Part shown: positions 1 to 64,000 of the stretch, one piece after another
How positions within the stretch are numbered: position 1 is the first letter of the stretch
Layout of the letters: each line of letters opens with the position of its first letter
Source: an uncultured Oscillospiraceae bacterium
GTDB taxonomy: Bacteria > Bacillota > Clostridia > Oscillospirales > Ruminococcaceae
Assembly: GCA_964368625.1 (NCBI GenBank)
Contig: CAYJBH010000013.1
Span: 5,372-69,371, forward strand
Length of the DNA: 64,000 nt
Reading direction: 5' to 3'
The notes under the pieces: generated by a model
Database searches by the model: none
What the model was told of the DNA's origin: nothing
What the model saw: the letters and a program-made list of their open reading frames with translations, nothing else
Made by a program: the position numbers and the translations under genes

Positions 1-8
1 GAGAACAG

Positions 9-1637
9 ATGAAGCTTACATTTTTAGGCGCAGCCGGGATGGTTACCGGTAGTTGCACCCTTATTGAACACAACGACCTAAAGATTGTTGTTGACTGCGG
101 GATGTTTCAGGGTAGAGATCACGACCTTACTCAGACAATGCCTTGTCATGCATCTGATATCAATGCTATTATTCTTACTCACAGTCATATCGACCATTCA
201 GGTCATATACCAATGTTGGTTAAAAATGGCTTTCAGGGTGTTATCTATTCTACCTCAGCGAGTCGTCGATTAGCAGAGCTACTTCTTTATGACTGCGCAC
301 ACATACAGCAAACAGAAATGAACTGGAAAAATAAAAAGCTAATTCGCGCTGGTAAGCCACCTGAAGAGGCTATCTATGATCGTGAGGATGTTACACAAAC
401 GATGCGCCTTTTTAGTTCGGCGGAATATGGCGAGGTTATTGATGTTGGCGCTGATGTGACCTTAAAATTCTATGATGCCGGGCATCTATTGGGCTCTTCC
501 ATTGTTAGGATAGAGCTAACCGATACGAATGGTAAGCGTAGAGGGCTTGTATTCTCAGGAGATCTCGGAAACGACAGCCGTCCATTGCTTTGCGATCCCG
601 ATCATGTTACGGATGGAGACTGTGTTGTTATGGAGAGCACTTATGGTGCAAGAACACATGAGGGCCTTGATAACACCAAGGAAGAGCTTAAGAGTATTGT
701 TAACAGCACTTTTGCAAGAGGTGGCAAGGTTGTTATTCCTGCCTTTGCAGTGGGTCGCACACAGGAAATCTTATACCACCTACGTGAGCTGTTTGATGAG
801 GGTGCTTTTAGAGGATATGAACATTGCCCCGTATTTGTAGATAGTCCTATGGCTGTTGAGGCAACTAAACTGTTTGAAGAATATGCCGACAGCTATTTTG
901 ATGAAGATACGCGCTCTGTGCTTAGAAGAGGTGACGACCCGATCATCTTTGATCAATTGACCTTATCGGTCACAACAGAAGAATCGAGGCGAATTAATGC
1001 TTACAAAGGTTCCTGCATAATAATTTCAGCATCTGGAATGTGTGATGCAGGCCGAATAAAGCATCATCTCAAATATAATTTATTCAACTCGAAAAATAGT
1101 ATTGTGTTCGTTGGCTATCAAGCCGAAGGAACTCTTGGACGAAGATTACTTGAGGGAGCGAAAAAGGTAAATATCTTTGGTGAGACTGTATCTGTTAAGG
1201 CAATGATACGCAAAATTTCAGGAATTTCAGCCCATGCAGATCAACCGGCACTTGTTAAATGGATTTCACATTTTTCACCTTCACCCGCTACAATCTTCCT
1301 AAATCACGGTGATCCGGACTCCACCGAAGCATTATCGAAATTAGTTGAGGAGACTACTAAAGTTAAGCCGATTCAACCCAAAATTGGAGAAACCTTTGAA
1401 CTAGAATTTGCCGGTGATACACATGCTGTAGCTACCGAGGTAGCAGCGGTAGCTGATGTTCCTGCTAAGTCGGTTAAGGTTGAGGCTGACCGTGCACTGT
1501 CAAGACTATATGCAGTTGCAGGAAAGATTGGTTATTTGATAGAAACCGATCCTGAAGGCGAACACAAAGACATTATGCTTGCCGCTGAGAAGATAGAAGA
1601 AATTTGGAAAATACTAAAACAAAACGACATAGCTTAA
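9..1637 (+). CDS. beta-CASP family MBL-fold hydrolase (RNA-metabolising metallo-beta-lactamase, CPSF/RNase J-like)
   Basis: 542-aa ORF with the HxHxDH motif (THSHIDHSG), an N-terminal LGAAGMVTGSC strand and a beta-CASP-type central region. Upstream context is off-window. Confidence 0.8.
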   Translation: MKLTFLGAAGMVTGSCTLIEHNDLKIVVDCGMFQGRDHDLTQTMPCHASDINAIILTHSHIDHSGHIPMLVKNGFQGVIYSTSASRRLAELLLYDCAHIQQTEMNWKNKKLIRAGKPPEEAIYDREDVTQTMRLFSSAEYGEVIDVGADVTLKFYDAGHLLGSSIVRIELTDTNGKRRGLVFSGDLGNDSRPLLCDPDHVTDGDCVVMESTYGARTHEGLDNTKEELKSIVNSTFARGGKVVIPAFAVGRTQEILYHLRELFDEGAFRGYEHCPVFVDSPMAVEATKLFEEYADSYFDEDTRSVLRRGDDPIIFDQLTLSVTTEESRRINAYKGSCIIISASGMCDAGRIKHHLKYNLFNSKNSIVFVGYQAEGTLGRRLLEGAKKVNIFGETVSVKAMIRKISGISAHADQPALVKWISHFSPSPATIFLNHGDPDSTEALSKLVEETTKVKPIQPKIGETFELEFAGDTHAVATEVAAVADVPAKSVKVEADRALSRLYAVAGKIGYLIETDPEGEHKDIMLAAEKIEEIWKILKQNDIA

Positions 1638-1652
1638 TATCAGAGGAGTAAT

Positions 1653-2255
1653 ATGATAGCGATTATAGATTACCTAGCCGGAAACGCACCGAGCGTGCTT
1701 TCGGCTGTAAATCATCTTGGATTTGACGGAAGATTGATATCCTCACCGGATCAACTAAATGGAGCTACAAGGATTATTTTACCCGGAGTAGGGAGTGCGG
1801 GCGCAACCATGCAGTCGTTAAAGGATGCAGGATTTATTGAGCCACTAACAAGTAGTGTTATGGAAAAAAAGATTCCATTTTTAGGTGTTTGCGTTGGAAT
1901 GCAAATACTTTTTGAACATAGTGAAGAGGAAGATGCATCATGCTTAGGTTGGATAAAAGGTGATGTGATAAAATTTGACCAAAATGGTCTGAGAGTTCCG
2001 CAGATGGGTTGGAATCTAGTTGAGTTTAAGAAAGCCGTACCTTTTAATGCAGTTGATGATTATTTTTATTTTGTTAACTCCTATCATGTTAGACCTAAAG
2101 AAGATGTTAGCTGGGGAACAACAGAGTATGGAGAAATCTTTACATCGGCAGTTAATAAGGCTAATATATTTGGAACGCAGTTTCATATAGAAAAGAGTGG
2201 TGAAGCCGGTTTAAATCTTTTAAAAGGTTTTATTGAGGGAGGTGCAGGATGCTAA
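1653..2255 (+). CDS. hisH: imidazole glycerol phosphate synthase HisH-like glutamine amidotransferase subunit
   Basis: 200 aa, class-I GATase with nucleophile elbow GVCVGMQ and C-terminal FHIEKS. GAGGAG RBS 6 nt upstream. Overlaps the next ORF by 7 nt. Confidence 0.85.
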   Translation: MIAIIDYLAGNAPSVLSAVNHLGFDGRLISSPDQLNGATRIILPGVGSAGATMQSLKDAGFIEPLTSSVMEKKIPFLGVCVGMQILFEHSEEEDASCLGWIKGDVIKFDQNGLRVPQMGWNLVEFKKAVPFNAVDDYFYFVNSYHVRPKEDVSWGTTEYGEIFTSAVNKANIFGTQFHIEKSGEAGLNLLKGFIEGGAGC

Positions 2256-3040
2256 CACGTCGTCTTATCGCATGTTTTGACGTAGTAAATGGCAACGTTA
2301 CTAAGGCACAACAATTTGAAGACAATATTCATGTAGCGCCAGCACAGGAGCTTGCAGAAAAGGTATACGCCAACGGCATTGACGAGCTTGTATTCTATGA
2401 TATAAAGGCTAGTGCAGAAAAGAGAAGAATAGATATTGAAATGGTAAAAAAGGTAGCTAGGAAGGTTTTTATACCATTTACTGTTGGCGGCGGAATCAAA
2501 AATCTCGACGATATGTATATGACACTAAAAGCCGGTGCGGAAAAAATAAGCATTGATTCTATGGCTGTGCGTAATCCTGATATAATAACTGAAGGGGCCA
2601 AAGCTTTTGGTTCACAATGCATAGTATTGTCCACTCAGGTCAAAAAGGTTGAAGTGAGCGAGAAGATACCAAGTGGATACGAAGTTTTTATAGATGGTGC
2701 ACGACTAGCTACAGGTCTTGATGCACTTGAGTGGGTAAAGCGAGGTGAGGAACTCGGAGCCGGTGAGGTTTGCCTTAACAGTATTGATAACGATGGCATG
2801 GTTGGAGGCTACGAGATGGAGATAACCAAGCTTGCAGCAGAGAGCTTAAATATACCACTCATTGCATCTGGCGGCGCAGGAAAGCCAGAACATCTTGAAC
2901 ATCTTTTTTTAAACTGTCATGCACAGGCAGCAATTATGAGTAGTATGTTGTATTCGCCAAGGCTTGAAAAGAATTATACGGTGGCAGAGGTAAAGGAATA
3001 TTTAATTAAATGTGGCATACCGATGAGGCCACATTCGTAA
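2249..3040 (+). CDS. hisF: imidazole glycerol phosphate synthase HisF-like cyclase subunit
   Basis: 263 aa with RLIACFDV N-terminus, FTVGGGI and ASGGAG phosphate-binding motifs of the HisA/HisF barrel. Translationally coupled to hisH. Confidence 0.85.
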   Translation: MLTRRLIACFDVVNGNVTKAQQFEDNIHVAPAQELAEKVYANGIDELVFYDIKASAEKRRIDIEMVKKVARKVFIPFTVGGGIKNLDDMYMTLKAGAEKISIDSMAVRNPDIITEGAKAFGSQCIVLSTQVKKVEVSEKIPSGYEVFIDGARLATGLDALEWVKRGEELGAGEVCLNSIDNDGMVGGYEMEITKLAAESLNIPLIASGGAGKPEHLEHLFLNCHAQAAIMSSMLYSPRLEKNYTVAEVKEYLIKCGIPMRPHS

Positions 3041-3067
3041 TCTTGAAACAAATTAAGAGGATTATAA

Positions 3068-3775
3068 ATGATATATAAAAGAATAGGCGTGATAGGCGCA
3101 CTGGAAAAAGAAATCCAGCTTACCGTTTCACATATGAATAGTGTAGCTGTTAGCAAGGTTGGAGGTGTAGAATTTCACACCGGAAACTGTAAAGGTGTAG
3201 AGCTTGTCGTTTGTTGTGCCGGTATGGGAAAAGCTGCCGCTGCCGCTGCTACACAGCTACTGTGCAGCCATTTTTCGTGTAATGCAGTTATTTTTAGTGG
3301 AATTGCTGGTAACATGAGCGGAAAGGTTGGAATAAATGAGGTAGTTTTAGGGGAATCGGTTTTCTATCATGATGCCGAGATTGAGATGTTGGCACAGTCG
3401 TATCCGCATTTAAAAGCCTACACTGCTGACAGTGCACTTATTTCTGCAGCCGATAAGGCCTGCGCTTTAATTGGTGTTAAACACATATGTGGAAGTATAG
3501 CTACAGGTGATCTGTTTGTTGGAAGTAACAAGTTAAAGGCGGATATACGCACACGTTGCAACCCTGATTGTGTTGAAATGGAGGGCGCATCTATAAGTCA
3601 TATTGCCGCAAAAAATAATATCCCATGCCTAATAATTCGTAGTATTAGTGATAACGCAGACGATATTGCCGGTGAAGAAGTGGCGGGTAATGATAAATTT
3701 GATGTAACAGAATTTTGTGAAACAGCATCATCAATACTGTTAAGAACTATAACAATAGTAAATAATATTACATAA
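3068..3775 (+). CDS. mtnN: 5'-methylthioadenosine/S-adenosylhomocysteine nucleosidase
   Basis: 235 aa with IGVIGALEKE N-terminus, GMGKAAAA, VEMEGASI and RSISDNAD motifs typical of Pfs/MtnN. Confidence 0.85.
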   Translation: MIYKRIGVIGALEKEIQLTVSHMNSVAVSKVGGVEFHTGNCKGVELVVCCAGMGKAAAAAATQLLCSHFSCNAVIFSGIAGNMSGKVGINEVVLGESVFYHDAEIEMLAQSYPHLKAYTADSALISAADKACALIGVKHICGSIATGDLFVGSNKLKADIRTRCNPDCVEMEGASISHIAAKNNIPCLIIRSISDNADDIAGEEVAGNDKFDVTEFCETASSILLRTITIVNNIT

Positions 3776-3826
3776 AGTAATATAACCTTGTCGAAAAAAT
3801 GTGATGTCTACAAGAAAAAACAATTA

Positions 3827-3855
3827 TTGACAAACGTATTTACTTATTGTATACT
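3827..3855 (+). promoter_or_regulatory. sigmaA-type promoter for the muramidase gene
   Basis: TTGACA (3827-3832), 17-nt spacer, TATACT (3850-3855), about 32 nt upstream of the ATG at 3888. Confidence 0.6.
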
Positions 3856-3887
3856 AACTATATAATTATTACAAACAAGGGGAAGTA

Positions 3888-6242
3888 ATGCGATTTGTAA
3901 AGGGCGATAAAAAAGTACCTTTTTACGAAAATAACAAAGCAGTTGATAAAAATAAAGGTAATCTGAATGCTAACGTGCAGGGATCGGATTCTATAGATAA
4001 AAGACCAAATAGCCAGAAATACAGACCAACTACAACAAAAGCAGATGGTATAATATATACAGCAAAGCCTGGATCTGTTACCGATGTACTTAATCTTGTA
4101 AAATCAGACAAGCTAAGTAGCGGTGGTGCTACCGTGGCTGTATTTGATGCCGAAAAACCGCAGATAACAGGCGAGCCTATTAAGGAAGAGAAGATTACTT
4201 TACCAACTGAACCTGTAGTAAAGAATTCGTTTTCAGATAGATTAAAGGTTTTGGACGAAATTGCACCGCTACCGGAGGCTAGAGCAAAAAAATCAAGAAA
4301 GATAAAGTCTGAAAAAAATAAAGGTAAAGGTAAAGGTAAATCGAGAGTTGCCGTTATCTCCTCGGTAGTAGGATTATCATTAATCATCATAGCAACATCA
4401 GTTTATGGGTTCCTGTATTTTAATGAACTAATCCCTGTAAATCTTCTTGATAATGTATCGGCAACAGAAAACATAACAGAGCATGAAGAATTGATACTAC
4501 TTCCCATGGGCTCGCCGGTAACGGAATATGAGCTGTTAAGCGCGAATATAGAAAATTCTACTGCTACGGCACTAGAGCTTTCGCTTGCTTCTGCTAAAGA
4601 CTTGCTTGAAATAAGAGTTGTTGACTCAAGCGGTCAATTAGTGGAAGGTCTTCCACTTGAGGTTACCATAGTAGATCCGGAGGGAGATAGTAATTCCTAT
4701 GATATAGGAGACAACGGTTCTTTGGAGTTAGATGAACTTGAGATAGAGGGTCGATATGCCGTTATTCTTCATCCGGTTGAAGGATATCCAATTGTAGAAC
4801 CTAAATTCATAAATATTAAACTTGAAATAGACACGACACCAATTGATGCAGAAACATTAAAGGATATAGTTAAAGACGAGTCAGAGGTTGATGTTTCCAA
4901 GGAAGATTCTCTGTATAACGGATCTTCATCCGCAGATTCTGATGGAACAGCCCCGGCCCCGGCAACTGTTATAACACCTGTTCCTTCGGATAAAGACGGC
5001 ACTACCGAAACCGTAGGAGCGGAAACATACTATCTCCCTAAAGATGGTGTAAAGACTTTTACCATTACAGATGGCGAGCATTCCGGTGATTACATTTTTA
5101 CACTAGACGGTAATGGTAGGATTATTGGTGCAGTAAAAGTGGTCCCTGTGACCGCATCAGTCAATACATTGTCCGGTGAATATTCTACTTTTAATTTTAT
5201 ATCATCATTGTTTATTAACACAAATAATACTGTAGATACTACGAGTGGCAGCCGTACATCGGTTACTGATAGTTCACTCTCTCTACCCGGTTCATCTTCG
5301 GAAGTGATAAGTAGCAGCTCTTCTGCTTCAACCCCTTCTTCTTCCAGCGAGAGTACAGACAGTGGCAGCTCAAGTGGAGATGATAATCAACAGCCAACAA
5401 CCACCGAGACGGTTTCTAACAGTATATTATTCAGTGGCTCGGGGAACAATCTTTTAATGCGAGAGCCATTTAGTGGCTTTGCAGTAAAATATGAAAGCGT
5501 TGGAGAGACTATTTATTATGGATGGCACACTATAAATGGTGATGAGTATTATTATGATGTTAACGGTAATATTATTACCGGATATGTTTCAATAAATGGA
5601 GTTTTTTATACCTTTTCATCTGACGGTAAGTTACAAAAGAGCATAACTGATGGAATAGATGTTTCTAAGTATCAACCGAACATCGATTGGAATGCAGTAA
5701 AGGCAAGCGGAATTGACTTTGCTATTATAAGGGTAGGATATCGTGGTTATTCATATGGAACCTTGGTAGAAGATCCATACTATAGACAGCACATAGAGGG
5801 AGCTATTAATGCTGGCTTAAAGGTTGGAATTTATATTTATTCTCAGGCAATAACAGTTCAGGAAGCTATAGAGGAGGCAAGTTTTTGTCTTCAGATGACC
5901 AGTGGCTATACTCTTGAATATGGCATTACATTTGATACCGAATATGAAGCCAACGGAGGTAGAGCAAATAGCCTTTCAACTGCTCTTAGAACCGAGATAG
6001 CCAACACATTCTGTGATACTATTCGCCAGGGTGGCAGAGTACCTATGATTTATTCAAATAAGTCTTGGCTTTTAAACCAACTTGACTATACAGCTATCGA
6101 CCATAACAGAATATGGCTTGCACATTATACAGCACAAACCGATTTTGCCTATCGTTATGACATTTGGCAGTACACAAGTACCGGAAATGTAGCCGGTATA
6201 TCCGGAAACTGTGACATGAACTTTAGTTACATAATTCCTTAA
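3888..6242 (+). CDS. membrane-anchored GH25 muramidase (lysozyme) with cell-wall-binding repeats
   Basis: 784 aa. Basic N-terminus with KGKGKGK, one TM helix (VAVISSVVGLSLIIIATSVYGFLYF), a long uncharacterised ectodomain and a Ser-rich linker. YYGWHTINGDEYYYDVNGN / GYVSINGVFYTFSSDGKL are CW_binding_1-like repeats. C-terminal GIDVSKYQPNIDWNAVKASGIDFAIIRVGYRG is a GH25 signature. Confidence 0.8.
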   Translation: MRFVKGDKKVPFYENNKAVDKNKGNLNANVQGSDSIDKRPNSQKYRPTTTKADGIIYTAKPGSVTDVLNLVKSDKLSSGGATVAVFDAEKPQITGEPIKEEKITLPTEPVVKNSFSDRLKVLDEIAPLPEARAKKSRKIKSEKNKGKGKGKSRVAVISSVVGLSLIIIATSVYGFLYFNELIPVNLLDNVSATENITEHEELILLPMGSPVTEYELLSANIENSTATALELSLASAKDLLEIRVVDSSGQLVEGLPLEVTIVDPEGDSNSYDIGDNGSLELDELEIEGRYAVILHPVEGYPIVEPKFINIKLEIDTTPIDAETLKDIVKDESEVDVSKEDSLYNGSSSADSDGTAPAPATVITPVPSDKDGTTETVGAETYYLPKDGVKTFTITDGEHSGDYIFTLDGNGRIIGAVKVVPVTASVNTLSGEYSTFNFISSLFINTNNTVDTTSGSRTSVTDSSLSLPGSSSEVISSSSSASTPSSSSESTDSGSSSGDDNQQPTTTETVSNSILFSGSGNNLLMREPFSGFAVKYESVGETIYYGWHTINGDEYYYDVNGNIITGYVSINGVFYTFSSDGKLQKSITDGIDVSKYQPNIDWNAVKASGIDFAIIRVGYRGYSYGTLVEDPYYRQHIEGAINAGLKVGIYIYSQAITVQEAIEEASFCLQMTSGYTLEYGITFDTEYEANGGRANSLSTALRTEIANTFCDTIRQGGRVPMIYSNKSWLLNQLDYTAIDHNRIWLAHYTAQTDFAYRYDIWQYTSTGNVAGISGNCDMNFSYIIP

Positions 6243-7423
6243 AACATTTTATCTAGGTTATGATTTGTATGCTTAATGCGTTTTAACATTAGCTCATATA
6301 TTGAAATCATTGTAATAAGTATTATGCCGTTAAATACTGGATAAAGGTCAAAACCTATTGTTCTACCAACAACTCCAAATAGTGCAGGCATAGCAAGAAT
6401 TCCAACATAGGCAGATGCCATCTGAACACCGGTTACCGCCTGAACATTCTTAGCCCCAAAGTTCTCTGGGGCAGAATGTATTATACACGGGAAAACAGGT
6501 GCTGAACCTAGCCCTATCAGTGAGAGTCCAACCAGAGCAACAACGCCACCAAGTGGTAGCAACAAGACAATTACGCCAAGAACCATTATGGTAGCTCCGG
6601 CTCGAATCATCTGTTTATCATTATATTTCATTGCAATAAAGCCACAGATACCACGCCCTATCGTAATCCCAAGATAGTAGAGTGCGGAAAATCCGGCAGC
6701 AATTTCGGGATCAAAGCCGCGATTGAAAACAAGATAACTCCCTGCCCACATGCCAACGGTACTTTCCACTGCACAAAAACAAAAAAATGCCACTGCAATA
6801 TAACTTACTCCCGGTATCTTAAAAATCTCCTTTAATGAGGGAGATTTTTTATTTTTATCGGCATTAAACTTTAAAGATTTTATTCTCCATGCTTTACTGC
6901 TAATAAAAATAATTGTAGCAAGGAAAGTCTGAATTGTGAAAAGAATAATATATCCAAGTCTAAACGTTTGTCCGCCGGTGAGCGCCATTCCCATTATGTA
7001 GGGCCCAAGAGTAGCCCCCACTCCCCACATGCAATGTAGCCAGCTCATATGCTTGCTTTGAAAATTAACTGCAACAAAGCTATTTAAGGTAACATCTACA
7101 CATCCTGCACCTAAGCCATAAGGTATTGCCCAAAGGCATATAAATAGGAATGATGGTGCAGATGAAAAACCGAAAAGTGATACTGCAGTTGTAAATATGC
7201 TAAAAGTTACAACTTTATGGACTCCTATGATGTTTATAATACGTCCTGCATTTAGGCTTGATATAATTGTACCTGCAGAAATAATTATAGTAACAATACC
7301 CATGTTGGAGATTGAAGTGTTAAATTCCTCACTTATCACCGGCCATGCTGAACCTAAAACAGCATCAGGAAGTCCTAGGCTTATAAAGGATATGTATATA
7401 AGTGCTAGCAGTAATCCAATCAT
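6239..7423 (-). CDS. MFS transporter
   Basis: 394 aa, about 12 predicted TM segments with a central basic loop. 4-nt overlap with the upstream ltaS-like gene. Confidence 0.75.
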   Translation of the reverse strand: MIGLLLALIYISFISLGLPDAVLGSAWPVISEEFNTSISNMGIVTIIISAGTIISSLNAGRIINIIGVHKVVTFSIFTTAVSLFGFSSAPSFLFICLWAIPYGLGAGCVDVTLNSFVAVNFQSKHMSWLHCMWGVGATLGPYIMGMALTGGQTFRLGYIILFTIQTFLATIIFISSKAWRIKSLKFNADKNKKSPSLKEIFKIPGVSYIAVAFFCFCAVESTVGMWAGSYLVFNRGFDPEIAAGFSALYYLGITIGRGICGFIAMKYNDKQMIRAGATIMVLGVIVLLLPLGGVVALVGLSLIGLGSAPVFPCIIHSAPENFGAKNVQAVTGVQMASAYVGILAMPALFGVVGRTIGFDLYPVFNGIILITMISIYELMLKRIKHTNHNLDKMF

Positions 7424-9357
7424 AAAACGCCTTCAATTTCTAATAAGTATTCATTTCCAAATAATAAATCATATTGAAGCATAGAATGGTTGTAAAGCAG
7501 GCTATTTTGTTCCATGGTTCTCTCACGAGTAAAGCTGTCATCATTAAAGAACAGGACGCCTTTATTGTTTGCGGTATAATAGTTAAGTTGTTGTAGCAAA
7601 AGGTCGTAAAATAATGGAGTTTCCATCGAATAAAGCTCTAACATTACAGCAGGTATGTTATAGGTAGATAATACACCTAGATCAATTTTGGTGTTTTCTT
7701 TGTTGCTCCAAATTAGTAGCGGAAGTTTATAAAGATTAGGATCGGTGGTGTCACCAGCTTCTATATACCCGGTGTCCTCAAATATTCCATAGCCATTCGA
7801 CATGGGGTTTAGATGATCGCCCCAAAATACCACAATGGTAGGCTTATCTATGGACAAGAGATAATCTGTAAGCTTTCCAAGTGCACTATCCATTTCACTA
7901 ATTCCCGTTGCACAGTCGCTTAACTCTCCAAGAATATTTTCGCTGATATTTCCGACATTATCGGTTACACTAACCAGCTCATTGCTTGGGTAGGAATCAG
8001 GGGAATAGGTAGTATGATTTTGCATCGTTACTGCATGGATGAAGAGGGAGGTGTCATCAGTTGAACGGTTTTGTTGTTCTAAGATTATTCGATCAATCAT
8101 TGCATCGTCGGATATAAATCCACGTCGACGTGTAGCATCAGACATCTGTTCTTCGGCAATAAATGTGTCGATACCAAGGCGTGGATAAGCAACATCACGA
8201 TTCCAAAAGCGTTCGCCATAGCCATGTATAGCCATTGTTTCGTAACCATCATTCTTTAATAACCATGGAAGCGAGAAAATATCATTGTTAATATATTGCT
8301 GAAAGGGTTTGCTACCGGAAGGTAAGAATTCCATCGAAAATCCGGTTAACGCCTCAAACTCTACATCACATGTTCCGCCACCATAGCTTGGCGAATATGC
8401 CCAACCACTTGCAGCCTCCTCGGCTAAACGATTAAAGTTTGGCATAAGCTCTCTGTCATAAGTAATGCCATGAAGTTCCTCCATATCCCAAAATCCCTCT
8501 GCCATTATGAATATTATGTCTGGCTGTGTTCCTTCAGAAAAATCTGAGTTATTATTTTCAGCATAGATAAATGACAGATTGCTTTGTTCAATTTGGTTTG
8601 CAATGTCCTGAACAGTATCCTTATCATAGTCGCTTGGTCTATCTATATTAAGAAGTGGAACGTTTGTTAAAAAACCTGAAATAGCACCATAATATCGATA
8701 GTACCTATCCTGCATCCACATATCCGGAATAATTCCCAGTGCAAGAGTAGCTGTTGAATTAAAAAAAACAAAAAATAGAAAAGCAAGAGTAGCCACGGCA
8801 GAGATAACAGAGAAAACAATTCTTTTAACAATACCAAGGTTGATATTATTAAAGGCTAAACGCTTGGCTAAATAAGAAAGAGTTAAAATAAATGAATAAA
8901 TTAATATAGTTACTATCATGGACGGTTGAACCTGCAATGTAACCTCATCAGCAATTCCTATCAACTCATCAATCTGAAGTAAATCCCAAGGCAACAAGGG
9001 CTCATTACGCATCGAGAGTTTGAAGAAGGTAGCTGTGCCAATAAGATTACCAAATAGTCCAACAAAAACAATAGCAGGCCAATGTCTGTTTGTAATCAAC
9101 AATAAACTAATATATGTAAAAAAAAGCAGAAGGAAGGAAATAAAAAAGCTTAAAAAATTGTGTTTTATAGCATCAGCAAAAACTAAAGCAGGCCCCTGTG
9201 ATAACAAGCTACCTCGTGCATTCCACTCGGTGGTAAGTATTGTGATAACAGGAACTAAGAAGCAAAAGGCAGCATGAATAATAACACCAACCCAATTAGT
9301 GGGTTGAGGGTTTGAGCCAACATTGTCTTTTCTGTATGTGAAAGTAAATTTGTTCAT
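7420..9357 (-). CDS. LTA synthase family protein (membrane sulfatase-fold phosphoglycerol transferase)
   Basis: 645 aa. N-terminal multi-TM region followed by an extracellular sulfatase/alkaline-phosphatase-fold domain (IIFIMAEGFWD, GGGTCDVEFEALTG, HAVTMQNH). Confidence 0.75.
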   Translation of the reverse strand: MNKFTFTYRKDNVGSNPQPTNWVGVIIHAAFCFLVPVITILTTEWNARGSLLSQGPALVFADAIKHNFLSFFISFLLLFFTYISLLLITNRHWPAIVFVGLFGNLIGTATFFKLSMRNEPLLPWDLLQIDELIGIADEVTLQVQPSMIVTILIYSFILTLSYLAKRLAFNNINLGIVKRIVFSVISAVATLAFLFFVFFNSTATLALGIIPDMWMQDRYYRYYGAISGFLTNVPLLNIDRPSDYDKDTVQDIANQIEQSNLSFIYAENNNSDFSEGTQPDIIFIMAEGFWDMEELHGITYDRELMPNFNRLAEEAASGWAYSPSYGGGTCDVEFEALTGFSMEFLPSGSKPFQQYINNDIFSLPWLLKNDGYETMAIHGYGERFWNRDVAYPRLGIDTFIAEEQMSDATRRRGFISDDAMIDRIILEQQNRSTDDTSLFIHAVTMQNHTTYSPDSYPSNELVSVTDNVGNISENILGELSDCATGISEMDSALGKLTDYLLSIDKPTIVVFWGDHLNPMSNGYGIFEDTGYIEAGDTTDPNLYKLPLLIWSNKENTKIDLGVLSTYNIPAVMLELYSMETPLFYDLLLQQLNYYTANNKGVLFFNDDSFTRERTMEQNSLLYNHSMLQYDLLFGNEYLLEIEGVL

Positions 9358-9762
9358 TTATTAAATTCTTTAACCATGTATGTGTATTTACGTAGCATAA
9401 TTCCTAATAGCACAAATGAAGTACCAGAAAAAAAGCTTGCAAGCGATAAAAAAGTTAAAACGCTATTATTGATAAAAGGATTATATGATTGCGAATAAAA
9501 TAGCCATAATTAAGTACATAAAAGAAGATGCAACTATTATAATAAAGATGGTTGCATCGTTTCATAACATATTAGAATTATTATGAGTGCTGTAAACCGA
9601 TATAACTTGATAGGCTGGTATCTCAAATATAGTATCGTAGATAGTGCCATAATTTTTTATATATAACTCTCTTCTTAATAATATGCCGCAACCATTAAAA
9701 TAATTATAGTGATCGCAGTTATGTCTATTACAAACAAGCATATAAAATATGCCTATAGCCAC
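9354..9762 (-). pseudogene. possible decayed small membrane-protein gene between perM-like and ltaS-like genes
   Basis: The 66-aa ORF (9562-9762) starts 10 nt inside the upstream gene end. After its TGA the same frame stays hydrophobic (NDATIFIIIVASSFMYLIMAILFAII). A second frame (9354-9509, ...SVLTFLSLASFFSGTSFVLLGIMLRKYTYMVKEFNK) ends in an ATGA overlap with the ltaS-like start but has no usable start codon. Confidence 0.3.
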
Positions 9763-10967
9763 TCTGTTTGACCGAGTTGGTCGTTATCATCTGTGGCTTC
9801 AGGTTTGGATATTATTACGGGATATAAATCTGCATTAATTCCCTTGTTTTTAAGAGCTTTATTAACTGCAAGGCTGGTTATATGATATAACACTGCAAAA
9901 ACCGGAACGCCGATAACCATTCCAATAACGCCGAAAAGATCACCCCCAACGACTATTGCAACTAGTACATAAATTGCAGTAAGACCGGTAGAATCTCCAA
10001 GTATATATGGCCCTAGTATGTTGCCATCGAACTGTTGAAGAGCAAGCACAAAGATACCAAACCAAAGAGCATCCCATGGATTTACAATTAGAAGTATTAG
10101 TACGCTGGGAATTGCACCGATAAATGGTCCGAAAAAGGGAATGAAGTTAGTTATACCTATAACAACGCTAATAAGTGGGGTATAGGGTAGCCCGAGTATA
10201 GTCATCCCAATAAAACAGAGCATACCAATAATCAAGCTGTCGACAGCCTTTCCAATGATAAAACCAGAAAAAACCTTATTTGAATGGGTTAAAACAAACC
10301 TAATCTCTTCGGCTTTCTTAGGAGAAAATACTGCATACAATAATTTTCTTGCCTGTCTTAACAGTCTATCTTTGCCCTGGAGCATATAAATTGAGACAAT
10401 AAATGCCATTATAACGGTAACTAAACTGCTTCCAAAACGAACAGAGTAATCCAGAATTTCCGGAAGAAACCCTGCAACAAAATCTGTTATATAAGTTACC
10501 AACTGCGAATCTTCAGAAACCAGGGACGTTAGAGTTCCGGTAGGAAGAGTGAATTGCTTCTCAAGGCTTTCTAGCAAGACAACAAGGTTATCTATGTAGG
10601 TTGGTAATGAATTAAAGAGTGTAGTGATACTTAAAATTACCTGGGGGATTACCATTGCAACCACAAGTGATAGCATTGCAAGAGCAAAAACATAGCTGAG
10701 GAAAATTGATAGGTTGTTTCGAAGTTTATCTTTTTTAGGGATTATCTTTATTAATCTCTTATCTATCTTTTTTACAAGGGGGTTCAATAAATAGGCAAAT
10801 GCAAACGCAAAGATGAAGGGGGAAAGAATAGCTAATAAATCATTAAGCCAGTTTAAAACTGATTCAAGGTTTTGAAGAGCTGCATAAAAACCAACCCCCA
10901 TCAGTACAATTATGATGGATGCAAGAACTCTTGGACTAATTAATTTTTGCCAAATCTTGTTACGCAT
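9753..10967 (-). CDS. AI-2E family transporter (PerM/UPF0118)
   Basis: 404 aa, multi-TM, with a conserved C-terminal half (NFIPFFGPFIGAIP) typical of the AI-2E/PerM family. Confidence 0.8.
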   Translation of the reverse strand: MRNKIWQKLISPRVLASIIIVLMGVGFYAALQNLESVLNWLNDLLAILSPFIFAFAFAYLLNPLVKKIDKRLIKIIPKKDKLRNNLSIFLSYVFALAMLSLVVAMVIPQVILSITTLFNSLPTYIDNLVVLLESLEKQFTLPTGTLTSLVSEDSQLVTYITDFVAGFLPEILDYSVRFGSSLVTVIMAFIVSIYMLQGKDRLLRQARKLLYAVFSPKKAEEIRFVLTHSNKVFSGFIIGKAVDSLIIGMLCFIGMTILGLPYTPLISVVIGITNFIPFFGPFIGAIPSVLILLIVNPWDALWFGIFVLALQQFDGNILGPYILGDSTGLTAIYVLVAIVVGGDLFGVIGMVIGVPVFAVLYHITSLAVNKALKNKGINADLYPVIISKPEATDDNDQLGQTEWL

Positions 10968-10973
10968 ATTACC

Positions 10974-11798
10974 TCACTGTTTAATGCCAACAACTCCACG
11001 AATGGTATTGTTGTAATCATAGACCATATCGGTCAAAAAAAAGTTTTTATTTAATAGAGCAGTAATATCATCTTCTCTGAAGGTTGGTATTTCAAAAACT
11101 ATTGCTCCACCTCGTTTTAGTTTTTTTTCATATAATAATATTATTTCACGATAAAAGTATAGAAAAGAAGGCTCGAATAGAGCTGATTCAGGTTCGTAGC
11201 TGAGTTCTTTGTCTAATAAAGGCTTATCACTTGCTGGTATATAAGGCGGATTTGATACTATTAGAGAGATTGATTCATCCATTATATTCCTATGGAAAAA
11301 TAAAACATCATCTAATACCGGTTTTATACCGCTGCCACTAAGATTTACCTCTAAATATTTAAAAGCCTCTGGGTATTTCTCAACTGCTAATATTTGTGCA
11401 TCACTAATAAATTTCTTTATAGCTAATGCAAGAGCACCACTGCCGGCACATAGATCTAAAACAGAGGGGGAAGGCTGTTTTTTCAATAACGATATAGCCT
11501 TCTCAGCAATACACTCACTATCTGGACGAGGACAAAGCACCCCTTTTCCTACCTTTAAAGGTAGGCCCATAAATTCCCACTCTTCTAAAATATACTGTAA
11601 TGGTTCCCCATTTAATCGCCTTTTGACCATGTTGGTTAGTTCAATTTGTTGAATATTGGTTAACCCGTTAAAACTAGGCAGCCTTGGGTCCTGTTTACAT
11701 AATTTGTGCAACAAAAGCCTAGCCTCCTTGCCCGGGTTTTCTACCCCGCTTACAAGCTGCTCTGTTAGCCTTGCAAGTGCTTTGTTACCATTGGTCAT
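10974..11798 (-). CDS. prmC: peptide chain release factor N5-glutamine methyltransferase
   Basis: 274 aa with SAM-binding LDLCAGSGALA and catalytic NPPY (IVSNPPYIP). Confidence 0.85.
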   Translation of the reverse strand: MTNGNKALARLTEQLVSGVENPGKEARLLLHKLCKQDPRLPSFNGLTNIQQIELTNMVKRRLNGEPLQYILEEWEFMGLPLKVGKGVLCPRPDSECIAEKAISLLKKQPSPSVLDLCAGSGALALAIKKFISDAQILAVEKYPEAFKYLEVNLSGSGIKPVLDDVLFFHRNIMDESISLIVSNPPYIPASDKPLLDKELSYEPESALFEPSFLYFYREIILLYEKKLKRGGAIVFEIPTFREDDITALLNKNFFLTDMVYDYNNTIRGVVGIKQ

Positions 11799-12729
11799 CG
11801 ATCTTATTTTCCGGCAAAACAGGTTTAACTGCTGCTATTGCAATCTCAATCATGGAATCGTCCGGTTCATAGGTAGTAAGATTTTGTAATGCTAAACCTG
11901 GGGCAGAAATAAGCCTGGTGATTGGATTATCGTATCTGCCGGCTAGTTTAATAATTTCATATGATATACCTATTATTATGGGGAGAAGTAGTATTTTATA
12001 TATTACTCGTATTATTGGGCTTCCCCAACTTAACATTGAATTAATCAATATGCTAATAATTATAACGATAAGCAAAAAGCTTGTTCCGCATCGAGGATGA
12101 AAGCGAGAATACTTGCGAATATTTTCAATACTTAGCTCCTCTCCTGCTTCATAACAAAATATGGTTTTATGTTCAGCACCGTGGTAACCGAACGTTCTTT
12201 TTATATCGGGTAGCCGTGAAACAAGCGCAAGATAGGATACAAAGATAATTAGCTTAAATAAGCCTTCTACAACAGCCCTCAAATCGCCAAGCGAGATAAA
12301 ATGATTAACCCCAACTGTTAAATAAGTGGGGAGTAACATGAATAAGAATATTGCTAGCCCTACCCCTAGAACAGTAGATATTACACCAATAAACTGTTCT
12401 GCCTTCGCTCCGAATTTTTCATTTATAAATTTCTCAAATTTACCTTTTTCCTCTTCAAGTTCATCACTGCTCATAGATACCTCTGCGCTTTTCATAAGGC
12501 AGGAATAACCTGATTTTAAGGTAGAAATCATAATAAATATGCCTCTTATAAATGGGTATTTAGAGATTTTACTTGACTTTATATCCCATTGCTCGGTGTA
12601 TATCTCTCCGTTTGGCTTTCTTACAGCCATGCTCCCCAGAATGGAGCTCTTCATCATTATACCCTCTAGCAGTGCCTGACCGCCTATTGATGTTTTAAAA
12701 CTTCGTTTAGCCATTAAATAAATTTCCAT
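11785..12729 (-). CDS. DUF1385 domain-containing membrane protein
   Basis: 314 aa with IGGQALLEGIMM, GYHGAEHKTI and HPRCGTSFL motifs. Its position immediately upstream of prmC is typical. Confidence 0.75.
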   Translation of the reverse strand: MEIYLMAKRSFKTSIGGQALLEGIMMKSSILGSMAVRKPNGEIYTEQWDIKSSKISKYPFIRGIFIMISTLKSGYSCLMKSAEVSMSSDELEEEKGKFEKFINEKFGAKAEQFIGVISTVLGVGLAIFLFMLLPTYLTVGVNHFISLGDLRAVVEGLFKLIIFVSYLALVSRLPDIKRTFGYHGAEHKTIFCYEAGEELSIENIRKYSRFHPRCGTSFLLIVIIISILINSMLSWGSPIIRVIYKILLLPIIIGISYEIIKLAGRYDNPITRLISAPGLALQNLTTYEPDDSMIEIAIAAVKPVLPENKIDDQW

Positions 12730-12873
12730 TAATTCTATTCTTCCATGATATATATTAAAATTAACTAATTATATCGATTTAAGTATATCATATCAATATA
12801 TGGAATACAACCTTTTTAAGAAAACTGAAAGGTAATACTATGTATACCCAAAATAAGCTTAAATAAAGGTTAT

Positions 12874-13734
12874 TTAGGTATCTTCATGTAAAAAATGACT
12901 TAAAAATTCTGAAGTCTTAACATTTTTTAGATGCACACAGGAGAATTTATGATTTACACTAACATTTTTTAACCTAAAGCTGGATATGCTACTACTCGTA
13001 ACATCAGCAATTGATTTATACACAAAGGATATCCCTACATCCTTTGCAACAAGATCTATGATTGAGTTAAATGAATTTGTTTGTATTTTGTTATTAAAAC
13101 TGTTTATAGTTAAATTGTTTTCGGTTAAAATTAACTCGAAAGCCTGTCTCGTTCCTGATCCTTCTTCTCGCAATATTAATCGGTTAGTAACAATGTCTTC
13201 CAGATTAACATACTTTCCCGAAAAATGATGCTCCTTTGAACAAATGCCAACCAACTCGTCGGTTTTATAATTAAAGAAAGCAAATTCATCCTTGTTTAGG
13301 TAACCTTCTATAAATACGAAATCAAGAAATCCGTTTCTAAGTTTGTTAAGTAAAACTTCGGTGTTATCGATTATATATGTTAGCTCTATATCGCCTAAAG
13401 AAAAAAGTGAGGATACTTTATCATTTAACAAAAATTGTCCAATAGTCTTTGTAGCGCCTATTTTAAGTGTGGGTATTTCGTTGAGAGAAAGATCATTTTT
13501 TATACAGTTAGCATTATAGTTTGCAGAAAGCGCATAACTTTCCAATTTTTCGGCCTGCAAAGTTTTATTTAACACTCGGTTTTTGTACTCAAAAAGTTTA
13601 CAGCAATATTCTCTTTCCAGCTGTTTTATATGGTTTGTAACGGCCGGTTGAGTCATATTTAACTGTTCTGCGGTAACACGGTAATTCATGTTTTTGCATA
13701 GCGCTAAAAATGTATAAATCTTGTAGTCTAACAT
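12874..13734 (-). CDS. LysR family transcriptional regulator
   Basis: 286 aa. N-terminal wHTH (NYRVTAEQLNMTQPAVTNHIKQLE) plus a substrate-binding domain. Divergent from the yeiH-like gene. Confidence 0.85.
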   Translation of the reverse strand: MLDYKIYTFLALCKNMNYRVTAEQLNMTQPAVTNHIKQLEREYCCKLFEYKNRVLNKTLQAEKLESYALSANYNANCIKNDLSLNEIPTLKIGATKTIGQFLLNDKVSSLFSLGDIELTYIIDNTEVLLNKLRNGFLDFVFIEGYLNKDEFAFFNYKTDELVGICSKEHHFSGKYVNLEDIVTNRLILREEGSGTRQAFELILTENNLTINSFNNKIQTNSFNSIIDLVAKDVGISFVYKSIADVTSSSISSFRLKNVSVNHKFSCVHLKNVKTSEFLSHFLHEDT

Positions 13735-13744
13735 ATTTCCTCCG

Positions 13745-13765
13745 TTGATAAATAATTTTTATCAA
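13745..13765. promoter_or_regulatory. candidate LysR-type operator (perfect 8-5-8 palindrome)
   Basis: TTGATAAA-TAATT-TTTATCAA lies in the divergent LysR/yeiH intergenic region with T-N11-A-like architecture. Confidence 0.5.
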
Positions 13766-13838
13766 TCAATTAATAATGATTATTTTATTTTATCATACTG
13801 CTGTGGTAAAATCAATATTGTTATGAAGAGGAGATAAA

Positions 13839-14864
13839 ATGAATAAAGTTGTTAAAATTATCCCGGGGGTTGGGCTTGCGTTAATGGTTGCAATAATTTC
13901 AAGATTTATTGAAGGGTTGCTTCCTATCCATCTAATTGGAGCTTCGGTTATTGCGCTGTTTCTTGGAATTACTATTAACTATTTTAGGAAACCTGCAAAA
14001 ACAGTGGTTGGATTAAACTTTACCTCAAAGAAAATTCTTAAGTTGGCAATAATTTTGCTTGGTGCATCTCTCAATATACAAACGATTTTAACGGTAGGAC
14101 GAAGTTCGCTTATAGTAATGGTATTTACGCTGGCAACATGTTTTGGCGTTGGTTTTTTTACCGGTCGAGCGCTTGGACTTAACTGGAAGATGTCTAACCT
14201 TATTTCGGCCGGTACCGGAATTTGTGGAGGTTCGGCAATTGCAGCTATAGCACCGGTTATTGATGCCGACGATACAGATATTGCTTTTGGTATGTCTGCA
14301 ACCTTTGTTTTTGATATGATTATGATTTTGTTATTTCCGTTTATGGGGCAGTTGTTAGGTCTTTCGGATATGGCGTACGGTTTGTGGGCAGGAACCGCAG
14401 TTAACGATACCTCAAGTGTGGTTGCAGCCGGTTATGCCTTTAGTGAGAATGCTGGCGCCTATGCAACAATGGTTAAGCTAACCAGAACACTAACCATTAT
14501 ACCAACCGTTCTTGTTTTTGCCGCCATTGGAGTTCATGTTAAGAAAAAAGAACTCGCTAAAAGTGAAGGAACTAAAGAAACTCATAATAATTTAAACATG
14601 ATGAGCGTTATTCCCTGGTTTATCTTAGGTTTTTTGGCCCTTGCAGGAATTAACAGTTATGGCATTATTCCTGTTGAAGTTTCAGATATGCTCAAAGAGA
14701 TAAGTAAATTTTTGATGGTAATGTCGCTGGCGGCAATTGGATTAAAAACCGATATTAAACACATGAGAACAGCCGGAATTAAGCCAATGCTCCACGGCTT
14801 TATCATTTCGGCACTTGTTGTAATTGTTGCCATTTCTGTTCAGTATATGATTGGTATAGTTTAG
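13839..14864 (+). CDS. YeiH/UPF0324 family putative sulfate exporter
   Basis: 341 aa, about 10 TM segments, with GTGICGGSAIAA and WAGTAVNDTSSVVAA motifs. Classical divergent pairing with a LysR regulator. Confidence 0.75.
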   Translation: MNKVVKIIPGVGLALMVAIISRFIEGLLPIHLIGASVIALFLGITINYFRKPAKTVVGLNFTSKKILKLAIILLGASLNIQTILTVGRSSLIVMVFTLATCFGVGFFTGRALGLNWKMSNLISAGTGICGGSAIAAIAPVIDADDTDIAFGMSATFVFDMIMILLFPFMGQLLGLSDMAYGLWAGTAVNDTSSVVAAGYAFSENAGAYATMVKLTRTLTIIPTVLVFAAIGVHVKKKELAKSEGTKETHNNLNMMSVIPWFILGFLALAGINSYGIIPVEVSDMLKEISKFLMVMSLAAIGLKTDIKHMRTAGIKPMLHGFIISALVVIVAISVQYMIGIV

Positions 14865-14879
14865 GTTTTTAAAAGTTAA

Positions 14880-14918
14880 AAACAACAGGTTGCCGGATAA
14901 TTCGGCAGCCTGTTGTTT
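14880..14918. terminator. bidirectional rho-independent terminator between convergent genes
   Basis: 16-bp stem AAACAACAGGTTGCCG / CGGCAGCCTGTTGTTT (one G-U pair), 7-nt loop, flanked by A-run and T-run. Confidence 0.7.
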
Positions 14919-14940
14919 TAACAAACTAAGAAAAAAGTGT

Positions 14941-15522
14941 TTATCTATAAGATAAAATTTCTCGAATCTCTTTCCTTTTGGGAGTGTCAGGAGTCATAGC
15001 CGGATAGCCCATGCAAATAAGAGCTGCAATTTTTTGATTTTGCGGGATATTTAATAAATCAATAATCATTTCTTCATTAAAATAGCCGGTGATTACCGTT
15101 CCTATACCTTTATCATAAGCTGAGAGGCAAAATGTTTGGGAAGCAACTCCTGCATCAAACATCTCAAAACCATCACGCTTTGGCGTTGAGAAGGTACCAT
15201 CTCGCTCATATCCGGAGCGCTTAGTAACATAAGAGATAACCATAACGGCAGAACAACCTTTAAGAGTTGATTCGTTCATCTTAAAGTCTAAAATCATTTC
15301 TTGAGATATTTTGTTTATGATATCCTTGTCTTCAACTAGGATATATCGAGGTGTTTGAGTATGCTTCCAGGAAGGTGAATAAGACGCATCTTCAACTATT
15401 TGCTCAATTATATCATGTGGGATTTGAGAGTCCTTAAACGCTCGTATACTTCTTCTGTTTTTAATAATTTCTGATAAATTCAAAATGCATTCTCCTTTTA
15501 TTAGCTTGGTGTAATATTTCAT
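14941..15522 (-). CDS. nitroreductase family protein
   Basis: 193 aa with the RRSIRAF motif near the N-terminus and a typical NADH/FMN nitroreductase fold length. Confidence 0.75.
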   Translation of the reverse strand: MKYYTKLIKGECILNLSEIIKNRRSIRAFKDSQIPHDIIEQIVEDASYSPSWKHTQTPRYILVEDKDIINKISQEMILDFKMNESTLKGCSAVMVISYVTKRSGYERDGTFSTPKRDGFEMFDAGVASQTFCLSAYDKGIGTVITGYFNEEMIIDLLNIPQNQKIAALICMGYPAMTPDTPKRKEIREILSYR

Positions 15523-15678
15523 TTTATAAAAATATTATATCGTATTTTGCATGTATTTTCAACGAAGACAAAGTAAGTTTTGTAATCAAGATATATCTGC
15601 ATTGCAGCAGCAACTATTAGCCCGGTAACTAATATTTCTAATTTAGGAAAAAAATGTTAAAAAAATAATAAATAACAC

Positions 15679-15705
15679 TAAAGTTTTAAAAAGTTGTGAC
15701 GATAT
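15679..15705 (+). promoter_or_regulatory. SigD/FliA (sigma-28)-type promoter upstream of fliD
   Basis: TAAA (15679-15682), 15-nt spacer, GACGATAT (15698-15705). Consensus is TAAA-N15-GCCGATAT. Sits about 65 nt upstream of the fliD ATG. Confidence 0.6.
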
Positions 15706-15769
15706 AATAATTAAGAGATAATAAACTCTGTTTTTTATATATTAACTTCACATGTTTTAGGAGGATAAA

Positions 15770-18262
15770 ATGTCTGGTATATCATCACTTAGCTCCCAAC
15801 TTACCTATTCCAGCAACGGCATGGCAGGTCTTGCATCAGGAATGGACACCACTTCATTAGTGGAGGAAATGCTTGCGGGTGCGCAGGCAAAGATAGATGC
15901 ACAATATGAAGACAAGGCGGTTCTTGAATATCAGCAGGAGATGTATCGTGATGTGGCTACCATGTTACGTAACCTTCAAAGCAGTTATTTTGACTTTGTT
16001 AACCCCACAACTAATCTTTTATCTACAACATTCTTTAATCAATACGAGCCTGAACTCGACAGCATTATGTCGAATTATCTGTCGGTTGAAGCAGGAAGTA
16101 ATTATAATGGCGACGAACTGACGGTAGATTATATTCGTCAACTTGCCTCTAATACCGTGGTAACCAGTGCCACCGAGCTTACCGATGCAACAATGTCGGG
16201 AACGGTTGATTTAAGCAAGCTTACCGATAGCAGAATCACTATAGGCGTAGAAGGCGGGGCAAACACCGAAATTACGCTACGCGGAGACACTGCAGACGAA
16301 GTTCGTACAAACTTAGCATCTGATCTAGCGTCAATCGGTGTAACCGTTGAGGAAACTGAAGATGGGACGTTAACACTTAGTGCCAGCTCGGGTGCTACCG
16401 TAAATGTTGTAAGCGCTACCAGTATTGCTACATCAATGACAGGGCTTAGAGCAGGGGATTCAGGCGATGATATCGAGCTTGAATTTGCAAAGGCACCTTC
16501 AAGCTTTGAGCTATCCATGAATCTCGACGGAATAACCAAAACTCTCACCATTGATGCTTCAACATCCAGTGTTAATGAACTTGTTGATAGTCTTAACGAG
16601 CAGATAAAATCTGCATTTGGTAATGGCATCAGTGTAACTACAGATGGCTCGGAAATTGTTTTTGAAACTATCCAGGCTAACGGTGATCCGGACAAGAGTC
16701 GTCAGCTAACTATATCGTCAAGCGGTGTTGCAACCAGTGCTCTTGGTGTGAGAAACGGAGGCAGTACTAAGGTTTCAACATCCACTAAGCTTTCGGATAT
16801 TAACTTTGCCCAAGGCTTAACTCCGGGCGCAGATGGAAACTACAATTTCTCGATAAATGGAGTGGATTTCTCCTTTACAAACGATAGTACTTTAAGTGAA
16901 GTTATTAATGAAGTTAACAATAGTGATGCCGGCGTAAAGATGTCGTACTCTTCTCTTTCAGATCGAATTACAATTGAGCGCACGGATAGCGGTGCAGGAC
17001 TCGATATCGAAATGAGCGACACCGAGGGTAATTTACTTTCCAACCTTTTCGGCACAGGTAACGGTGCTGCAGCAACAATGACAGCCCCTCTTGATGCGAA
17101 TGAACTTATTGCACCGGAAGGATCAGACCTAACTGTTAACTTCGACCTAGGTTCTGACTTTCCGCCAATAGCAATTAATCTTGCAGGAAAATCAATTTCG
17201 CAGGTAGTAGAGGAACTTGAAGCGCAGATTCAGGAGTATCAAGCTCCGCCTGAAGCTAATGTAAGTTATGATCCCGAAACCGGCCGTCTTGCAATAACAG
17301 GAATTACCAACTATCCGGTAATAATAACCGGAAGCAATGAGCAGGCATCAGAAAAGCTTGCCGAATTGTTTGGAAGTAGCACTGTTAGCATGGCCGGAAC
17401 AGGTGAAACCCTTGGAAACAAGGTTGATGGACAAAATGCAATTCTTTCTATAAACGGAGTGGAAACCGAGAGAAGCTCTAATGATTTTACGGTTTCCGGT
17501 CTACAGGTAGAGCTAAAAGAGGTTAACTGGGATGGCGTTTCCGAAAAACCTGCCGCAGCCGAGATACAGGTTAACCATGATACAGACTCCATCGTAGATG
17601 GTATTTTAAGCTTTGTTGATGAATATAACAAGATTGTTGAGGAGATTAATAGCTTAATAACCGCTGAAACTACCTATAAAGATTATCCGCCACTTACTGA
17701 TGAGCAAAAAGCTGAACTAACCGATAGCGAAATTGCCGCATGGGAGGAGAAGGCGCAAGAAGGTCTGCTTCGTAACGATGATATACTATCAGAAGTTTTG
17801 TCGAGCATGAGGAGTGCACTATACCAAAAACCTGAAGGAGCTGAGTTTGCTCTTTATGACTTTGGAATTGAGACAACCTCCGACTGGAAAGATGGTGGGA
17901 AACTTACGGTAGATGAAACGCTTCTTCGTGAGATGGTTGGCAAACATTCCGACGAGTTGAGCGAGTTATTCACCACAGAAGAAACAGGTCTTGCAAATGT
18001 TTTAGAAGGTATTATTGACCGAGCTGTTAACACCAGCACCGCAAGTCCCGGCTCTATAGTAAACGTTGCAGGCTACACCGGCATGGTTGAAGACAGCTAT
18101 ACAATAGGACGTGAACAAAACAGTATTGATGATTATATAGAGCGACTTGAACTTAGCTATCAGATGGAATACGATCGTTATTGGAGCGATTTTAACGCAA
18201 TGGAAATGGCGATAGCGAGTCTTAACCAGCAGAGTTCCTGGCTTGCAAGCCAGTTTGCTTAA
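15770..18262 (+). CDS. fliD: flagellar filament capping protein FliD (hook-associated protein 2), enlarged
   Basis: 830 aa. N-terminal GLASGMDTTSLVEEML...YQQEMYRDV and C-terminal YDRYWSDFNAMEMAIASLNQQSSWL heptad regions are typical of FliD, with a large Thr/Ser/Asp-rich central insert. Confidence 0.85.
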   Translation: MSGISSLSSQLTYSSNGMAGLASGMDTTSLVEEMLAGAQAKIDAQYEDKAVLEYQQEMYRDVATMLRNLQSSYFDFVNPTTNLLSTTFFNQYEPELDSIMSNYLSVEAGSNYNGDELTVDYIRQLASNTVVTSATELTDATMSGTVDLSKLTDSRITIGVEGGANTEITLRGDTADEVRTNLASDLASIGVTVEETEDGTLTLSASSGATVNVVSATSIATSMTGLRAGDSGDDIELEFAKAPSSFELSMNLDGITKTLTIDASTSSVNELVDSLNEQIKSAFGNGISVTTDGSEIVFETIQANGDPDKSRQLTISSSGVATSALGVRNGGSTKVSTSTKLSDINFAQGLTPGADGNYNFSINGVDFSFTNDSTLSEVINEVNNSDAGVKMSYSSLSDRITIERTDSGAGLDIEMSDTEGNLLSNLFGTGNGAAATMTAPLDANELIAPEGSDLTVNFDLGSDFPPIAINLAGKSISQVVEELEAQIQEYQAPPEANVSYDPETGRLAITGITNYPVIITGSNEQASEKLAELFGSSTVSMAGTGETLGNKVDGQNAILSINGVETERSSNDFTVSGLQVELKEVNWDGVSEKPAAAEIQVNHDTDSIVDGILSFVDEYNKIVEEINSLITAETTYKDYPPLTDEQKAELTDSEIAAWEEKAQEGLLRNDDILSEVLSSMRSALYQKPEGAEFALYDFGIETTSDWKDGGKLTVDETLLREMVGKHSDELSELFTTEETGLANVLEGIIDRAVNTSTASPGSIVNVAGYTGMVEDSYTIGREQNSIDDYIERLELSYQMEYDRYWSDFNAMEMAIASLNQQSSWLASQFA

Positions 18263-18286
18263 ATACTACTTAACGGAGGTATAGAA

Positions 18287-18676
18287 ATGCCGGTAAATCC
18301 CTATAACAGCTACAGTGAGCAGGCAATATTAACAATGACTCCAGGTGAACTATTGGTAAAGCTTTTCGATGAGACTGAAAAGTGTTTAAACTTAGCTATC
18401 ATGTATATAGAAGAACGTGATTATGTTAATTCACACAACAATCTCATGAAGGCACAGCGTATCGTTAAACACCTAGAAGAAACCTTGGTAAAGGATTACA
18501 GTTTTTCAAAAGATTTAATTAAGCTCTATGACTTTATTCTTGAAAGATTGCAACAAGCAAATATTAAGAAGGATATCGGACTAATAAACGAGGCACTTCC
18601 AATAATTACCGAACTCCGACAGACTTTTGCTGAATGCGATAGAATAAGTCGAAGCAAAAGTGGAAATATAGCTTAA
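18287..18676 (+). CDS. fliS: flagellar export chaperone FliS
   Basis: 129 aa with LTMTPGELLVKLFD and AQRIVKHLEETL four-helix-bundle motifs. Directly follows fliD. Confidence 0.85.
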   Translation: MPVNPYNSYSEQAILTMTPGELLVKLFDETEKCLNLAIMYIEERDYVNSHNNLMKAQRIVKHLEETLVKDYSFSKDLIKLYDFILERLQQANIKKDIGLINEALPIITELRQTFAECDRISRSKSGNIA

Positions 18677-18794
18677 TATTTATTCCTGATGAAGCTTTAG
18701 TAAAAGCTCAGTGAATAGCATTTGCCAATTAACACTGAGATAAAAAGCCCTTGAACATTATATTCGCTATTTGGCTTTTGTATTGCTTATGTCA

Positions 18795-18839
18795 CCCCCC
18801 ATATCAACAACTACCATTCTCTGTTGTTGATATGGGGGG
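18795..18839 (+). terminator. rho-independent terminator after fliS
   Basis: Perfect 17-bp stem CCCCCCATATCAACAAC / GTTGTTGATATGGGGGG, 11-nt loop, followed by a T-rich tract. Confidence 0.6.
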
Positions 18840-19269
18840 ATTATACTTTTGTGAAACTTGTCTTCAAATTATCACAAAACAAGTGAGAAAAGATGCCATA
18901 AAAGCTATAAAAAAACACAGCAGAACTAAACTAATGATATTTGGTTTTTAGTATAAAATTAACAAAATGTATTTTTTGTAGAATTTAACAACTTCACAAA
19001 AATAACATATAGTTATGTGGAAAACTATTAACAATCAGTTGAAAACACCATGTTAAGGGTCTTAAAATCGTTATAACAAGTGGGTTTATTAACACTTTCA
19101 ACAGCTCTTTCAACAATGACATTGACCTGATTGGATAATACAATTTGTATATTTATTGATATTTGACCATATATCTCAAACAATAAAAGGAAATATATGG
19201 AATAAAAAAATTACTATCTACCATACTTTATTTGTGTAAATTTAAATATCAAAAAGAGGGAGGCACTAA

Positions 19270-19404
19270 ATGAATAATAAAAATAAAGAAAAGACAGCTC
19301 ATGAAAAATTGCAGCTTAGCTGGAAGAGAAGTTTTGGAATACGAGAGGTTGTTGTATTCTTTGTAGGTTTAGCAGTGGGTTTTTCTGCCATCCTTTTTGC
19401 TTAG
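19270..19404 (+). CDS. small membrane peptide (44 aa), unannotated in the ORF track
   Basis: ATG preceded by GAGGGAGG (19256-19263) with 6-nt spacing. Translation MNNKNKEKTAHEKLQLSWKRSFGIREVVVFFVGLAVGFSAILFA has a basic N-terminus and one C-terminal TM helix. Confidence 0.4.
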   Translation: MNNKNKEKTAHEKLQLSWKRSFGIREVVVFFVGLAVGFSAILFA

Positions 19405-19427
19405 CTAAAATAAATGGTTATGGCTAC

Positions 19428-19456
19428 TTGTAAATTCTTGATAACTGTGTTATATT
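19428..19456 (+). promoter_or_regulatory. candidate sigmaA promoter for the MFS/ligase pair
   Basis: TTGTAA, 17-nt spacer, TATATT. This would give a leader of about 115 nt. Confidence 0.3.
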
Positions 19457-19575
19457 AATAGGTGAAAGTTTTAGCGTGTTGATGCTAACATAATTTATAT
19501 TTATTAAGAAAGGGTAACGCCTGTCAAGCTATAAATCAAACTTGGTTTTATTTAGACAGTGCGTTTGGTTTGGTG

Positions 19576-20838
19576 ATGAAATTTATTAAGAACCATATAT
19601 TAGTTAAAACGATGCAGGGTATCGGCACTAATCCCAGAGCCTCAATTTTAACCGAGCCATTATGGTTTATACCATATTCTTTGTTTACACCATTCCAGTC
19701 TATCTACATGCGCCAGATAGGTCTTTCTAACGAAGAGATAGGATTTACTATTGCATTTGGTTTGTTTTTGCAGATCTTTGGAGGTTTGGTTGGTGGCGTA
19801 GTTGCTGATAAGATGGGTCGAAGAAAATCAACATTCATCTTTGATATTATAGGCTGGACCGGCCCTTGCCTTTTATGGGCATTTGCAGAAAACTTTTGGT
19901 GGTTTCTTTTGGCGGCAGCGATAAATTCTACTATGTCGTTAACACATGTAACCTGGGCATGTCTTTTTATAGAAGACTGTCCTCCAAAGTTGGTTAGGAA
20001 CGCATTTTTAATTATCCAAATAGCAGGAATGCTGTCGGTATTCTTCTCTCCTATAGCCATATGGCTGGTTGCCGACCATGGTGTGGTTCCGGTAGTTCGT
20101 GGCTTATTTATTCTCTCGTCTATATCCATGACGCTTAAGTTTGTTTTACTATATATCTTTGGTAAAGAAACTCAACTCGGTAAAAAAAGAATGCAGGAAA
20201 CTAAAGATACAAGTTATTTTACCCTTGTTGCCGGATACAAGGATGTATTTTTAAAGGTTCTGAGATCAAAAAAAATGATGTTTGTGGTTATTTTTATTTC
20301 AATAATCAACATAACCTTAATTCCAGTTAATACATTTTTCTCAATATATATTACTGAAACGCTAAAACTCCCAGAAGAGTTGGTTGCCTTGTTTCCAATG
20401 ATAAGAACATTTATTATGCTTATATTTGTATTACAGCTGCAAAATTTTGTGCAACGTCTAAATATGCGTAGCGGTGCTGCAATAGGATTATTGCTATACA
20501 TAGCTAGCCACATTATTCTTATTATTAGTCCTTTACAGAGTATGTTAGGCATAATAATTTATACCCTTCTTGAAGCAGTAGCATTTTCGTTTGTTACGCC
20601 AAGAAAGGATGAATTAATGGTATTATATGTAGACGAGAAGAACCGATCCAGAATTTTTGCTATATATTTAACGGTGATGCTTGCAATAAGCGCACCATTT
20701 GGGGTGATATTCGGTAGGCTATACGATTTTAATTCAAGGGCACCTTTTATTTTGAATATAATTTTGTTTGTAATAGCAACAATATTAATATTAAGCTCTA
20801 AAGATATAAAAAAACATGAGGAGCATATAGGGGGGTAA
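19576..20838 (+). CDS. MFS transporter
   Basis: About 420 aa, 12 TM pattern, with the DKMGRRK loop motif between TM2 and TM3. The ORF track extends to a TTG at 19570; the ATG at 19576 is taken as the start. Confidence 0.7.
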   Translation: MKFIKNHILVKTMQGIGTNPRASILTEPLWFIPYSLFTPFQSIYMRQIGLSNEEIGFTIAFGLFLQIFGGLVGGVVADKMGRRKSTFIFDIIGWTGPCLLWAFAENFWWFLLAAAINSTMSLTHVTWACLFIEDCPPKLVRNAFLIIQIAGMLSVFFSPIAIWLVADHGVVPVVRGLFILSSISMTLKFVLLYIFGKETQLGKKRMQETKDTSYFTLVAGYKDVFLKVLRSKKMMFVVIFISIINITLIPVNTFFSIYITETLKLPEELVALFPMIRTFIMLIFVLQLQNFVQRLNMRSGAAIGLLLYIASHIILIISPLQSMLGIIIYTLLEAVAFSFVTPRKDELMVLYVDEKNRSRIFAIYLTVMLAISAPFGVIFGRLYDFNSRAPFILNIILFVIATILILSSKDIKKHEEHIGG

Positions 20839-20841
20839 ACT

Positions 20842-22170
20842 ATGTTTGAAAATAATACTGCAAGAGATTATATAGAAAATATGCTTATTGCCCCTTTCTT
20901 TAGAAAAGAAGCTCGGTATATAGGTGTTGAGTTTGAGTATCCTATCCTATTTCTTGATGGATCTCAAAGCTCAAAAAAACTAGGTATGGAATTTTTGACT
21001 TTATTGGTCAATTCAGGAGATTTTGAAGAAGAGAAGGCTACCTGCTCCCCCGAAATCATGCGAGTTAAAAACCACCATGATGATAGCATAAGCTACGACT
21101 ATAGCTATGCTACCATTGAGTTCTCTATGGCAAAAGGGATAACGATACATGAGATTGCCGAGAGATTTTACTCGTATTTCGATATGGCTTATGAATTTTA
21201 TGAATCAAAAGGTTGTATCATAACTGGTATGGGGAGCAATCCTTTAATGCCTAAAACGCTTGAATATACAATAAGCAACTACACGAATACCCTTCGTGAA
21301 TACATTAGTCGCTACACTCCTCAGAAAGATCCACGTTACTATCTTGCTAATATGCAGTCTGTTCAGACGCATATAGAGGTTCCGGGTAAGCGCTTGGTAG
21401 AGAAATTTAATACCATGTGTATGATGGATTTTGTAAAGGGTTTATTACTGTCTAACTCATTACCTGAACCTTCTAATCTGCCATCGGGCATTAGCTATGA
21501 AGAGGGAACCCTTTGTGCTCGCGATCTAAACTGGGAGGGTTCTGGTTTTCCAAACACCGGAATTTGCACCCAGAAATTTAACAACATAGAACAGCTTATA
21601 GATTACTTTACCGATAAGGATATCTGCTTTAGGGTGGATGGACTGGAATATGAGTGCTTTGAACCGGTATCACTTTCTAAATACTTTAATGAACAGCAGC
21701 ATCCAGAGAGCGACCTACATGGCTTCTTTAATGTTGAAAGGGTTACAATAAATAGGTATAATGTTATAGAGATGCGTGGTGATTGTATACAACCACTAAA
21801 CAGTACATTTTGCGCCACTGCTTTTAATATCGGAATTTGCTATAATTCAGAAAAGGCAATGGCTACTTGTGAAAAATTTATAGCTGATAATCGCTTAGAT
21901 GGGCTTAATATAAAGGAGCTAAGGAAGTATGCTGTAACAAACAGATGTACAGAGCTAGTTTCCCCAAGGACTATATCAAAATTTTTGACCGAAATGGTCG
22001 ACATCGCAAAGCACGGACTTTTAACTCGTGGCTTTGGAGAAGAAATTTATATTGAAGTATTGTACGAAAGAGCTGCAAAACTAAAATGCCCTGCAGAATA
22101 TCAGCTAGAGCTAATATCTGAAGGGCAGGATATTGTTGATATTGCTAAGCTGTTTGCAATACGTGAATAA
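20842..22170 (+). CDS. glutamate-cysteine ligase family (GCS2/carboxylate-amine ligase-like) protein
   Basis: 442 aa. IGVEFEYPI, ATIEFSMA, QTHIEV and IEMRGDCIQP resemble the conserved strands of gamma-glutamylcysteine synthetase/YbdK-type ligases. Starts 4 nt after the MFS stop. Confidence 0.55.
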   Translation: MFENNTARDYIENMLIAPFFRKEARYIGVEFEYPILFLDGSQSSKKLGMEFLTLLVNSGDFEEEKATCSPEIMRVKNHHDDSISYDYSYATIEFSMAKGITIHEIAERFYSYFDMAYEFYESKGCIITGMGSNPLMPKTLEYTISNYTNTLREYISRYTPQKDPRYYLANMQSVQTHIEVPGKRLVEKFNTMCMMDFVKGLLLSNSLPEPSNLPSGISYEEGTLCARDLNWEGSGFPNTGICTQKFNNIEQLIDYFTDKDICFRVDGLEYECFEPVSLSKYFNEQQHPESDLHGFFNVERVTINRYNVIEMRGDCIQPLNSTFCATAFNIGICYNSEKAMATCEKFIADNRLDGLNIKELRKYAVTNRCTELVSPRTISKFLTEMVDIAKHGLLTRGFGEEIYIEVLYERAAKLKCPAEYQLELISEGQDIVDIAKLFAIRE

Positions 22171-22195
22171 CCGAATACAACAGCTTATTTGATTA

Positions 22196-22594
22196 TTAGC
22201 GATGTTTAGGATTAGCCTTAATAATTACAACTGCCTTAATAATTGCAGCCGAGATTACTCCATGATCCTGCTTTGATAAAGCAGGAATTTCTTCGTCGCG
22301 CTCAAGAACAATATAACGAGGTGGTAGCTCATTTAGCGATAATGCCATTATCTCCTTTCTACAACGATCACAGTCGCAACAGGAGAACTTGCTCAGCGCA
22401 GTATCTAGTTTTTCTTTTACCCAATATTCCTGGATATTTATATAGCGTGAATTACCAACAGAAGGCGGATGGTTTTTGTGGATAGGTGGTTCATCTCCAT
22501 AATAATAGCTACCTATCTGCTCATTCTCCAAGCCTTGTGTGGGCATTAACTTCTTATACATATCCTCTTTATAAAGTTCTTTTTTGTTTGCCAA
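22196..22594 (-). CDS. ComFB family (late competence development protein ComFB-like) protein
   Basis: 132 aa. CCDCDRCRKEIMALSLNELPPRY is a four-Cys motif typical of the ComFB domain. Confidence 0.7.
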   Translation of the reverse strand: MANKKELYKEDMYKKLMPTQGLENEQIGSYYYGDEPPIHKNHPPSVGNSRYINIQEYWVKEKLDTALSKFSCCDCDRCRKEIMALSLNELPPRYIVLERDEEIPALSKQDHGVISAAIIKAVVIIKANPKHR

Positions 22595-22598
22595 GATT

Positions 22599-23693
22599 TT
22601 ATACGCTCCTTTTTAATCTTTTTCCCAACAATTCAGGTAAATATTTATCGATTGGCTTTGCGAATAATAGATAGGCTGCCGCAACATACAACACCGATAA
22701 AACAATAGCCTCAGCAGGTGTTTGTATATTCGGGAATGAAATACCAACCGAGGTAAACAGTAACGGTAACAGTGTTTTAATTATATGCTCGGTGCCCATA
22801 ATAGCAGCCGATAGGCTGCCTGCCTTACAAAAAATCGGTATTCTAGCGAGTACTATTGAAATTAGTATAGCAGTAGAGATAAAAACTATATTATAAAAAA
22901 ATTGTGATAAAGATATTAATAAATAGCTTTCTTCAATGCCCAATAAGCTGTAAAAATATCCATTGCGATAGAAAAAATTTATATATAACAGGTATGAAGT
23001 AATAATTATTACTGAGCTTAAAGCTAATATAAACAGGGGTTTTCGTTTCTTAAAGAAGGCAAGAAATCTCCCATCCTCAATCACCCTGCGAACCATATCA
23101 CCAATACAGAAATATATTATAAATCTAACTGCCTGATCTATACCCCAGGGTAGGGTAGGGGCTTCATGTATAAGCTTAACCGCCGCAGAAAGACCAAAGC
23201 AGATAATCGTAAGAAGAATAGGATTCTTAACTAATTTACGTAAAAGATAATAAATTATCGTCATTATTAAAAGGCATGGAAAAAACCATAGCGCAGTTAC
23301 CGCCACACGGGTGCGGCTTGCATAGAGCATATCGGATATAAATGCAATTATCTCACCAAGGTCATATTCATAAAGAACAACCCGCATTGCAAGCGAGATT
23401 AAACTAAAAGAAAAATAGGGAACCATTATTCTAATAAACTTATTTTTTATTAGCTCTAAAAATCCGTATTTTTGGGCGTTAAGTGCAAAAAAGCCGGAAG
23501 CAAAAAAGAAGCAAGGTAGCTGAAATGATATGGCAAGAAAGCCAATCCTACCAAGATCCGGTGCATGGCACAGATAAACACTGTAAACCGCAAGTAGCTT
23601 TAAACAGTCTATCCAGTCATACCGTTTAATCTCAGATTTCACCAAACCCCTCCAGCATCTCCTTAACGAAGCTTTTATAGTCGTGTACTGCAT
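22599..23693 (-). CDS. acyltransferase family 3 membrane O-acyltransferase
   Basis: 364 aa with the RYDWIDCLKLLAVYSVYLCHA N-terminal motif and about 10 TM segments. The true start may be an internal GTG/TTG near 23642, since the long form overlaps parA by 62 nt. Confidence 0.75.
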   Translation of the reverse strand: MQYTTIKASLRRCWRGLVKSEIKRYDWIDCLKLLAVYSVYLCHAPDLGRIGFLAISFQLPCFFFASGFFALNAQKYGFLELIKNKFIRIMVPYFSFSLISLAMRVVLYEYDLGEIIAFISDMLYASRTRVAVTALWFFPCLLIMTIIYYLLRKLVKNPILLTIICFGLSAAVKLIHEAPTLPWGIDQAVRFIIYFCIGDMVRRVIEDGRFLAFFKKRKPLFILALSSVIIITSYLLYINFFYRNGYFYSLLGIEESYLLISLSQFFYNIVFISTAILISIVLARIPIFCKAGSLSAAIMGTEHIIKTLLPLLFTSVGISFPNIQTPAEAIVLSVLYVAAAYLLFAKPIDKYLPELLGKRLKRSV

Positions 23694-24399
23694 GGCATTT
23701 TGGGGAATATCTCAGGATGTTCTTTTGTAGTGCCTGAGCTTCCCTCATGGCTACGCTATCTCTTATTTTACTGTTAAATAGCTTAACACCTAAATCTTTT
23801 GTGATTAGCTCAGCAGTACCAAGAATCTCTCTTGAAAAAACACTGCGCGTATTATATCTTGTAAGAAGTATACCTTCTATCTTAACCTTAGAGTTACAAT
23901 ATTTTTTAACCTGTTCTACGCTCTCATAAATCTGCGCCAAACCCTGTAAGCTAAAAATATCAGCCATCATCGGAACGATAATATTCCCTGAAGCTGTAAA
24001 GGCGTTAACGGTTAACAGCGAGAGTGCAGGAGGGGTATCTATTAAAATATAATCATATTTTATCGGCAGGGTTTTAATTGCCTCGCGAAGCAGATATTCT
24101 CGTCCCGCAGAAACATATTCTAGCTCAATTCCGGAAAGCATAATGTTGCTTGCGATAACATCTACCGTGCTAGTGCGTTGGATAGCATGCCGCATTAAAA
24201 CATCGCCTCTCAATACCTCGTAAAGTGTAGCGCTATGCTCATTATCTGCCCCAAGTGAAAAAGCAAGGTTGCCTTGCGGATCCATGTCTATCGCAAGAAC
24301 GCTGTAGCCCATCTTTTTTAAGATAATACCAACTGTAGCAGTTGTGGTGGTTTTGGCCACTCCGCCTTTTTGATTAGAAAAGGTTAAAATTCTGCCCAA
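23632..24399 (-). CDS. ParA/Soj family ATPase (orphan, no parB)
   Basis: 255 aa with deviant Walker A NQKGGVAKTTTT and IDTPP Walker B. TTG start preceded by GGAGGTG. Confidence 0.85.
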   Translation of the reverse strand: MGRILTFSNQKGGVAKTTTTATVGIILKKMGYSVLAIDMDPQGNLAFSLGADNEHSATLYEVLRGDVLMRHAIQRTSTVDVIASNIMLSGIELEYVSAGREYLLREAIKTLPIKYDYILIDTPPALSLLTVNAFTASGNIIVPMMADIFSLQGLAQIYESVEQVKKYCNSKVKIEGILLTRYNTRSVFSREILGTAELITKDLGVKLFNSKIRDSVAMREAQALQKNILRYSPKCHAVHDYKSFVKEMLEGFGEI

Positions 24400-24430
24400 T
24401 CGGCACCTCCGAATAATATAATTACATTCT

Positions 24431-24459
24431 ATTATAACATAACTATTCTAGTTATTCAA
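24431..24459 (-). promoter_or_regulatory. sigmaA promoter for the parA-acyltransferase-comFB transcription unit
   Basis: On the minus strand: TTGAAT, 17-nt spacer, TGtTATAAT (extended -10). Confidence 0.6.
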
Positions 24460-24462
24460 TAA

Positions 24463-25398
24463 TTAATATCGTTTTGTTTTTAAAGTGTGAGTGAAATATT
24501 TTTTGGATTGCTCACAGGCTGATAAAACCATGTTTGTAAGATCGGATAAATCATCAAATTTTTTTGGCTCAAACAGGTACTCATGAAAAGATAACAGCAC
24601 GTGTTGACCATATAGGTCATCGACCTTAGCTGCAATTGTAGTTTCGCAGCTTACAGCACCATCTTCGGTAAAGGATGGCCTAGCAGTTACCCCTGTAGCA
24701 GAGGGATAAACATTAGTATCAATGCTAGCTGTAGTTATATAAACACCATTTTTAGGGATTACAAAACCATCCTCCCAGTATTGATTAATAGTAGGAAAGC
24801 CAAGTTTAGAGCCAATACCAAATCCATGTTTTACAACATTGTTGATGCAATAGGCACGTCCTAGCATGCTGTTAGCTCTTTCTATATCACCATCTTTCAG
24901 TGCCGTTCTTATTCGGGTAGATGATATTTTTTCTCCATCTTTATCACATCTTTTTGGCGTGTTGACACAAAAGCCATAGCTATCACCCTTGTTAATAAGA
25001 ATTTCAAGATTGCCCTGTCTTTTATGTCCGAACCTAAAATCTGTACCACATGTTACCAATTTACAGCCAAGTCGGAGGTGTAAAATCTTATCAATAAAGT
25101 CATCTGCAGAAATGGTATAATAATCTAGAAACTCAAGCTGAAAGCAGTGATCGATACCCAGTTCTTTTATATGTTTCCTTCTAAGATATTCATCTTCTAT
25201 TAACTGTTCAGTTTTTGGCGGCATTAAACAGAGTGCAACTGATGGAACTTTTAGTTTGCACGCCTGCTTAACAGTTTCTTTTAATATAACTTGATGTCCC
25301 TTGTGAACACCGTCAAAACTACCGAGAGCTACTGCCGACCCGGCTAATTGAAAAGTCTCTTTAATTATTTTCATTGGACTCTTTTGAGTTGTTATCAT
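24463..25398 (-). CDS. ribF: bifunctional riboflavin kinase/FAD synthetase
   Basis: 311 aa with ALGSFDGVHKGHQ (FMN adenylyltransferase), and GFPTIN and SSTRIR-type kinase motifs. The start may be the internal MKIIKE at 25374. Confidence 0.85.
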   Translation of the reverse strand: MITTQKSPMKIIKETFQLAGSAVALGSFDGVHKGHQVILKETVKQACKLKVPSVALCLMPPKTEQLIEDEYLRRKHIKELGIDHCFQLEFLDYYTISADDFIDKILHLRLGCKLVTCGTDFRFGHKRQGNLEILINKGDSYGFCVNTPKRCDKDGEKISSTRIRTALKDGDIERANSMLGRAYCINNVVKHGFGIGSKLGFPTINQYWEDGFVIPKNGVYITTASIDTNVYPSATGVTARPSFTEDGAVSCETTIAAKVDDLYGQHVLLSFHEYLFEPKKFDDLSDLTNMVLSACEQSKKYFTHTLKTKRY

Positions 25399-26446
25399 TT
25401 CTTGTAGTATCCACCGTTGGCGGCTGCATAGGCGGCTGCATAGGTGGCTGCATAGGTGGTCGCATAGGAGGAGGCATCTGGCTGTTAGGAATATGTTGAT
25501 GGTTGTTCATCATCTGTTGGTGCAAAATTGTAGCTTTTTCACGTTTTTGCGCATCCTTTTTTAACCGTCTGGCAATTCTTTTTGGCTCTGTGGCCCTAAG
25601 AATTAGCATAACAATAATTAGAACTATTCCTGCAAAAACTAAGGTTGGTAGCATTCCGGCCAGTATTGTTATTAGGTAGGATAGTGCGCTTATTAAAAAG
25701 TCAATTCCTTCAATAAAAGCGACGCCTACACCGGCTAAAAATCCCTCATTTGTTATAATTATATGCTCTGACTCGGTAAGTGTAAGGTTGATAGTACTCA
25801 TGCTTACCTGACGTTCCAGATAAAGGCGTTGCTGTTCATAGCTCTCTCTTTCGTATCTCACGTTTGAGAGCTGATACTCTATCTCCATAATTTCGGAAAC
25901 GTTGGCAGCCAGCTCTAACAGCTCAACTAACCTATCTTCCTGTGCCTCAAGAGACTCTATCCTTGCGGTTATGTCGATATACTCAACCGTTACATCTTCG
26001 CTGGATTCATTCATGGATTCAAGCGATGCACTGTTCTGCACACCGTTTAATAGGTCGTTGTAGCTGTCAGACGGAACTCTGATAACCATGTCGATATTTC
26101 GGCGGCTTTCAGCTTCAGAACCACTTTTCCATATGTTAGACTGGGTAATCTCTCCACCATACTTCTCCACCTCGCTTTTAATATTATCCAGCGAAGCTTC
26201 AAAGTCGTTTGTCTTCATGTCAAGATAGGCATTTTTAATTATCATCCTATCGTCTTCAATTTCAACATCATTGCTTCCGGTAGTGTCTAATAACTCACCG
26301 GAGGGCATAGACTCTATTGTAGGTGATTCCTCTGCATATTCATATGAATCGTTGGTGGAATAGGTCGACGAGCTGCTACAGCTTGCCCATACAACAGCAA
26401 CAAGAACGATAAGCAACAAAAACAATAACGGCTTAAACCTTTTCAT
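25361..26446 (-). CDS. DUF4349-like lipoprotein with C-terminal TM segment and Pro-rich tail
   Basis: 361 aa. Lipobox (VVWASC), a coiled central region, a TM helix near the C-terminus and a PPM(R/Q) repeat tail. Confidence 0.6.
   Translation of the reverse strand: MKRFKPLLFLLLIVLVAVVWASCSSSSTYSTNDSYEYAEESPTIESMPSGELLDTTGSNDVEIEDDRMIIKNAYLDMKTNDFEASLDNIKSEVEKYGGEITQSNIWKSGSEAESRRNIDMVIRVPSDSYNDLLNGVQNSASLESMNESSEDVTVEYIDITARIESLEAQEDRLVELLELAANVSEIMEIEYQLSNVRYERESYEQQRLYLERQVSMSTINLTLTESEHIIITNEGFLAGVGVAFIEGIDFLISALSYLITILAGMLPTLVFAGIVLIIVMLILRATEPKRIARRLKKDAQKREKATILHQQMMNNHQHIPNSQMPPPMRPPMQPPMQPPMQPPTVDTTRNDNNSKESNENN
25419..25478. repeat. tandem 12-nt repeat (about 5 units) encoding PPMQ/PPMR
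   Basis: GGCGGCTGCATA x2, GGTGGCTGCATA, GGTGGTCGCATA and a degenerate fifth unit, lying inside the DUF4349-like ORF. Confidence 0.8.
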
Positions 26447-26464
26447 TCCTTCTCTCCTAACCTT

Positions 26465-27835
26465 TTATATTTTTTTAATTACCGGGCCGTTTCTTGTATC
26501 TTCAACGGTGTATCCGAGAGCGGTTATCTTATCTCTTATGCTATCTGCAAGGGCAAAATCTTTTGCCTTTTTTGCAGCAGTACGCTGCTCGCAAAGCTGC
26601 ACAACATCAGCAGGAATATCATTCTTCTCAAAAAAGATACCAAGAACATCGCAAAGCTCGGTTAGAGTGGTTAATGCTTCCTGCATGCCATTTTTGGAAA
26701 AATTGTCCTCGGAATTAATAACCTTAATTAGCTCAAACACAACAGAGAGTGCATCTGCTGTGTTAAGATCATCTTCCATTGCATCACAAAAATCAGTTTT
26801 TGCTTTAGCGCAAATGTCGCTTATAGCATTTCCGACATCAGGTGCGTTTGGAAGCTCTCGGTTTAGCTTACCAAAGCAATTTTCAATACGCTCTAGTGCC
26901 GAGATACTCTGTTCTAGTACATCTTCACCGAATTGTAATGGACTGCGGTAGTGAGCAGATAGCATTAAAAACCTGATAGGAGAGTATCCATAACGCTCTG
27001 AAACCTCTCTTGTTGTAAAAAAGTTTCCAAGACTTTTACTCATCTTGTTTCCGCCCATGTTTAGAAATCCGTTATGCATAAAGAAATTAGCAAAAGTCTT
27101 TCCGTTAGCAGCTTCACTCTGAGCTATCTCGTTTTCATGATGCGGGAAAACAAGGTCGACACCACCGCCATGCAAATCAAAGGTGTCGCCAAGATATCTC
27201 TTAGCCATTGCACTACACTCGATATGCCAGCCGGGACGGCCCTCTCCGAATGGAGCTGAATAGCTTGGCTCTCCCGGTTTAACACCCTTCCAAAGCGCAA
27301 AATCGGTAGGGTTTTCTTTGCTCTCGCCCGGGTTTACCCGTGCACCCTCTTCCAACTCTTCCATGGGCATATGACAAAGTTTGCCGTATTCTTCAAATTT
27401 ATTTGTTCTAAAGTAAACATCACCACCACTTTGGTAGGCATAGCCCTTTTCAAGTAGGGTATTGATTAGCGCTATCATCTCGTCGATATGTTCAGTGGCT
27501 CGTGGAGTAGCAGTTGGAACGAGGCAGCCAAGTCCGTTACGGTCGGTAATAAACTCGTCTTCATAACGACGCGCAACCTGTTCTACCGTAACGCCCTCTT
27601 CGTTGGCCTTCTTAATTAGCTTGTCATCGATATCGGTAATGTTGGAGATAAAGGTTACCTTATTTCCTCTATACTCAAGGTAGCGACGAAGCACATCATA
27701 AACAATCAACGGCCTTGCGTTTCCTATGTGAATAAAGTTGTATACAGTGGGGCCACAAACGTAGATTTTATAGTGATTATCCTCTATCGGCAAAAACTCA
27801 TCCTTGCTTCTTGTAAGCGTGTTAAATATCTTCAT
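26465..27835 (-). CDS. cysS: cysteine--tRNA ligase
   Basis: 456 aa with HIGN (class I HIGH variant), KMSKS and GWHIECS zinc-site motifs. Confidence 0.95.
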
Positions 27836-27853
27836 GCTTTTTAGTCCTTTCTA

Positions 27854-28408
27854 TTATTTTGCTAAAAATTCTCTTCCTTTGTATATGTAATCGGCTCCTG
27901 TAACAAGTGTTACTACCGCTACCAACCACATTAATCCATATATAAGTTGTTGAGCTAAAGGTATAACAAATCCTATCTCAGAGGCTACTAAAATTAGTAA
28001 CCACAAAATTGTTACTATAATTTGTAATACAGTTTTTATTTTACCACCAAGATTTGCAGCGATAACAGCTCCATGACTGGCGGCAATAGATCTCATTGCC
28101 GTTACAGCAAACTCTCTTGCAAAGATTATGATAATAACAACAGTATCGGTGTATCCCATAACAAGCATATATAAAAATGCCGTACTGGTTAGTAATTTAT
28201 CTGCAACCGGATCAATAAATTTGCCAAAGTCGGTTACGAGATTCATACGGCGTGCTAACATACCATCTAGAAGATCGGTGATAGAAGCGATTATATAAAC
28301 TATAGTGGCAAAAGTATAGTTGTATGGTATGTTGTCGAACTCCATCAACAAACATAGCACAGGTATAAGCATAATACGTAATAATGATAGTTTATTAGGT
28401 AAATTCAT
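27854..28408 (-). CDS. pgsA: CDP-diacylglycerol--glycerol-3-phosphate 3-phosphatidyltransferase
   Basis: 184 aa with the CDP-alcohol phosphatidyltransferase motif DLLDGMLARR...GKFIDPVADK. Confidence 0.85.
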   Translation of the reverse strand: MNLPNKLSLLRIMLIPVLCLLMEFDNIPYNYTFATIVYIIASITDLLDGMLARRMNLVTDFGKFIDPVADKLLTSTAFLYMLVMGYTDTVVIIIIFAREFAVTAMRSIAASHGAVIAANLGGKIKTVLQIIVTILWLLILVASEIGFVIPLAQQLIYGLMWLVAVVTLVTGADYIYKGREFLAK

Positions 28409-28447
28409 AGTTAAGTGTCAATCCCTTCAAAAATTAACTAAAACGGT

Positions 28448-29767
28448 TTACTCCTCAGGAATTTCGGCTATAAGATCATAACCCTCAACCCCAGTTATAA
28501 AAATCTCATATTTTTCGTAGAGCGGTAAAGTTTCGTTTACCATAATATGGGTATCAACCTCGGGGGCAGAATAGCTGTCCCTCAACACCGTTCGTCCCGA
28601 TTGCTCGCATACATCTTCAGCATATGCACCGAGAACTTTTCCTACCTTGGATTTAAGTTTTTGCTGAACAACCGTATATTGAGCCTCCATTATTTTTTTA
28701 TGACGCTGCTTTTTAACCGAAGCAGGAATTTGATTTTTTAGCAAAGCGGCAGCCGTATCCTCCTCTTTTGAATAGGAAAAGCACCCAAGATGGTTAAAAT
28801 GTCCTTCCTTTACAAAGGCTAATAGCTGCTGGAAATCCTCCTCTGTCTCGCCGGGGAATCCAACCATTACGGTAGTTCTTAAGCATATGTCAGGCATGGC
28901 CTTTTTTAAACGCTCAACAGCAGTTTTAACTATTTGTGAACCGCCCCTCCGAAGCATATTTTTAAGTACATCATCGCTGATATGCTGAATCGGCATGTCG
29001 ATATATCTTGCAACCTTAGGTAATCGTGCCATAGTATTAACCAGTTTATCGTCAATGTTTTCAGGATAGGCATACATTATACGAATACAGTCGATTCCAT
29101 CAATATCATGCAAGATATTAAGCAGTTCCGGCAGTTCACTTCTGCCACTAATCTCCTTCCGAAACGCTGTGGTATCTTGAGCAATGAGAATAAGCTCTTT
29201 AGTACCGGCGGCTGCAAGTTCGGATGCTTCTTTATAGATGCTATCTATATCTCGACTGCGTTGCCTTCCTCTTATCATAGGTATAGCACAATAGCTACAT
29301 CGGTTGTTACACCCATCGGCAATCTTTAGATAGCTGTAATGAGGGGGTGAGAGTAATACTCTATCGCCTTCTTCGGTTAAGTTTTCAATTTCACCGCTAT
29401 ATAAACCGCCTTTTCCGGCTGATATTTCTTCTATTATATCAGCTATATCGCCATTCCTGCCGGGGGTTACTACTGCATTGACCTCCGGAATAAGTTTTAG
29501 TATATCGTTAGAATAGCGCTGAGCAAGACATCCGGTTACCACAATTTTCATGTTTAGATTGTCGTCTCTTGTTTTTGCAAGGTGTAAAATGTTTTCTATA
29601 CCCTCCTGTTTGGCATCGGCAATAAATCCACAGGTGTTTACGATAACAAACTCCGCCTCTAAAATATCAGGAGTTAAGGTATGACCGCGTAAAAATAGCC
29701 GCCCAAGCATCCTCTCTGCATCCACGGTGTTTTTTGAACATCCGAGCGGTATTAATGCAATTTTCAT
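28448..29767 (-). CDS. rimO: ribosomal protein S12 methylthiotransferase
   Basis: Radical-SAM CNNRCSYCAIP with N-terminal MKIALIPLGCSKN (UPF0004 domain) and a TRAM-like C-terminus. Start is set at the internal ATG (29767) after a GAAAGG RBS, which removes the overlap with recX. Confidence 0.85.
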   Translation of the reverse strand: MKIALIPLGCSKNTVDAERMLGRLFLRGHTLTPDILEAEFVIVNTCGFIADAKQEGIENILHLAKTRDDNLNMKIVVTGCLAQRYSNDILKLIPEVNAVVTPGRNGDIADIIEEISAGKGGLYSGEIENLTEEGDRVLLSPPHYSYLKIADGCNNRCSYCAIPMIRGRQRSRDIDSIYKEASELAAAGTKELILIAQDTTAFRKEISGRSELPELLNILHDIDGIDCIRIMYAYPENIDDKLVNTMARLPKVARYIDMPIQHISDDVLKNMLRRGGSQIVKTAVERLKKAMPDICLRTTVMVGFPGETEEDFQQLLAFVKEGHFNHLGCFSYSKEEDTAAALLKNQIPASVKKQRHKKIMEAQYTVVQQKLKSKVGKVLGAYAEDVCEQSGRTVLRDSYSAPEVDTHIMVNETLPLYEKYEIFITGVEGYDLIAEIPEE

Positions 29768-29783
29768 CCTATATGTACCTTTC

Positions 29784-30221
29784 TTAGTAATCATTGTTGT
29801 TTTTAATTTCTTCAATAGCAAGCCTAACCTTATCGTAGGAAAAGCCACGCCTCATAAGTGAATCGGCTACTTTTTTATAATCACCTACAGCTATTCTGGA
29901 AGCATATTTTCTAAAAAGTGCTCGATCAATAATTTCGGTCTCGTTAATGTTCTCACATAAAGATTCAATTATTTCACGTTCAATTCCGGCCATCCTTAGT
30001 TTTCCTGCAATCTCTTTTTTCGATTTTCCGGCTCTTATGTAAGAATCGGTTCGCAACCTTGCGATGTTTTCTTCGTCGATATAACCGTTTTCTACAAGGT
30101 ACTCTGCGGCTGTCTGAGCCTCATCCTTACTAAAGGTTCGGCAAAGTTTAGCTGTGAGCTCTAATACGGTATGATCTCTCATGGAAAGAAACAAAAAAGC
30201 CTTTTCTACAGCCTTGTTCAT
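29784..30221 (-). CDS. recX: recombination regulator RecX
   Basis: 145 aa with a three-helical-repeat pattern (AFLFLSMRDHTVLEL..., ...LMRRGFSYD). AGGAGG RBS. Confidence 0.8.
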   Translation of the reverse strand: MNKAVEKAFLFLSMRDHTVLELTAKLCRTFSKDEAQTAAEYLVENGYIDEENIARLRTDSYIRAGKSKKEIAGKLRMAGIEREIIESLCENINETEIIDRALFRKYASRIAVGDYKKVADSLMRRGFSYDKVRLAIEEIKNNNDY

Positions 30222-30256
30222 CCTCTAAACCTCCTGTCGAACGGATGGATATAATG

Positions 30257-30285
30257 ATTGTACCACACTATAAAGTTATATGCAA
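30257..30285 (-). promoter_or_regulatory. sigmaA promoter for recX
   Basis: On the minus strand: TTGCAT, 17-nt spacer, TGgTACAAT (extended -10), 36 nt upstream of the recX ATG. Confidence 0.55.
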
Positions 30286-30312
30286 CATTCATAGCTATAA
30301 AGAACATCAATA

Positions 30313-32166
30313 CTACTGTATAACATTATACTCAGGGAGGAGTGTGGGGTAGGCCTTTGTCTCTTCATAGGCAAGAAATATTTCAGCAACAAGCTCGCCG
30401 AGTTCATAGCCATTAGCCCCGTTTTCTACTACCGCTGCAACTGCTATTTCAGGATTATCTGCAGGCCCGAAAGCTATAATAGTTGCGTCATAGTTACCAT
30501 TAGTCGACTGTGGGGTTCCTGTTTTAGTTGCAACATCGTAAGGGAGCAACGATAGATAGTCGGCAGCTTCAAATGTAGATGAAGCTGCAATCATACCGTT
30601 TTTCACTTCTTCGTAAGCATAGCTGTTGAGCAGAACCGAAGGTTGCTGTGTAAGCTCGCTCTGCTGAACCAGATGAGCCGTGGGAACCCGACCACCGGTA
30701 GCAAGAGTAGAAGCATATACTGCCATCTGCACCGGAGTAACGAGTATGTCTCCCTGCCCAATAGCTGCCTGAACTACGTCTCCAACAAACCAGTCCTCGT
30801 TATTGGCTTCACGGTTTTCCGGTGTAGAGAGCAATCCGGTAGCTTCCGGGATTTCAATTCCGGAAGGTCGTCCGAGTCCCATCAACAATGCTGTTTCAGA
30901 AAACTCGTAAATACCAAGTCTGCGACCCATCTCGTAAAAGTAAACATTGCAGCTGTGTTGCAGTGCACGGTGCAGATTAACGCTGCCGTGATAGCCGGTA
31001 CAGCCCGGAGTAAAACCAACATCGGAATAATAGCCGTAAGACCCTGTACAATATACAGTGTCATAAGGAGATACAATACCGCTATCTAACGCCTTTACTC
31101 CTACCACCGGTTTAAATGCAGATCCGGGACGATATAGTCCTGAAAAAGCTCTGTTAAACAGTGGGTTTTGTTCGTCGCTTGCGAGAACGGAGTAGTTCTC
31201 ATTATACTGGTTAAGGTTATATGTAGGCTCGGTCGCTGCCGCAAGAATCCCGCCGCTGTTAACTTCCATTACAACTACAGCTCCGGCATAAACATTTCCA
31301 AATTTTTCGTTAAGTCGGTCTATAACACTTCTAAGTGCCTCGGAAGACTTTTTTTGAAGCTCACTGTCTATGGTTAACATCAGCGTATCCCCAGGCTCAA
31401 CCGGGTCAATTATGGTTCTGGTATACTGCTGACCGCTTAGGCTACGTTCGATTACCCACTCGCCCTCGTTCCCCTTTAGTTCATCTTCAAAAGCTTTTTC
31501 TATTCCGTCGCGCCCCAGAATATCGTCTAGATCATATCCAAGCTCGCTAAGCACTTCATACTCCTCGGGATAAATTGGGCCAACGCTACCGAGGATATGG
31601 GGCATTAAGTCTCCATCAATAACTGTTCGCTCTGATTGTTCCTGTATACTCACTCCAATAAACTTAGAGCTGTTTTCTGATATACGGTGCAGCATATCTT
31701 GAGGAATATCCTCGGCAAATATATATGGAGTAATATAGCTATATTCCATCTCTTCCATTCTTTTGCGAACCCCGCAAATAGAGCGCTGAAAGCTTTCAGG
31801 ATACTCATAAAGTCCATAAAGTTCAACTAGTTCACTGTACTCTTCTTCAGTAACCTCGGAAATTAGAGGAGTGAAATACTCTTCACGACAGATTAATAAT
31901 AACTCATATATAACATTATTAAGTTCACTAGGAGGAAGAAAGGCTCGTTCCATCAATATATTAAAGGTGAGTTCATTACTAACAAGTGATATCCCGTTTC
32001 TATCCAGTATTTCGCCTCTATCAGAATCTACAACATATTGATACATTACGGCGTCCTGTGCTACCGTACGTAGCTCCTCTCCTTTAACTACGGTAAGTTG
32101 AACAGCTCTTAAAGAGAAGAAGGCAAAAATCATAACGGTAAATATTACAATAACCTTAAATTTCAC
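30313..32166 (-). CDS. mrdA: penicillin-binding protein 2 (class B transpeptidase)
   Basis: 617 aa. N-terminal TM anchor, PBP dimerisation domain and transpeptidase motifs (SAFK, KTGT). Follows mreCD. Confidence 0.85.
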   Translation of the reverse strand: MKFKVIVIFTVMIFAFFSLRAVQLTVVKGEELRTVAQDAVMYQYVVDSDRGEILDRNGISLVSNELTFNILMERAFLPPSELNNVIYELLLICREEYFTPLISEVTEEEYSELVELYGLYEYPESFQRSICGVRKRMEEMEYSYITPYIFAEDIPQDMLHRISENSSKFIGVSIQEQSERTVIDGDLMPHILGSVGPIYPEEYEVLSELGYDLDDILGRDGIEKAFEDELKGNEGEWVIERSLSGQQYTRTIIDPVEPGDTLMLTIDSELQKKSSEALRSVIDRLNEKFGNVYAGAVVVMEVNSGGILAAATEPTYNLNQYNENYSVLASDEQNPLFNRAFSGLYRPGSAFKPVVGVKALDSGIVSPYDTVYCTGSYGYYSDVGFTPGCTGYHGSVNLHRALQHSCNVYFYEMGRRLGIYEFSETALLMGLGRPSGIEIPEATGLLSTPENREANNEDWFVGDVVQAAIGQGDILVTPVQMAVYASTLATGGRVPTAHLVQQSELTQQPSVLLNSYAYEEVKNGMIAASSTFEAADYLSLLPYDVATKTGTPQSTNGNYDATIIAFGPADNPEIAVAAVVENGANGYELGELVAEIFLAYEETKAYPTLLPEYNVIQ

Positions 32167-32695
32167 CGATATCCTCCTTCCGGCTTTGAAGGTGTTTAAC
32201 TAGACTAAACATGGCAAACACTACAGGAGAAAATAATCCGGTAAAAAGAATAGTAGGCAGGGTGAGGTTAGAAAAAGTTTCGGTTACCGTTTCATAACCG
32301 GGCATATAGCTAAAGAAAACTAGCTCTATAAGGCATAACAGTGATGTGGTAATTGTAACCTCCATCATAAAACTTCCAATAGTTACAGGAATTATAAGAT
32401 GACGATGATGAATAATAACAGCTACAACAAATAGAAAAAAACCGAAATAGCCGATCGAACGTCCTATAAATATATCCCAACCAAGTCCACAGATGATTCC
32501 GAATATCGAAGAAAGTGCGGCTGAGCGATAAAGAGAAGCGTATGCTATTATGGCAGGTAATATAAGGATAGGTTTTACTCCACCTAGAACAAAAAGTCCC
32601 GGAACTTGTTGAATGATAAGACATAGTAGCAAAATAAGGGATGCTATGATAATAGATACCCCTTTTCTTAACCATGCTAAACCGTTTAACTTCAT
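32156..32695 (-). CDS. mreD: rod shape-determining protein MreD
   Basis: 179 aa, polytopic membrane protein located between mreC and the PBP2 gene. Confidence 0.7.
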   Translation of the reverse strand: MKLNGLAWLRKGVSIIIASLILLLCLIIQQVPGLFVLGGVKPILILPAIIAYASLYRSAALSSIFGIICGLGWDIFIGRSIGYFGFFLFVVAVIIHHRHLIIPVTIGSFMMEVTITTSLLCLIELVFFSYMPGYETVTETFSNLTLPTILFTGLFSPVVFAMFSLVKHLQSRKEDIGEI

Positions 32696-32705
32696 AAAAC
32701 ACGCC

Positions 32706-33524
32706 CTAAATTATTACAAAAACCGACGAAACTCTACTTATATCCTCGGCCGTATTTACCACTGCTGTCATACTTTTTCCTCCAGCAGAAAGTTCTACCG
32801 ACTCCACAGCTCCAATAATAAGTCCGGCTGGAAGAATACCGCCCTCGCCCGATGTTATTACTAACTCGGATTGTTGTAACTCGGTATTTTTGGAGAGCAA
32901 TGTTAGTGTAGTGGTTTCCTCCACCTTTGATTCAGCACCGGTAACTATACCCGTTTCACGGCTGCTGCTAAGAATTGCAGATACTTTTAGCGATGGACTA
33001 AGTAATGTTCTTACAACAGAATAGCCTACGCCTGTTTCAATAACCACCCCGCACAAGCCGGCGGCCGATACAACAGCATTGCCAACCATAACGTTAGATT
33101 CGGTTCCTGCATTTATTGTAAACAATTCAAACCCTGCCATGGGGTCTCGACCAACCACCGTAGCCGGAAGATAGTTTTCGCTTGGCTGTTGTAGCTGAAG
33201 TGATTCTAATTCCTGTTCGCTTTCATAACTTGCAATAAAACTTTCATATTCAGTAATCTGTTTTTGGAGTGCAGAAATCTCTACCTTAAGTTCTGTGTTT
33301 TCCTTTGCAAGTTCCTCCGACCTAAATAAATTATCTATATACTGTAATGCATCTCCACCTGCTGCCTCGGCAAGCCGAAGTGCAGGAGTCATTATTGATA
33401 CAAAAACTCGTTGCGGTGCCGAGGCAGGATTTTCAATACTGCCGGCATATCCGATTAGCGCCGGCAGTAGTATAATCGCTGCAATCAACGCCGCAAACTT
33501 TCTACTTTTAATAAAGTTTTTCAT
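32706..33524 (-). CDS. mreC: rod shape-determining protein MreC
   Basis: 272 aa. N-terminal anchor, coiled coil (ELKVEISALQKQITEYE) and beta-rich C-terminal domain (VVSAAGLCGVV..., VITSGEGGILPAGLIIG). Confidence 0.8.
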   Translation of the reverse strand: MKNFIKSRKFAALIAAIILLPALIGYAGSIENPASAPQRVFVSIMTPALRLAEAAGGDALQYIDNLFRSEELAKENTELKVEISALQKQITEYESFIASYESEQELESLQLQQPSENYLPATVVGRDPMAGFELFTINAGTESNVMVGNAVVSAAGLCGVVIETGVGYSVVRTLLSPSLKVSAILSSSRETGIVTGAESKVEETTTLTLLSKNTELQQSELVITSGEGGILPAGLIIGAVESVELSAGGKSMTAVVNTAEDISRVSSVFVII

Positions 33525-33745
33525 TAGAGTAATCCGTCGAGGAAAGAAAAGGTTCCGGTTTCTATCTCTGCGAGGGTGTACTCAACTCCATTCAATGCCA
33601 GTAGATTTAATTCCTGTTCGAGATAGCCACTATTGAGCACAGCAAGTACTGCAGCAAAAAATGCCGCGGCAACTACAAAGCCAACTACTATTAGTATTTT
33701 CTTTAAAACAGCCAGAATCTTGCTGCTAGTTTTGGGTGTCTCCAC
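33524..33745 (-). CDS. small single-pass membrane protein, unknown function
   Basis: 73 aa with the TM helix ILIVVGFVVAAAFFAAVLAVL. Overlaps the trmD end by 20 nt, and its stop overlaps the mreC ATG (TAATG). Confidence 0.45.
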   Translation of the reverse strand: METPKTSSKILAVLKKILIVVGFVVAAAFFAAVLAVLNSGYLEQELNLLALNGVEYTLAEIETGTFSFLDGLL

Positions 33746-34382
33746 TATGCTCCTCCCTCCACATCTCTATCAATTTGTGGTTACCGCACCTTAAAACCTC
33801 AGGAACCTCCACTCCGCGCCAAACCGCCGGACGGGTATACTGTGGATGTTCAAGATAGCCGGGACGATAATGACTTTCGTTAATATATCCTTCAGATAAA
33901 GAAAGAACGCCATCCTGAAGCCTAATGATGCTATCGGCAATGCAGACTGCTGCTGCTTCACCTCCGGTTAAAACAAAATCGCCAAGTGATATCTCTTCAT
34001 CGGCAAATGCATCGATAACCCTTCTGTCAATGCCCTCATATCTTCCACATATCAACATTATGTGTGGAAGTATTGCAAGCTTTTTTGCCGCTTCTTGATT
34101 ATATCTATTACCCTGTGCAGTCATAAAAATACGATAAGGTTTTCCAACCTCTGCCTCTATAGCCTCGCAGCAACGGGCGATAGGCTCAGGTGTCATTATC
34201 ATGCCATGTCCGCCCCCAAAGGGCTCGTCGTCCGTCTTGCGGTGTATGTTATCGCTATAATCTCTTATATTATGATAAAATATCTCAACCTTGCCTGCTT
34301 GCTGAGCTCTGCCGGTTATGCTTTCGGCCAAAAAATTGCTGCATATTTCTGGGAAAATTGTTGCAATGTCGATACGAATCAT
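33726..34382 (-). CDS. trmD: tRNA (guanine37-N1)-methyltransferase
   Basis: 218 aa with MIRIDIATIFPE, DDEPFGGGHGMIM and CGRYEGIDRRV motifs. Confidence 0.9.
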   Translation of the reverse strand: MIRIDIATIFPEICSNFLAESITGRAQQAGKVEIFYHNIRDYSDNIHRKTDDEPFGGGHGMIMTPEPIARCCEAIEAEVGKPYRIFMTAQGNRYNQEAAKKLAILPHIMLICGRYEGIDRRVIDAFADEEISLGDFVLTGGEAAAVCIADSIIRLQDGVLSLSEGYINESHYRPGYLEHPQYTRPAVWRGVEVPEVLRCGNHKLIEMWREEHSGDTQN

Positions 34383-34885
34383 ACGTCGTCCTCGTCAAAC
34401 ATACCGGGTATGGTTCTAATATATATCCTTTTTTCATCGAAGTCACGTCGATCAATAAAAGGTTTTGCCGCAGGGAAAAGGTAAGTTTTTCCATCTTTTT
34501 CTATATGATAAACATCGGCTGAACCATGGTTATCAACCTTGGTAAGACATCCGTAAATCGTTCCGTTGTCGGCATCTAATACCTCGAAACCGAGGATATC
34601 TGCGATAAAGAATTGACCTTTTTTAAGTTTGGCATCGGATCGTTCAAAAAAAAGGGAACAACCGATAAGCCGCTCAGCGGCCTCACGGCTGTTCACCCCA
34701 TTTAGTGTAAGTATTGCCACGTTTTTATGTACGCGACAACTCGACACCGAGTACTCATTATTCTCGGTGTAAAGTTTTTTAAACTGCCGTGCAAAGTCCG
34801 GTGAGTCGGCAATAACATGAAGCCTTACCTCTCCCGATATACCGTGTGCCGACGTAATATCGCCTAAATAAATTCGGTTAGTCAA
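34379..34885 (-). CDS. rimM: ribosome maturation factor RimM
   Basis: 168 aa with LGDITSAHGISGEVR N-terminal beta-barrel and a PRC barrel. Sits in rpsP-KH-rimM-trmD synteny. Confidence 0.85.
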   Translation of the reverse strand: MTNRIYLGDITSAHGISGEVRLHVIADSPDFARQFKKLYTENNEYSVSSCRVHKNVAILTLNGVNSREAAERLIGCSLFFERSDAKLKKGQFFIADILGFEVLDADNGTIYGCLTKVDNHGSADVYHIEKDGKTYLFPAAKPFIDRRDFDEKRIYIRTIPGMFDEDDV

Positions 34886-35108
34886 TCTCTACAATCACCT
34901 TTTCGCCACCTCGAACGGCCGACGCCCGCATAACGGTACGAATAGCCTTTGCGATTCTGCCCTGTTTACCAATTACCCGTCCCATGTCCTCCGGAGCAAC
35001 CGACAAACCGAAAACAATGGCGCCATCTTCGTCACGACGTTCGGTGACAGAAACGGCTTCTTTGTTTTCAACAAGTCCCTGGGCAATTATTATCAGTAGT
35101 TCCTTCAA
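34878..35108 (-). CDS. KH domain-containing RNA-binding protein (YlqC-like)
   Basis: 76 aa with the GRVIGKQGRIAKAIRTV KH motif. Confidence 0.8.
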   Translation of the reverse strand: MKELLIIIAQGLVENKEAVSVTERRDEDGAIVFGLSVAPEDMGRVIGKQGRIAKAIRTVMRASAVRGGEKVIVEID

Positions 35109-35118
35109 AGAATCACCT

Positions 35119-35364
35119 CTAACCTAAAATGTTGTGGCGCTTCAAAAGTGCGCGCACGGTATCGGTAGGTTGAGCACCGTTTGATAGCCAACTACGAACT
35201 TTATCAGCATCGATTTTTACCTCAGCCGGCTCTTTAGTTGGATCATAGAAGCCTATTTCCTCAATAAAACGACCATCACGCGGGAAGCGAGAATCGGCTA
35301 CTACTACACGATAAAAAGGTGCTTTCTTTGCGCCCATGCGGCGCAGACGGATTTTTACTGCCAT
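35119..35364 (-). CDS. rpsP: 30S ribosomal protein S16
   Basis: [26 protein letters not shown]. Start is set at the internal ATG (35364) rather than the track start at 35382. Confidence 0.9.
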
Positions 35365-35478
35365 TGATTTAATTCCTTTCAAATATACGATTAAAGTGTA
35401 TGTATCTAAATAACCGAAGTAGATGATAATAATCTTGTTTCTTCAGTAATTTTGATCCTAATTATTGCTGTACAATTA

Positions 35479-36804
35479 TCAGCTAAACATTCCCATCTGT
35501 CTTGCCATGTTTTTCATGGCTTTTGGATTTTTGGTAAAGCGCTTCATCATCTTTTCCATTTCAAAATACTGCTTTAACAAACGGTTAACCTGTGGCACAT
35601 CAGTGCCGCTTCCAGCTGCAATTCTGCGTTTGCGTTTCGGGTCGATAATGGAAGGCTTTTGACGCTCCTTCTTAGTCATGGATCTTATTATTGCCTCAAT
35701 ATATTTAAGCTGATCCTCATCAACATCGTCAGGATTAATCTTATTTGCTCCGGGGATCATAGAAATTATCGAGCCAAGGCCACCCATTTTTTTCAGATTT
35801 TGAAGTTGATCTAACATATCATTAAGATCAAAGTTGCCTTTTGAAATATTATCTACCGAGGCATTTCCCTCAATTTCAAGTGATTGTGCTTTTTCGATGA
35901 GTGACATAACGTCACCCATTCCAAGTATACGGCTAGACATTCTCTCTGGATAAAACGGTTCAAGATCATCTATTTTTTCGCCCATACCTACAAATTTAAT
36001 TGGTTTTCCTGTTGTTGCCTTTACCGAAAGCGCTGCACCACCTCGTGCATCACCGTCTAGCTTTGCAAGAATAACCCCATCCAGTCCTACCTTGTCGAGA
36101 AACTCTTTTGCCACCGATACCGATTGTTGTCCTAACATGGAATCAACTACCAATAAGGTTTCGTCTACCTTTACAGCCTCCTTGATGTTGGAAAGTTCCT
36201 GCATAAGTTCGCCATCTATCTGTAAACGGCCGGCGGTATCTAGAATAATTATGTCGTTTCCATAATCTTTGCTATATCGATAACCCGCCTTTGCAACCTC
36301 AACAGGGTTAGTTTGGCCCATTTCAAAAACAGTAGCTCCGGCAGCCTCACCAACAGTTTTAAGCTGATCTATAGCAGCAGGACGATAGATGTCACATGCT
36401 ACAAGTAAGGGGCGATGGCCCTGTTTAATAAAATATTTTGCAAGCTTTGCTGCATGAGTGGTTTTACCGGTACCCTGTAAACCACAAAGCATTAACACCG
36501 TAGGTGGCTTAGAATTAATGTGTATTCTAGATACATCGCTACCCATCAGCGAGGTTAGCTCATCACTAACAATTTTTATAACCTGTTGTGCCGGGGTAAG
36601 ACTGCTCATAACTTCGGCGCCTATAGCACGCTGTGTTACATCGCTGATAAAGTTTTTTGCAACCGGCAAGCTAACGTCGGCATCCAGTAAGGCAAGCCGA
36701 ACCTCTCTCATTGCAACCTTTATATCATTTTCCGACAGCTTACCTCTACCCTTTAATCGCTTAAAGGTGTCGGCCAGACGCTGTGTTAACCCTTCAAATG
36801 CCAA
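35479..36804 (-). CDS. ffh: signal recognition particle protein Ffh
   Basis: 441 aa with an N/G domain (GLQGTGKTT, DTAGR) and a Met-rich M domain. Confidence 0.95.
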   Translation of the reverse strand: MAFEGLTQRLADTFKRLKGRGKLSENDIKVAMREVRLALLDADVSLPVAKNFISDVTQRAIGAEVMSSLTPAQQVIKIVSDELTSLMGSDVSRIHINSKPPTVLMLCGLQGTGKTTHAAKLAKYFIKQGHRPLLVACDIYRPAAIDQLKTVGEAAGATVFEMGQTNPVEVAKAGYRYSKDYGNDIIILDTAGRLQIDGELMQELSNIKEAVKVDETLLVVDSMLGQQSVSVAKEFLDKVGLDGVILAKLDGDARGGAALSVKATTGKPIKFVGMGEKIDDLEPFYPERMSSRILGMGDVMSLIEKAQSLEIEGNASVDNISKGNFDLNDMLDQLQNLKKMGGLGSIISMIPGANKINPDDVDEDQLKYIEAIIRSMTKKERQKPSIIDPKRKRRIAAGSGTDVPQVNRLLKQYFEMEKMMKRFTKNPKAMKNMARQMGMFS

Positions 36805-36821
36805 TTTATACCTCAGTTAGT

Positions 36822-37187
36822 CTACTCGTAAAGTGTTTCGGATATCTGCACAATCTCCTGTGCATTACGGCGTATCTCCGCCGACATTGTGTAGTTTTTC
36901 TCGTTATAAAAATTAATGTCCTTTGCAAGCCTTGTTATTTCGGAAAGGCTTTTTTGTATCTCGGTATATTTTGAAGCAAAGCCCACCTTGCTTTCTAACT
37001 CTAAAAGATAGTTTTCACCGCGCTTTATGGAATCTCTTACACCCTGGCGTGTAATACCAAACCCCTGTGCAATTTCTGCAAGTGAAAGATCATCATTATA
37101 ATATTGCTCCATAACATCTCTTTGTTTTTCGGTTAACATATCACCGTAAAAATCCAAAAGAACCGACATGTTAAGATTTTTAGCCAC
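36822..37187 (-). CDS. ylxM: YlxM/UPF0122 putative DNA-binding protein
   Basis: 121 aa with LTEKQRDVMEQYYNDDLSLAEIA (sigma-70 region-4-like HTH). Upstream of ffh, as is usual in Firmicutes. Confidence 0.8.
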   Translation of the reverse strand: MAKNLNMSVLLDFYGDMLTEKQRDVMEQYYNDDLSLAEIAQGFGITRQGVRDSIKRGENYLLELESKVGFASKYTEIQKSLSEITRLAKDINFYNEKNYTMSAEIRRNAQEIVQISETLYE

Positions 37188-37231
37188 AAAAACCTCCCGC
37201 TTACGACAACTGTAAAGGCGTTTACTTTCAC

Positions 37232-37260
37232 ATTATATACCGAAAGATAAAATTTGTCAA
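37232..37260 (-). promoter_or_regulatory. consensus sigmaA promoter of the ylxM-ffh operon
   Basis: On the minus strand: TTGACA, 17-nt spacer, TATAAT, 45 nt upstream of the ylxM ATG. Confidence 0.7.
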
Positions 37261-37301
37261 GTACCGATGTTATATTTAATATTAATTTATTAGCAATATT
37301 A

Positions 37302-37330
37302 TTTACTGCACCTTTATTCTATGATATAAT
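37302..37330 (+). promoter_or_regulatory. sigmaA promoter (extended -10) for the 160-aa hypothetical gene
   Basis: TTTACT, 17-nt spacer, TGaTATAAT (37322-37330), 40 nt upstream of the ATG at 37370. Confidence 0.55.
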
Positions 37331-37369
37331 AATGATACAACAGGTTGTGAATTTTTTAGTAGGTGATTT

Positions 37370-37852
37370 ATGATTAACCGTATAAACAACTTAAATGAAA
37401 ACAACTATAAAACAACAACAACAGCGAAATCTACCAATCGGCAACATGTAGCCGGTAAAAATAGAGCCGATAGGGTGGGTATATTGGCGCAAGCTAAGGA
37501 AACGACAACATCACAAACGATGCTTATCGAAATGATGAATAGTTCGCTTGCTGCTATGCAGGCAGATATTAAGCGGATAGAATCCGAGGCAGAGTACAAT
37601 AAAATTTTGGTTGAATGTATGAAGATAGCGGCAAAGATAACTGATGGCACAGCATCTATGGAGGAGATTCGATTTCTCCAAAAGCATGGCGTAGAAATGT
37701 ATGCAATGGCAATGTCTTTACGTAAACCTAAAGGCGATGAAGATGACAATAAAGAGAACGAGACCACCACAGATATTAAAAAGTTAGGAGAAAATTCACC
37801 GAATACAGATAATATGATGGTAGCTTTTTCGAGCTTATCGGCAGAAGAGTAA
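37370..37852 (+). CDS. hypothetical protein
   Basis: 160-aa ORF with its own promoter and a TAGGTGA RBS. Polar, helical, with no recognisable motif. Confidence 0.5.
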   Translation: MINRINNLNENNYKTTTTAKSTNRQHVAGKNRADRVGILAQAKETTTSQTMLIEMMNSSLAAMQADIKRIESEAEYNKILVECMKIAAKITDGTASMEEIRFLQKHGVEMYAMAMSLRKPKGDEDDNKENETTTDIKKLGENSPNTDNMMVAFSSLSAEE

Positions 37853-37974
37853 AAACATTATAATGAAATATAGTTTAGTTTTTGGTAAAGGTAACTTGTA
37901 GTATTATTCAAGGTATCTTTACTTTTTTGTTAATTATAGATTACCATTATTATGTATAGAAAATTAACTTTTAC

Positions 37975-38003
37975 TTGACAAAAAGCTAATAATAAAATAT
38001 TAT
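37975..38003 (+). promoter_or_regulatory. sigmaA promoter for metY-recA
   Basis: TTGACA, 17-nt spacer, TATTAT. The leader is only about 45 nt, leaving no room for a riboswitch. Confidence 0.6.
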
Positions 38004-38051
38004 TAAAGGGAGTATTCAATTTTAATAATTTAAAGAAAGGAACGTAAAGGT

Positions 38052-39314
38052 ATGAAAAAAGCTACCTCATGTTTACACGCAGGTTATTCACCGAAAAACG
38101 GTGAACCCGGCGTACCACCAATTGTCCAAAGCACAACCTACAGATTCGATTCCACCGGTGAAATAGCAGGCCTTTTTGACATGCCTACGGCTCACCTATA
38201 TTCTCGTTTTTCAAACCCGACAACCGACTGTGTTGAAAAAAAGATAGCTGAACTTGAAGGTGGGGCTGCCGCAATGTGTACCTCCTCCGGCCAGGCAGCA
38301 ACAATGTTTGCTGTATTAAATATCTGTTCAGCCGGAGATAGTATTTTATGCTCTACAGCCATATATGGTGGCAGTTTAAACCTGTTATCAGTAACATTAA
38401 AACGTTATGGGATAGACTGCATATTCTTCGATCAAGCTAAAAGCGAGCAAGAAATTTCTGCATTAGTTAAGGCAAATACAAAATGTGTTTTTGCCGAAAC
38501 ACTTTCTAACCCCACCCTTAAGGTTCTTGATATAGAAAAGATTGCATCGGTGGCACATTCTAATAATATACCGTTAATAGTCGATAACACCTTCCCAACA
38601 CCTATACTTTGTCGCCCCATCGAGCATGGAGCAGATATCGTTATCCACTCCACCAGCAAATATATGGATGGACATGCGGTGCAGGTAGGCGGAGTTATAG
38701 TTGATAGTGGTAAGTTTAACTGGGATAACGGTAAGTTTCCTGATTTTTGCACTCCGGACGAGAGCTACCATGGTGTGGTATACACCCGTGATTTTGGGGC
38801 TGTAGCTTATATAGTAAAGGCGCGTATGCAGCTCATGAGAGACTTTGGAGCCTACCCGTCGTCTCATTCATCCTTCCTGCTAAATATGGGTTTGGAGACG
38901 TTGGATGTTAGGATGGAACGTTACTGCCAAAACACCGTTAAAGTTGCAAACTACCTGTCTGATAACGATAAGATCAACTCGGTGAGCTATCCTGCATTAG
39001 AGGGAGATTCGCAGAACGAGTTGGCAAAAAAATATCTAAAGAATGGTTGTAGCGGAGTTATTTCGGTAGATATTAAGGGCGGAAGAGAAAAGGTAGAGCT
39101 ATTCTGCGATTCGTTAAAGCTTGTTAGCCGTGAGGTGCATGTTGCCGATATAAGGAGCTGTATACTTCACCCTGCAAGCAGCACCCATCGCCAGCTAACC
39201 GAAGAACAACTTAAGGCTAGTGGAGTTTATGTTGGCATTGTAAGGTTATCTATAGGGCTTGAGGATGTTGATGATATCATAGAGGATATAGAACAGGCGT
39301 TAGGAAAAATATAA
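38052..39314 (+). CDS. metY: O-acetylhomoserine aminocarboxypropyltransferase/cysteine synthase (PLP-dependent, Cys/Met metabolism family)
   Basis: 420 aa with YSRFSNPT and HSTSKYMDGH (PLP lysine) motifs. Confidence 0.85.
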   Translation: MKKATSCLHAGYSPKNGEPGVPPIVQSTTYRFDSTGEIAGLFDMPTAHLYSRFSNPTTDCVEKKIAELEGGAAAMCTSSGQAATMFAVLNICSAGDSILCSTAIYGGSLNLLSVTLKRYGIDCIFFDQAKSEQEISALVKANTKCVFAETLSNPTLKVLDIEKIASVAHSNNIPLIVDNTFPTPILCRPIEHGADIVIHSTSKYMDGHAVQVGGVIVDSGKFNWDNGKFPDFCTPDESYHGVVYTRDFGAVAYIVKARMQLMRDFGAYPSSHSSFLLNMGLETLDVRMERYCQNTVKVANYLSDNDKINSVSYPALEGDSQNELAKKYLKNGCSGVISVDIKGGREKVELFCDSLKLVSREVHVADIRSCILHPASSTHRQLTEEQLKASGVYVGIVRLSIGLEDVDDIIEDIEQALGKI

Positions 39315-39334
39315 TATAGGAGAGGGCGAATACT

Positions 39335-40435
39335 ATGGCAAGCAAGAAGGAAGCATTGGATACCGCAATTGCTCATATCGAACGACAGTACGGCAAGGGA
39401 GCCGTAATGAAGCTTGGCGACAGCGTCGGAATGCAGGTAGATGCAATCTCTACCGGCTCGTTAGGCCTTGATGCTGCACTCGGAATAGGCGGACTTCCTC
39501 GTGGTAGGGTTGTAGAAATTTATGGCCCTGAGAGTAGCGGTAAAACCACACTTGCACTGCACTGTGTTGCTGAGGCTCAAAAAATAGGCGGTGAAGCAGC
39601 GTTTATCGATGTTGAGCATGCCTTAGACCCGGTTTATGCAAAGGCGCTTGGTGTAGACATAGATTCTCTCCTTGTTGCCCAGCCGGATACCGGTGAACAG
39701 GCACTTGAAATTACCGAGGCACTAGTGCGAAGCGGAGCAATTGATATCATCGTTATTGATAGTGTGGCGGCAATGGTGCCACGAGCCGAGATAGAGGGAG
39801 AGATGGGAGATTCTCACGTAGGCCTTCAAGCTAGGTTGATGAGTCAGGCTCTTAGAAAACTAACCGGAATACTAGGTAAAACAGCTACCATTTGTGTATT
39901 CATTAATCAGCTTCGCGAAAAGGTTGGAGTTGTATATGGAAATCCCGAAGTAACCAGTGGTGGTCGTGCATTGAAATACTATTCCTCGGTTAGAATAGAT
40001 GTAAGAAGGATAGAGGGATTAAAAAACGGAACCGAATTTATCGGTAATAGAACCAGAGCAAAGGTTGTTAAAAACAAGGTGTCTCCGCCATTTAGAGAAG
40101 CAGAGTTTGACATCATGTTTGGTGAAGGCATTTCTAAATATGGTGAGTTATTAGATATGGCTGTTAAGATGAACATCGTTCAAAGGGCCGGGGCTTGGTT
40201 TGCTTATGGTGAAACAAGACTTGGTCAGGGACGAGATAATGCTAAACAGTTTTTTAAAGATAACCCTGAAATATTTTCTGAGGTAGAACAAAAAGTTCGT
40301 GCAGGCATGACAAATTCTATAGAGGCACCACCAAAACGTGCTGATATTGATAAACAGGAACCCACAGTTACAGCCGGTAAGGGAAAATCTACCGGAAAAC
40401 GTCGAGGAGCGTCTATTGATATAGTAGTGGAGTAA
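39335..40435 (+). CDS. recA: recombinase RecA
   Basis: 366 aa with GPESSGKTT Walker [11 protein letters not shown] and IVIDSVAAM. The basic C-terminal tail is atypical; the usual tail is acidic. Confidence 0.97.
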
Positions 40436-40441
40436 GATTTT

Positions 40442-41131
40442 ATGCAGAACAAATCTATTTTGGTTTTAGAGGATGAAAAGGCTTTACGTGAGACACTTTG
40501 CAACCATTTAAACCTACTCGGCTATACAGTTTATCCCGCTGATACCATAAAAATAGCAGAGGTACAATCGGTGAGACATACCCCGGATTTGTATATTTTG
40601 GATGTAATGCTACCCGATGGTACCGGACTTGATTTTTGCCGTAGATTACGTGAATATTCGGCGGCACCGGTTATATTTTTAACCTGTCTTGACGATGCTG
40701 ATGATATTGTAAACGGTATCGAGCAGGGCGGTGATGCATATCTTACAAAACCGGTAGACTATAATGTGTTATCGGCACATATCTTGGCACAACTAAGAAG
40801 GAGCGGTTCAAACTATACCGGCTCGGTTGACCTTTATCCAATGAAGATAGATCTAATGCGTGGCGTGGTTATCATTGATGATTTTGAGATTGCATTGTCG
40901 CAAAAAGAGGCTCAGCTACTTGCATTCCTTGCTACTAATGTTGAACACGCATTTACTCGTGATGAAATTTTTAAAGAAGTTTGGGGTGATGGAGTAGATA
41001 GCGGAATTGTAAGAAAATACATTTCGATTCTTAGAAAAAAACTATCCGAGATAGAGGTGTGCCCCGTAGAGATTATCTCTACACCTCAGGGGAGATATCT
41101 TCTAAGTCGTCGAACAATGTCGGAATGGTAA
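40442..41131 (+). CDS. OmpR-family response regulator
   Basis: 229 aa. REC domain (LVLEDE, ILDVMLPDG, YLTKP) plus a winged-helix output domain. Starts 7 nt after the recA stop. Confidence 0.9.
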   Translation: MQNKSILVLEDEKALRETLCNHLNLLGYTVYPADTIKIAEVQSVRHTPDLYILDVMLPDGTGLDFCRRLREYSAAPVIFLTCLDDADDIVNGIEQGGDAYLTKPVDYNVLSAHILAQLRRSGSNYTGSVDLYPMKIDLMRGVVIIDDFEIALSQKEAQLLAFLATNVEHAFTRDEIFKEVWGDGVDSGIVRKYISILRKKLSEIEVCPVEIISTPQGRYLLSRRTMSEW

Positions 41132-43133
41132 AGTAAATACTTGTGCCGATTCCCTCTTCACTTTCAACAAATATTCTACCACCGTGAGCTTCCACAATAT
41201 GCTTACAAATGTATAATCCTAGTCCGGTTCCGGTATCATTACCAGAGCCGGAATCTTTTTTTGAGTAACGGTCGAACAATATGGGCAAAAGTTTGGCCGA
41301 GATTCCTGGTCCATTGTCTACGATGCCGATCTTAATAAAGTCATCATCTATTCCTATATCTATTCTTATTTCACCATTAATGGTGTGGCGCATGGCATTA
41401 GCAACAAGATTAACAAGAACCTGCCTGATTCGAGTCTCATCAATATTTACATCCGGTAGATCGTACACACGATTATAAATTACTCTATTGTTGTTTTTAT
41501 TTAGGGCAGGGCAGTAGGTATCGAGGGTTGTTTTAATCATGGCATCAAGCTGTGTAGGTGTTCGCTTTAAAACCATACGCTCCTCTTCAATCTTGGCTAA
41601 ATCTAGAAGCTGAGACACCATCAATGCAAGCCTATCCGACTCAGACGAGATAAGTCTGAGTCTTTTGGCATTTTCAGCAATATTCCCTTCCTGCATAAGG
41701 CTTCTAGAGCTGGTTTGCGCATAGCCTGAAATCACAGCGAGAGGGGTTTTAAGCTCATGAGATATGTTTGCAAGAAACTTAGTTTTAAGCAAGTCGAGCT
41801 TACGAAGTGATTCCCTTTCAGCCTTAACAGCCTGGCTATATTGCATCGCCTCTAGGGTGCGCCTTCGGTTCATCATAAACAGGTATATGAGCTGGGTTAC
41901 TATTAGTAATAGCATTGCAATATCGGTAAAGGTATATACCCCGCTAACAACAAGGCTGTCTACAACAATAAAGTCATATACGGTAGCAAGTGCTAACGCA
42001 ACCATGCCAAATAATGAAATTATGTGCTCAGGCCAAAAACTTTTCATTTTCATAAAAAAAGGAATTAGGAAAAGTAGGTAGGCAATAGGGGATAGTACAC
42101 CATAGATACTGATAATAGATGTGAAGAAAATTGGTTCGGTAAGGCTAATTATTGCAATTAAAATTAGTGTTATAGCCCCCATAACCCACAACATTGGGTT
42201 AGGTATAATGTTTGGGAAAACGGTGCTAAAATACATTATGAAGAAGAACATAATTATTGGTTGCCCGAGATAATATGCATAGTAAACGAAATTTTCGGTA
42301 GCAATCGGAATAATTTCCGAAAAAGTACCGCCCTCCATTCCGCTATTAATGGCGGTAAACATGCATACCACGGCAAGCCAAAGGTTTTCTGTCTGGTTGA
42401 TGTGTGTAAAGAAAAGTGCAAGGGTGAGCATACCAAACCCAATATAGATACCTACTAAAACAGCGTCGAAGCTGCGCCCAACCGGGGTAAAAACATAGCC
42501 TGGGTCGGTGTTAACTAAGGAAATATAGGCAACAAGTGGTGTGCCATGTTCGTTGCTGTTCATAAATGAAGCTATCTGTATTATTAGATCGATATAGCCG
42601 TTTTCATCTGGACTAGCATAGATAGTTAAGGGGGTTCTACCTATTTCAACATCATCCACATTGTCGGCAGGCATACCGCTGGTATCAACAATCTGACCGT
42701 TAGCATAGGCAAGTGCAGAATAAAAATCCCCTTCCATAGATATCTTGTAGGCTTGTCCGTTTTGTGGAACTTTAATTTTAAATCGTTGGGTAAGATACTC
42801 TGTTGAGGCATCCGGATTAATAGTAACAGCGTCATAGTTGTCAATATTATCAGGTGTTAATAACATATTTGGATAGTAGTGGGTAGATGTAAGTTGATAA
42901 ACTTTATCTTCAAAGTCGCTTGTAGAAATGTCATAGGTATCTATAGTGTTACTTTGCGCGTTAACTGAATATGTTTTAGTGTTTCCATAATGTTCATCCC
43001 GAGAAAAACCACCAATAACTAACAAGGTTACGAGGGTGATAGAGATTAGTGCCAGTAAAACTTCGCTGTATTCCCTTATAAAATTCTTAGTACGCATTAA
43101 AAGTTCCTTTCGGCGATCTCCTACTAACCTCAT
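41079..43133 (-). CDS. sensor histidine kinase with 7TMR-DISM-like architecture
   Basis: 684 aa. Signal-anchor, an ectodomain of about 190 aa, about 7 TM helices, HisKA (FLANISHELKTPL) and HATPase_c (DNGPGI, GTGLGL). Confidence 0.85.
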   Translation of the reverse strand: MRLVGDRRKELLMRTKNFIREYSEVLLALISITLVTLLVIGGFSRDEHYGNTKTYSVNAQSNTIDTYDISTSDFEDKVYQLTSTHYYPNMLLTPDNIDNYDAVTINPDASTEYLTQRFKIKVPQNGQAYKISMEGDFYSALAYANGQIVDTSGMPADNVDDVEIGRTPLTIYASPDENGYIDLIIQIASFMNSNEHGTPLVAYISLVNTDPGYVFTPVGRSFDAVLVGIYIGFGMLTLALFFTHINQTENLWLAVVCMFTAINSGMEGGTFSEIIPIATENFVYYAYYLGQPIIMFFFIMYFSTVFPNIIPNPMLWVMGAITLILIAIISLTEPIFFTSIISIYGVLSPIAYLLFLIPFFMKMKSFWPEHIISLFGMVALALATVYDFIVVDSLVVSGVYTFTDIAMLLLIVTQLIYLFMMNRRRTLEAMQYSQAVKAERESLRKLDLLKTKFLANISHELKTPLAVISGYAQTSSRSLMQEGNIAENAKRLRLISSESDRLALMVSQLLDLAKIEEERMVLKRTPTQLDAMIKTTLDTYCPALNKNNNRVIYNRVYDLPDVNIDETRIRQVLVNLVANAMRHTINGEIRIDIGIDDDFIKIGIVDNGPGISAKLLPILFDRYSKKDSGSGNDTGTGLGLYICKHIVEAHGGRIFVESEEGIGTSIYFTIPTLFDDLEDISPEV

Positions 43134-43572
43134 ATTATCATAAATACAACCTTATTTCAACCAATATGTTAAATAAACAGATTGCTTTTGCATTGCCCTA
43201 TCAGACAACTTGCGAGCGCAGTTAGATAGCTGTAAAAATAGTAAGGTTAATACACAAGATATAGTTTGTAAACAGATAGCACCATTAATGTATCGTATTA
43301 CTTGTCAAGCTCAGCATTTCTAAATTATAAAATAATGCTATAAGAGCACTAATGCTTATCCGGCTATGGATAGGTTAGCTTTTTTATGAAGTAGGAAAAA
43401 AACAAAATGTGAGGTGGGAAAAAACAATTAGGCAAAAGCGGAACGGCAATTGCACATCCCTAACTATGAGAAGAACTCACATTGCTTGCTGCCCCCCATG
43501 CAATTGCCAATCATAGGTGCAACTATCTCGCTTCACTCGCTTTATCGTGGGGGGAGGTGGATCGTTCTGCTC

Positions 43573-43604
43573 AACTCTTTGTTCACTGCAGTGAACAAAG
43601 AGTT
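43573..43604. repeat. perfect 32-nt palindrome in the HK/sipL divergent intergenic region
   Basis: AACTCTTTGTTCACTG|CAGTGAACAAAGAGTT. It is extendable by GGTGGA/TCCACC across an 11-nt bulge, and no T-run follows on either strand. Confidence 0.85.
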
Positions 43605-43707
43605 CCACCCACTGCTGTGGTCTGGGGAACGGAAAAAAACAACTAATATGAATAATATCAGGTCTTAAATAATATATATTTTATGAAACAATAAGGGGGA
43701 ACTAATT

Positions 43708-45204
43708 ATGGATGCTATAATTCAAAGCAAAAACATTCCGGTTTATCGAGGATTAACCGACAGCTATTTTGAGCTGCCGATTGAAACCGAAATACTGGTT
43801 CCGGACTATGTTGCCGAAGTGTTCAGAATAATAAAGTGCACGGTAGGCCATACGGTATTTCAAAAAAGCATGATATCGGGAAAAATATTGATTGAAGGTT
43901 ATCATAAAGTTTCGGTCTTTTATCAGGCTGAAAACAGCAGCGCTATCTGCCAGATAGAACAAAAACTTCCATTTTCAAAAAGTCTTGATTATAGAGGCGA
44001 GTGTATCGGAGAACATCGCATAACGGTTAATGGTCAATGCGAGTATCTTAACTGTAGGGCCATTAACCAAAGAAGGATTGACGTTAGAGGATCATACGGT
44101 ATGACAGCTTCGTTGCGATCCTTTGATGAGATGCCGGCGGTTGGCGCTATCGACTCCGAAACTATTTATCAAAAGTTTAATGAACTTAGCTATATCAGTT
44201 ATAATTCAACTGTTGAAAAACAGTTTACATTAGAACACGATGTTGAGTTTTATGAGGCACCCCGAAGTGTTCTTTATAACTATAGCGGGGCAAGTGTTAG
44301 TTCGGTAGAACAGGTAGGCGACCGAATTATAGTAAAAGGCGAGGTTAAAACCTCGATTAGCTATATTTCTAACCAAGAAACCTTTATAAAGGAGGTTAAA
44401 ACAATACCGGTAAATCAGGTTTTAGAGGTGGATGTTGAGGAAGGAGAGCTAATAATTTGCCCAACCATAACCATAAATAGTTGCAGTGTGATGGAGTCGG
44501 AAAATGAGGGTTATGTAGTTTCTTTAAACTGCGTTATATCAGCGGCCATCTACCTTGAGCAGAATCAAACGGTGGTAAAAGATGCCTTTTCAGCTGAATC
44601 AAATTACTGTACCACATATAGTAATGTCGAGCTACTTAGTGATAGGGAGAGGGTGGCTACAGATATGACTCTTAGCATACCAGTGCCTATCATAGAGGAT
44701 ATTGTGTCGGTAGTTGATAGCTTTACAACTATCGGAGCAATAAAGGTGCAGCACTCTGAAATTGGCTCACAACTAATGGGAGAGCTAACGGTACATTTAA
44801 TATGTGAAAATGAGCTGGGAGAGCTATGCTGTCTCGACAATGCAGGAGAATATAAAATTTCTACTACAGGTAGCATTAATGAATCAAGCTTTATAGATCT
44901 GGCTGCATCGGTAACAAATACAGTATGCAATCTTTCAGGGAAAGAGGTTTCGGTAGAGGTATCTGTATCTGTTTATGGCATTATCTGTAGGAAAAGCAGC
45001 TTTAGTATTTTACAGAGTATCGAGCTAACCGATACAGTATCGGAGGAGGCGAATGCAGCGCTTTGTATCTACTTTGCAGATGCGGGAGAGGCAGTTTTTG
45101 ATATTGCCAAAAGATACGGAGCATCACCCGAAGGAATAATGTCTCACAATAGCTTAACAGAAGAGATATTGAAATCAAAACAGCGACTTATAGTGCCGGT
45201 TTAA
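43708..45204 (+). CDS. SipL-like sporulation protein (DUF3794 repeats plus C-terminal LysM)
   Basis: 498 aa with the DUF3794-like N-terminus ETEILVPDYVAEVFRIIKC... and a C-terminal LysM (LCIYFADAGEAVFDIAKRYGASPEGIMSHNSL...LIVPV). AAGGGGGA RBS. Confidence 0.7.
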   Translation: MDAIIQSKNIPVYRGLTDSYFELPIETEILVPDYVAEVFRIIKCTVGHTVFQKSMISGKILIEGYHKVSVFYQAENSSAICQIEQKLPFSKSLDYRGECIGEHRITVNGQCEYLNCRAINQRRIDVRGSYGMTASLRSFDEMPAVGAIDSETIYQKFNELSYISYNSTVEKQFTLEHDVEFYEAPRSVLYNYSGASVSSVEQVGDRIIVKGEVKTSISYISNQETFIKEVKTIPVNQVLEVDVEEGELIICPTITINSCSVMESENEGYVVSLNCVISAAIYLEQNQTVVKDAFSAESNYCTTYSNVELLSDRERVATDMTLSIPVPIIEDIVSVVDSFTTIGAIKVQHSEIGSQLMGELTVHLICENELGELCCLDNAGEYKISTTGSINESSFIDLAASVTNTVCNLSGKEVSVEVSVSVYGIICRKSSFSILQSIELTDTVSEEANAALCIYFADAGEAVFDIAKRYGASPEGIMSHNSLTEEILKSKQRLIVPV

Positions 45205-45271
45205 CCAAGTTAAAAACCACAATCAACAATATAGAATAGCATGAAATGTGCGGAAAGGAATAGGCTCATAG

Positions 45272-46531
45272 ATGGAAAATTTTGATATATACAGCGATAT
45301 TGCACAGCGAACCGGCGGGGATATCTATATAGGTGTTGTTGGTCCGGTGAGAACAGGAAAAAGTACATTTATAAAACGTTTTATGGAGGAAATGATTTTA
45401 CCTGAGATAGACAGTGTTCCGTTAAGAAATCGAACCGTAGATGAACTTCCACAGTCAGCAACCGGCAAAACAATTATGACAACCGAACCCAAGTTTATAC
45501 CTGAGCAGTCAATAGCAATACAGCTAGAAAACGGAACACATTTTAACTCGAGATTAATAGATTGTGTTGGCTATGTTGTGGAAGGTGCAATGGGTCATGA
45601 AGAAAATGGTGAACCAAGAATGGTGAAATCGCCATGGTTTGAAAAAGATATACCATTTGACACCGCTGCTGAAATTGGCACAAAAAAGGTGATTAGAGAT
45701 CATTCAACCATAGGACTTGTTATAACAACAGATGGTACTATAGGGGATATACCTCGTGTTGCATACCAGGAAGCTGAGCAGAGGGTTATCGAAGAACTGC
45801 TGGAGATTAAAAAGCCTTTTGTAGTTTTGCTCAACACCATCGATCCATACAGTGAACAGGCAATTGCATTGGCACAAGGGCTTTCACAAAGATACGGGGT
45901 TACGGTAAAACCTGTTAACTGTCTCGACCTAGGAGAATCAGAATTTGCCGATATACTTCGCTCAGTGTTATATGAATTTCCGGTAAAAGAAATTCGGGTT
46001 GACATGCCTCGCTGGATTAACCTACTAGAAAAAGGACATTGGCTTCAACAGTCGGTATATCAGGATGTTCTTGTTTTTGCAGATAAGGTAGAGCACATTA
46101 AAGAACTTTGTGATGTTGCCACTATTATGGAAAATCCTAATGTAAACGATTGCTGTTTAGAGGATGTGAATCTTGGCACCGGAAGCGTAACCATTGCATT
46201 AACTCTAAACGATGATATTTTTTATAAAATTCTTGGTGAAACCACAGGTCTTAATATTGTGGATGAAGCAAGTCTGATGCCCTGTATAATTAAGCTTGCA
46301 AGGGACAAGAGGGAGTATGAAAAGATAAAACATGCCCTCGACGAAGTAGAGGCAACCGGCTATGGAATAGTTATGCCAACACGAGAGGAGCTTGTTCTTG
46401 AAGAACCGGAAATTATTAAACAGTCAGGAAGATTTGGTGTTAAAATTCGTGCAGGGGCACCTTCAATACATATTGAATGTATCAAACAGAAGTTATGTTT
46501 TTGGGGGATGTGCGGGGAAAGGTCGGCGTGA
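45272..46531 (+). CDS. spoIVA: stage IV sporulation protein A, 3'-truncated (homology ends near 46474)
   Basis: 419 aa. Walker A GVVGPVRTGKSTFIK, QSATGKTIMTTEPKF and HSTIGLVITTDGTI match through RFGVKIRAGAPSIHI. An unrelated 18-aa tail (ECIKQKLCFWGMCGERSA) then follows, and about 75 C-terminal residues of canonical SpoIVA are missing. Confidence 0.85.
   Translation: MENFDIYSDIAQRTGGDIYIGVVGPVRTGKSTFIKRFMEEMILPEIDSVPLRNRTVDELPQSATGKTIMTTEPKFIPEQSIAIQLENGTHFNSRLIDCVGYVVEGAMGHEENGEPRMVKSPWFEKDIPFDTAAEIGTKKVIRDHSTIGLVITTDGTIGDIPRVAYQEAEQRVIEELLEIKKPFVVLLNTIDPYSEQAIALAQGLSQRYGVTVKPVNCLDLGESEFADILRSVLYEFPVKEIRVDMPRWINLLEKGHWLQQSVYQDVLVFADKVEHIKELCDVATIMENPNVNDCCLEDVNLGTGSVTIALTLNDDIFYKILGETTGLNIVDEASLMPCIIKLARDKREYEKIKHALDEVEATGYGIVMPTREELVLEEPEIIKQSGRFGVKIRAGAPSIHIECIKQKLCFWGMCGERSA
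46466..46482. repeat. 6-5-6 inverted repeat at the spoIVA homology breakpoint (candidate recombination half-sites)
   Basis: ATACAT-ATTGA-ATGTAT is centred on the codon where SpoIVA similarity stops. Confidence 0.4.
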
Positions 46532-46600
46532 GAGGAGGTTTGAGGTGGGGGTTCATATAATAATCTAATAATGCATGATAAATAAAATGAATAGTTTATG

Positions 46601-46637
46601 AAAGCGCTTCATGTGATGATGAAGAGCTTTTTTGTTT
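46601..46637 (+). terminator. rho-independent terminator
   Basis: 12-bp stem AAAGCGCTTCAT / ATGAAGAGCTTT (one mismatch), 6-nt loop, then a TTTTTTG T-tract. Confidence 0.6.
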
Positions 46638-46687
46638 ATTGTATTATAAAACAACATCTGAATTATAGACACTATCAATAAAAAGTG

Positions 46688-46715
46688 TTGAAATACTGTA
46701 TTTTTATGGTATAAT
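46688..46715 (+). promoter_or_regulatory. sigmaA promoter (extended -10) of the glycopolymer cluster
   Basis: TTGAAA, 16-nt spacer, TGgTATAAT, 41 nt upstream of the ATG at 46757. Confidence 0.6.
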
Positions 46716-46756
46716 ATAAAAGTTAGTATATTAATAATAATAGAGTGTAAGCTAAT

Positions 46757-48091
46757 ATGAAAAAGATTATAACCTACGGTTCATTCGACCTTTTTCACGA
46801 GGGGCATCGGCGTCTACTAGAACGTGCAAAAGCTCTTGGCGATTATCTCATAGTTGGCGTTACAACAGAATATTACGACGAAAGCAGAGGGAAACTAAAT
46901 ATAGTAGACCCCCTGCTTAAGCGCATAGAAAATGTCAAGTCATGCGGCTTTGTAGACGAGGTTATTATCGAAGACCACGAGGGACAAAAGCTTGAAGACA
47001 TTTTAAAGTATGATATTGACACATTCACGCTCGGAAGCGATTGGGTTGGGCGGTTTGACTTTCTAAAAGATTACTGCAAGGTTGTGTATCTGGAGAGAAC
47101 GAAAAATGTATCCAGCACGCATTTGCGCGGTGAAAGGTATAAAATAATAAGACTCGGAATAATAGGCACCGGCAGAATTGCCACGAGAATAGTCCCCGAG
47201 AGCAAATTTGTAAGCGGAATAAACGCTGAATACGTGTTCAACCCGAATTCAAACAGTGCAAAAAAGTTTGCCGAAAAATACTCTCTTGAGCACTGTGAAT
47301 CGTTAGAAAATCTATATAAAAAAACAGATGCAGTGTATATAGCCAGCCCACACGACAGCCATTATTATTACATAAAATCTGCCCTAAACAGTGGCAAGCA
47401 TGTTATATGCGAAAAGCCAATGGTTTTGAATGCCGATGAGGCAAAAGAGTTATATTCGCTTGCAAAACAAAAGAAGTTGATTTTGCTGGAGGGCGTTAAA
47501 ACGGTATATGCACCGGGTTTTCAACAGCTGCTTGGCATGGTTAGAAGCGGAACTATCGGTAGCGTGCGAGATGTTGAGGCTTGCTTCACAAAACTGGTAG
47601 ATGAGAATTTGCGTGAGATGACAGACACAAAACATGGCGGAAGTTTCACAGAGCTCGGCAGCTATGTTTTACTGCCGATATTCAAGATATTCGGATGTAA
47701 TTATGAAAACGTAAGATTTGAGTTTTTTAGCGCAGAAAACGGAGTAGATGTTTATACAAAAGCCTTTTTTAAATTCAAAAACGGCCTCGCGACCGCCAAA
47801 ACCGGTCTTGGTGTAAAATCTGACGGACAACTTTTAATATCCGGCACAAAGGGGTATATTCTAGCAAAATCGCCATGGTGGCTTATGCAGGAGTTTGAGG
47901 TCTGTTTTGAAGACGCAACGCAAAACCAAAAATACAACACAAAATTCATGGGCAGTGGTTTGCGATATGAAATAAGCGAGTTTGTTAGCAGGATAAACGG
48001 CTACGAGCACAAGATAAACCGCCTGACTGAGGGGGAATCAATAGCCATGGCTGGGGTGCTTGAGGATTTTTTGAAGCTTAGAAATACTTAA
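46757..48091 (+). CDS. fusion protein: TagD-like cytidylyltransferase plus Gfo/Idh/MocA-family oxidoreductase
   Basis: 444 aa. Residues 1-130 (YGSFDLFHEGHRRLLERAKALGDYLIVGVTTE) resemble glycerol-3-phosphate cytidylyltransferase. From about residue 130 there is a Rossmann fold (RLGIIGTGRIA) and EKP motif (ICEKPM) of Gfo/Idh/MocA. Confidence 0.75.
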   Translation: MKKIITYGSFDLFHEGHRRLLERAKALGDYLIVGVTTEYYDESRGKLNIVDPLLKRIENVKSCGFVDEVIIEDHEGQKLEDILKYDIDTFTLGSDWVGRFDFLKDYCKVVYLERTKNVSSTHLRGERYKIIRLGIIGTGRIATRIVPESKFVSGINAEYVFNPNSNSAKKFAEKYSLEHCESLENLYKKTDAVYIASPHDSHYYYIKSALNSGKHVICEKPMVLNADEAKELYSLAKQKKLILLEGVKTVYAPGFQQLLGMVRSGTIGSVRDVEACFTKLVDENLREMTDTKHGGSFTELGSYVLLPIFKIFGCNYENVRFEFFSAENGVDVYTKAFFKFKNGLATAKTGLGVKSDGQLLISGTKGYILAKSPWWLMQEFEVCFEDATQNQKYNTKFMGSGLRYEISEFVSRINGYEHKINRLTEGESIAMAGVLEDFLKLRNT

Positions 48092-48101
48092 AGTTGGTTA
48101 T

Positions 48102-49289
48102 ATGGAAAACAAACAAATAACAGAACGATTTAACAAGTCGAAGAAGGTAAAGTTTTTATATAGGTTGATGCAAATCTTCCCTATCAATAAAACAAAGATT
48201 GTTTTTACCTCCTTTGAGGGAAAAGGGGGTTATTGTTGCAATCCACGATATATTGCACAAAAACTCATTGATGATAATAGTGGATATAAACTTGTTTGGA
48301 TTATAGATGATGTCACTAAAAAATTTCCAAAAGAAATAAAGGTTGTAAAAAACACTCTATTAAATCGAGCTTTTCATCTTTCTACCGCTAAAGTATGGGT
48401 TGACAATACGCGAAAACCATTAGGAACGATAAAAAGAAAAGGACAATTTTACCTACAAACGTGGCATGCCGGCATCGCAACAAAACCGATTGGCAAATTT
48501 AGGGGTAAACTTTTCCCGAAAATTGCCGAAGTAATAAGTAGGGAAGATTCGAAGTTGATAGACTGTGTAATCTCCGACAGCGATTGGTGCACCAAACTTT
48601 ATCCTGACATGCTTTTGTATGACGGCGAGATTATTAAAACCGGATTACCAAGGTGCGATGTGCTTTTTAACAACCGAGAACGCACCTATATGAGTATACG
48701 AAGTAAATACGGGTTAAAAAACGATAGCAAGATTGTTTTGTTTGCACCAACATTTCGTGGCGGTAGCCAACAAGGTAAACGCAGTATTTATTCCGAGATA
48801 CCAACGCTTGATTTTGCAAAACTTCAAAGCACACTTAGCGATAAATTTGGCGGAGAATGGCACTTATTTCTAAGACTGCATCCACAACTTTCGGCGGCCA
48901 TGTCAGAAATGCCACTTGATGAAAAGCCGGACAACATGGTAGACGTTAGCACCGCAGACGATATGAACGAGCTCATCGCGGCTTGTGACGTATTCATAAC
49001 AGACTATTCCAGCGCCGCATTCGATGCACTCTGTGCCAAAATCCCAACCTTTATCTATGCCGACGACTATGAGGAGTATATAAAGGAGCGAGGCAATTTA
49101 ATGTGGGATATGCGAGCACTACCGTTCGCATTTTGCGAAAACAATGAAGAGCTTAACGATAGTGTTTTACGCTTTGATGAACCTGCTTATAGCAAAAAAG
49201 CTGATGAGTTTTTAAAGGAACATGGTGTGCTGGCAGATGGGATGGCGAGTGAGAGGGTTGCAAAGACAATAATCGCAAAGCTGCGATGA
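48102..49289 (+). CDS. CDP-glycerol glycerophosphotransferase family protein (TagB/TagF-like)
   Basis: 395 aa with QTWHAG, LFAPTFRGG, LRLHPQ and FITDYSSAAFD motifs. Confidence 0.8.
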   Translation: MENKQITERFNKSKKVKFLYRLMQIFPINKTKIVFTSFEGKGGYCCNPRYIAQKLIDDNSGYKLVWIIDDVTKKFPKEIKVVKNTLLNRAFHLSTAKVWVDNTRKPLGTIKRKGQFYLQTWHAGIATKPIGKFRGKLFPKIAEVISREDSKLIDCVISDSDWCTKLYPDMLLYDGEIIKTGLPRCDVLFNNRERTYMSIRSKYGLKNDSKIVLFAPTFRGGSQQGKRSIYSEIPTLDFAKLQSTLSDKFGGEWHLFLRLHPQLSAAMSEMPLDEKPDNMVDVSTADDMNELIAACDVFITDYSSAAFDALCAKIPTFIYADDYEEYIKERGNLMWDMRALPFAFCENNEELNDSVLRFDEPAYSKKADEFLKEHGVLADGMASERVAKTIIAKLR

Positions 49290-49346
49290 TGTTTTCGAGT
49301 ATGGAATTTAACGAGTGTATTGACTTAAAAGAAGATAGGAGTAAAC

Positions 49347-50510
49347 ATGGAAAACTTAATCTCCGTTGTCATCCCGATATATAACACACGGGAGTACCTA
49401 CCGCAGTGTTTAAACAGTGTAATTAATCAAACGCACAAAAACCTTGAAATTATTCTTGTGGACGACGGCTCAACTGACGGCTCGGCCGAGATATGCGATG
49501 AATACGCAAAGCGTGATGAGCGAATAAAGGTGATACATCAGGAAAAAAACGGTGCGATGTTTGCAAGAAAATCTGGCATAAAAATAGCACGAGGTGATTA
49601 TATCGGTTTTGCTGATAGCGATGATTGGATGGAATCAAACCTCTATGAACATTTGCTTGAGTTGGTAGTCATGCATGATGTAGACTTTGCAACTACCGGG
49701 ATTCTTTATGAGGCAAAAGATTTTTCAGAACAAAGATACGTCGGACGTGAGGGGAAGTATAGTTATCATGATGCCGGAAAAATGTGCACCTATAAGCATA
49801 TGTACTATTCGGATAGGAATAGCACAAGTTGTTTAGCCCCACACCTTTACACAAAACTTTTTAAAAGAAAAATTGTAGAAAGTTTTTTCTTTAAGGTACC
49901 CGACGAAATAAGTATTTGCGATGATCATGCTTTTGTTTTTGGTTGCGTTCCCTTTATAGATTCTTTTTACGTTTCAACCGAGCCGCTTTACCACTACAGG
50001 CAACATCAAGCATCAATGATGAACACTACTCGCAAAGACTATATTTACAGTATCTCATTGTTTTACAATCATTTGAAAAATATGTTTGAAGAGCACGAAA
50101 AAAGTTCTTTGCTGATGGAGGAGCTTGACAAGCATTACGCGGCTATGGTTTTGCGAACAATTACAAAACTGTTGCCGAAAAATATTGTTGACGATCTTAT
50201 TTTGTGCCACCATTTTCCAATAGAGAGCTTGTTACCTTCGACTAAAATTATTATTTGCGGTGAAAAAGCAATTTGCGATTCTTACAGTAGACAACTTAAT
50301 AATTGTGAAAACATTGAAGTTTTGGAGATTGTTGATTGGCACAGTGTGAAAATTACGAATCATAATTACGACATTGTAATTGTTGCAACCGCAAAGTATG
50401 ATATCGCCGAAACAATTATAAAGGAACTTACCGAAAAACACAAAATCAAGTCCGAGAAAATTAAATGGAAAATCCCAAAGAGAATTTCGGATATTATTAT
50501 TGTGAAGTAA
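49347..50510 (+). CDS. family 2 glycosyltransferase with a C-terminal Rossmann-like extension
   Basis: 387 aa. ISVVIPIYNTREYL...ILVDDGSTDGS...DSDD is a GT-A signature. Residues 298-387 form an extra module (KIIICGEKA...). Confidence 0.85.
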   Translation: MENLISVVIPIYNTREYLPQCLNSVINQTHKNLEIILVDDGSTDGSAEICDEYAKRDERIKVIHQEKNGAMFARKSGIKIARGDYIGFADSDDWMESNLYEHLLELVVMHDVDFATTGILYEAKDFSEQRYVGREGKYSYHDAGKMCTYKHMYYSDRNSTSCLAPHLYTKLFKRKIVESFFFKVPDEISICDDHAFVFGCVPFIDSFYVSTEPLYHYRQHQASMMNTTRKDYIYSISLFYNHLKNMFEEHEKSSLLMEELDKHYAAMVLRTITKLLPKNIVDDLILCHHFPIESLLPSTKIIICGEKAICDSYSRQLNNCENIEVLEIVDWHSVKITNHNYDIVIVATAKYDIAETIIKELTEKHKIKSEKIKWKIPKRISDIIIVK

Positions 50511-50560
50511 ATGAATATTTGGCAAACTTCGATTAATATTTGTAAGAAAAAAGGAGTATA

Positions 50561-51709
50561 GTGAATATCCTATTTGTTGCAGGAAAAATGCCCACAATTT
50601 CATTTGCACATGTCAAAATTGTTATAGATATAATTACTGAATTTAAGACTTATGGGCATAATTGCATTATCAGCGGAGTATCTGATGAAAATTCGTTTGA
50701 AGAAGAAAATGGCATATTGATGCACAGATATTGCGACAGTGACGAAAAAAATAGAGGGTTAATGCACAAAAATTATGCAACCGAGCTTTGTGGAATAATT
50801 AATAAATATGAAATTGGAATTTTGATTGCAACAATATTTCCTTTCGGTGCAGCTCAAGCGGTGTTTGCAAATGAGAATATAGCATGTGACAAATATATAT
50901 TGCAAGTCGACCCCTGGGGGTTGCATGAGCAGGAAACGTTTTTTATTAAAACACAGCCGGAGCGAATAGCCCAAGAAAAAGAACTTTTTGATAAAGCCAA
51001 ATATATTTTCACAACTGCTTGCCTATTTGAACAATATATCCAAAACGCACACTATAAAATGTATACAAAAAAAATGTGTGTGCTTGAATTCCCGACAATT
51101 AAAGCACATGAAGACAACAAAACTGGTGTATTTGATTTCAACTCTGACTATTTCAATATTTTGTTTGCGGGTTTACTTGACGATAATTATCGAAACCCCG
51201 AAAAGTTTCTTGATGTTTTATGCAAAAACAGCTTTAAGCTGCCGAGAACAAGCAAAGAGTTACGCCTGTATTTTTTAGGTGGGAGCAAATCAAAAATTGC
51301 TTTAGACTTTAGTAATAGGTTTCCAAACAATATTTTTGTAGGCGGCAGGGTTGAATTGCCTGTGGCGATAGGCACAATGCAAAAAGCCGATGTATTGTTA
51401 AGTATTGGCAACGTTTTTACTAATCAAGTGCCAAGCAAAATATTCGATTATTTCAGCCTGGGGAAGCCGATATTGCATGTGAAAAAAATCGAAAAATGCA
51501 CAAGTATCAAATATCTGGACAGATATCCGCTGAAGCATATTTTTGATGAAAATAAAGAGCCAAATTTAAATGGATTGGGTGAATTTTTAAACGATGCAAT
51601 CGGAAAAAATGTCGATTTTAAAACTGTTCGGGCATTGTATGAAGAGTTTACGCCCGAATACGTAGCAAAAAAAATGGAAAATATTATTTGTTGCGACTCA
51701 ACACAATAA
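50561..51709 (+). CDS. GT-B fold (GT4-like) glycosyltransferase, divergent
   Basis: 382 aa. GTG start after an AAGGAG RBS. The C-terminal VPSKIFDYFSLGKPIL resembles the EX7E region of GT4 enzymes. Confidence 0.5.
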   Translation: MNILFVAGKMPTISFAHVKIVIDIITEFKTYGHNCIISGVSDENSFEEENGILMHRYCDSDEKNRGLMHKNYATELCGIINKYEIGILIATIFPFGAAQAVFANENIACDKYILQVDPWGLHEQETFFIKTQPERIAQEKELFDKAKYIFTTACLFEQYIQNAHYKMYTKKMCVLEFPTIKAHEDNKTGVFDFNSDYFNILFAGLLDDNYRNPEKFLDVLCKNSFKLPRTSKELRLYFLGGSKSKIALDFSNRFPNNIFVGGRVELPVAIGTMQKADVLLSIGNVFTNQVPSKIFDYFSLGKPILHVKKIEKCTSIKYLDRYPLKHIFDENKEPNLNGLGEFLNDAIGKNVDFKTVRALYEEFTPEYVAKKMENIICCDSTQ

Positions 51710-51796
51710 CATCAACAGCTCTGTAATGTACCGACTTCCGAAATATCGCTTAGAGCGAACTTCCCCGTCAATAATAGCGGAGGGAGGGTAGTGAGC

Positions 51797-52126
51797 ATGC
51801 TGAATCTTGTGGTAGAAAACGATACAGTTGAATTATTATATCTGTTTCCGTGCAAAAAAGGCGCAGTAGAGGGAAGTACAGAAAAATATAGATTTTGCGG
51901 GTTTTCATTTGATGCTTTAGGCCATGATCGAGGTGTTGAGAAAATATCCCGATGCACAAATTTACACCAACGGATTAAACCCTACAACTATAAAATGGCA
52001 TCGAAAGCATCTTTTGGGAACCTACAAGTGATATATTGCAAAATTGATGAGGAGAAACGAACTATTAAGTATGTTACATTTTTAGATACATTATCAGAAA
52101 AACAGATTTTTGAAAGAATACAATAG
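51797..52126 (+). CDS. hypothetical small protein
   Basis: 109 aa from the ATG, preceded by GGAGGGAGGG. No recognisable motif. The region is locally more GC-rich than its neighbours. Confidence 0.3.
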   Translation: MLNLVVENDTVELLYLFPCKKGAVEGSTEKYRFCGFSFDALGHDRGVEKISRCTNLHQRIKPYNYKMASKASFGNLQVIYCKIDEEKRTIKYVTFLDTLSEKQIFERIQ

Positions 52127-52176
52127 TTGTAAAGCACATTTATATATTTTATAGCAGTTCAACAGGGAGGAAACGA

Positions 52177-53352
52177 GTGAAAAAACGTTGTACTATATTG
52201 GTTTTATACGACAAAGATGGAGTTTTCGATGACTACGTATTTTATCTAATTAACGAATTAAGGCAAGTTTCTACTCGTGTTATTGCAGTGATAAACGGTT
52301 TTGTTCAAAAAAAATACAAAAAGCAGATTGAAGAAGTTTGTGACGATGTCATTACTCGAGAAAATATAGGCTATGATGCAGGTGCATATCAGTATGTTTT
52401 TAATCAATATCTTAGCAAAGAGGATTTGCAAAATTACGATGAGATAATATTTTGTAACGATACTTTTTTCGGGCCTTTTGTCCCATTTAAAGATGTTTTT
52501 GCGACCATGGACAATCGTCAATGCGATTATTGGGGGTTAACATTTTATGAAAATGGATTTTCCTCCTGCATTCAAAGCTATTTCATTTGTTTTGGGGAAA
52601 AGATAATTAAGAACAATGAGCTACATTATTTTTGGGAACACATAATGCCCAAAAAAGTGAACTCTTACGATGAGGTTTGTAGATATTATGAAGCCGGAAT
52701 TTTTGAATATCTTAACTCTAGATATTACCAAAAGGACACTTTTGTTTCTTCAGACGACTGTTTTTTATATGTTGACCCTGATCATTACATTAAAAATCTA
52801 AAATGTCCCATACTTAAAAAAAGAGTTTTTACTCCTCAATACTATAATGTTGAAAAAACAGTTAATGCTTTAAAAGTCATTAAGTCTCAGTATAAATACG
52901 ATATCGATTTAATACTAAATCATATAGACAGATGTTATTCGATTAGCAACAATGATATCGTGATTGACGAAACTACGGATAGCGTATTTCAAATTGATCG
53001 CAAACCCCATATAGAGCATAAATTTATTTCGCATGAATTGGTTAATTCTTTCTATTATAATTTTGACAAAATGTATATATACGGTATAGGCCAATTTGAA
53101 AAACATACGAGTAATTACTTTTTAATTAAAGCACATAAAGAATTAATTAAGTTTGAGGGATATGTTGTTTCAGAGGGACACAAAACAAAATGTGAGCATA
53201 ATGGTTATCCACTTTATGAAGTTATAGAACTTGCTAGTGACAATAAATGTGGAGTCTTAGTATTGTTGAATTATGAAAATAGTTTATCCGTAAAACTATC
53301 AGCTCCAAAGCATTTAAACTTGTTTTATTTATATGTTGAATTAAATAACTAA
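52177..53352 (+). CDS. rhamnan synthesis protein F (RgpF) family glycosyltransferase with a C-terminal Rossmann-like extension
   Basis: 391 aa with ILVLYDKDG, GYDAGAYQ and CNDTFFGPF motifs. GTG start after AGGGAGG. Confidence 0.7.
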   Translation: MKKRCTILVLYDKDGVFDDYVFYLINELRQVSTRVIAVINGFVQKKYKKQIEEVCDDVITRENIGYDAGAYQYVFNQYLSKEDLQNYDEIIFCNDTFFGPFVPFKDVFATMDNRQCDYWGLTFYENGFSSCIQSYFICFGEKIIKNNELHYFWEHIMPKKVNSYDEVCRYYEAGIFEYLNSRYYQKDTFVSSDDCFLYVDPDHYIKNLKCPILKKRVFTPQYYNVEKTVNALKVIKSQYKYDIDLILNHIDRCYSISNNDIVIDETTDSVFQIDRKPHIEHKFISHELVNSFYYNFDKMYIYGIGQFEKHTSNYFLIKAHKELIKFEGYVVSEGHKTKCEHNGYPLYEVIELASDNKCGVLVLLNYENSLSVKLSAPKHLNLFYLYVELNN

Positions 53353-53525
53353 TTAGAATTAATGAACATTTGTGCTTGCTAAAAATATTTGACTACGCAC
53401 ATAAGTGCAGGTATTCATGTGGCAGTAGGTGCTTATCATACTAATAAGATCATTTGTCAACTTGAGTAAAGAATAATTAGTAATAGCTTAAAATTTACGA
53501 ATGTTTGAAATTATCCGGAGTGAAA

Positions 53526-54914
53526 ATGAAAAAACGTGTTGCGGTTTTTGGTACAGGTAAACTTTATGAACAAAAAAAGCACTTGTTGCAAAATGTTAAA
53601 ATAGTTGTTTTCTTTGATAATGATGAAAAAAAACATGGCAAAATGCTTGATGGTGTGATTGTTGCTGCTCCTGATCAACACAGGCTGTACCATTTTGATT
53701 ATATTATCATAATGAGCATTTACTATAACGATATTATGAGCCAGTTATCACAGTTGAATATTGATGACAATAAATATATATATTACCTCGAATTGGATGA
53801 GAAGGGAGATTATGAGCCTCAATATACTTACGATTTAAATAAGCTTATCAATGCTATTGATAAAGACAAAATAGTTTTACTAGTTACTAATGAATTATCT
53901 TTAACGGGAGCACCTATAGTGCTCTATTATATGTCTTGTGTTTTTCAAAACTTAGGCTATAATCCCATTGTGATAAGCCTGAGAGACGGAGATTTAAAAC
54001 ACGATTTTTTTGCTAAGTCTGTTCCGGTTATTGTTGAACCATATGCAAGTGTTAACAATCAATATTTAAAGTTAGTAGTACAAAAATCTGAGGTAATAGT
54101 TTTTAACACAGCCACGGTGGGATTTTTAATACCTAAATTTCAAAAATTCAATAAAAATATTTTGTGGTGGATACACGAAAGTGCATCCTTATATAAATCC
54201 ATTTATTTTCATCAAGACTTAAAAAGAATTACATCTCAGATTAAGATATGTGCAGTAAGCGAGGTTGCAAAAAGAAACTTTTGCAATGAATATTCCAAAG
54301 AGAACATATACATCTTACCGTTTGGATTGCCGGATACAGCAACCGAAAACAATGAAAAGCCATCAAGCAAACTTACTATGGCAATTATTGGCACGATACA
54401 CCCAATTAAAGGTTACGACATTCTCATTGAAGCATTATTAACTTTAGAAGATTCAACTAGAAACCATTTGAAGGTCATTTCAGTCGGCAAAATGATTAAC
54501 GAATCTATAACACAAAATTTTAGTGATAAATTTACAGATGCAGTCAATGAGGGGTTAATTACTCATTTGGGTGAAATGAGCAGGAATGAAGTAGAAAAAA
54601 TAATTAAAGAAGTAGATATAATAGTTTGTGCTTCAAGAGAAGAAACGATGTCTGCTGTCGTTGTTGAAGGTATGATGCACAGCAAAGTGTGTATAGTGTC
54701 AGATTCAGCAGGTATTTGCGAATACTTGATCGACAAGGAGAATGTATTAATATTTAATAATTTATCTTCAAAAGATTTGGCGAGAAAAATTGAATGGTGT
54801 ATCTTAAGAAGCGAAAATCTTAAAACAATCGGTTGTAATGCTCGTAAAACATTTAAACAGTTTTTTTCTTTGGATGTTTTCGAAAAAAATTTAGAAAATT
54901 TGTTAAGTATGTAA
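53526..54914 (+). CDS. GT4-family glycosyltransferase with an N-terminal Rossmann-like extension
   Basis: 462 aa from the ATG (GGAG RBS). N-terminal VAVFGTGKLY...VVFFDNDEKKHGK module. C-terminal EETMSAVVVEGMMHSKVCIVSDSAG is an EX7E-like motif. Confidence 0.7.
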   Translation: MKKRVAVFGTGKLYEQKKHLLQNVKIVVFFDNDEKKHGKMLDGVIVAAPDQHRLYHFDYIIIMSIYYNDIMSQLSQLNIDDNKYIYYLELDEKGDYEPQYTYDLNKLINAIDKDKIVLLVTNELSLTGAPIVLYYMSCVFQNLGYNPIVISLRDGDLKHDFFAKSVPVIVEPYASVNNQYLKLVVQKSEVIVFNTATVGFLIPKFQKFNKNILWWIHESASLYKSIYFHQDLKRITSQIKICAVSEVAKRNFCNEYSKENIYILPFGLPDTATENNEKPSSKLTMAIIGTIHPIKGYDILIEALLTLEDSTRNHLKVISVGKMINESITQNFSDKFTDAVNEGLITHLGEMSRNEVEKIIKEVDIIVCASREETMSAVVVEGMMHSKVCIVSDSAGICEYLIDKENVLIFNNLSSKDLARKIEWCILRSENLKTIGCNARKTFKQFFSLDVFEKNLENLLSM

Positions 54915-54933
54915 ATTCAAACCATGGGTAGTT

Positions 54934-56511
54934 ATGAAAAAAGTCGGTATAATAACGTTATATGAAAAAACATATAATTATGGGGCGCAGCTTCAAGCGT
55001 ATGCGCTACAAAAAGTTATTTCTAGTTTGCATTTTGATTGTGAGTTAATTCGCTTTATGTGGATGAATAGATTTGCTGAAAACAGTTATGAGAATATTAA
55101 TAATTTAAGCGAAGGGCTGTTTTTAGATTTTTTTAATTCAATCCCACATAGCAGCAACTCATATGACAGCAACAGCATTTTTAATGCAAATAACAACTAT
55201 GACATTTTTGTTTGCGGTAGCGACCAAATATGGGGTTGCGAAGATAGCCTTCCAACCTACAACCTTCCTCTTATGACGCTTGGGTTTGCTGACGATTCAA
55301 AAAATAAAGTTGGTTATGCAATAAGCTTCGGAGGGGCTATTCTAGATAACCGTAGGGCTTTAGCTGTTAAAAGTGCGGCATCTTCTTTGGATAGTATTTC
55401 TGTTCGTGAACATAGTTCGACAGAATTTGTTGAAAATCTCGTTGGCAAGAATGTTCAAACGGTGGTTGACCCTACCCTCTTACTTACTAAAGAAGATTGG
55501 GGCGATTTTGTGAAGCTAAATCATAGAGATTATGTTTTAGTGTATACGATTACTAATAACTCCGATGCTATTAATTATGCAAACTTATTAGCCGATAAAT
55601 TAGGTTGTGGTGTTGAGGTTATAACCTACACCAACAATAGACCTGTGGGGACAAAAGAATTTGTTAGCCTTATTGCCAACTGCAAATTCATGATAACCGA
55701 TTCTTATCACGGAACAATTTTCAGCATAATTTTCAACAAACAGTTTTTTTCAATGTATATAGAACCGTCGGAATCGAATTTTTCGAAAAATATTAGAATT
55801 AAAGATTTGCTAATAAAGTTCGATTTAATTAATAGATATATTTCTTTTGAAGATAATATTATACAAAAGTACACCACAGCAAAAAGTATCGACTACAGCA
55901 AAATAAACGTGTTAGTAAAAAATGCCAGAGAAAAATCTATTGCATTTTTAAACAAAGCTCTTATGTTCAACAAAAAAAATGCATCTATAGGCAATTCACC
56001 TAAATTTTGTAATCCGTACGAGCTATACATAGACTCTTTATCGCAATATCTACCACCAGAGCTTCTCAGCTATGAAAAATGCTTGTTAGAAAAAGAAATA
56101 TTGCGGGAAAATCAAATTTTTTCATTAATTAAACAAAAAAACATGTGGAATATTTTGTCAAGAATCGAGAGATGCATTTCAGAAAATTATAAATTTAAAG
56201 ATATTGATGTTATAAAAGAACATGTAATAATATATGGGTTAGGCATGATTGGCAAGCGAATATGTGAATTATTTTCAGATAAATTAATTGCCATAGTTGA
56301 TGAAAAATTAGCGCCAGGAAGTTATAATAGTTTTAAAATACTAAAAATCGATGACGATTCACTGGCAGAACTAATAATAGGTAAGAAGGTAACATTTATA
56401 GTAACTCCTACTTGGGATAAAGAGATTATAGCAAGAAAAATTATCAACAGACAATTTATAGATTCAAATGTTGTTTTTATTGACAATATTTTGCCAAAAT
56501 ATAAAATTTAG
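54934..56511 (+). CDS. polysaccharide pyruvyl transferase family protein with a C-terminal Rossmann-like extension
   Basis: 525 aa with NYGAQLQAYAL, GSDQIW and TDSYHGTIFS motifs. Residues 430-525 form an extra module (VIIYGLGMIGK...). Confidence 0.75.
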   Translation: MKKVGIITLYEKTYNYGAQLQAYALQKVISSLHFDCELIRFMWMNRFAENSYENINNLSEGLFLDFFNSIPHSSNSYDSNSIFNANNNYDIFVCGSDQIWGCEDSLPTYNLPLMTLGFADDSKNKVGYAISFGGAILDNRRALAVKSAASSLDSISVREHSSTEFVENLVGKNVQTVVDPTLLLTKEDWGDFVKLNHRDYVLVYTITNNSDAINYANLLADKLGCGVEVITYTNNRPVGTKEFVSLIANCKFMITDSYHGTIFSIIFNKQFFSMYIEPSESNFSKNIRIKDLLIKFDLINRYISFEDNIIQKYTTAKSIDYSKINVLVKNAREKSIAFLNKALMFNKKNASIGNSPKFCNPYELYIDSLSQYLPPELLSYEKCLLEKEILRENQIFSLIKQKNMWNILSRIERCISENYKFKDIDVIKEHVIIYGLGMIGKRICELFSDKLIAIVDEKLAPGSYNSFKILKIDDDSLAELIIGKKVTFIVTPTWDKEIIARKIINRQFIDSNVVFIDNILPKYKI

Positions 56512-56540
56512 TTACACCATAGTTAAGAAAGAAGGCAATA

Positions 56541-58199
56541 ATGCTTAAAAATTATACTGTAGAAAGAAATGTTCAAATACTTATTGACTTACTGAAGCAA
56601 CATAATGTAAAAAAAGTAATTGTAAGTCCCGGTACAACAAACGTTTGCTTTGTCGCCAGTATACAACAGGATACTTTTTTTGAAATATATTCCTGTGTAG
56701 ATGAACGTTCGGCAGCCTACATGGCCTGTGGGTTAGCCGCGGAAAGCGGTGAACCGGTAGTGCTCAGCTGTACCGGTGCAACTGCCTCGAGAAATTATAT
56801 GCCGGCTTTAACCGAAGCTTACTACAGAAAACTTCCTATCTTGGCAGTAACTTCTATGCAGCATTCGGCTCGAATAGGTCATAATATACCACAAGCAATA
56901 GACAGATCAGTGATGCCTAATGATACTGTTAAGTATAGTGTAGAGCTTAAGGTGATGAGAGATAATGATGACCTATGGGGTTGTAATGTTGCTGTTAATA
57001 AAGCTTTATTACTTTTAAAAGACAAAAATCCAGGACCGGTACATATTAATTTGATAACAACCTATCACCAAGATTTTTCCACCGATTCACTTCCAAGGCA
57101 GCGCGTGATAAATAAAATATATTCCGACGACCATTTTCCGAAGATCACTGAAAAAAAAGTTGTTATATTCGTTGCTGAACATATTGAATGGAATAAAGAA
57201 TTAACCATAGCAGTAGAAAAATTTTGCGAAAAATATAATGCCGTAGTTTTATATGATCACACCGGTAAGTATAAAGGGGAATATGGAATTTTGCCAAATT
57301 TATTGTTGAGCGTAGATCAACCATCTCCTTTTAGTGAAATTGATTTAATGATCAGCATAGGAAATGTTTCTGGTGCTTATTTGCCTTTAACTCCCAAAAC
57401 TGTTTGGCGGGTAAACCATGACGGCGAAATAAGAGATACATACAGAACGTTAAGGTATGTGTTTGAGATGAAAGAGGAAATGTTTTTCACTAAATATTGT
57501 GAATTATCTGAAGCTAACAACCTGTCGTATTACCACCAATGGAAAGAGGCAGATGAAAAAATAAGGAAACTTGTGCCAGATTTGCCATTTTCAAACCCTT
57601 GGATAGCTCAAAGAACTATTGCGCATTTGCCGAAAAACTCGGTTCTTCATTTAGGAATACTTAACTCGCTGCGCTCATGGAACTTTTTTGAAGCAGACAA
57701 GAGCATTACGGTTTATTCTAACACCGGAGGTTTTGGCATTGATGGATGTGTATCAACACTAATCGGAGCCTCCTTAGCCAATACCGATAAACTGTTTTTT
57801 GGTGTCGTTGGAGATTTGGCCTTTTTTTACGACATGAATTCGTTAGGAAATCGTCACATTTCAAACAATCTTAGGTTAATTGTTGTTAACAACGGCAAAG
57901 GAACTGAGTTCAGGCACTATAATCACTTTGCTGCAAAGTTTGACGAAAGTGCCGATACGTTTATTGCTGCTGCTGGTCATTTTGGGAACAAGTCTTCTTT
58001 ATTGATAAAAAACTATTCTGAAAATCTTGGTTTTGAATATATCAGCGCTAGTTCAAAACAAGAATTTGATAAGGTGTTAGATGATTTTGTTTTTTCACAA
58101 AAGAAAAATCAATCCATTATTTTTGAAGTGTTTACAAATAATGAAGATGAAAGTAACGCTCTAAAAAAAATTAACTTTATGAGCACCAACGGGAGTTAA
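56541..58199 (+). CDS. thiamine diphosphate-dependent enzyme, MenD/acetolactate-synthase-like
   Basis: 552 aa. N-terminal Pyr domain (VSPGTTN, VDERSAAYMACGLA, LSCTGATASRN) and C-terminal PP domain (GDLAFFYDMNSL...NNGKG). Confidence 0.75.
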   Translation: MLKNYTVERNVQILIDLLKQHNVKKVIVSPGTTNVCFVASIQQDTFFEIYSCVDERSAAYMACGLAAESGEPVVLSCTGATASRNYMPALTEAYYRKLPILAVTSMQHSARIGHNIPQAIDRSVMPNDTVKYSVELKVMRDNDDLWGCNVAVNKALLLLKDKNPGPVHINLITTYHQDFSTDSLPRQRVINKIYSDDHFPKITEKKVVIFVAEHIEWNKELTIAVEKFCEKYNAVVLYDHTGKYKGEYGILPNLLLSVDQPSPFSEIDLMISIGNVSGAYLPLTPKTVWRVNHDGEIRDTYRTLRYVFEMKEEMFFTKYCELSEANNLSYYHQWKEADEKIRKLVPDLPFSNPWIAQRTIAHLPKNSVLHLGILNSLRSWNFFEADKSITVYSNTGGFGIDGCVSTLIGASLANTDKLFFGVVGDLAFFYDMNSLGNRHISNNLRLIVVNNGKGTEFRHYNHFAAKFDESADTFIAAAGHFGNKSSLLIKNYSENLGFEYISASSKQEFDKVLDDFVFSQKKNQSIIFEVFTNNEDESNALKKINFMSTNGS

Positions 58200-58204
58200 T
58201 ATAA

Positions 58205-59263
58205 ATGGAAATTTTAGTTTTAGGCGGAACCGGTGCGATGGGCGTACACTTAGTACATTTTTTAACAAACACAAACGCAAACGTCACTGTAACTTCAAGA
58301 AGAAGCCATCAGTCGTACGCGAACATTAAATATATTGTGTGTAATGCTAAAAATTCCGATGAATTATCTAAGGTTTTACTGAAGAAATGGGATGTGATAG
58401 TCGACTTTATGGCATATGATACAACACAGCTTTTCACAAATAATATAACGAATATTTTGTCGCAGACAAACCAGTATATTTTTTTGAGTTCGGCGAGAGT
58501 ATATGATAATTTGTCCACCGTAATTACGGAGCAATCTACACGGCTACTAGACACTTGTGTTGACAGTGAATACTTAAATACTGATGAATATGCGCTATCT
58601 AAAGCACGGCAAGAAAATGCTTTAATTAACGGCGATTATGCAAATTGGACAATAATAAGACCATATATTACCTATGATACATATCGCATGCAGCTTGGGA
58701 CATATGAGTTGAATAATTGGCTGTACAGAGCAATTAATAAAAGATCGGTAGTATTCGATACCGAAATGCTAAACCGAAAAACAACCATGACATATGGGGC
58801 TGATGTCGCAAAAAGAATAACTGCGATAATTGGTAATAAGGCAGCGCTTGGAGAGGTTTATCAAATTGCTACTAACGAGTTTAAAACATGGCGTCAAGTA
58901 ATGGATATTTACTTTGATGCAATCGAAGAAAAACTTGGTTTTAGACCTAATTGTGTTGAAGTCAAAAATATTCAAAGTGCTTTAAATATTAAAAATTCGA
59001 AGCATCAAATTGTTTACGATAGAATGTTTGACCGTGTGTTCGATAGCTCGAAAATTAATACACTTTGCTTAGATGACAACTACACCAACTTGAAAGAGGG
59101 CTTAACGAAGTGTCTTGACGATTTTCTCCTCGAGCCTTATTTTGGTAATATCAATTGGGGCTTTGAGGCCATTAAAGATAAAATAGCTAACGAGAGAATA
59201 CGATACAGTGAAATTGGCAATGTTAAAAAATATTTAAACTATTTTAAGTGCCGATATTTTTAA
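58205..59263 (+). CDS. NAD-dependent epimerase/dehydratase (extended SDR) family protein
   Basis: 352 aa with N-terminal VLGGTGAMG and a YALSK catalytic motif. Confidence 0.8.
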   Translation: MEILVLGGTGAMGVHLVHFLTNTNANVTVTSRRSHQSYANIKYIVCNAKNSDELSKVLLKKWDVIVDFMAYDTTQLFTNNITNILSQTNQYIFLSSARVYDNLSTVITEQSTRLLDTCVDSEYLNTDEYALSKARQENALINGDYANWTIIRPYITYDTYRMQLGTYELNNWLYRAINKRSVVFDTEMLNRKTTMTYGADVAKRITAIIGNKAALGEVYQIATNEFKTWRQVMDIYFDAIEEKLGFRPNCVEVKNIQSALNIKNSKHQIVYDRMFDRVFDSSKINTLCLDDNYTNLKEGLTKCLDDFLLEPYFGNINWGFEAIKDKIANERIRYSEIGNVKKYLNYFKCRYF

Positions 59264-59402
59264 TGAAATTATCGATAAATATTTTGGGGATTTTATATTA
59301 ACCCAATATCACTAGATATATTACACATCACCGCTTCCCCAATCTTAAACACAGTTGAGATTTACAATATTTGTAGAGTTTTACTAAACTAAAGGAACTA
59401 AA

Positions 59403-61841
59403 ATGAAAATAAATTTTAAAAGAAAAATTTTAATAGCACTCGAGAGTATAGTTGAATGTCACGAATATATAAAGAAAATGAGCACAGCCACCGACATCTC
59501 ACATTACTTAGCATTGTGCCAAGAGGTTGCAATGTCGGTGAAAAATGTTGTTGAAACAAAAGAGGATGCAGGATATGAAAAAGATAATTTGTTAAAAATG
59601 TTAGGTGAATACAATAAAAATCTATTTTTAGCAAATAATATTGGGGAAATAAATATAGAATTTGAACGCGCTTTTTGTGTTTGCGAAGAAAATATTGTTG
59701 AAATTAGAAATTCAGTTGTTGAAAAACTACCGAATGAAAAAATGGTTGCAGTTTTCCTTCCTTACAACGCTTCAATGTGGGATTGCTTTGACAGTATTTG
59801 CACTGAGGCTATGAAAAACGATGATTGGAATGTATTTGTTATGCCCGTTCCATACCATTCACTTAATGCACAACACTTGCCATACGAGTTGAATTATGAA
59901 TATGCTGCATTGCCACAGCATCTGCCACTTGTGGACTATAGAGACTGCTCGTTACAAGAATTAGCACCCGATGTAGTTTTTTATCACAATCCATATGATG
60001 ATTTTAACCGGTTAACAAAAGTTTTTCCGGAATTTTATTCGCGTAATCTTTTAAAAATAACTCCAAATATCGTGTATATTCCATATTATGTTTCGGAGCA
60101 AAATACGATGGAGCATATGTTGGAGTTACCCGGAGTGAAAAATGCCTGGAGAGTTGTTATTCAGGAAGAACTCAAAGAGCAGTTTTTAAAAATTTATCCC
60201 AAAGAAAAGATTCTTTTGTACGGCAACCCTAAATTTGATGCTTTGTTTAATGTAAATAAAGATGAAATACCGCAAAAATGGAAAGAGAAAATTAGTAACA
60301 AAACAGTGTTTTTCTATAACACTCATTTGACAAGTGTAATGTCCTCGCAAGACAAATTTTTCCACATGATTGATTATATTATCGAAACACTAAAAACTTC
60401 TGAAGATGTAGTAATACTTTGGAGACCGCATCCTTTATTAAGGCAAACACTCTTGACGTTTTCTGATAATGCGGAATATATGAAAAAATACAAAAGACTA
60501 ATAAAGCAATTTAAGTCTTTGCCTAATGCAATTTATGATAATTCTGGGAAATTACACACAAGCATGGCTATATCTGATGCATATATAGGTACTGCTCGTA
60601 GCTCGGTATTAAAATTGTATAAAGAATTGAATAAGCCTATATATATAATACCGGACTTTTTTGAGAGTAATTATTGGGAGCGTAATTGTTTTCGTGCAAA
60701 CAGAGGCGGCATCGTTTGCAATAACGAATTATGGCAGTTTGATTCAAACTTTAATGCTTTATTTAAAATGGATATGAGCACTTTTGATGTGGAATTTATT
60801 ACAACAATCGAAAAATATCCATTTGCAGAAAAACAATTATATCACCTTGTTGATAACTACGACAAATGGTTGATTCTTTTGCCTACAAAGAAAAAAGAAA
60901 TGGTGATTTTTAATATCGAAACTAATGAGCAGAGAAAAATTCAACTTACAAAAGAGGATCTTTTTGAATACCACCATTATCTTTCCGCTTTAAATGATGG
61001 TATTCTAACTTTTGCGCTAAATGGCAGCACAGAACGTTATTATTCCTTTTCATTTAAAAACTTTGAATTGAAGGAATACAAAACAAACTTAGAAGGACAA
61101 ATTATTGGTGTTGAACAAAATTATCTTTGGCTATTTGATGCTGATAATAAACAATTATCAGCACAGAACGTCTTTGACGACGAAGTAATTATTTATTCCT
61201 TACCCGCTAATCTTACCTTTAAAAAGCTACCGTTTATTAAAATTGACTGTGATGATTTATGGATAATTGAACGTGACGAAGGCGTTTTATTATACTATAA
61301 ATATTTTAAAGATCCAACCAACTTTAGTATTCACAATGTATCCCCTAATTGTCAAAAAAGTAAGGACATACATATACGTATGTGCCATGTTCATAATAAA
61401 AAATTACTTCTTAGCAACACTTACTCGGATGAGATTTATAGCTATTATCCTAAAACCAAGACTTTGACAGCGCTTGTATCAAAATCAGATGGCAGTATCA
61501 CCCCACATTGTTTAACTGCAGTAAGCTATAACGAGTGCTCTTATATTATGCCATTTGATACGAATGAACCTTATTTGATAGAGGTAGATAAGTACGCGAC
61601 AAAAATACAAAAAAGACGATTCAAATTGAGAAAATCAGAAAAACTTGTAAATCATTTGTTGGACGACTATGTAAATGAAAATTCCTGTATAGCCAATTTA
61701 CAAAGTTTTCCGATTAGTCTTACCGATTTTATTAAAGCGATAAAAGAAATTAGAAAAACAGAGAATGATGCGATGAGATATAAATATGCTAACATAGGTG
61801 AAAAAGTCTTTAACCATATTTCTGAGGAATTGTTAGGTTGA
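59403..61841 (+). CDS. large TagB/TagF-fold domain protein with uncharacterised N- and C-terminal regions
   Basis: 812 aa. The central region carries GNPKFD, FFYNTHL, WRPHPLL and ISDAYIG...SS motifs that parallel CDP-glycerol glycerophosphotransferases. About 380 C-terminal residues have no recognisable motif. Confidence 0.5.
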   Translation: MKINFKRKILIALESIVECHEYIKKMSTATDISHYLALCQEVAMSVKNVVETKEDAGYEKDNLLKMLGEYNKNLFLANNIGEINIEFERAFCVCEENIVEIRNSVVEKLPNEKMVAVFLPYNASMWDCFDSICTEAMKNDDWNVFVMPVPYHSLNAQHLPYELNYEYAALPQHLPLVDYRDCSLQELAPDVVFYHNPYDDFNRLTKVFPEFYSRNLLKITPNIVYIPYYVSEQNTMEHMLELPGVKNAWRVVIQEELKEQFLKIYPKEKILLYGNPKFDALFNVNKDEIPQKWKEKISNKTVFFYNTHLTSVMSSQDKFFHMIDYIIETLKTSEDVVILWRPHPLLRQTLLTFSDNAEYMKKYKRLIKQFKSLPNAIYDNSGKLHTSMAISDAYIGTARSSVLKLYKELNKPIYIIPDFFESNYWERNCFRANRGGIVCNNELWQFDSNFNALFKMDMSTFDVEFITTIEKYPFAEKQLYHLVDNYDKWLILLPTKKKEMVIFNIETNEQRKIQLTKEDLFEYHHYLSALNDGILTFALNGSTERYYSFSFKNFELKEYKTNLEGQIIGVEQNYLWLFDADNKQLSAQNVFDDEVIIYSLPANLTFKKLPFIKIDCDDLWIIERDEGVLLYYKYFKDPTNFSIHNVSPNCQKSKDIHIRMCHVHNKKLLLSNTYSDEIYSYYPKTKTLTALVSKSDGSITPHCLTAVSYNECSYIMPFDTNEPYLIEVDKYATKIQKRRFKLRKSEKLVNHLLDDYVNENSCIANLQSFPISLTDFIKAIKEIRKTENDAMRYKYANIGEKVFNHISEELLG

Positions 61842-62171
61842 AGCTCCTATAGTTATTAAGCAAAACATAATAAAAAGATATACCATATTTTAATAAAATA
61901 GATCGATAATATTAATTATGCACGAATAACATATTTAATAAATCACTATATAATGATTTTATGTAATCAATTTATCTAATAAGTAATTATTTACGAGTCG
62001 TTAGATCTTTTTCACGAGAGGCATGCCTATCAACTTGAGCATGCTAAAGTGTCTGTTTTTTTGGGGTTTGGGGCTTGCCCCAACATGGCAAAGCGGGGCG
62101 GTGTGTACCGGTCTGCCTTGCTTGCAAGCTTGTTTGCTTTTAAATACATAGTCTAAAATTATATAATAAAT

Positions 62172-62213
62172 GTGTTAAAAATCATTTGCGAAACATTCTA
62201 TGATTTTTAACAC
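62172..62213. repeat. perfect 14-bp inverted repeat with a 14-nt spacer
   Basis: GTGTTAAAAATCAT ... ATGATTTTTAACAC, followed by a T-rich tract. Confidence 0.7.
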
Positions 62214-62364
62214 GTTTATTTTTGTGCAAATTTTTTTAACACCACTACCCAAACCCACTCTTTTTTCACGATTAGTGAGAAGAACAGCATTTCGAAAACC
62301 ATCAAAATACAAAAGCAATGAATATCGGGTGCTAACCTTTCATATTAATTGAAAAAGGGGTGGG

Positions 62365-62535
62365 ATGATGACTGGAATAGATAATAATATAGCAAATGTA
62401 AAAACCGACATAAAGCTCGCTGTTAACCGCAGCCTTTATCAAAAAGGCGTTATTACCGAAGAGATGTATATAAAGGCAAAAGAGATGTTGATTAAAACAA
62501 TGCCACCAAACAATAATCATGATAAAAAATTGTAA
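62365..62535 (+). CDS. small protein with a SHOCT-like motif (paralogue of 63496-63705), unannotated in the ORF track
   Basis: 56 aa: MMTGIDNNIANVKTDIKLAVNRSLYQKGVITEEMYIKAKEMLIKTMPPNNNHDKKL. AAGGGG RBS. The core is nearly identical to the 69-aa ORF 1.1 kb downstream. Confidence 0.45.
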   Translation: MMTGIDNNIANVKTDIKLAVNRSLYQKGVITEEMYIKAKEMLIKTMPPNNNHDKKL

Positions 62536-62601
62536 GATGAATTTACTCTTGCCGCATTATGGCTGTTGTGGATTTTATTTTAAATGAAATTGTTAACTTT
62601 A

Positions 62602-62648
62602 AAACCGTGTGAAGTGCTTCCGACTTTCGGAAATGTTTTACACGGTTT
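62602..62648 (+). other. long imperfect hairpin (terminator of the small ORF and/or oriT candidate)
   Basis: Arms AAACCGTGTGAAGTGCTTCCGA and TCGGAAATGTTTTACACGGTTT with a 3-nt loop. 9-bp and 6-bp perfect segments are joined by G-U/A-U pairs. A T-rich tract follows. It lies about 290 nt upstream of mobC. Confidence 0.4.
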
Positions 62649-62939
62649 AATTTTTAAATGCGCCATACACTCCACGATTACTATGTAAAATCATAAGTTT
62701 ATAGCAATAAGGGATGAGCAAACGAAAACAAAAATTTTTACAAAAATAAATCTTTTGGTACTTAACCCCTTTATTTTTCGGCATGAATATTGGGAGGTGT
62801 TTTTCGCCGCCTAGTCTGAATCTTAAAAACAGTCTCAGCAAGCACTGAATTTGATTATCCAAATTCGCTTGTTAGGAGACCTAAAACCCACAAAAAAGAT
62901 TCGGACAGAAAGAAAATAGTTTACGAAAGGATTTATTAA

Positions 62940-63281
62940 ATGAGAAAAAGAAATGTTCAAATACTGTTTCGCCTCGCAAGTGATGAAGCACAGGAATTTG
63001 ACAAAAAGGTTAAAAAGTCAGGTCTGCATCGAGAGACTTTTTTGCGAGAGATGATTGCAGGTTTTACCCTGCGAGAAAAACCCGACAAAGACTTTTATAG
63101 CGTCATGAAACAGCTCACTGCTATCGGCAACAATTTAAATCAGCTTGCTGCAAAGGCTCAGTCACTCAACTTTATCGACTCGCCCGAACTTGAAAAGCAG
63201 TCGCGAGAGTGGGCGGAGCTTCAGTCGGCCGTGCAGGAAAAATATCTACTGCCAAAAAGGCGCACCGATAGTGGTCGTTAA
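62940..63281 (+). CDS. mobC: MobC family mobilisation (relaxosome accessory) protein
   Basis: 113 aa with an RHH-like N-terminus (ILFRLASDEAQEF) and the IGNNLNQLA motif diagnostic of MobC. Confidence 0.8.
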   Translation: MRKRNVQILFRLASDEAQEFDKKVKKSGLHRETFLREMIAGFTLREKPDKDFYSVMKQLTAIGNNLNQLAAKAQSLNFIDSPELEKQSREWAELQSAVQEKYLLPKRRTDSGR

Positions 63282-63495
63282 GATTTAGGGGCGCGTGGTA
63301 GGTTTGATTGTCCTCTTTACTGTCGTGAACCATCGTAAACCCATTATCAGAAACCTCTCCGCGAGGAGTTCGGAAGTTTGCAGGATGCCATACGATAGCG
63401 AAGGTCAGAGCGTTTTTAATATCGTGCAAAAAACAAGTATATTAAACGTCGTTGCTTAATATTAATTATAAAAAGAGACAAGGAAAATAAACGAA

Positions 63496-63705
63496 ATGAG
63501 AAAGACAAACGAAACACAGGAAATTAATGAAATCGACAGCAATATCAACTCGACAAAAACAGAGTTAAAACTTGCAGTTAACAAGAGCCTTTATTTAAAA
63601 GGCGTAATTACCGAGGAGATGTATATAAAAGCAAAAGAGGCGCTGATTAGGGCGCCTATGTCGAACATTCAACACAAGAAGAGAGGCAGTTCTTTAGAGC
63701 GATAA
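63496..63705 (+). CDS. small protein with a SHOCT-like motif (paralogue of 62365-62535)
   Basis: 69 aa with ELKLAVNKSLYLKGVITEEMYIKAKEALI. AAGGAAA RBS. Confidence 0.5.
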   Translation: MRKTNETQEINEIDSNINSTKTELKLAVNKSLYLKGVITEEMYIKAKEALIRAPMSNIQHKKRGSSLER

Positions 63706-63716
63706 TGATACAACTC

Positions 63717-63745
63717 TTGACAAACATATAAATACATATTATAAT
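63717..63745 (+). promoter_or_regulatory. perfect-consensus sigmaA promoter upstream of the recombinase gene
   Basis: TTGACA, 17-nt spacer, TATAAT, 61 nt upstream of the ATG at 63807. Confidence 0.7.
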
Positions 63746-63806
63746 GAATTGTAACACAAAGAAGTGTTTTAAAAATTTATAACAATCCTAAAAGGAAGTT
63801 TAGATT

Positions 63807-64000
63807 ATGGACTTATATGACTTAAGGAACGAATTGAGCATGGGCAAATCCATCTACGATTTGCCTCTTAAAGTTACCTTTTATGCACGTGTTTCAACCG
63901 GCAGTGATGAGCAGGCTCATTCGCTTAAAAATCAGATAAATTATTATCGAGATTTTATCGGCAAAAATTCTAACTGGACATACGTTGAGGGATATATCGA
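63807..64000 (+). CDS. large serine recombinase, 5' partial (runs off the window)
   Basis: MDLYDLRNELSMGKSIYDLPLKVTFYARVSTGSDEQAHSLKNQINYY carries the resolvase/invertase catalytic-serine motif YARVST...Q..SL..Q. AAAGGAAG RBS. Confidence 0.85.
   Translation, partial: MDLYDLRNELSMGKSIYDLPLKVTFYARVSTGSDEQAHSLKNQINYYRDFIGKNSNWTYVEGYI

Follow-up and report, generated by a model that had tools for sequence, protein, structure and literature searches.

Truncated spoIVA gene and the inserted element

The window (the whole 64,000-nucleotide stretch of DNA analysed here) contains a forward-strand spoIVA ORF of 419 amino acids (45272..46531; stop codon TGA at 46529-46531). Codons 1-400 (45272..46471) encode the 5' part of SpoIVA, as judged from Pfam and NCBIfam matches and from alignments with 491-aa homologs that end at APSIH, and are fused to 19 element-encoded codons and a stop (46472..46531, forward strand; IECIKQKLCFWGMCGERSA) that are unrelated to SpoIVA. 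The 400 residues include the Walker A box GVVGPVRTGKST and comprise the ATPase domain and most of the middle domain (Pfam SpoIVA_ATPase, positions 1-237 of 237; SpoIVA_middle, 1-165 of 179). A complete SpoIVA carries PF09547, PF20438 and PF20439 in one polypeptide of ~490 aa (TIGR02836). No Pfam match to SpoIVA_C (PF20439) was obtained for the window ORF, which covers NCBIfam TIGR02836 model positions 1-402 of 492 with a score of 542 bits (equivalog cut-off 459.9) and, as encoded, is a gene fragment. Similarity to full-length relatives (491 aa, 85% identical) stops at APSIH, corresponding to nucleotides 46471-46474, and the missing C-terminus was not recovered by tblastn elsewhere in the window in any frame. 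The initial annotation had described a truncated ORF with a Walker A box, a breakpoint at about 46474 and no SpoIVA-like continuation in the other forward frames, all of which agree with these results. Its estimates of ~75 missing codons and 18 unrelated terminal residues have to be revised to 91 and 19, respectively, and the GGLIAIIL-like C-terminus that it expected reads EGC(T/S)GLVCIIL in the relatives.

A sipL-like gene (43708..45204, forward strand; Pfam SipL SPOCS 8.6e-15, weak LysM) is located directly 5' of spoIVA and is possibly co-transcribed with it, a gene order shared with the intact relative L089 and with L001, L002 and L090. SpoIVA similarity is lost at the identical residue in P0005, P0006, P0007, P0011, P0039 and P0056. 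Tails related to that of the window (ECIKQKL..) are present in P0005, P0006 and P0011, with a partial counterpart in P0039, and the SpoIVA parts of these four are 56-80% identical to the window's. In the sister genome L090, the contig stops 326 nt past the truncated spoIVA. The dN/dS ratio between the split alleles of the window and L090 is ~0.01 in the 5' half, with synonymous sites saturated, and shows a signature of purifying selection on this half. The low ratio was not taken to prove that the gene functions when split, on the grounds of this saturation and of the divergence of the elements past their first 82 nt.

From position 46472 to the window edge (46472..64000, forward strand), the DNA belongs to a spoIVA-intervening element of which at least 17.5 kb is visible and whose right end lies past the window. 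The element is missing from the syntenic locus of L089, which carries none of the window's cargo genes. The foreign tail in the spoIVA frame represents read-through of the attP right arm and ranges from 12 to 62 aa among elements. The same left end (46472..46568, forward strand; stop at 46566-46568) encodes ~31 codons (ILNVSNRSYVFGGCAGKGRRERRFEVGVHIII) by which the recombinase ORF would be lengthened on excision (attP form). Such recombinase-frame extensions are 28-35 aa long in 10 of 12 elements and end in a common [FYC][NE]V.[VL] motif, and left-end conservation extends beyond the spoIVA-frame stop; the extension may have a functional role. Further downstream, a terminator-like hairpin with a U run (46600..46637, forward strand; hairpin 46600-46631) was predicted by RNA folding (-13.4 kcal/mol, z = -3.85, with none of 200 shuffled sequences folding as well), which fits the terminator initially placed after the truncated gene, although a simple terminator scanner did not call it. 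The sigma-A promoter proposed for the same region corresponds to TTGAAA-16-TGnTATAAT (46688..46715, forward strand), which has 11/12 matches and is a consensus match only.

The cargo consists of 11 co-directional ORFs (46757..61841, forward strand) identified by Pfam and NCBIfam as a cell-wall glycopolymer cluster, including a cytidylyltransferase/GFO_IDH fusion, a TagF-like CDP-glycerol glycerophosphotransferase, GT2, RgpF, GT4, a pyruvyl transferase, a MenD-like TPP enzyme, an epimerase and three unknowns. Such a cargo had been regarded as unusual, but it recurs within the family in L001/L004, L003 and L005. The reported AT-richness downstream of the break applies to 50-62 kb (GC 0.327, vs 0.393 left of the break) but not to the first 3.5 kb past it (0.395). 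The cargo is followed by a small ORF of 56 aa (copy B; 62365..62535, forward strand) belonging to a family that accompanies the recombinase, with a sigma-E-like motif, GAATATC-N14-CATATTAA (62320..62348, forward strand), 16 nt 5' of it. The ORF previously called MobC exists (62940..63281, forward strand) and encodes a putative mobilisation accessory protein, but its better match is to NikA-like (Pfam 3e-15), the match to MobC being weak (0.0022); the relatives L003 and L005 lack a MobC gene. A second small ORF of 69 aa (copy A; 63496..63705, forward strand) lies directly 5' of the recombinase gene, which is preceded by a perfect sigma-A consensus promoter (TTGACA-17-TATAAT, 63717..63745, forward strand; 12/12 matches). 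As initially noted, a large serine recombinase (LSR) begins at the window edge: its N-terminal 64 codons (63807..64000, forward strand), including YARVS with the catalytic serine, are present before the window end cuts the gene.

Within the visible 17.5 kb, the ORFs scanned against PHROG gave an integrase match and no other phage family; the structural, packaging and lysis genes of a prophage were not found, and the cargo is biosynthetic. Neither a relaxase nor a T4SS was seen in this part, the NikA/MobC-like accessory protein standing alone. No Rfam family or tRNA was detected in the window, and the spoIVA site is therefore not a tRNA-type integration site. Most likely, the contig stops close to the right edge of the window or at it, and the 3' spoIVA fragment of the source genome is on another contig.

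Attachment sites and related elements

L089 represents the empty site, as had been sought by the proposed comparison with an uninterrupted relative: it is colinear with window positions 38757-46473 and then continues into spoIVA 3' sequence. Beyond the break, this 3' sequence and a DUF218 gene match L003/L005 and not the window. The junctions of related elements (11 attL and 24 attR, with the window itself contributing an attL at 46445..46496) were aligned. The host half-site ends in GCACCTTCAATAC, and attL and attR are identical over 8 bp, ATACATAT (46466-46473). The element arm of attL is CAAACAGAAGTT (46483-46494), and the rebuilt attP, AACTTCTGTTTG-N26-CAAACAGAAGTT, consists of two 12-bp arms, perfect inverted repeats of each other, on either side of a 26-bp centre. 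The core and the arms recur across the 11 attL and 24 attR junctions. The symmetry centre suggests CA (46469-46470) as the crossover dinucleotide. The corresponding attB is a conserved coding stretch, GCNCCNTCNATACAT followed by ATGATGAAR, which encodes APSIH and MMK on the two sides of the join. The sites accordingly have the architecture of LSR attachment sites, with dyad attP arms and an 8-bp core shared with attB, and the expectation of a short core common to both junctions was borne out in the relatives. When the halves are rejoined in silico across this core, the frame is restored (400 + 91 = 491 codons), with APSIH joined to MMK as in intact relatives, the window providing the attL side only. 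The break had also been placed in the centre of a 6-5-6 inverted repeat, ATACAT-ATTGA-ATGTAT (46466-46482). The repeat is present, but with 34 perfect 6-N5-6 inverted repeats in the window a single one is not beyond chance, and its relevance derives solely from its location on the attachment site. A query for the excision product (attP; ACTTCTGTTTG-N22-30-CAAACAGAAGT) gave three unrelated matches in JGI metagenome contigs and none in IMG/VR.

Related elements occupy the spoIVA site in ~27 other species in all. A survey of GTDB species genomes, whose representatives do not include the source genome of the window, identified close relatives of its recombinase in ~25 genomes. At the right junction, the genes of these recombinase relatives run directly into a co-oriented 91-codon SpoIVA_C fragment that overlaps the recombinase stop codon. 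In L003, L004 and L005, an LSR of 546-570 aa is directly followed by this 91-aa ORF. The 3' fragment that the initial annotation predicted past the recombinase, in the same orientation and phase, is thus found in L003-L005 and in ~25 GTDB genomes, and not in the window. Among GTDB species genomes, almost all recombinase relatives at least ~55% identical adjoin a spoIVA 3' fragment, except at four loci in Defluviitaleaceae and at one that a contig end truncates. The 91-aa fragments form 65 clusters in a search of short proteins only, from which no prevalence can be derived. In GCA_964368295.1, L001 and L004 are on one contig, so that both spoIVA halves flank a single homologous element of ~31 kb. 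Both halves are also present at eight GTDB survey loci, where the elements measure 3.7-10.3 kb. Overall element sizes range from 3.7 to ~31 kb, and all spoIVA halves seen are full-length open reading frames. The recombinase and the small upstream ORF alone are common to the elements; the cargo varies and includes glycopolymer clusters, toxin-antitoxin genes, and agr-like and glycoside hydrolase genes. Three carriers are cultured: Ruminiclostridium papyrosolvens C7, R. sufflavum DSM 19573 and Pseudoflavonifractor capillosus An827. Spore formation has been described for Ruminiclostridium, R. papyrosolvens and R. sufflavum included (PMC10701907).

The spoIVA gene is split at one precise site, between codons 400 and 401, by a mobile element inserted by an LSR whose gene starts at 63807 in the window and is complete beside the 3' fragment in L003-L005 and at ~25 loci. 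What is observed comprises the insertion and its exact position, the organisation of the att sites, the in-frame restoration in silico and the recurrence in ~27 species; the break marks a site of recombinase attachment and does not stem from decay. The proposal that an element of at least 17.5 kb interrupts spoIVA is supported by the empty L089 site, the same codon break elsewhere and the junctions between recombinase and 3' fragment.

Recombinase family and companion small ORF

LSRs combine, within ~450-700 aa, an N-terminal resolvase catalytic domain bearing the serine nucleophile with a recombinase domain, zinc ribbon and coiled coil. The 546-aa L005 orthologue qualifies as such (Pfam Resolvase 9.4e-30, Recombinase 2.9e-23, Zn_ribbon_recom 3.8e-5), and the window provides residues 1-64, which are 98% identical to the L005 recombinase (84.5% at the nucleotide level). 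Similarity to NCBIfam XisF (1.2e-28; 100 bits) is far under the family cut-off of 375, and the recombinase is therefore not an XisF equivalog. No close relatives were found in phage and plasmid collections, where the best match is 45% identical. A sigma-A promoter occurs at the equivalent place with 12/12 matches in 13 of 26 elements and with at least 10/12 in 21 of 26. The recombinases are 88-92% identical between hosts with ~58% identical SpoIVA, so many insertions may be recent; if they are, intact halves and a low dN/dS would be no proof of selection on the split state.

In most spoIVA elements, the motif E[IV]KL.[IV]N..L[YF].KG.ITEEMY.KAKE of the small ORF is located 27-170 nt 5' of the recombinase; in L015, L016 and L020, the distance is 1.5-2.5 kb. 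The ORF is retained in the minimal element L011 (3.7 kb). Copy B of the window is 72% identical to the ORF just 5' of the L004 recombinase. For copy B, a weak, sub-threshold Pfam match to SHOCT_2 (0.0038) was obtained, and the small ORF has no other Pfam or NCBIfam family and four word-based homologues only. Copy A was modelled by AF2 as a helical hairpin (pLDDT 76), for which Foldseek returned nothing better than E = 1.2. No similarity to known directionality factors was detected with Pfam, NCBIfam or structure search. We infer from its conservation beside the recombinase that this small ORF, with copy A in the window, is the best candidate for a recombination directionality factor (RDF). A sigma-E-like motif lies at the same distance before the small ORF in L006, L007, L022 and L023 as in the window, and might hypothetically serve as a sporulation promoter. 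With a B. subtilis-type sigma-E matrix, regions 5' of the small ORFs score 11-15, with no clear excess over the random-control mode of 10-11.

In the recombinase tree, clades are target-specific. More distant relatives of the window's recombinase adjoin sigK, spoVD, ylmC/ymxH and a D-Ala-D-Ala carboxypeptidase gene, the sigK case being that of a sister clade, 45-51% identical, located before sigK 3' fragments; spoVD and ylmC/ymxH are sporulation families according to NCBIfam.

Proposed excision during sporulation and alternative explanations

In B. subtilis, spoIVA is expressed in the mother cell under sigma-E and acts early. Among coat morphogenetic proteins, SpoIVA alone is conserved throughout the endospore formers (Galperin et al., bioRxiv 2022.02.25.481979), and spoIVA is among the listed sigma-E targets in C. 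difficile (PMC5025042). We consider it probable (roughly 0.65) that the window contains a non-phage integrative element that an LSR inserted into spoIVA and that is excised early in the sporulating mother cell, restoring the gene. The LSR would recombine attP with attB between codons 400 and 401, leaving a 5' spoIVA fragment with 19 element codons followed by the terminator, the glycopolymer cargo under its own vegetative promoter and, at the far end, the small ORF, the recombinase gene and the overlapping 91-codon 3' fragment. Early in sporulation, the element would be cut from the mother-cell chromosome, as in skin/sigK, SPbeta/spsM and gin/gerE, by a constitutive recombinase and a directionality factor made in the mother cell only, possibly the conserved small ORF. 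The restored spoIVA could then be expressed from its sigma-E-dependent promoter, and the forespore would keep the element. By analogy with these systems, mother-cell excision may apply to the whole family, and spoIVA probably joins the sporulation genes that are re-joined by DNA excision. Literature searches yielded no paper naming spoIVA as a target of an intervening element, in agreement with the initial annotation.

Several characterised elements share features with this proposal. The skin element interrupts sigK and is excised by SpoIVCA in B. subtilis and by CD1231 with the RDF CD1234 in C. difficile (PMC5025042; bioRxiv 2022.02.25.481979). As in the spoIVA family, the recombinase is the sole thing common to skin elements, and the C. 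difficile arrangement, a constitutively made recombinase timed by an RDF specific to the mother cell, is the model proposed for spoIVA. In contrast, sigK encodes a sigma factor and SpoIVA is a structural morphogenetic ATPase, the spoIVA element lacks phage genes, and its candidate RDF is an uncharacterised SHOCT-like helical hairpin. The SPbeta prophage in spsM similarly relies on an LSR (SprA) and a separately regulated small RDF (SprB), and its mother-cell excision rebuilds a sporulation gene (PMC4191935, PMC5499854). SPbeta is an active phage, unlike the spoIVA element; both are linked to polysaccharide synthesis, but spsM is the interrupted polysaccharide gene whereas here such genes are cargo. 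A further parallel is gin in gerE of Bacillus cereus ATCC 10987, with the recombinase GirC and the accessory protein GirX (PMC5595907), likewise a non-prophage element in a mother-cell sporulation gene. It too encodes a recombinase of the serine type together with a small accessory protein, and its precise excision restores the ORF. It differs in its target; spoIVA elements reach at least 31 kb with large, variable cargo, and their excision is inferred. The vfbin (spoVFB), vrin (spoVR) and yin (yabG) elements are excised as circles (PMC4191935; PMC10747680). They too interrupt mother-cell sporulation genes, but they are prophage-like and known from single strains or species, whereas the spoIVA element is non-phage and occurs in ~27 species genomes. 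In heterocyst-forming cyanobacteria, the serine recombinase XisF removes the fdxN element from a gene needed only in the terminally differentiated cell. The removal of an element from a differentiation-only gene would be shared, while the phylum and developmental programme differ and the XisF score is far under cut-off.

Alternatively, the element could be an ordinary mobilisable island with spoIVA as its landing site, never excised developmentally, whose carriers would be sporulation-defective or would sporulate only upon its rare spontaneous loss. The NikA/MobC-like gene and the strong consensus vegetative promoter of the recombinase also fit such an island, as do the very recent horizontal spread of the recombinase and the description of P. 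capillosus as non-sporulating. The failure to find the attP product in public contigs (JGI metagenome contigs, IMG/VR) and a sigma-E-like motif that scores near controls and lacks statistical support as a sporulation promoter count against developmental excision. We nevertheless regard this explanation as unlikely, since the recombinase family also adjoins sigK, spoVD, ylmC/ymxH and the carboxypeptidase gene, a targeting expected only if insertion is tolerated there, since no relaxase or transfer genes are visible in the element, and since both halves of the gene are intact in the ~27 species with the insertion, some of them described as spore-forming.

Stochastic excision and re-integration in growing cells, producing sporulating and non-sporulating sub-populations as for yin in yabG, would be compatible with the seemingly constitutive recombinase promoter and with a recombinase C-terminus that differs between the integrated and excised states and could bias direction. 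Mixed integrated and excised populations also have a precedent (PMC10747680). However, no replication genes were seen in the visible part, and a non-replicating circle would be lost on division, yet the integrated element is widespread and stably assembled, making such a switch doubtful and a weaker candidate than the island. Plain decay of spoIVA through a chance deletion or insertion, or an assembly chimera at 46474, would explain a truncated gene followed by unrelated DNA in a window taken from a metagenome-assembled contig. It is contradicted by the same breakpoint and conserved junctions in >25 independent assemblies, isolate genomes among them, by the missing 91 codons being intact beside orthologous recombinases and by both junctions lying on one contig in L001/L004, and is extremely improbable.

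If spoIVA is rebuilt by excision, the list of sigK, spsM, spoVFB, spoVR, gerE and yabG gains an early structural gene, and the phenomenon would be common in uncultured gut and environmental Clostridia, beyond a few model strains. Annotation and surveys of sporulation gene loss will miscount split spoIVA, and probably spoVD/ylmC, as pseudogenes. The elements represent a defined vehicle that moves cell-wall glycopolymer clusters between genera, and the recombinases with their att pairs constitute ready-made orthogonal integrases. The three cultured carriers make the excision hypothesis directly testable.

A broader reading, which we put forward tentatively and hold to be less probable than excision at spoIVA itself, is that a single LSR-driven, non-phage family of cargo elements uses at least five targets (spoIVA, spoVD, ylmC/ymxH, the carboxypeptidase gene and sigK), with an excision-dependent spoIVA, a recombinase switch and cost-free cargo. 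Its host range would be anaerobic Firmicutes, in which the earliest step of coat/cortex morphogenesis would depend on excision. Integration clips the recombinase gene and would yield two enzyme forms, of 546 aa in the integrated and ~577 aa in the excised state, possibly a built-in direction switch, and surface-glycan, restriction-modification and toxin-antitoxin cargo could persist in the germ line without burdening sporulation.

Interruption of spoIVA at a defined site

The window encodes the 5' part of spoIVA on the forward strand (45272-46531, 419 aa), starting with the SpoIVA Walker A region. The premature loss of SpoIVA homology described in the initial annotation is borne out by Pfam (the whole ATPase domain and 165 of 179 middle-domain positions are matched, and the C-terminal SpoIVA domain is absent from this ORF), by coverage of positions 1-402 of 492 of the NCBIfam equivalog model, and by alignment to the intact relatives P0002-P0004 (491 aa, approximately 85% identical), in which similarity ends at APSIH (nt 46471-46474) and gives way in the window to 19 residues unlike SpoIVA and a stop. 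Relative to these 491-aa proteins, 91 residues are missing rather than the approximately 75 codons initially estimated, and they have no tblastn match elsewhere in the window. Other features noted at the outset are likewise present, including a hairpin with a U run downstream of the truncated gene (46600-46637), a promoter-like site (46688-46715), a fall in GC content from approximately 50 kb onward, a mobilisation-type ORF (NikA/MobC-like) and a serine recombinase starting at 63807, at the window edge. The 6-5-6 inverted repeat at 46466-46482 also exists but, as the window has 34 such repeats, is informative only in context.

A related locus with intact spoIVA (L089, GCA_964370825.1) is colinear with window positions 38757-46473, sharing a cystathionine-type lyase, recA, a two-component pair, sipL and spoIVA, and the alignment ends at 46473. 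Past this breakpoint L089 runs on into the 3' end of spoIVA and then into a DUF218 gene, matching the right-junction loci L003 and L005 and not the window; nothing of window 46474-64000 occurs at the L089 locus. Independently of this locus, resemblance to SpoIVA breaks off at the window's breakpoint residue in six further database proteins (P0005, P0006, P0007, P0011, P0039 and P0056). A related foreign tail (ECIKQKLCFWG..) is found in P0005, P0006 and P0011 and partially in P0039, and the SpoIVA parts of these four are only 56-80% identical to that of the window. Insertion at one specific position accounts for the break in spoIVA.

Searches with the missing SpoIVA C-terminus retrieved many 90-91-aa proteins that start with MMK or MMR at the break and contain the SpoIVA_C domain alone. 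Three were traced to DNA (L003, L004 and L005), of which L003 shares an assembly with the 5' fragment L002, and L004 shares a contig with the 5' fragment L001, delimiting an element of approximately 31 kb. At all three loci, a large serine recombinase (546-570 aa; Resolvase, Recombinase and Zn-ribbon domains) is directly followed on the same strand by the 91-codon spoIVA fragment, in the arrangement initially predicted, with the recombinase TGA stop lying within the ATGATG opening of the fragment. Over the window's final 475 bases, which hold a small ORF and the beginning of the recombinase gene, nucleotide identity to L005 is 84.5%, and at the protein level the visible 64 residues of the recombinase are 98% identical to their L005 counterparts. 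The window recombinase is therefore the orthologue of the junction recombinase.

Attachment sites, element anatomy and cargo

Junctions were aligned for 11 attL and 24 attR sites. At attL, GCNCCNTCNATACAT adjoins ATTGAATGTAT CAAACAGAAGT across the junction, and at attR, AACTTCTGTTTG TTCCAAGCAATACAT adjoins ATGATGAAR. Joining the outer halves yields coding sequence for APSIH-MMK as in intact genes (400 + 91 = 491 codons), and joining the inner halves yields an attP with perfect 12-bp inverted arms separated by 26 bp, a layout of arms around a centre known for large serine integrases. The attP centre is the CA of ATACATAT (46469-46470), where we infer crossover to occur. In one Defluviitaleaceae MAG (L009, 2440-2570, on one 3.8-kb contig), the 5' half of spoIVA adjoins the recombinase end and points the opposite way; attP, being nearly palindromic, may accept insertion in both orientations.

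The recombinase ORF runs across attR and takes its stop codon from host DNA, as seen at the recombinase 3' ends of L003-L005. In the excised form of 10 of 12 elements, the frame would extend 28-35 codons into the left end (window 46472-46568), with the predicted extensions sharing a terminal [FYC][NE]V.[VL] motif. Integration thus clips the recombinase, which may act as a direction switch comparable to that envisaged for the C-terminal element of SprA.

Only the recombinase and the small ORF are common to all spoIVA elements. The latter encodes 44-86 aa with the motif E[IV]KL.[IV]N..L[YF].KG.ITEEMY.KAKE, usually 27-170 nt upstream of the recombinase, and is present in the minimal 3.7-kb element L011, where, besides these two genes, just a ParE toxin and its antitoxin can be recognised. 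A consensus TTGACA-16/17-TATAAT promoter precedes the recombinase; 13 of 26 loci, the window among them (63717-63745), have a perfect match. Cargo differs among elements: the window, L001/L004, L003 and L005 all carry glycopolymer clusters, and searches of the window's element returned no phage family. The 6.3-kb element of Ruminiclostridium papyrosolvens C7 (L015, 5370-11641) appears to encode an agr-like membrane protein, a histidine kinase and a dockerin-bearing GH53-like galactanase; if these assignments, made by reading the sequences, hold, a cellulosome component is cargo of a sporulation-gene element.

The small ORF is doubled in the window (56 and 69 aa; 62156-62535 and 63496-63705), with the NikA/MobC-like gene between the copies. 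The left copy and its flank resemble L004 (78% nt identity) and the right copy resembles L005, a pattern suggestive of mosaicism, or of an insertion within the element, close to its right end. In addition, an otherwise AT-rich spacer contains a GC-rich segment (62023-62135) that aligns over 66 nt, at 85% identity, with a stretch inside another spoIVA element (L023, 9171-9236); the segment has no Rfam match and is a possible oriT or regulatory site.

Distribution of spoIVA elements and related recombinases

A GTDB scan (one genome per species, L005 recombinase as query) retained 80 loci. Almost all recombinases of at least approximately 55% identity are followed by a spoIVA 3' fragment, the exceptions being four Defluviitaleaceae loci and one ended by a contig edge. 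Carriers include Ruminiclostridium sufflavum DSM 19573, R. papyrosolvens C7 and Pseudoflavonifractor capillosus An827, and eight loci contain both spoIVA halves, bounding elements of 3.7-10.3 kb. Recombinases abutting the 3' fragment form one clade in a neighbour-joining tree. Between hosts whose SpoIVA is approximately 58% identical, recombinases are 88-92% identical, which indicates horizontal spread; phage and plasmid collections contain no close relatives. Two outliers from distant lineages (recombinases 47-49% identical) reached spoIVA independently: L067 (~5379 and 11621) uses the same codon with different arms, and in L078 (5100-5471) the insertion point is approximately six codons downstream, and the recombinase ORF continues in frame into the 3' part of spoIVA. 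A short stretch around the insertion codon seems to be a recurrent target. Several project ERP123703 MAGs with sipL/spoIVA and elements (L006, L007, L022, L023) are labelled 'uncultured Bacteroides sp.', which is implausible given their sporulation genes; the contigs look like Oscillospiraceae-type Firmicutes.

In other clades of this family, the recombinase adjoins sigK (the classic skin target), spoVD or ylmC/ymxH, all three sporulation families by NCBIfam, or a D-Ala-D-Ala carboxypeptidase gene. Recombinases 46-51% identical to the spoIVA type run on without a gap into the 3' part of sigK (positions 66-188 of 227 in the SigK model) at L032, L033, L037, L038, L041, L044, L047, L048, L051, L052, L056, L057, L060, L064 and L072, which are elements of the skin type from Oscillospiraceae and Faecousia MAGs. 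At L070, L074-L077, L079, L080, L082 and L083, recombinases 45-46% identical directly precede coding sequence for the C-terminal portion of a penicillin-binding protein of SpoVD type (TIGR02214 positions ~416-633 of 636; e.g. L074, 10001-12293, with a type I restriction-modification system as cargo), and these 3' junctions suggest spoVD-intervening elements. What follows the recombinase in a further clade (L065, L066, L068, L071, L084) codes for the C-terminal half of a sporulation protein of the YlmC/YmxH family (TIGR02888 positions 36-76 of 76, scoring above the cut-off; e.g. L066, 11649-11852). Another (L061-L063, perhaps L059; e.g. L062, right after 11683) abuts a D-Ala-D-Ala carboxypeptidase-like gene fragment whose Dac-family matches all fall below cut-offs.

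Probable excision during sporulation

Site-specific insertion by a serine-recombinase element with conserved att sites and exact in-frame restorability of spoIVA is demonstrated by these loci; that the element is excised developmentally we infer with a probability of approximately 0.65. The interrupted gene is sigma-E-dependent in Bacillus subtilis. Support for developmental excision comes from spoIVA also being a sigma-E target in C. difficile (PMC5025042), from spore formation described for Ruminiclostridium carrier species (PMC10701907), and from the likeness to skin elements, whose recombinase gene likewise sits at the element boundary, right before the 3' fragment (Galperin preprint, bioRxiv 2022.02.25.481979). 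Furthermore, the recombinase family abuts sigK, spoVD, ylmC/ymxH and the carboxypeptidase gene, and insertions at such sites are hard to explain unless insertion in these genes is tolerated.

Every spoIVA half seen at both-half and junction loci is intact, which also favours developmental excision and is weakened as an argument by recent spread; decay or artefact is highly improbable. A plain mobilisable island unconnected with development would also account for the NikA/MobC-like gene and for the vegetative promoter of the recombinase; this reading is unlikely, and a stochastic population switch is less likely still. The low dN/dS between the two split spoIVA alleles (window and sister genome L090) says nothing about timing, and no attP-containing contig was found among JGI metagenome contigs or in IMG/VR.

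Interrupted sporulation genes on record comprise sigK (PMC5025042), gerE (PMC5595907), yabG (PMC10747680), spsM (PMC4191935, PMC5499854), and spoVFB and spoVR (PMC4191935, PMC10747680). The literature searched, of incomplete coverage, yielded no report of spoIVA as a target of intervening elements or recombinases, a negative that amounts to absence of evidence. Systems of this kind are already known; what is new here is spoIVA as the target, a non-phage cargo of glycopolymer genes, and how widely the elements are distributed.

On the model of C. difficile skin and SPbeta, the recombinase would be made constitutively, and a mother-cell-specific factor would set when and in which direction it acts; the small ORF would be the obvious candidate for this factor. 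Pfam, NCBIfam and structure searches returned no supporting similarity of the small ORF to known factors, and no significant sporulation-promoter signal was found upstream of it. Separately, GAATAAT-N14-AATATATAT upstream of sipL (~43650-43690) resembles GTATATT-N14-AATATTAAT (~63437-63465) before the small ORF copy at 63496-63705, and the pair may represent a local form of sigma-E promoter.
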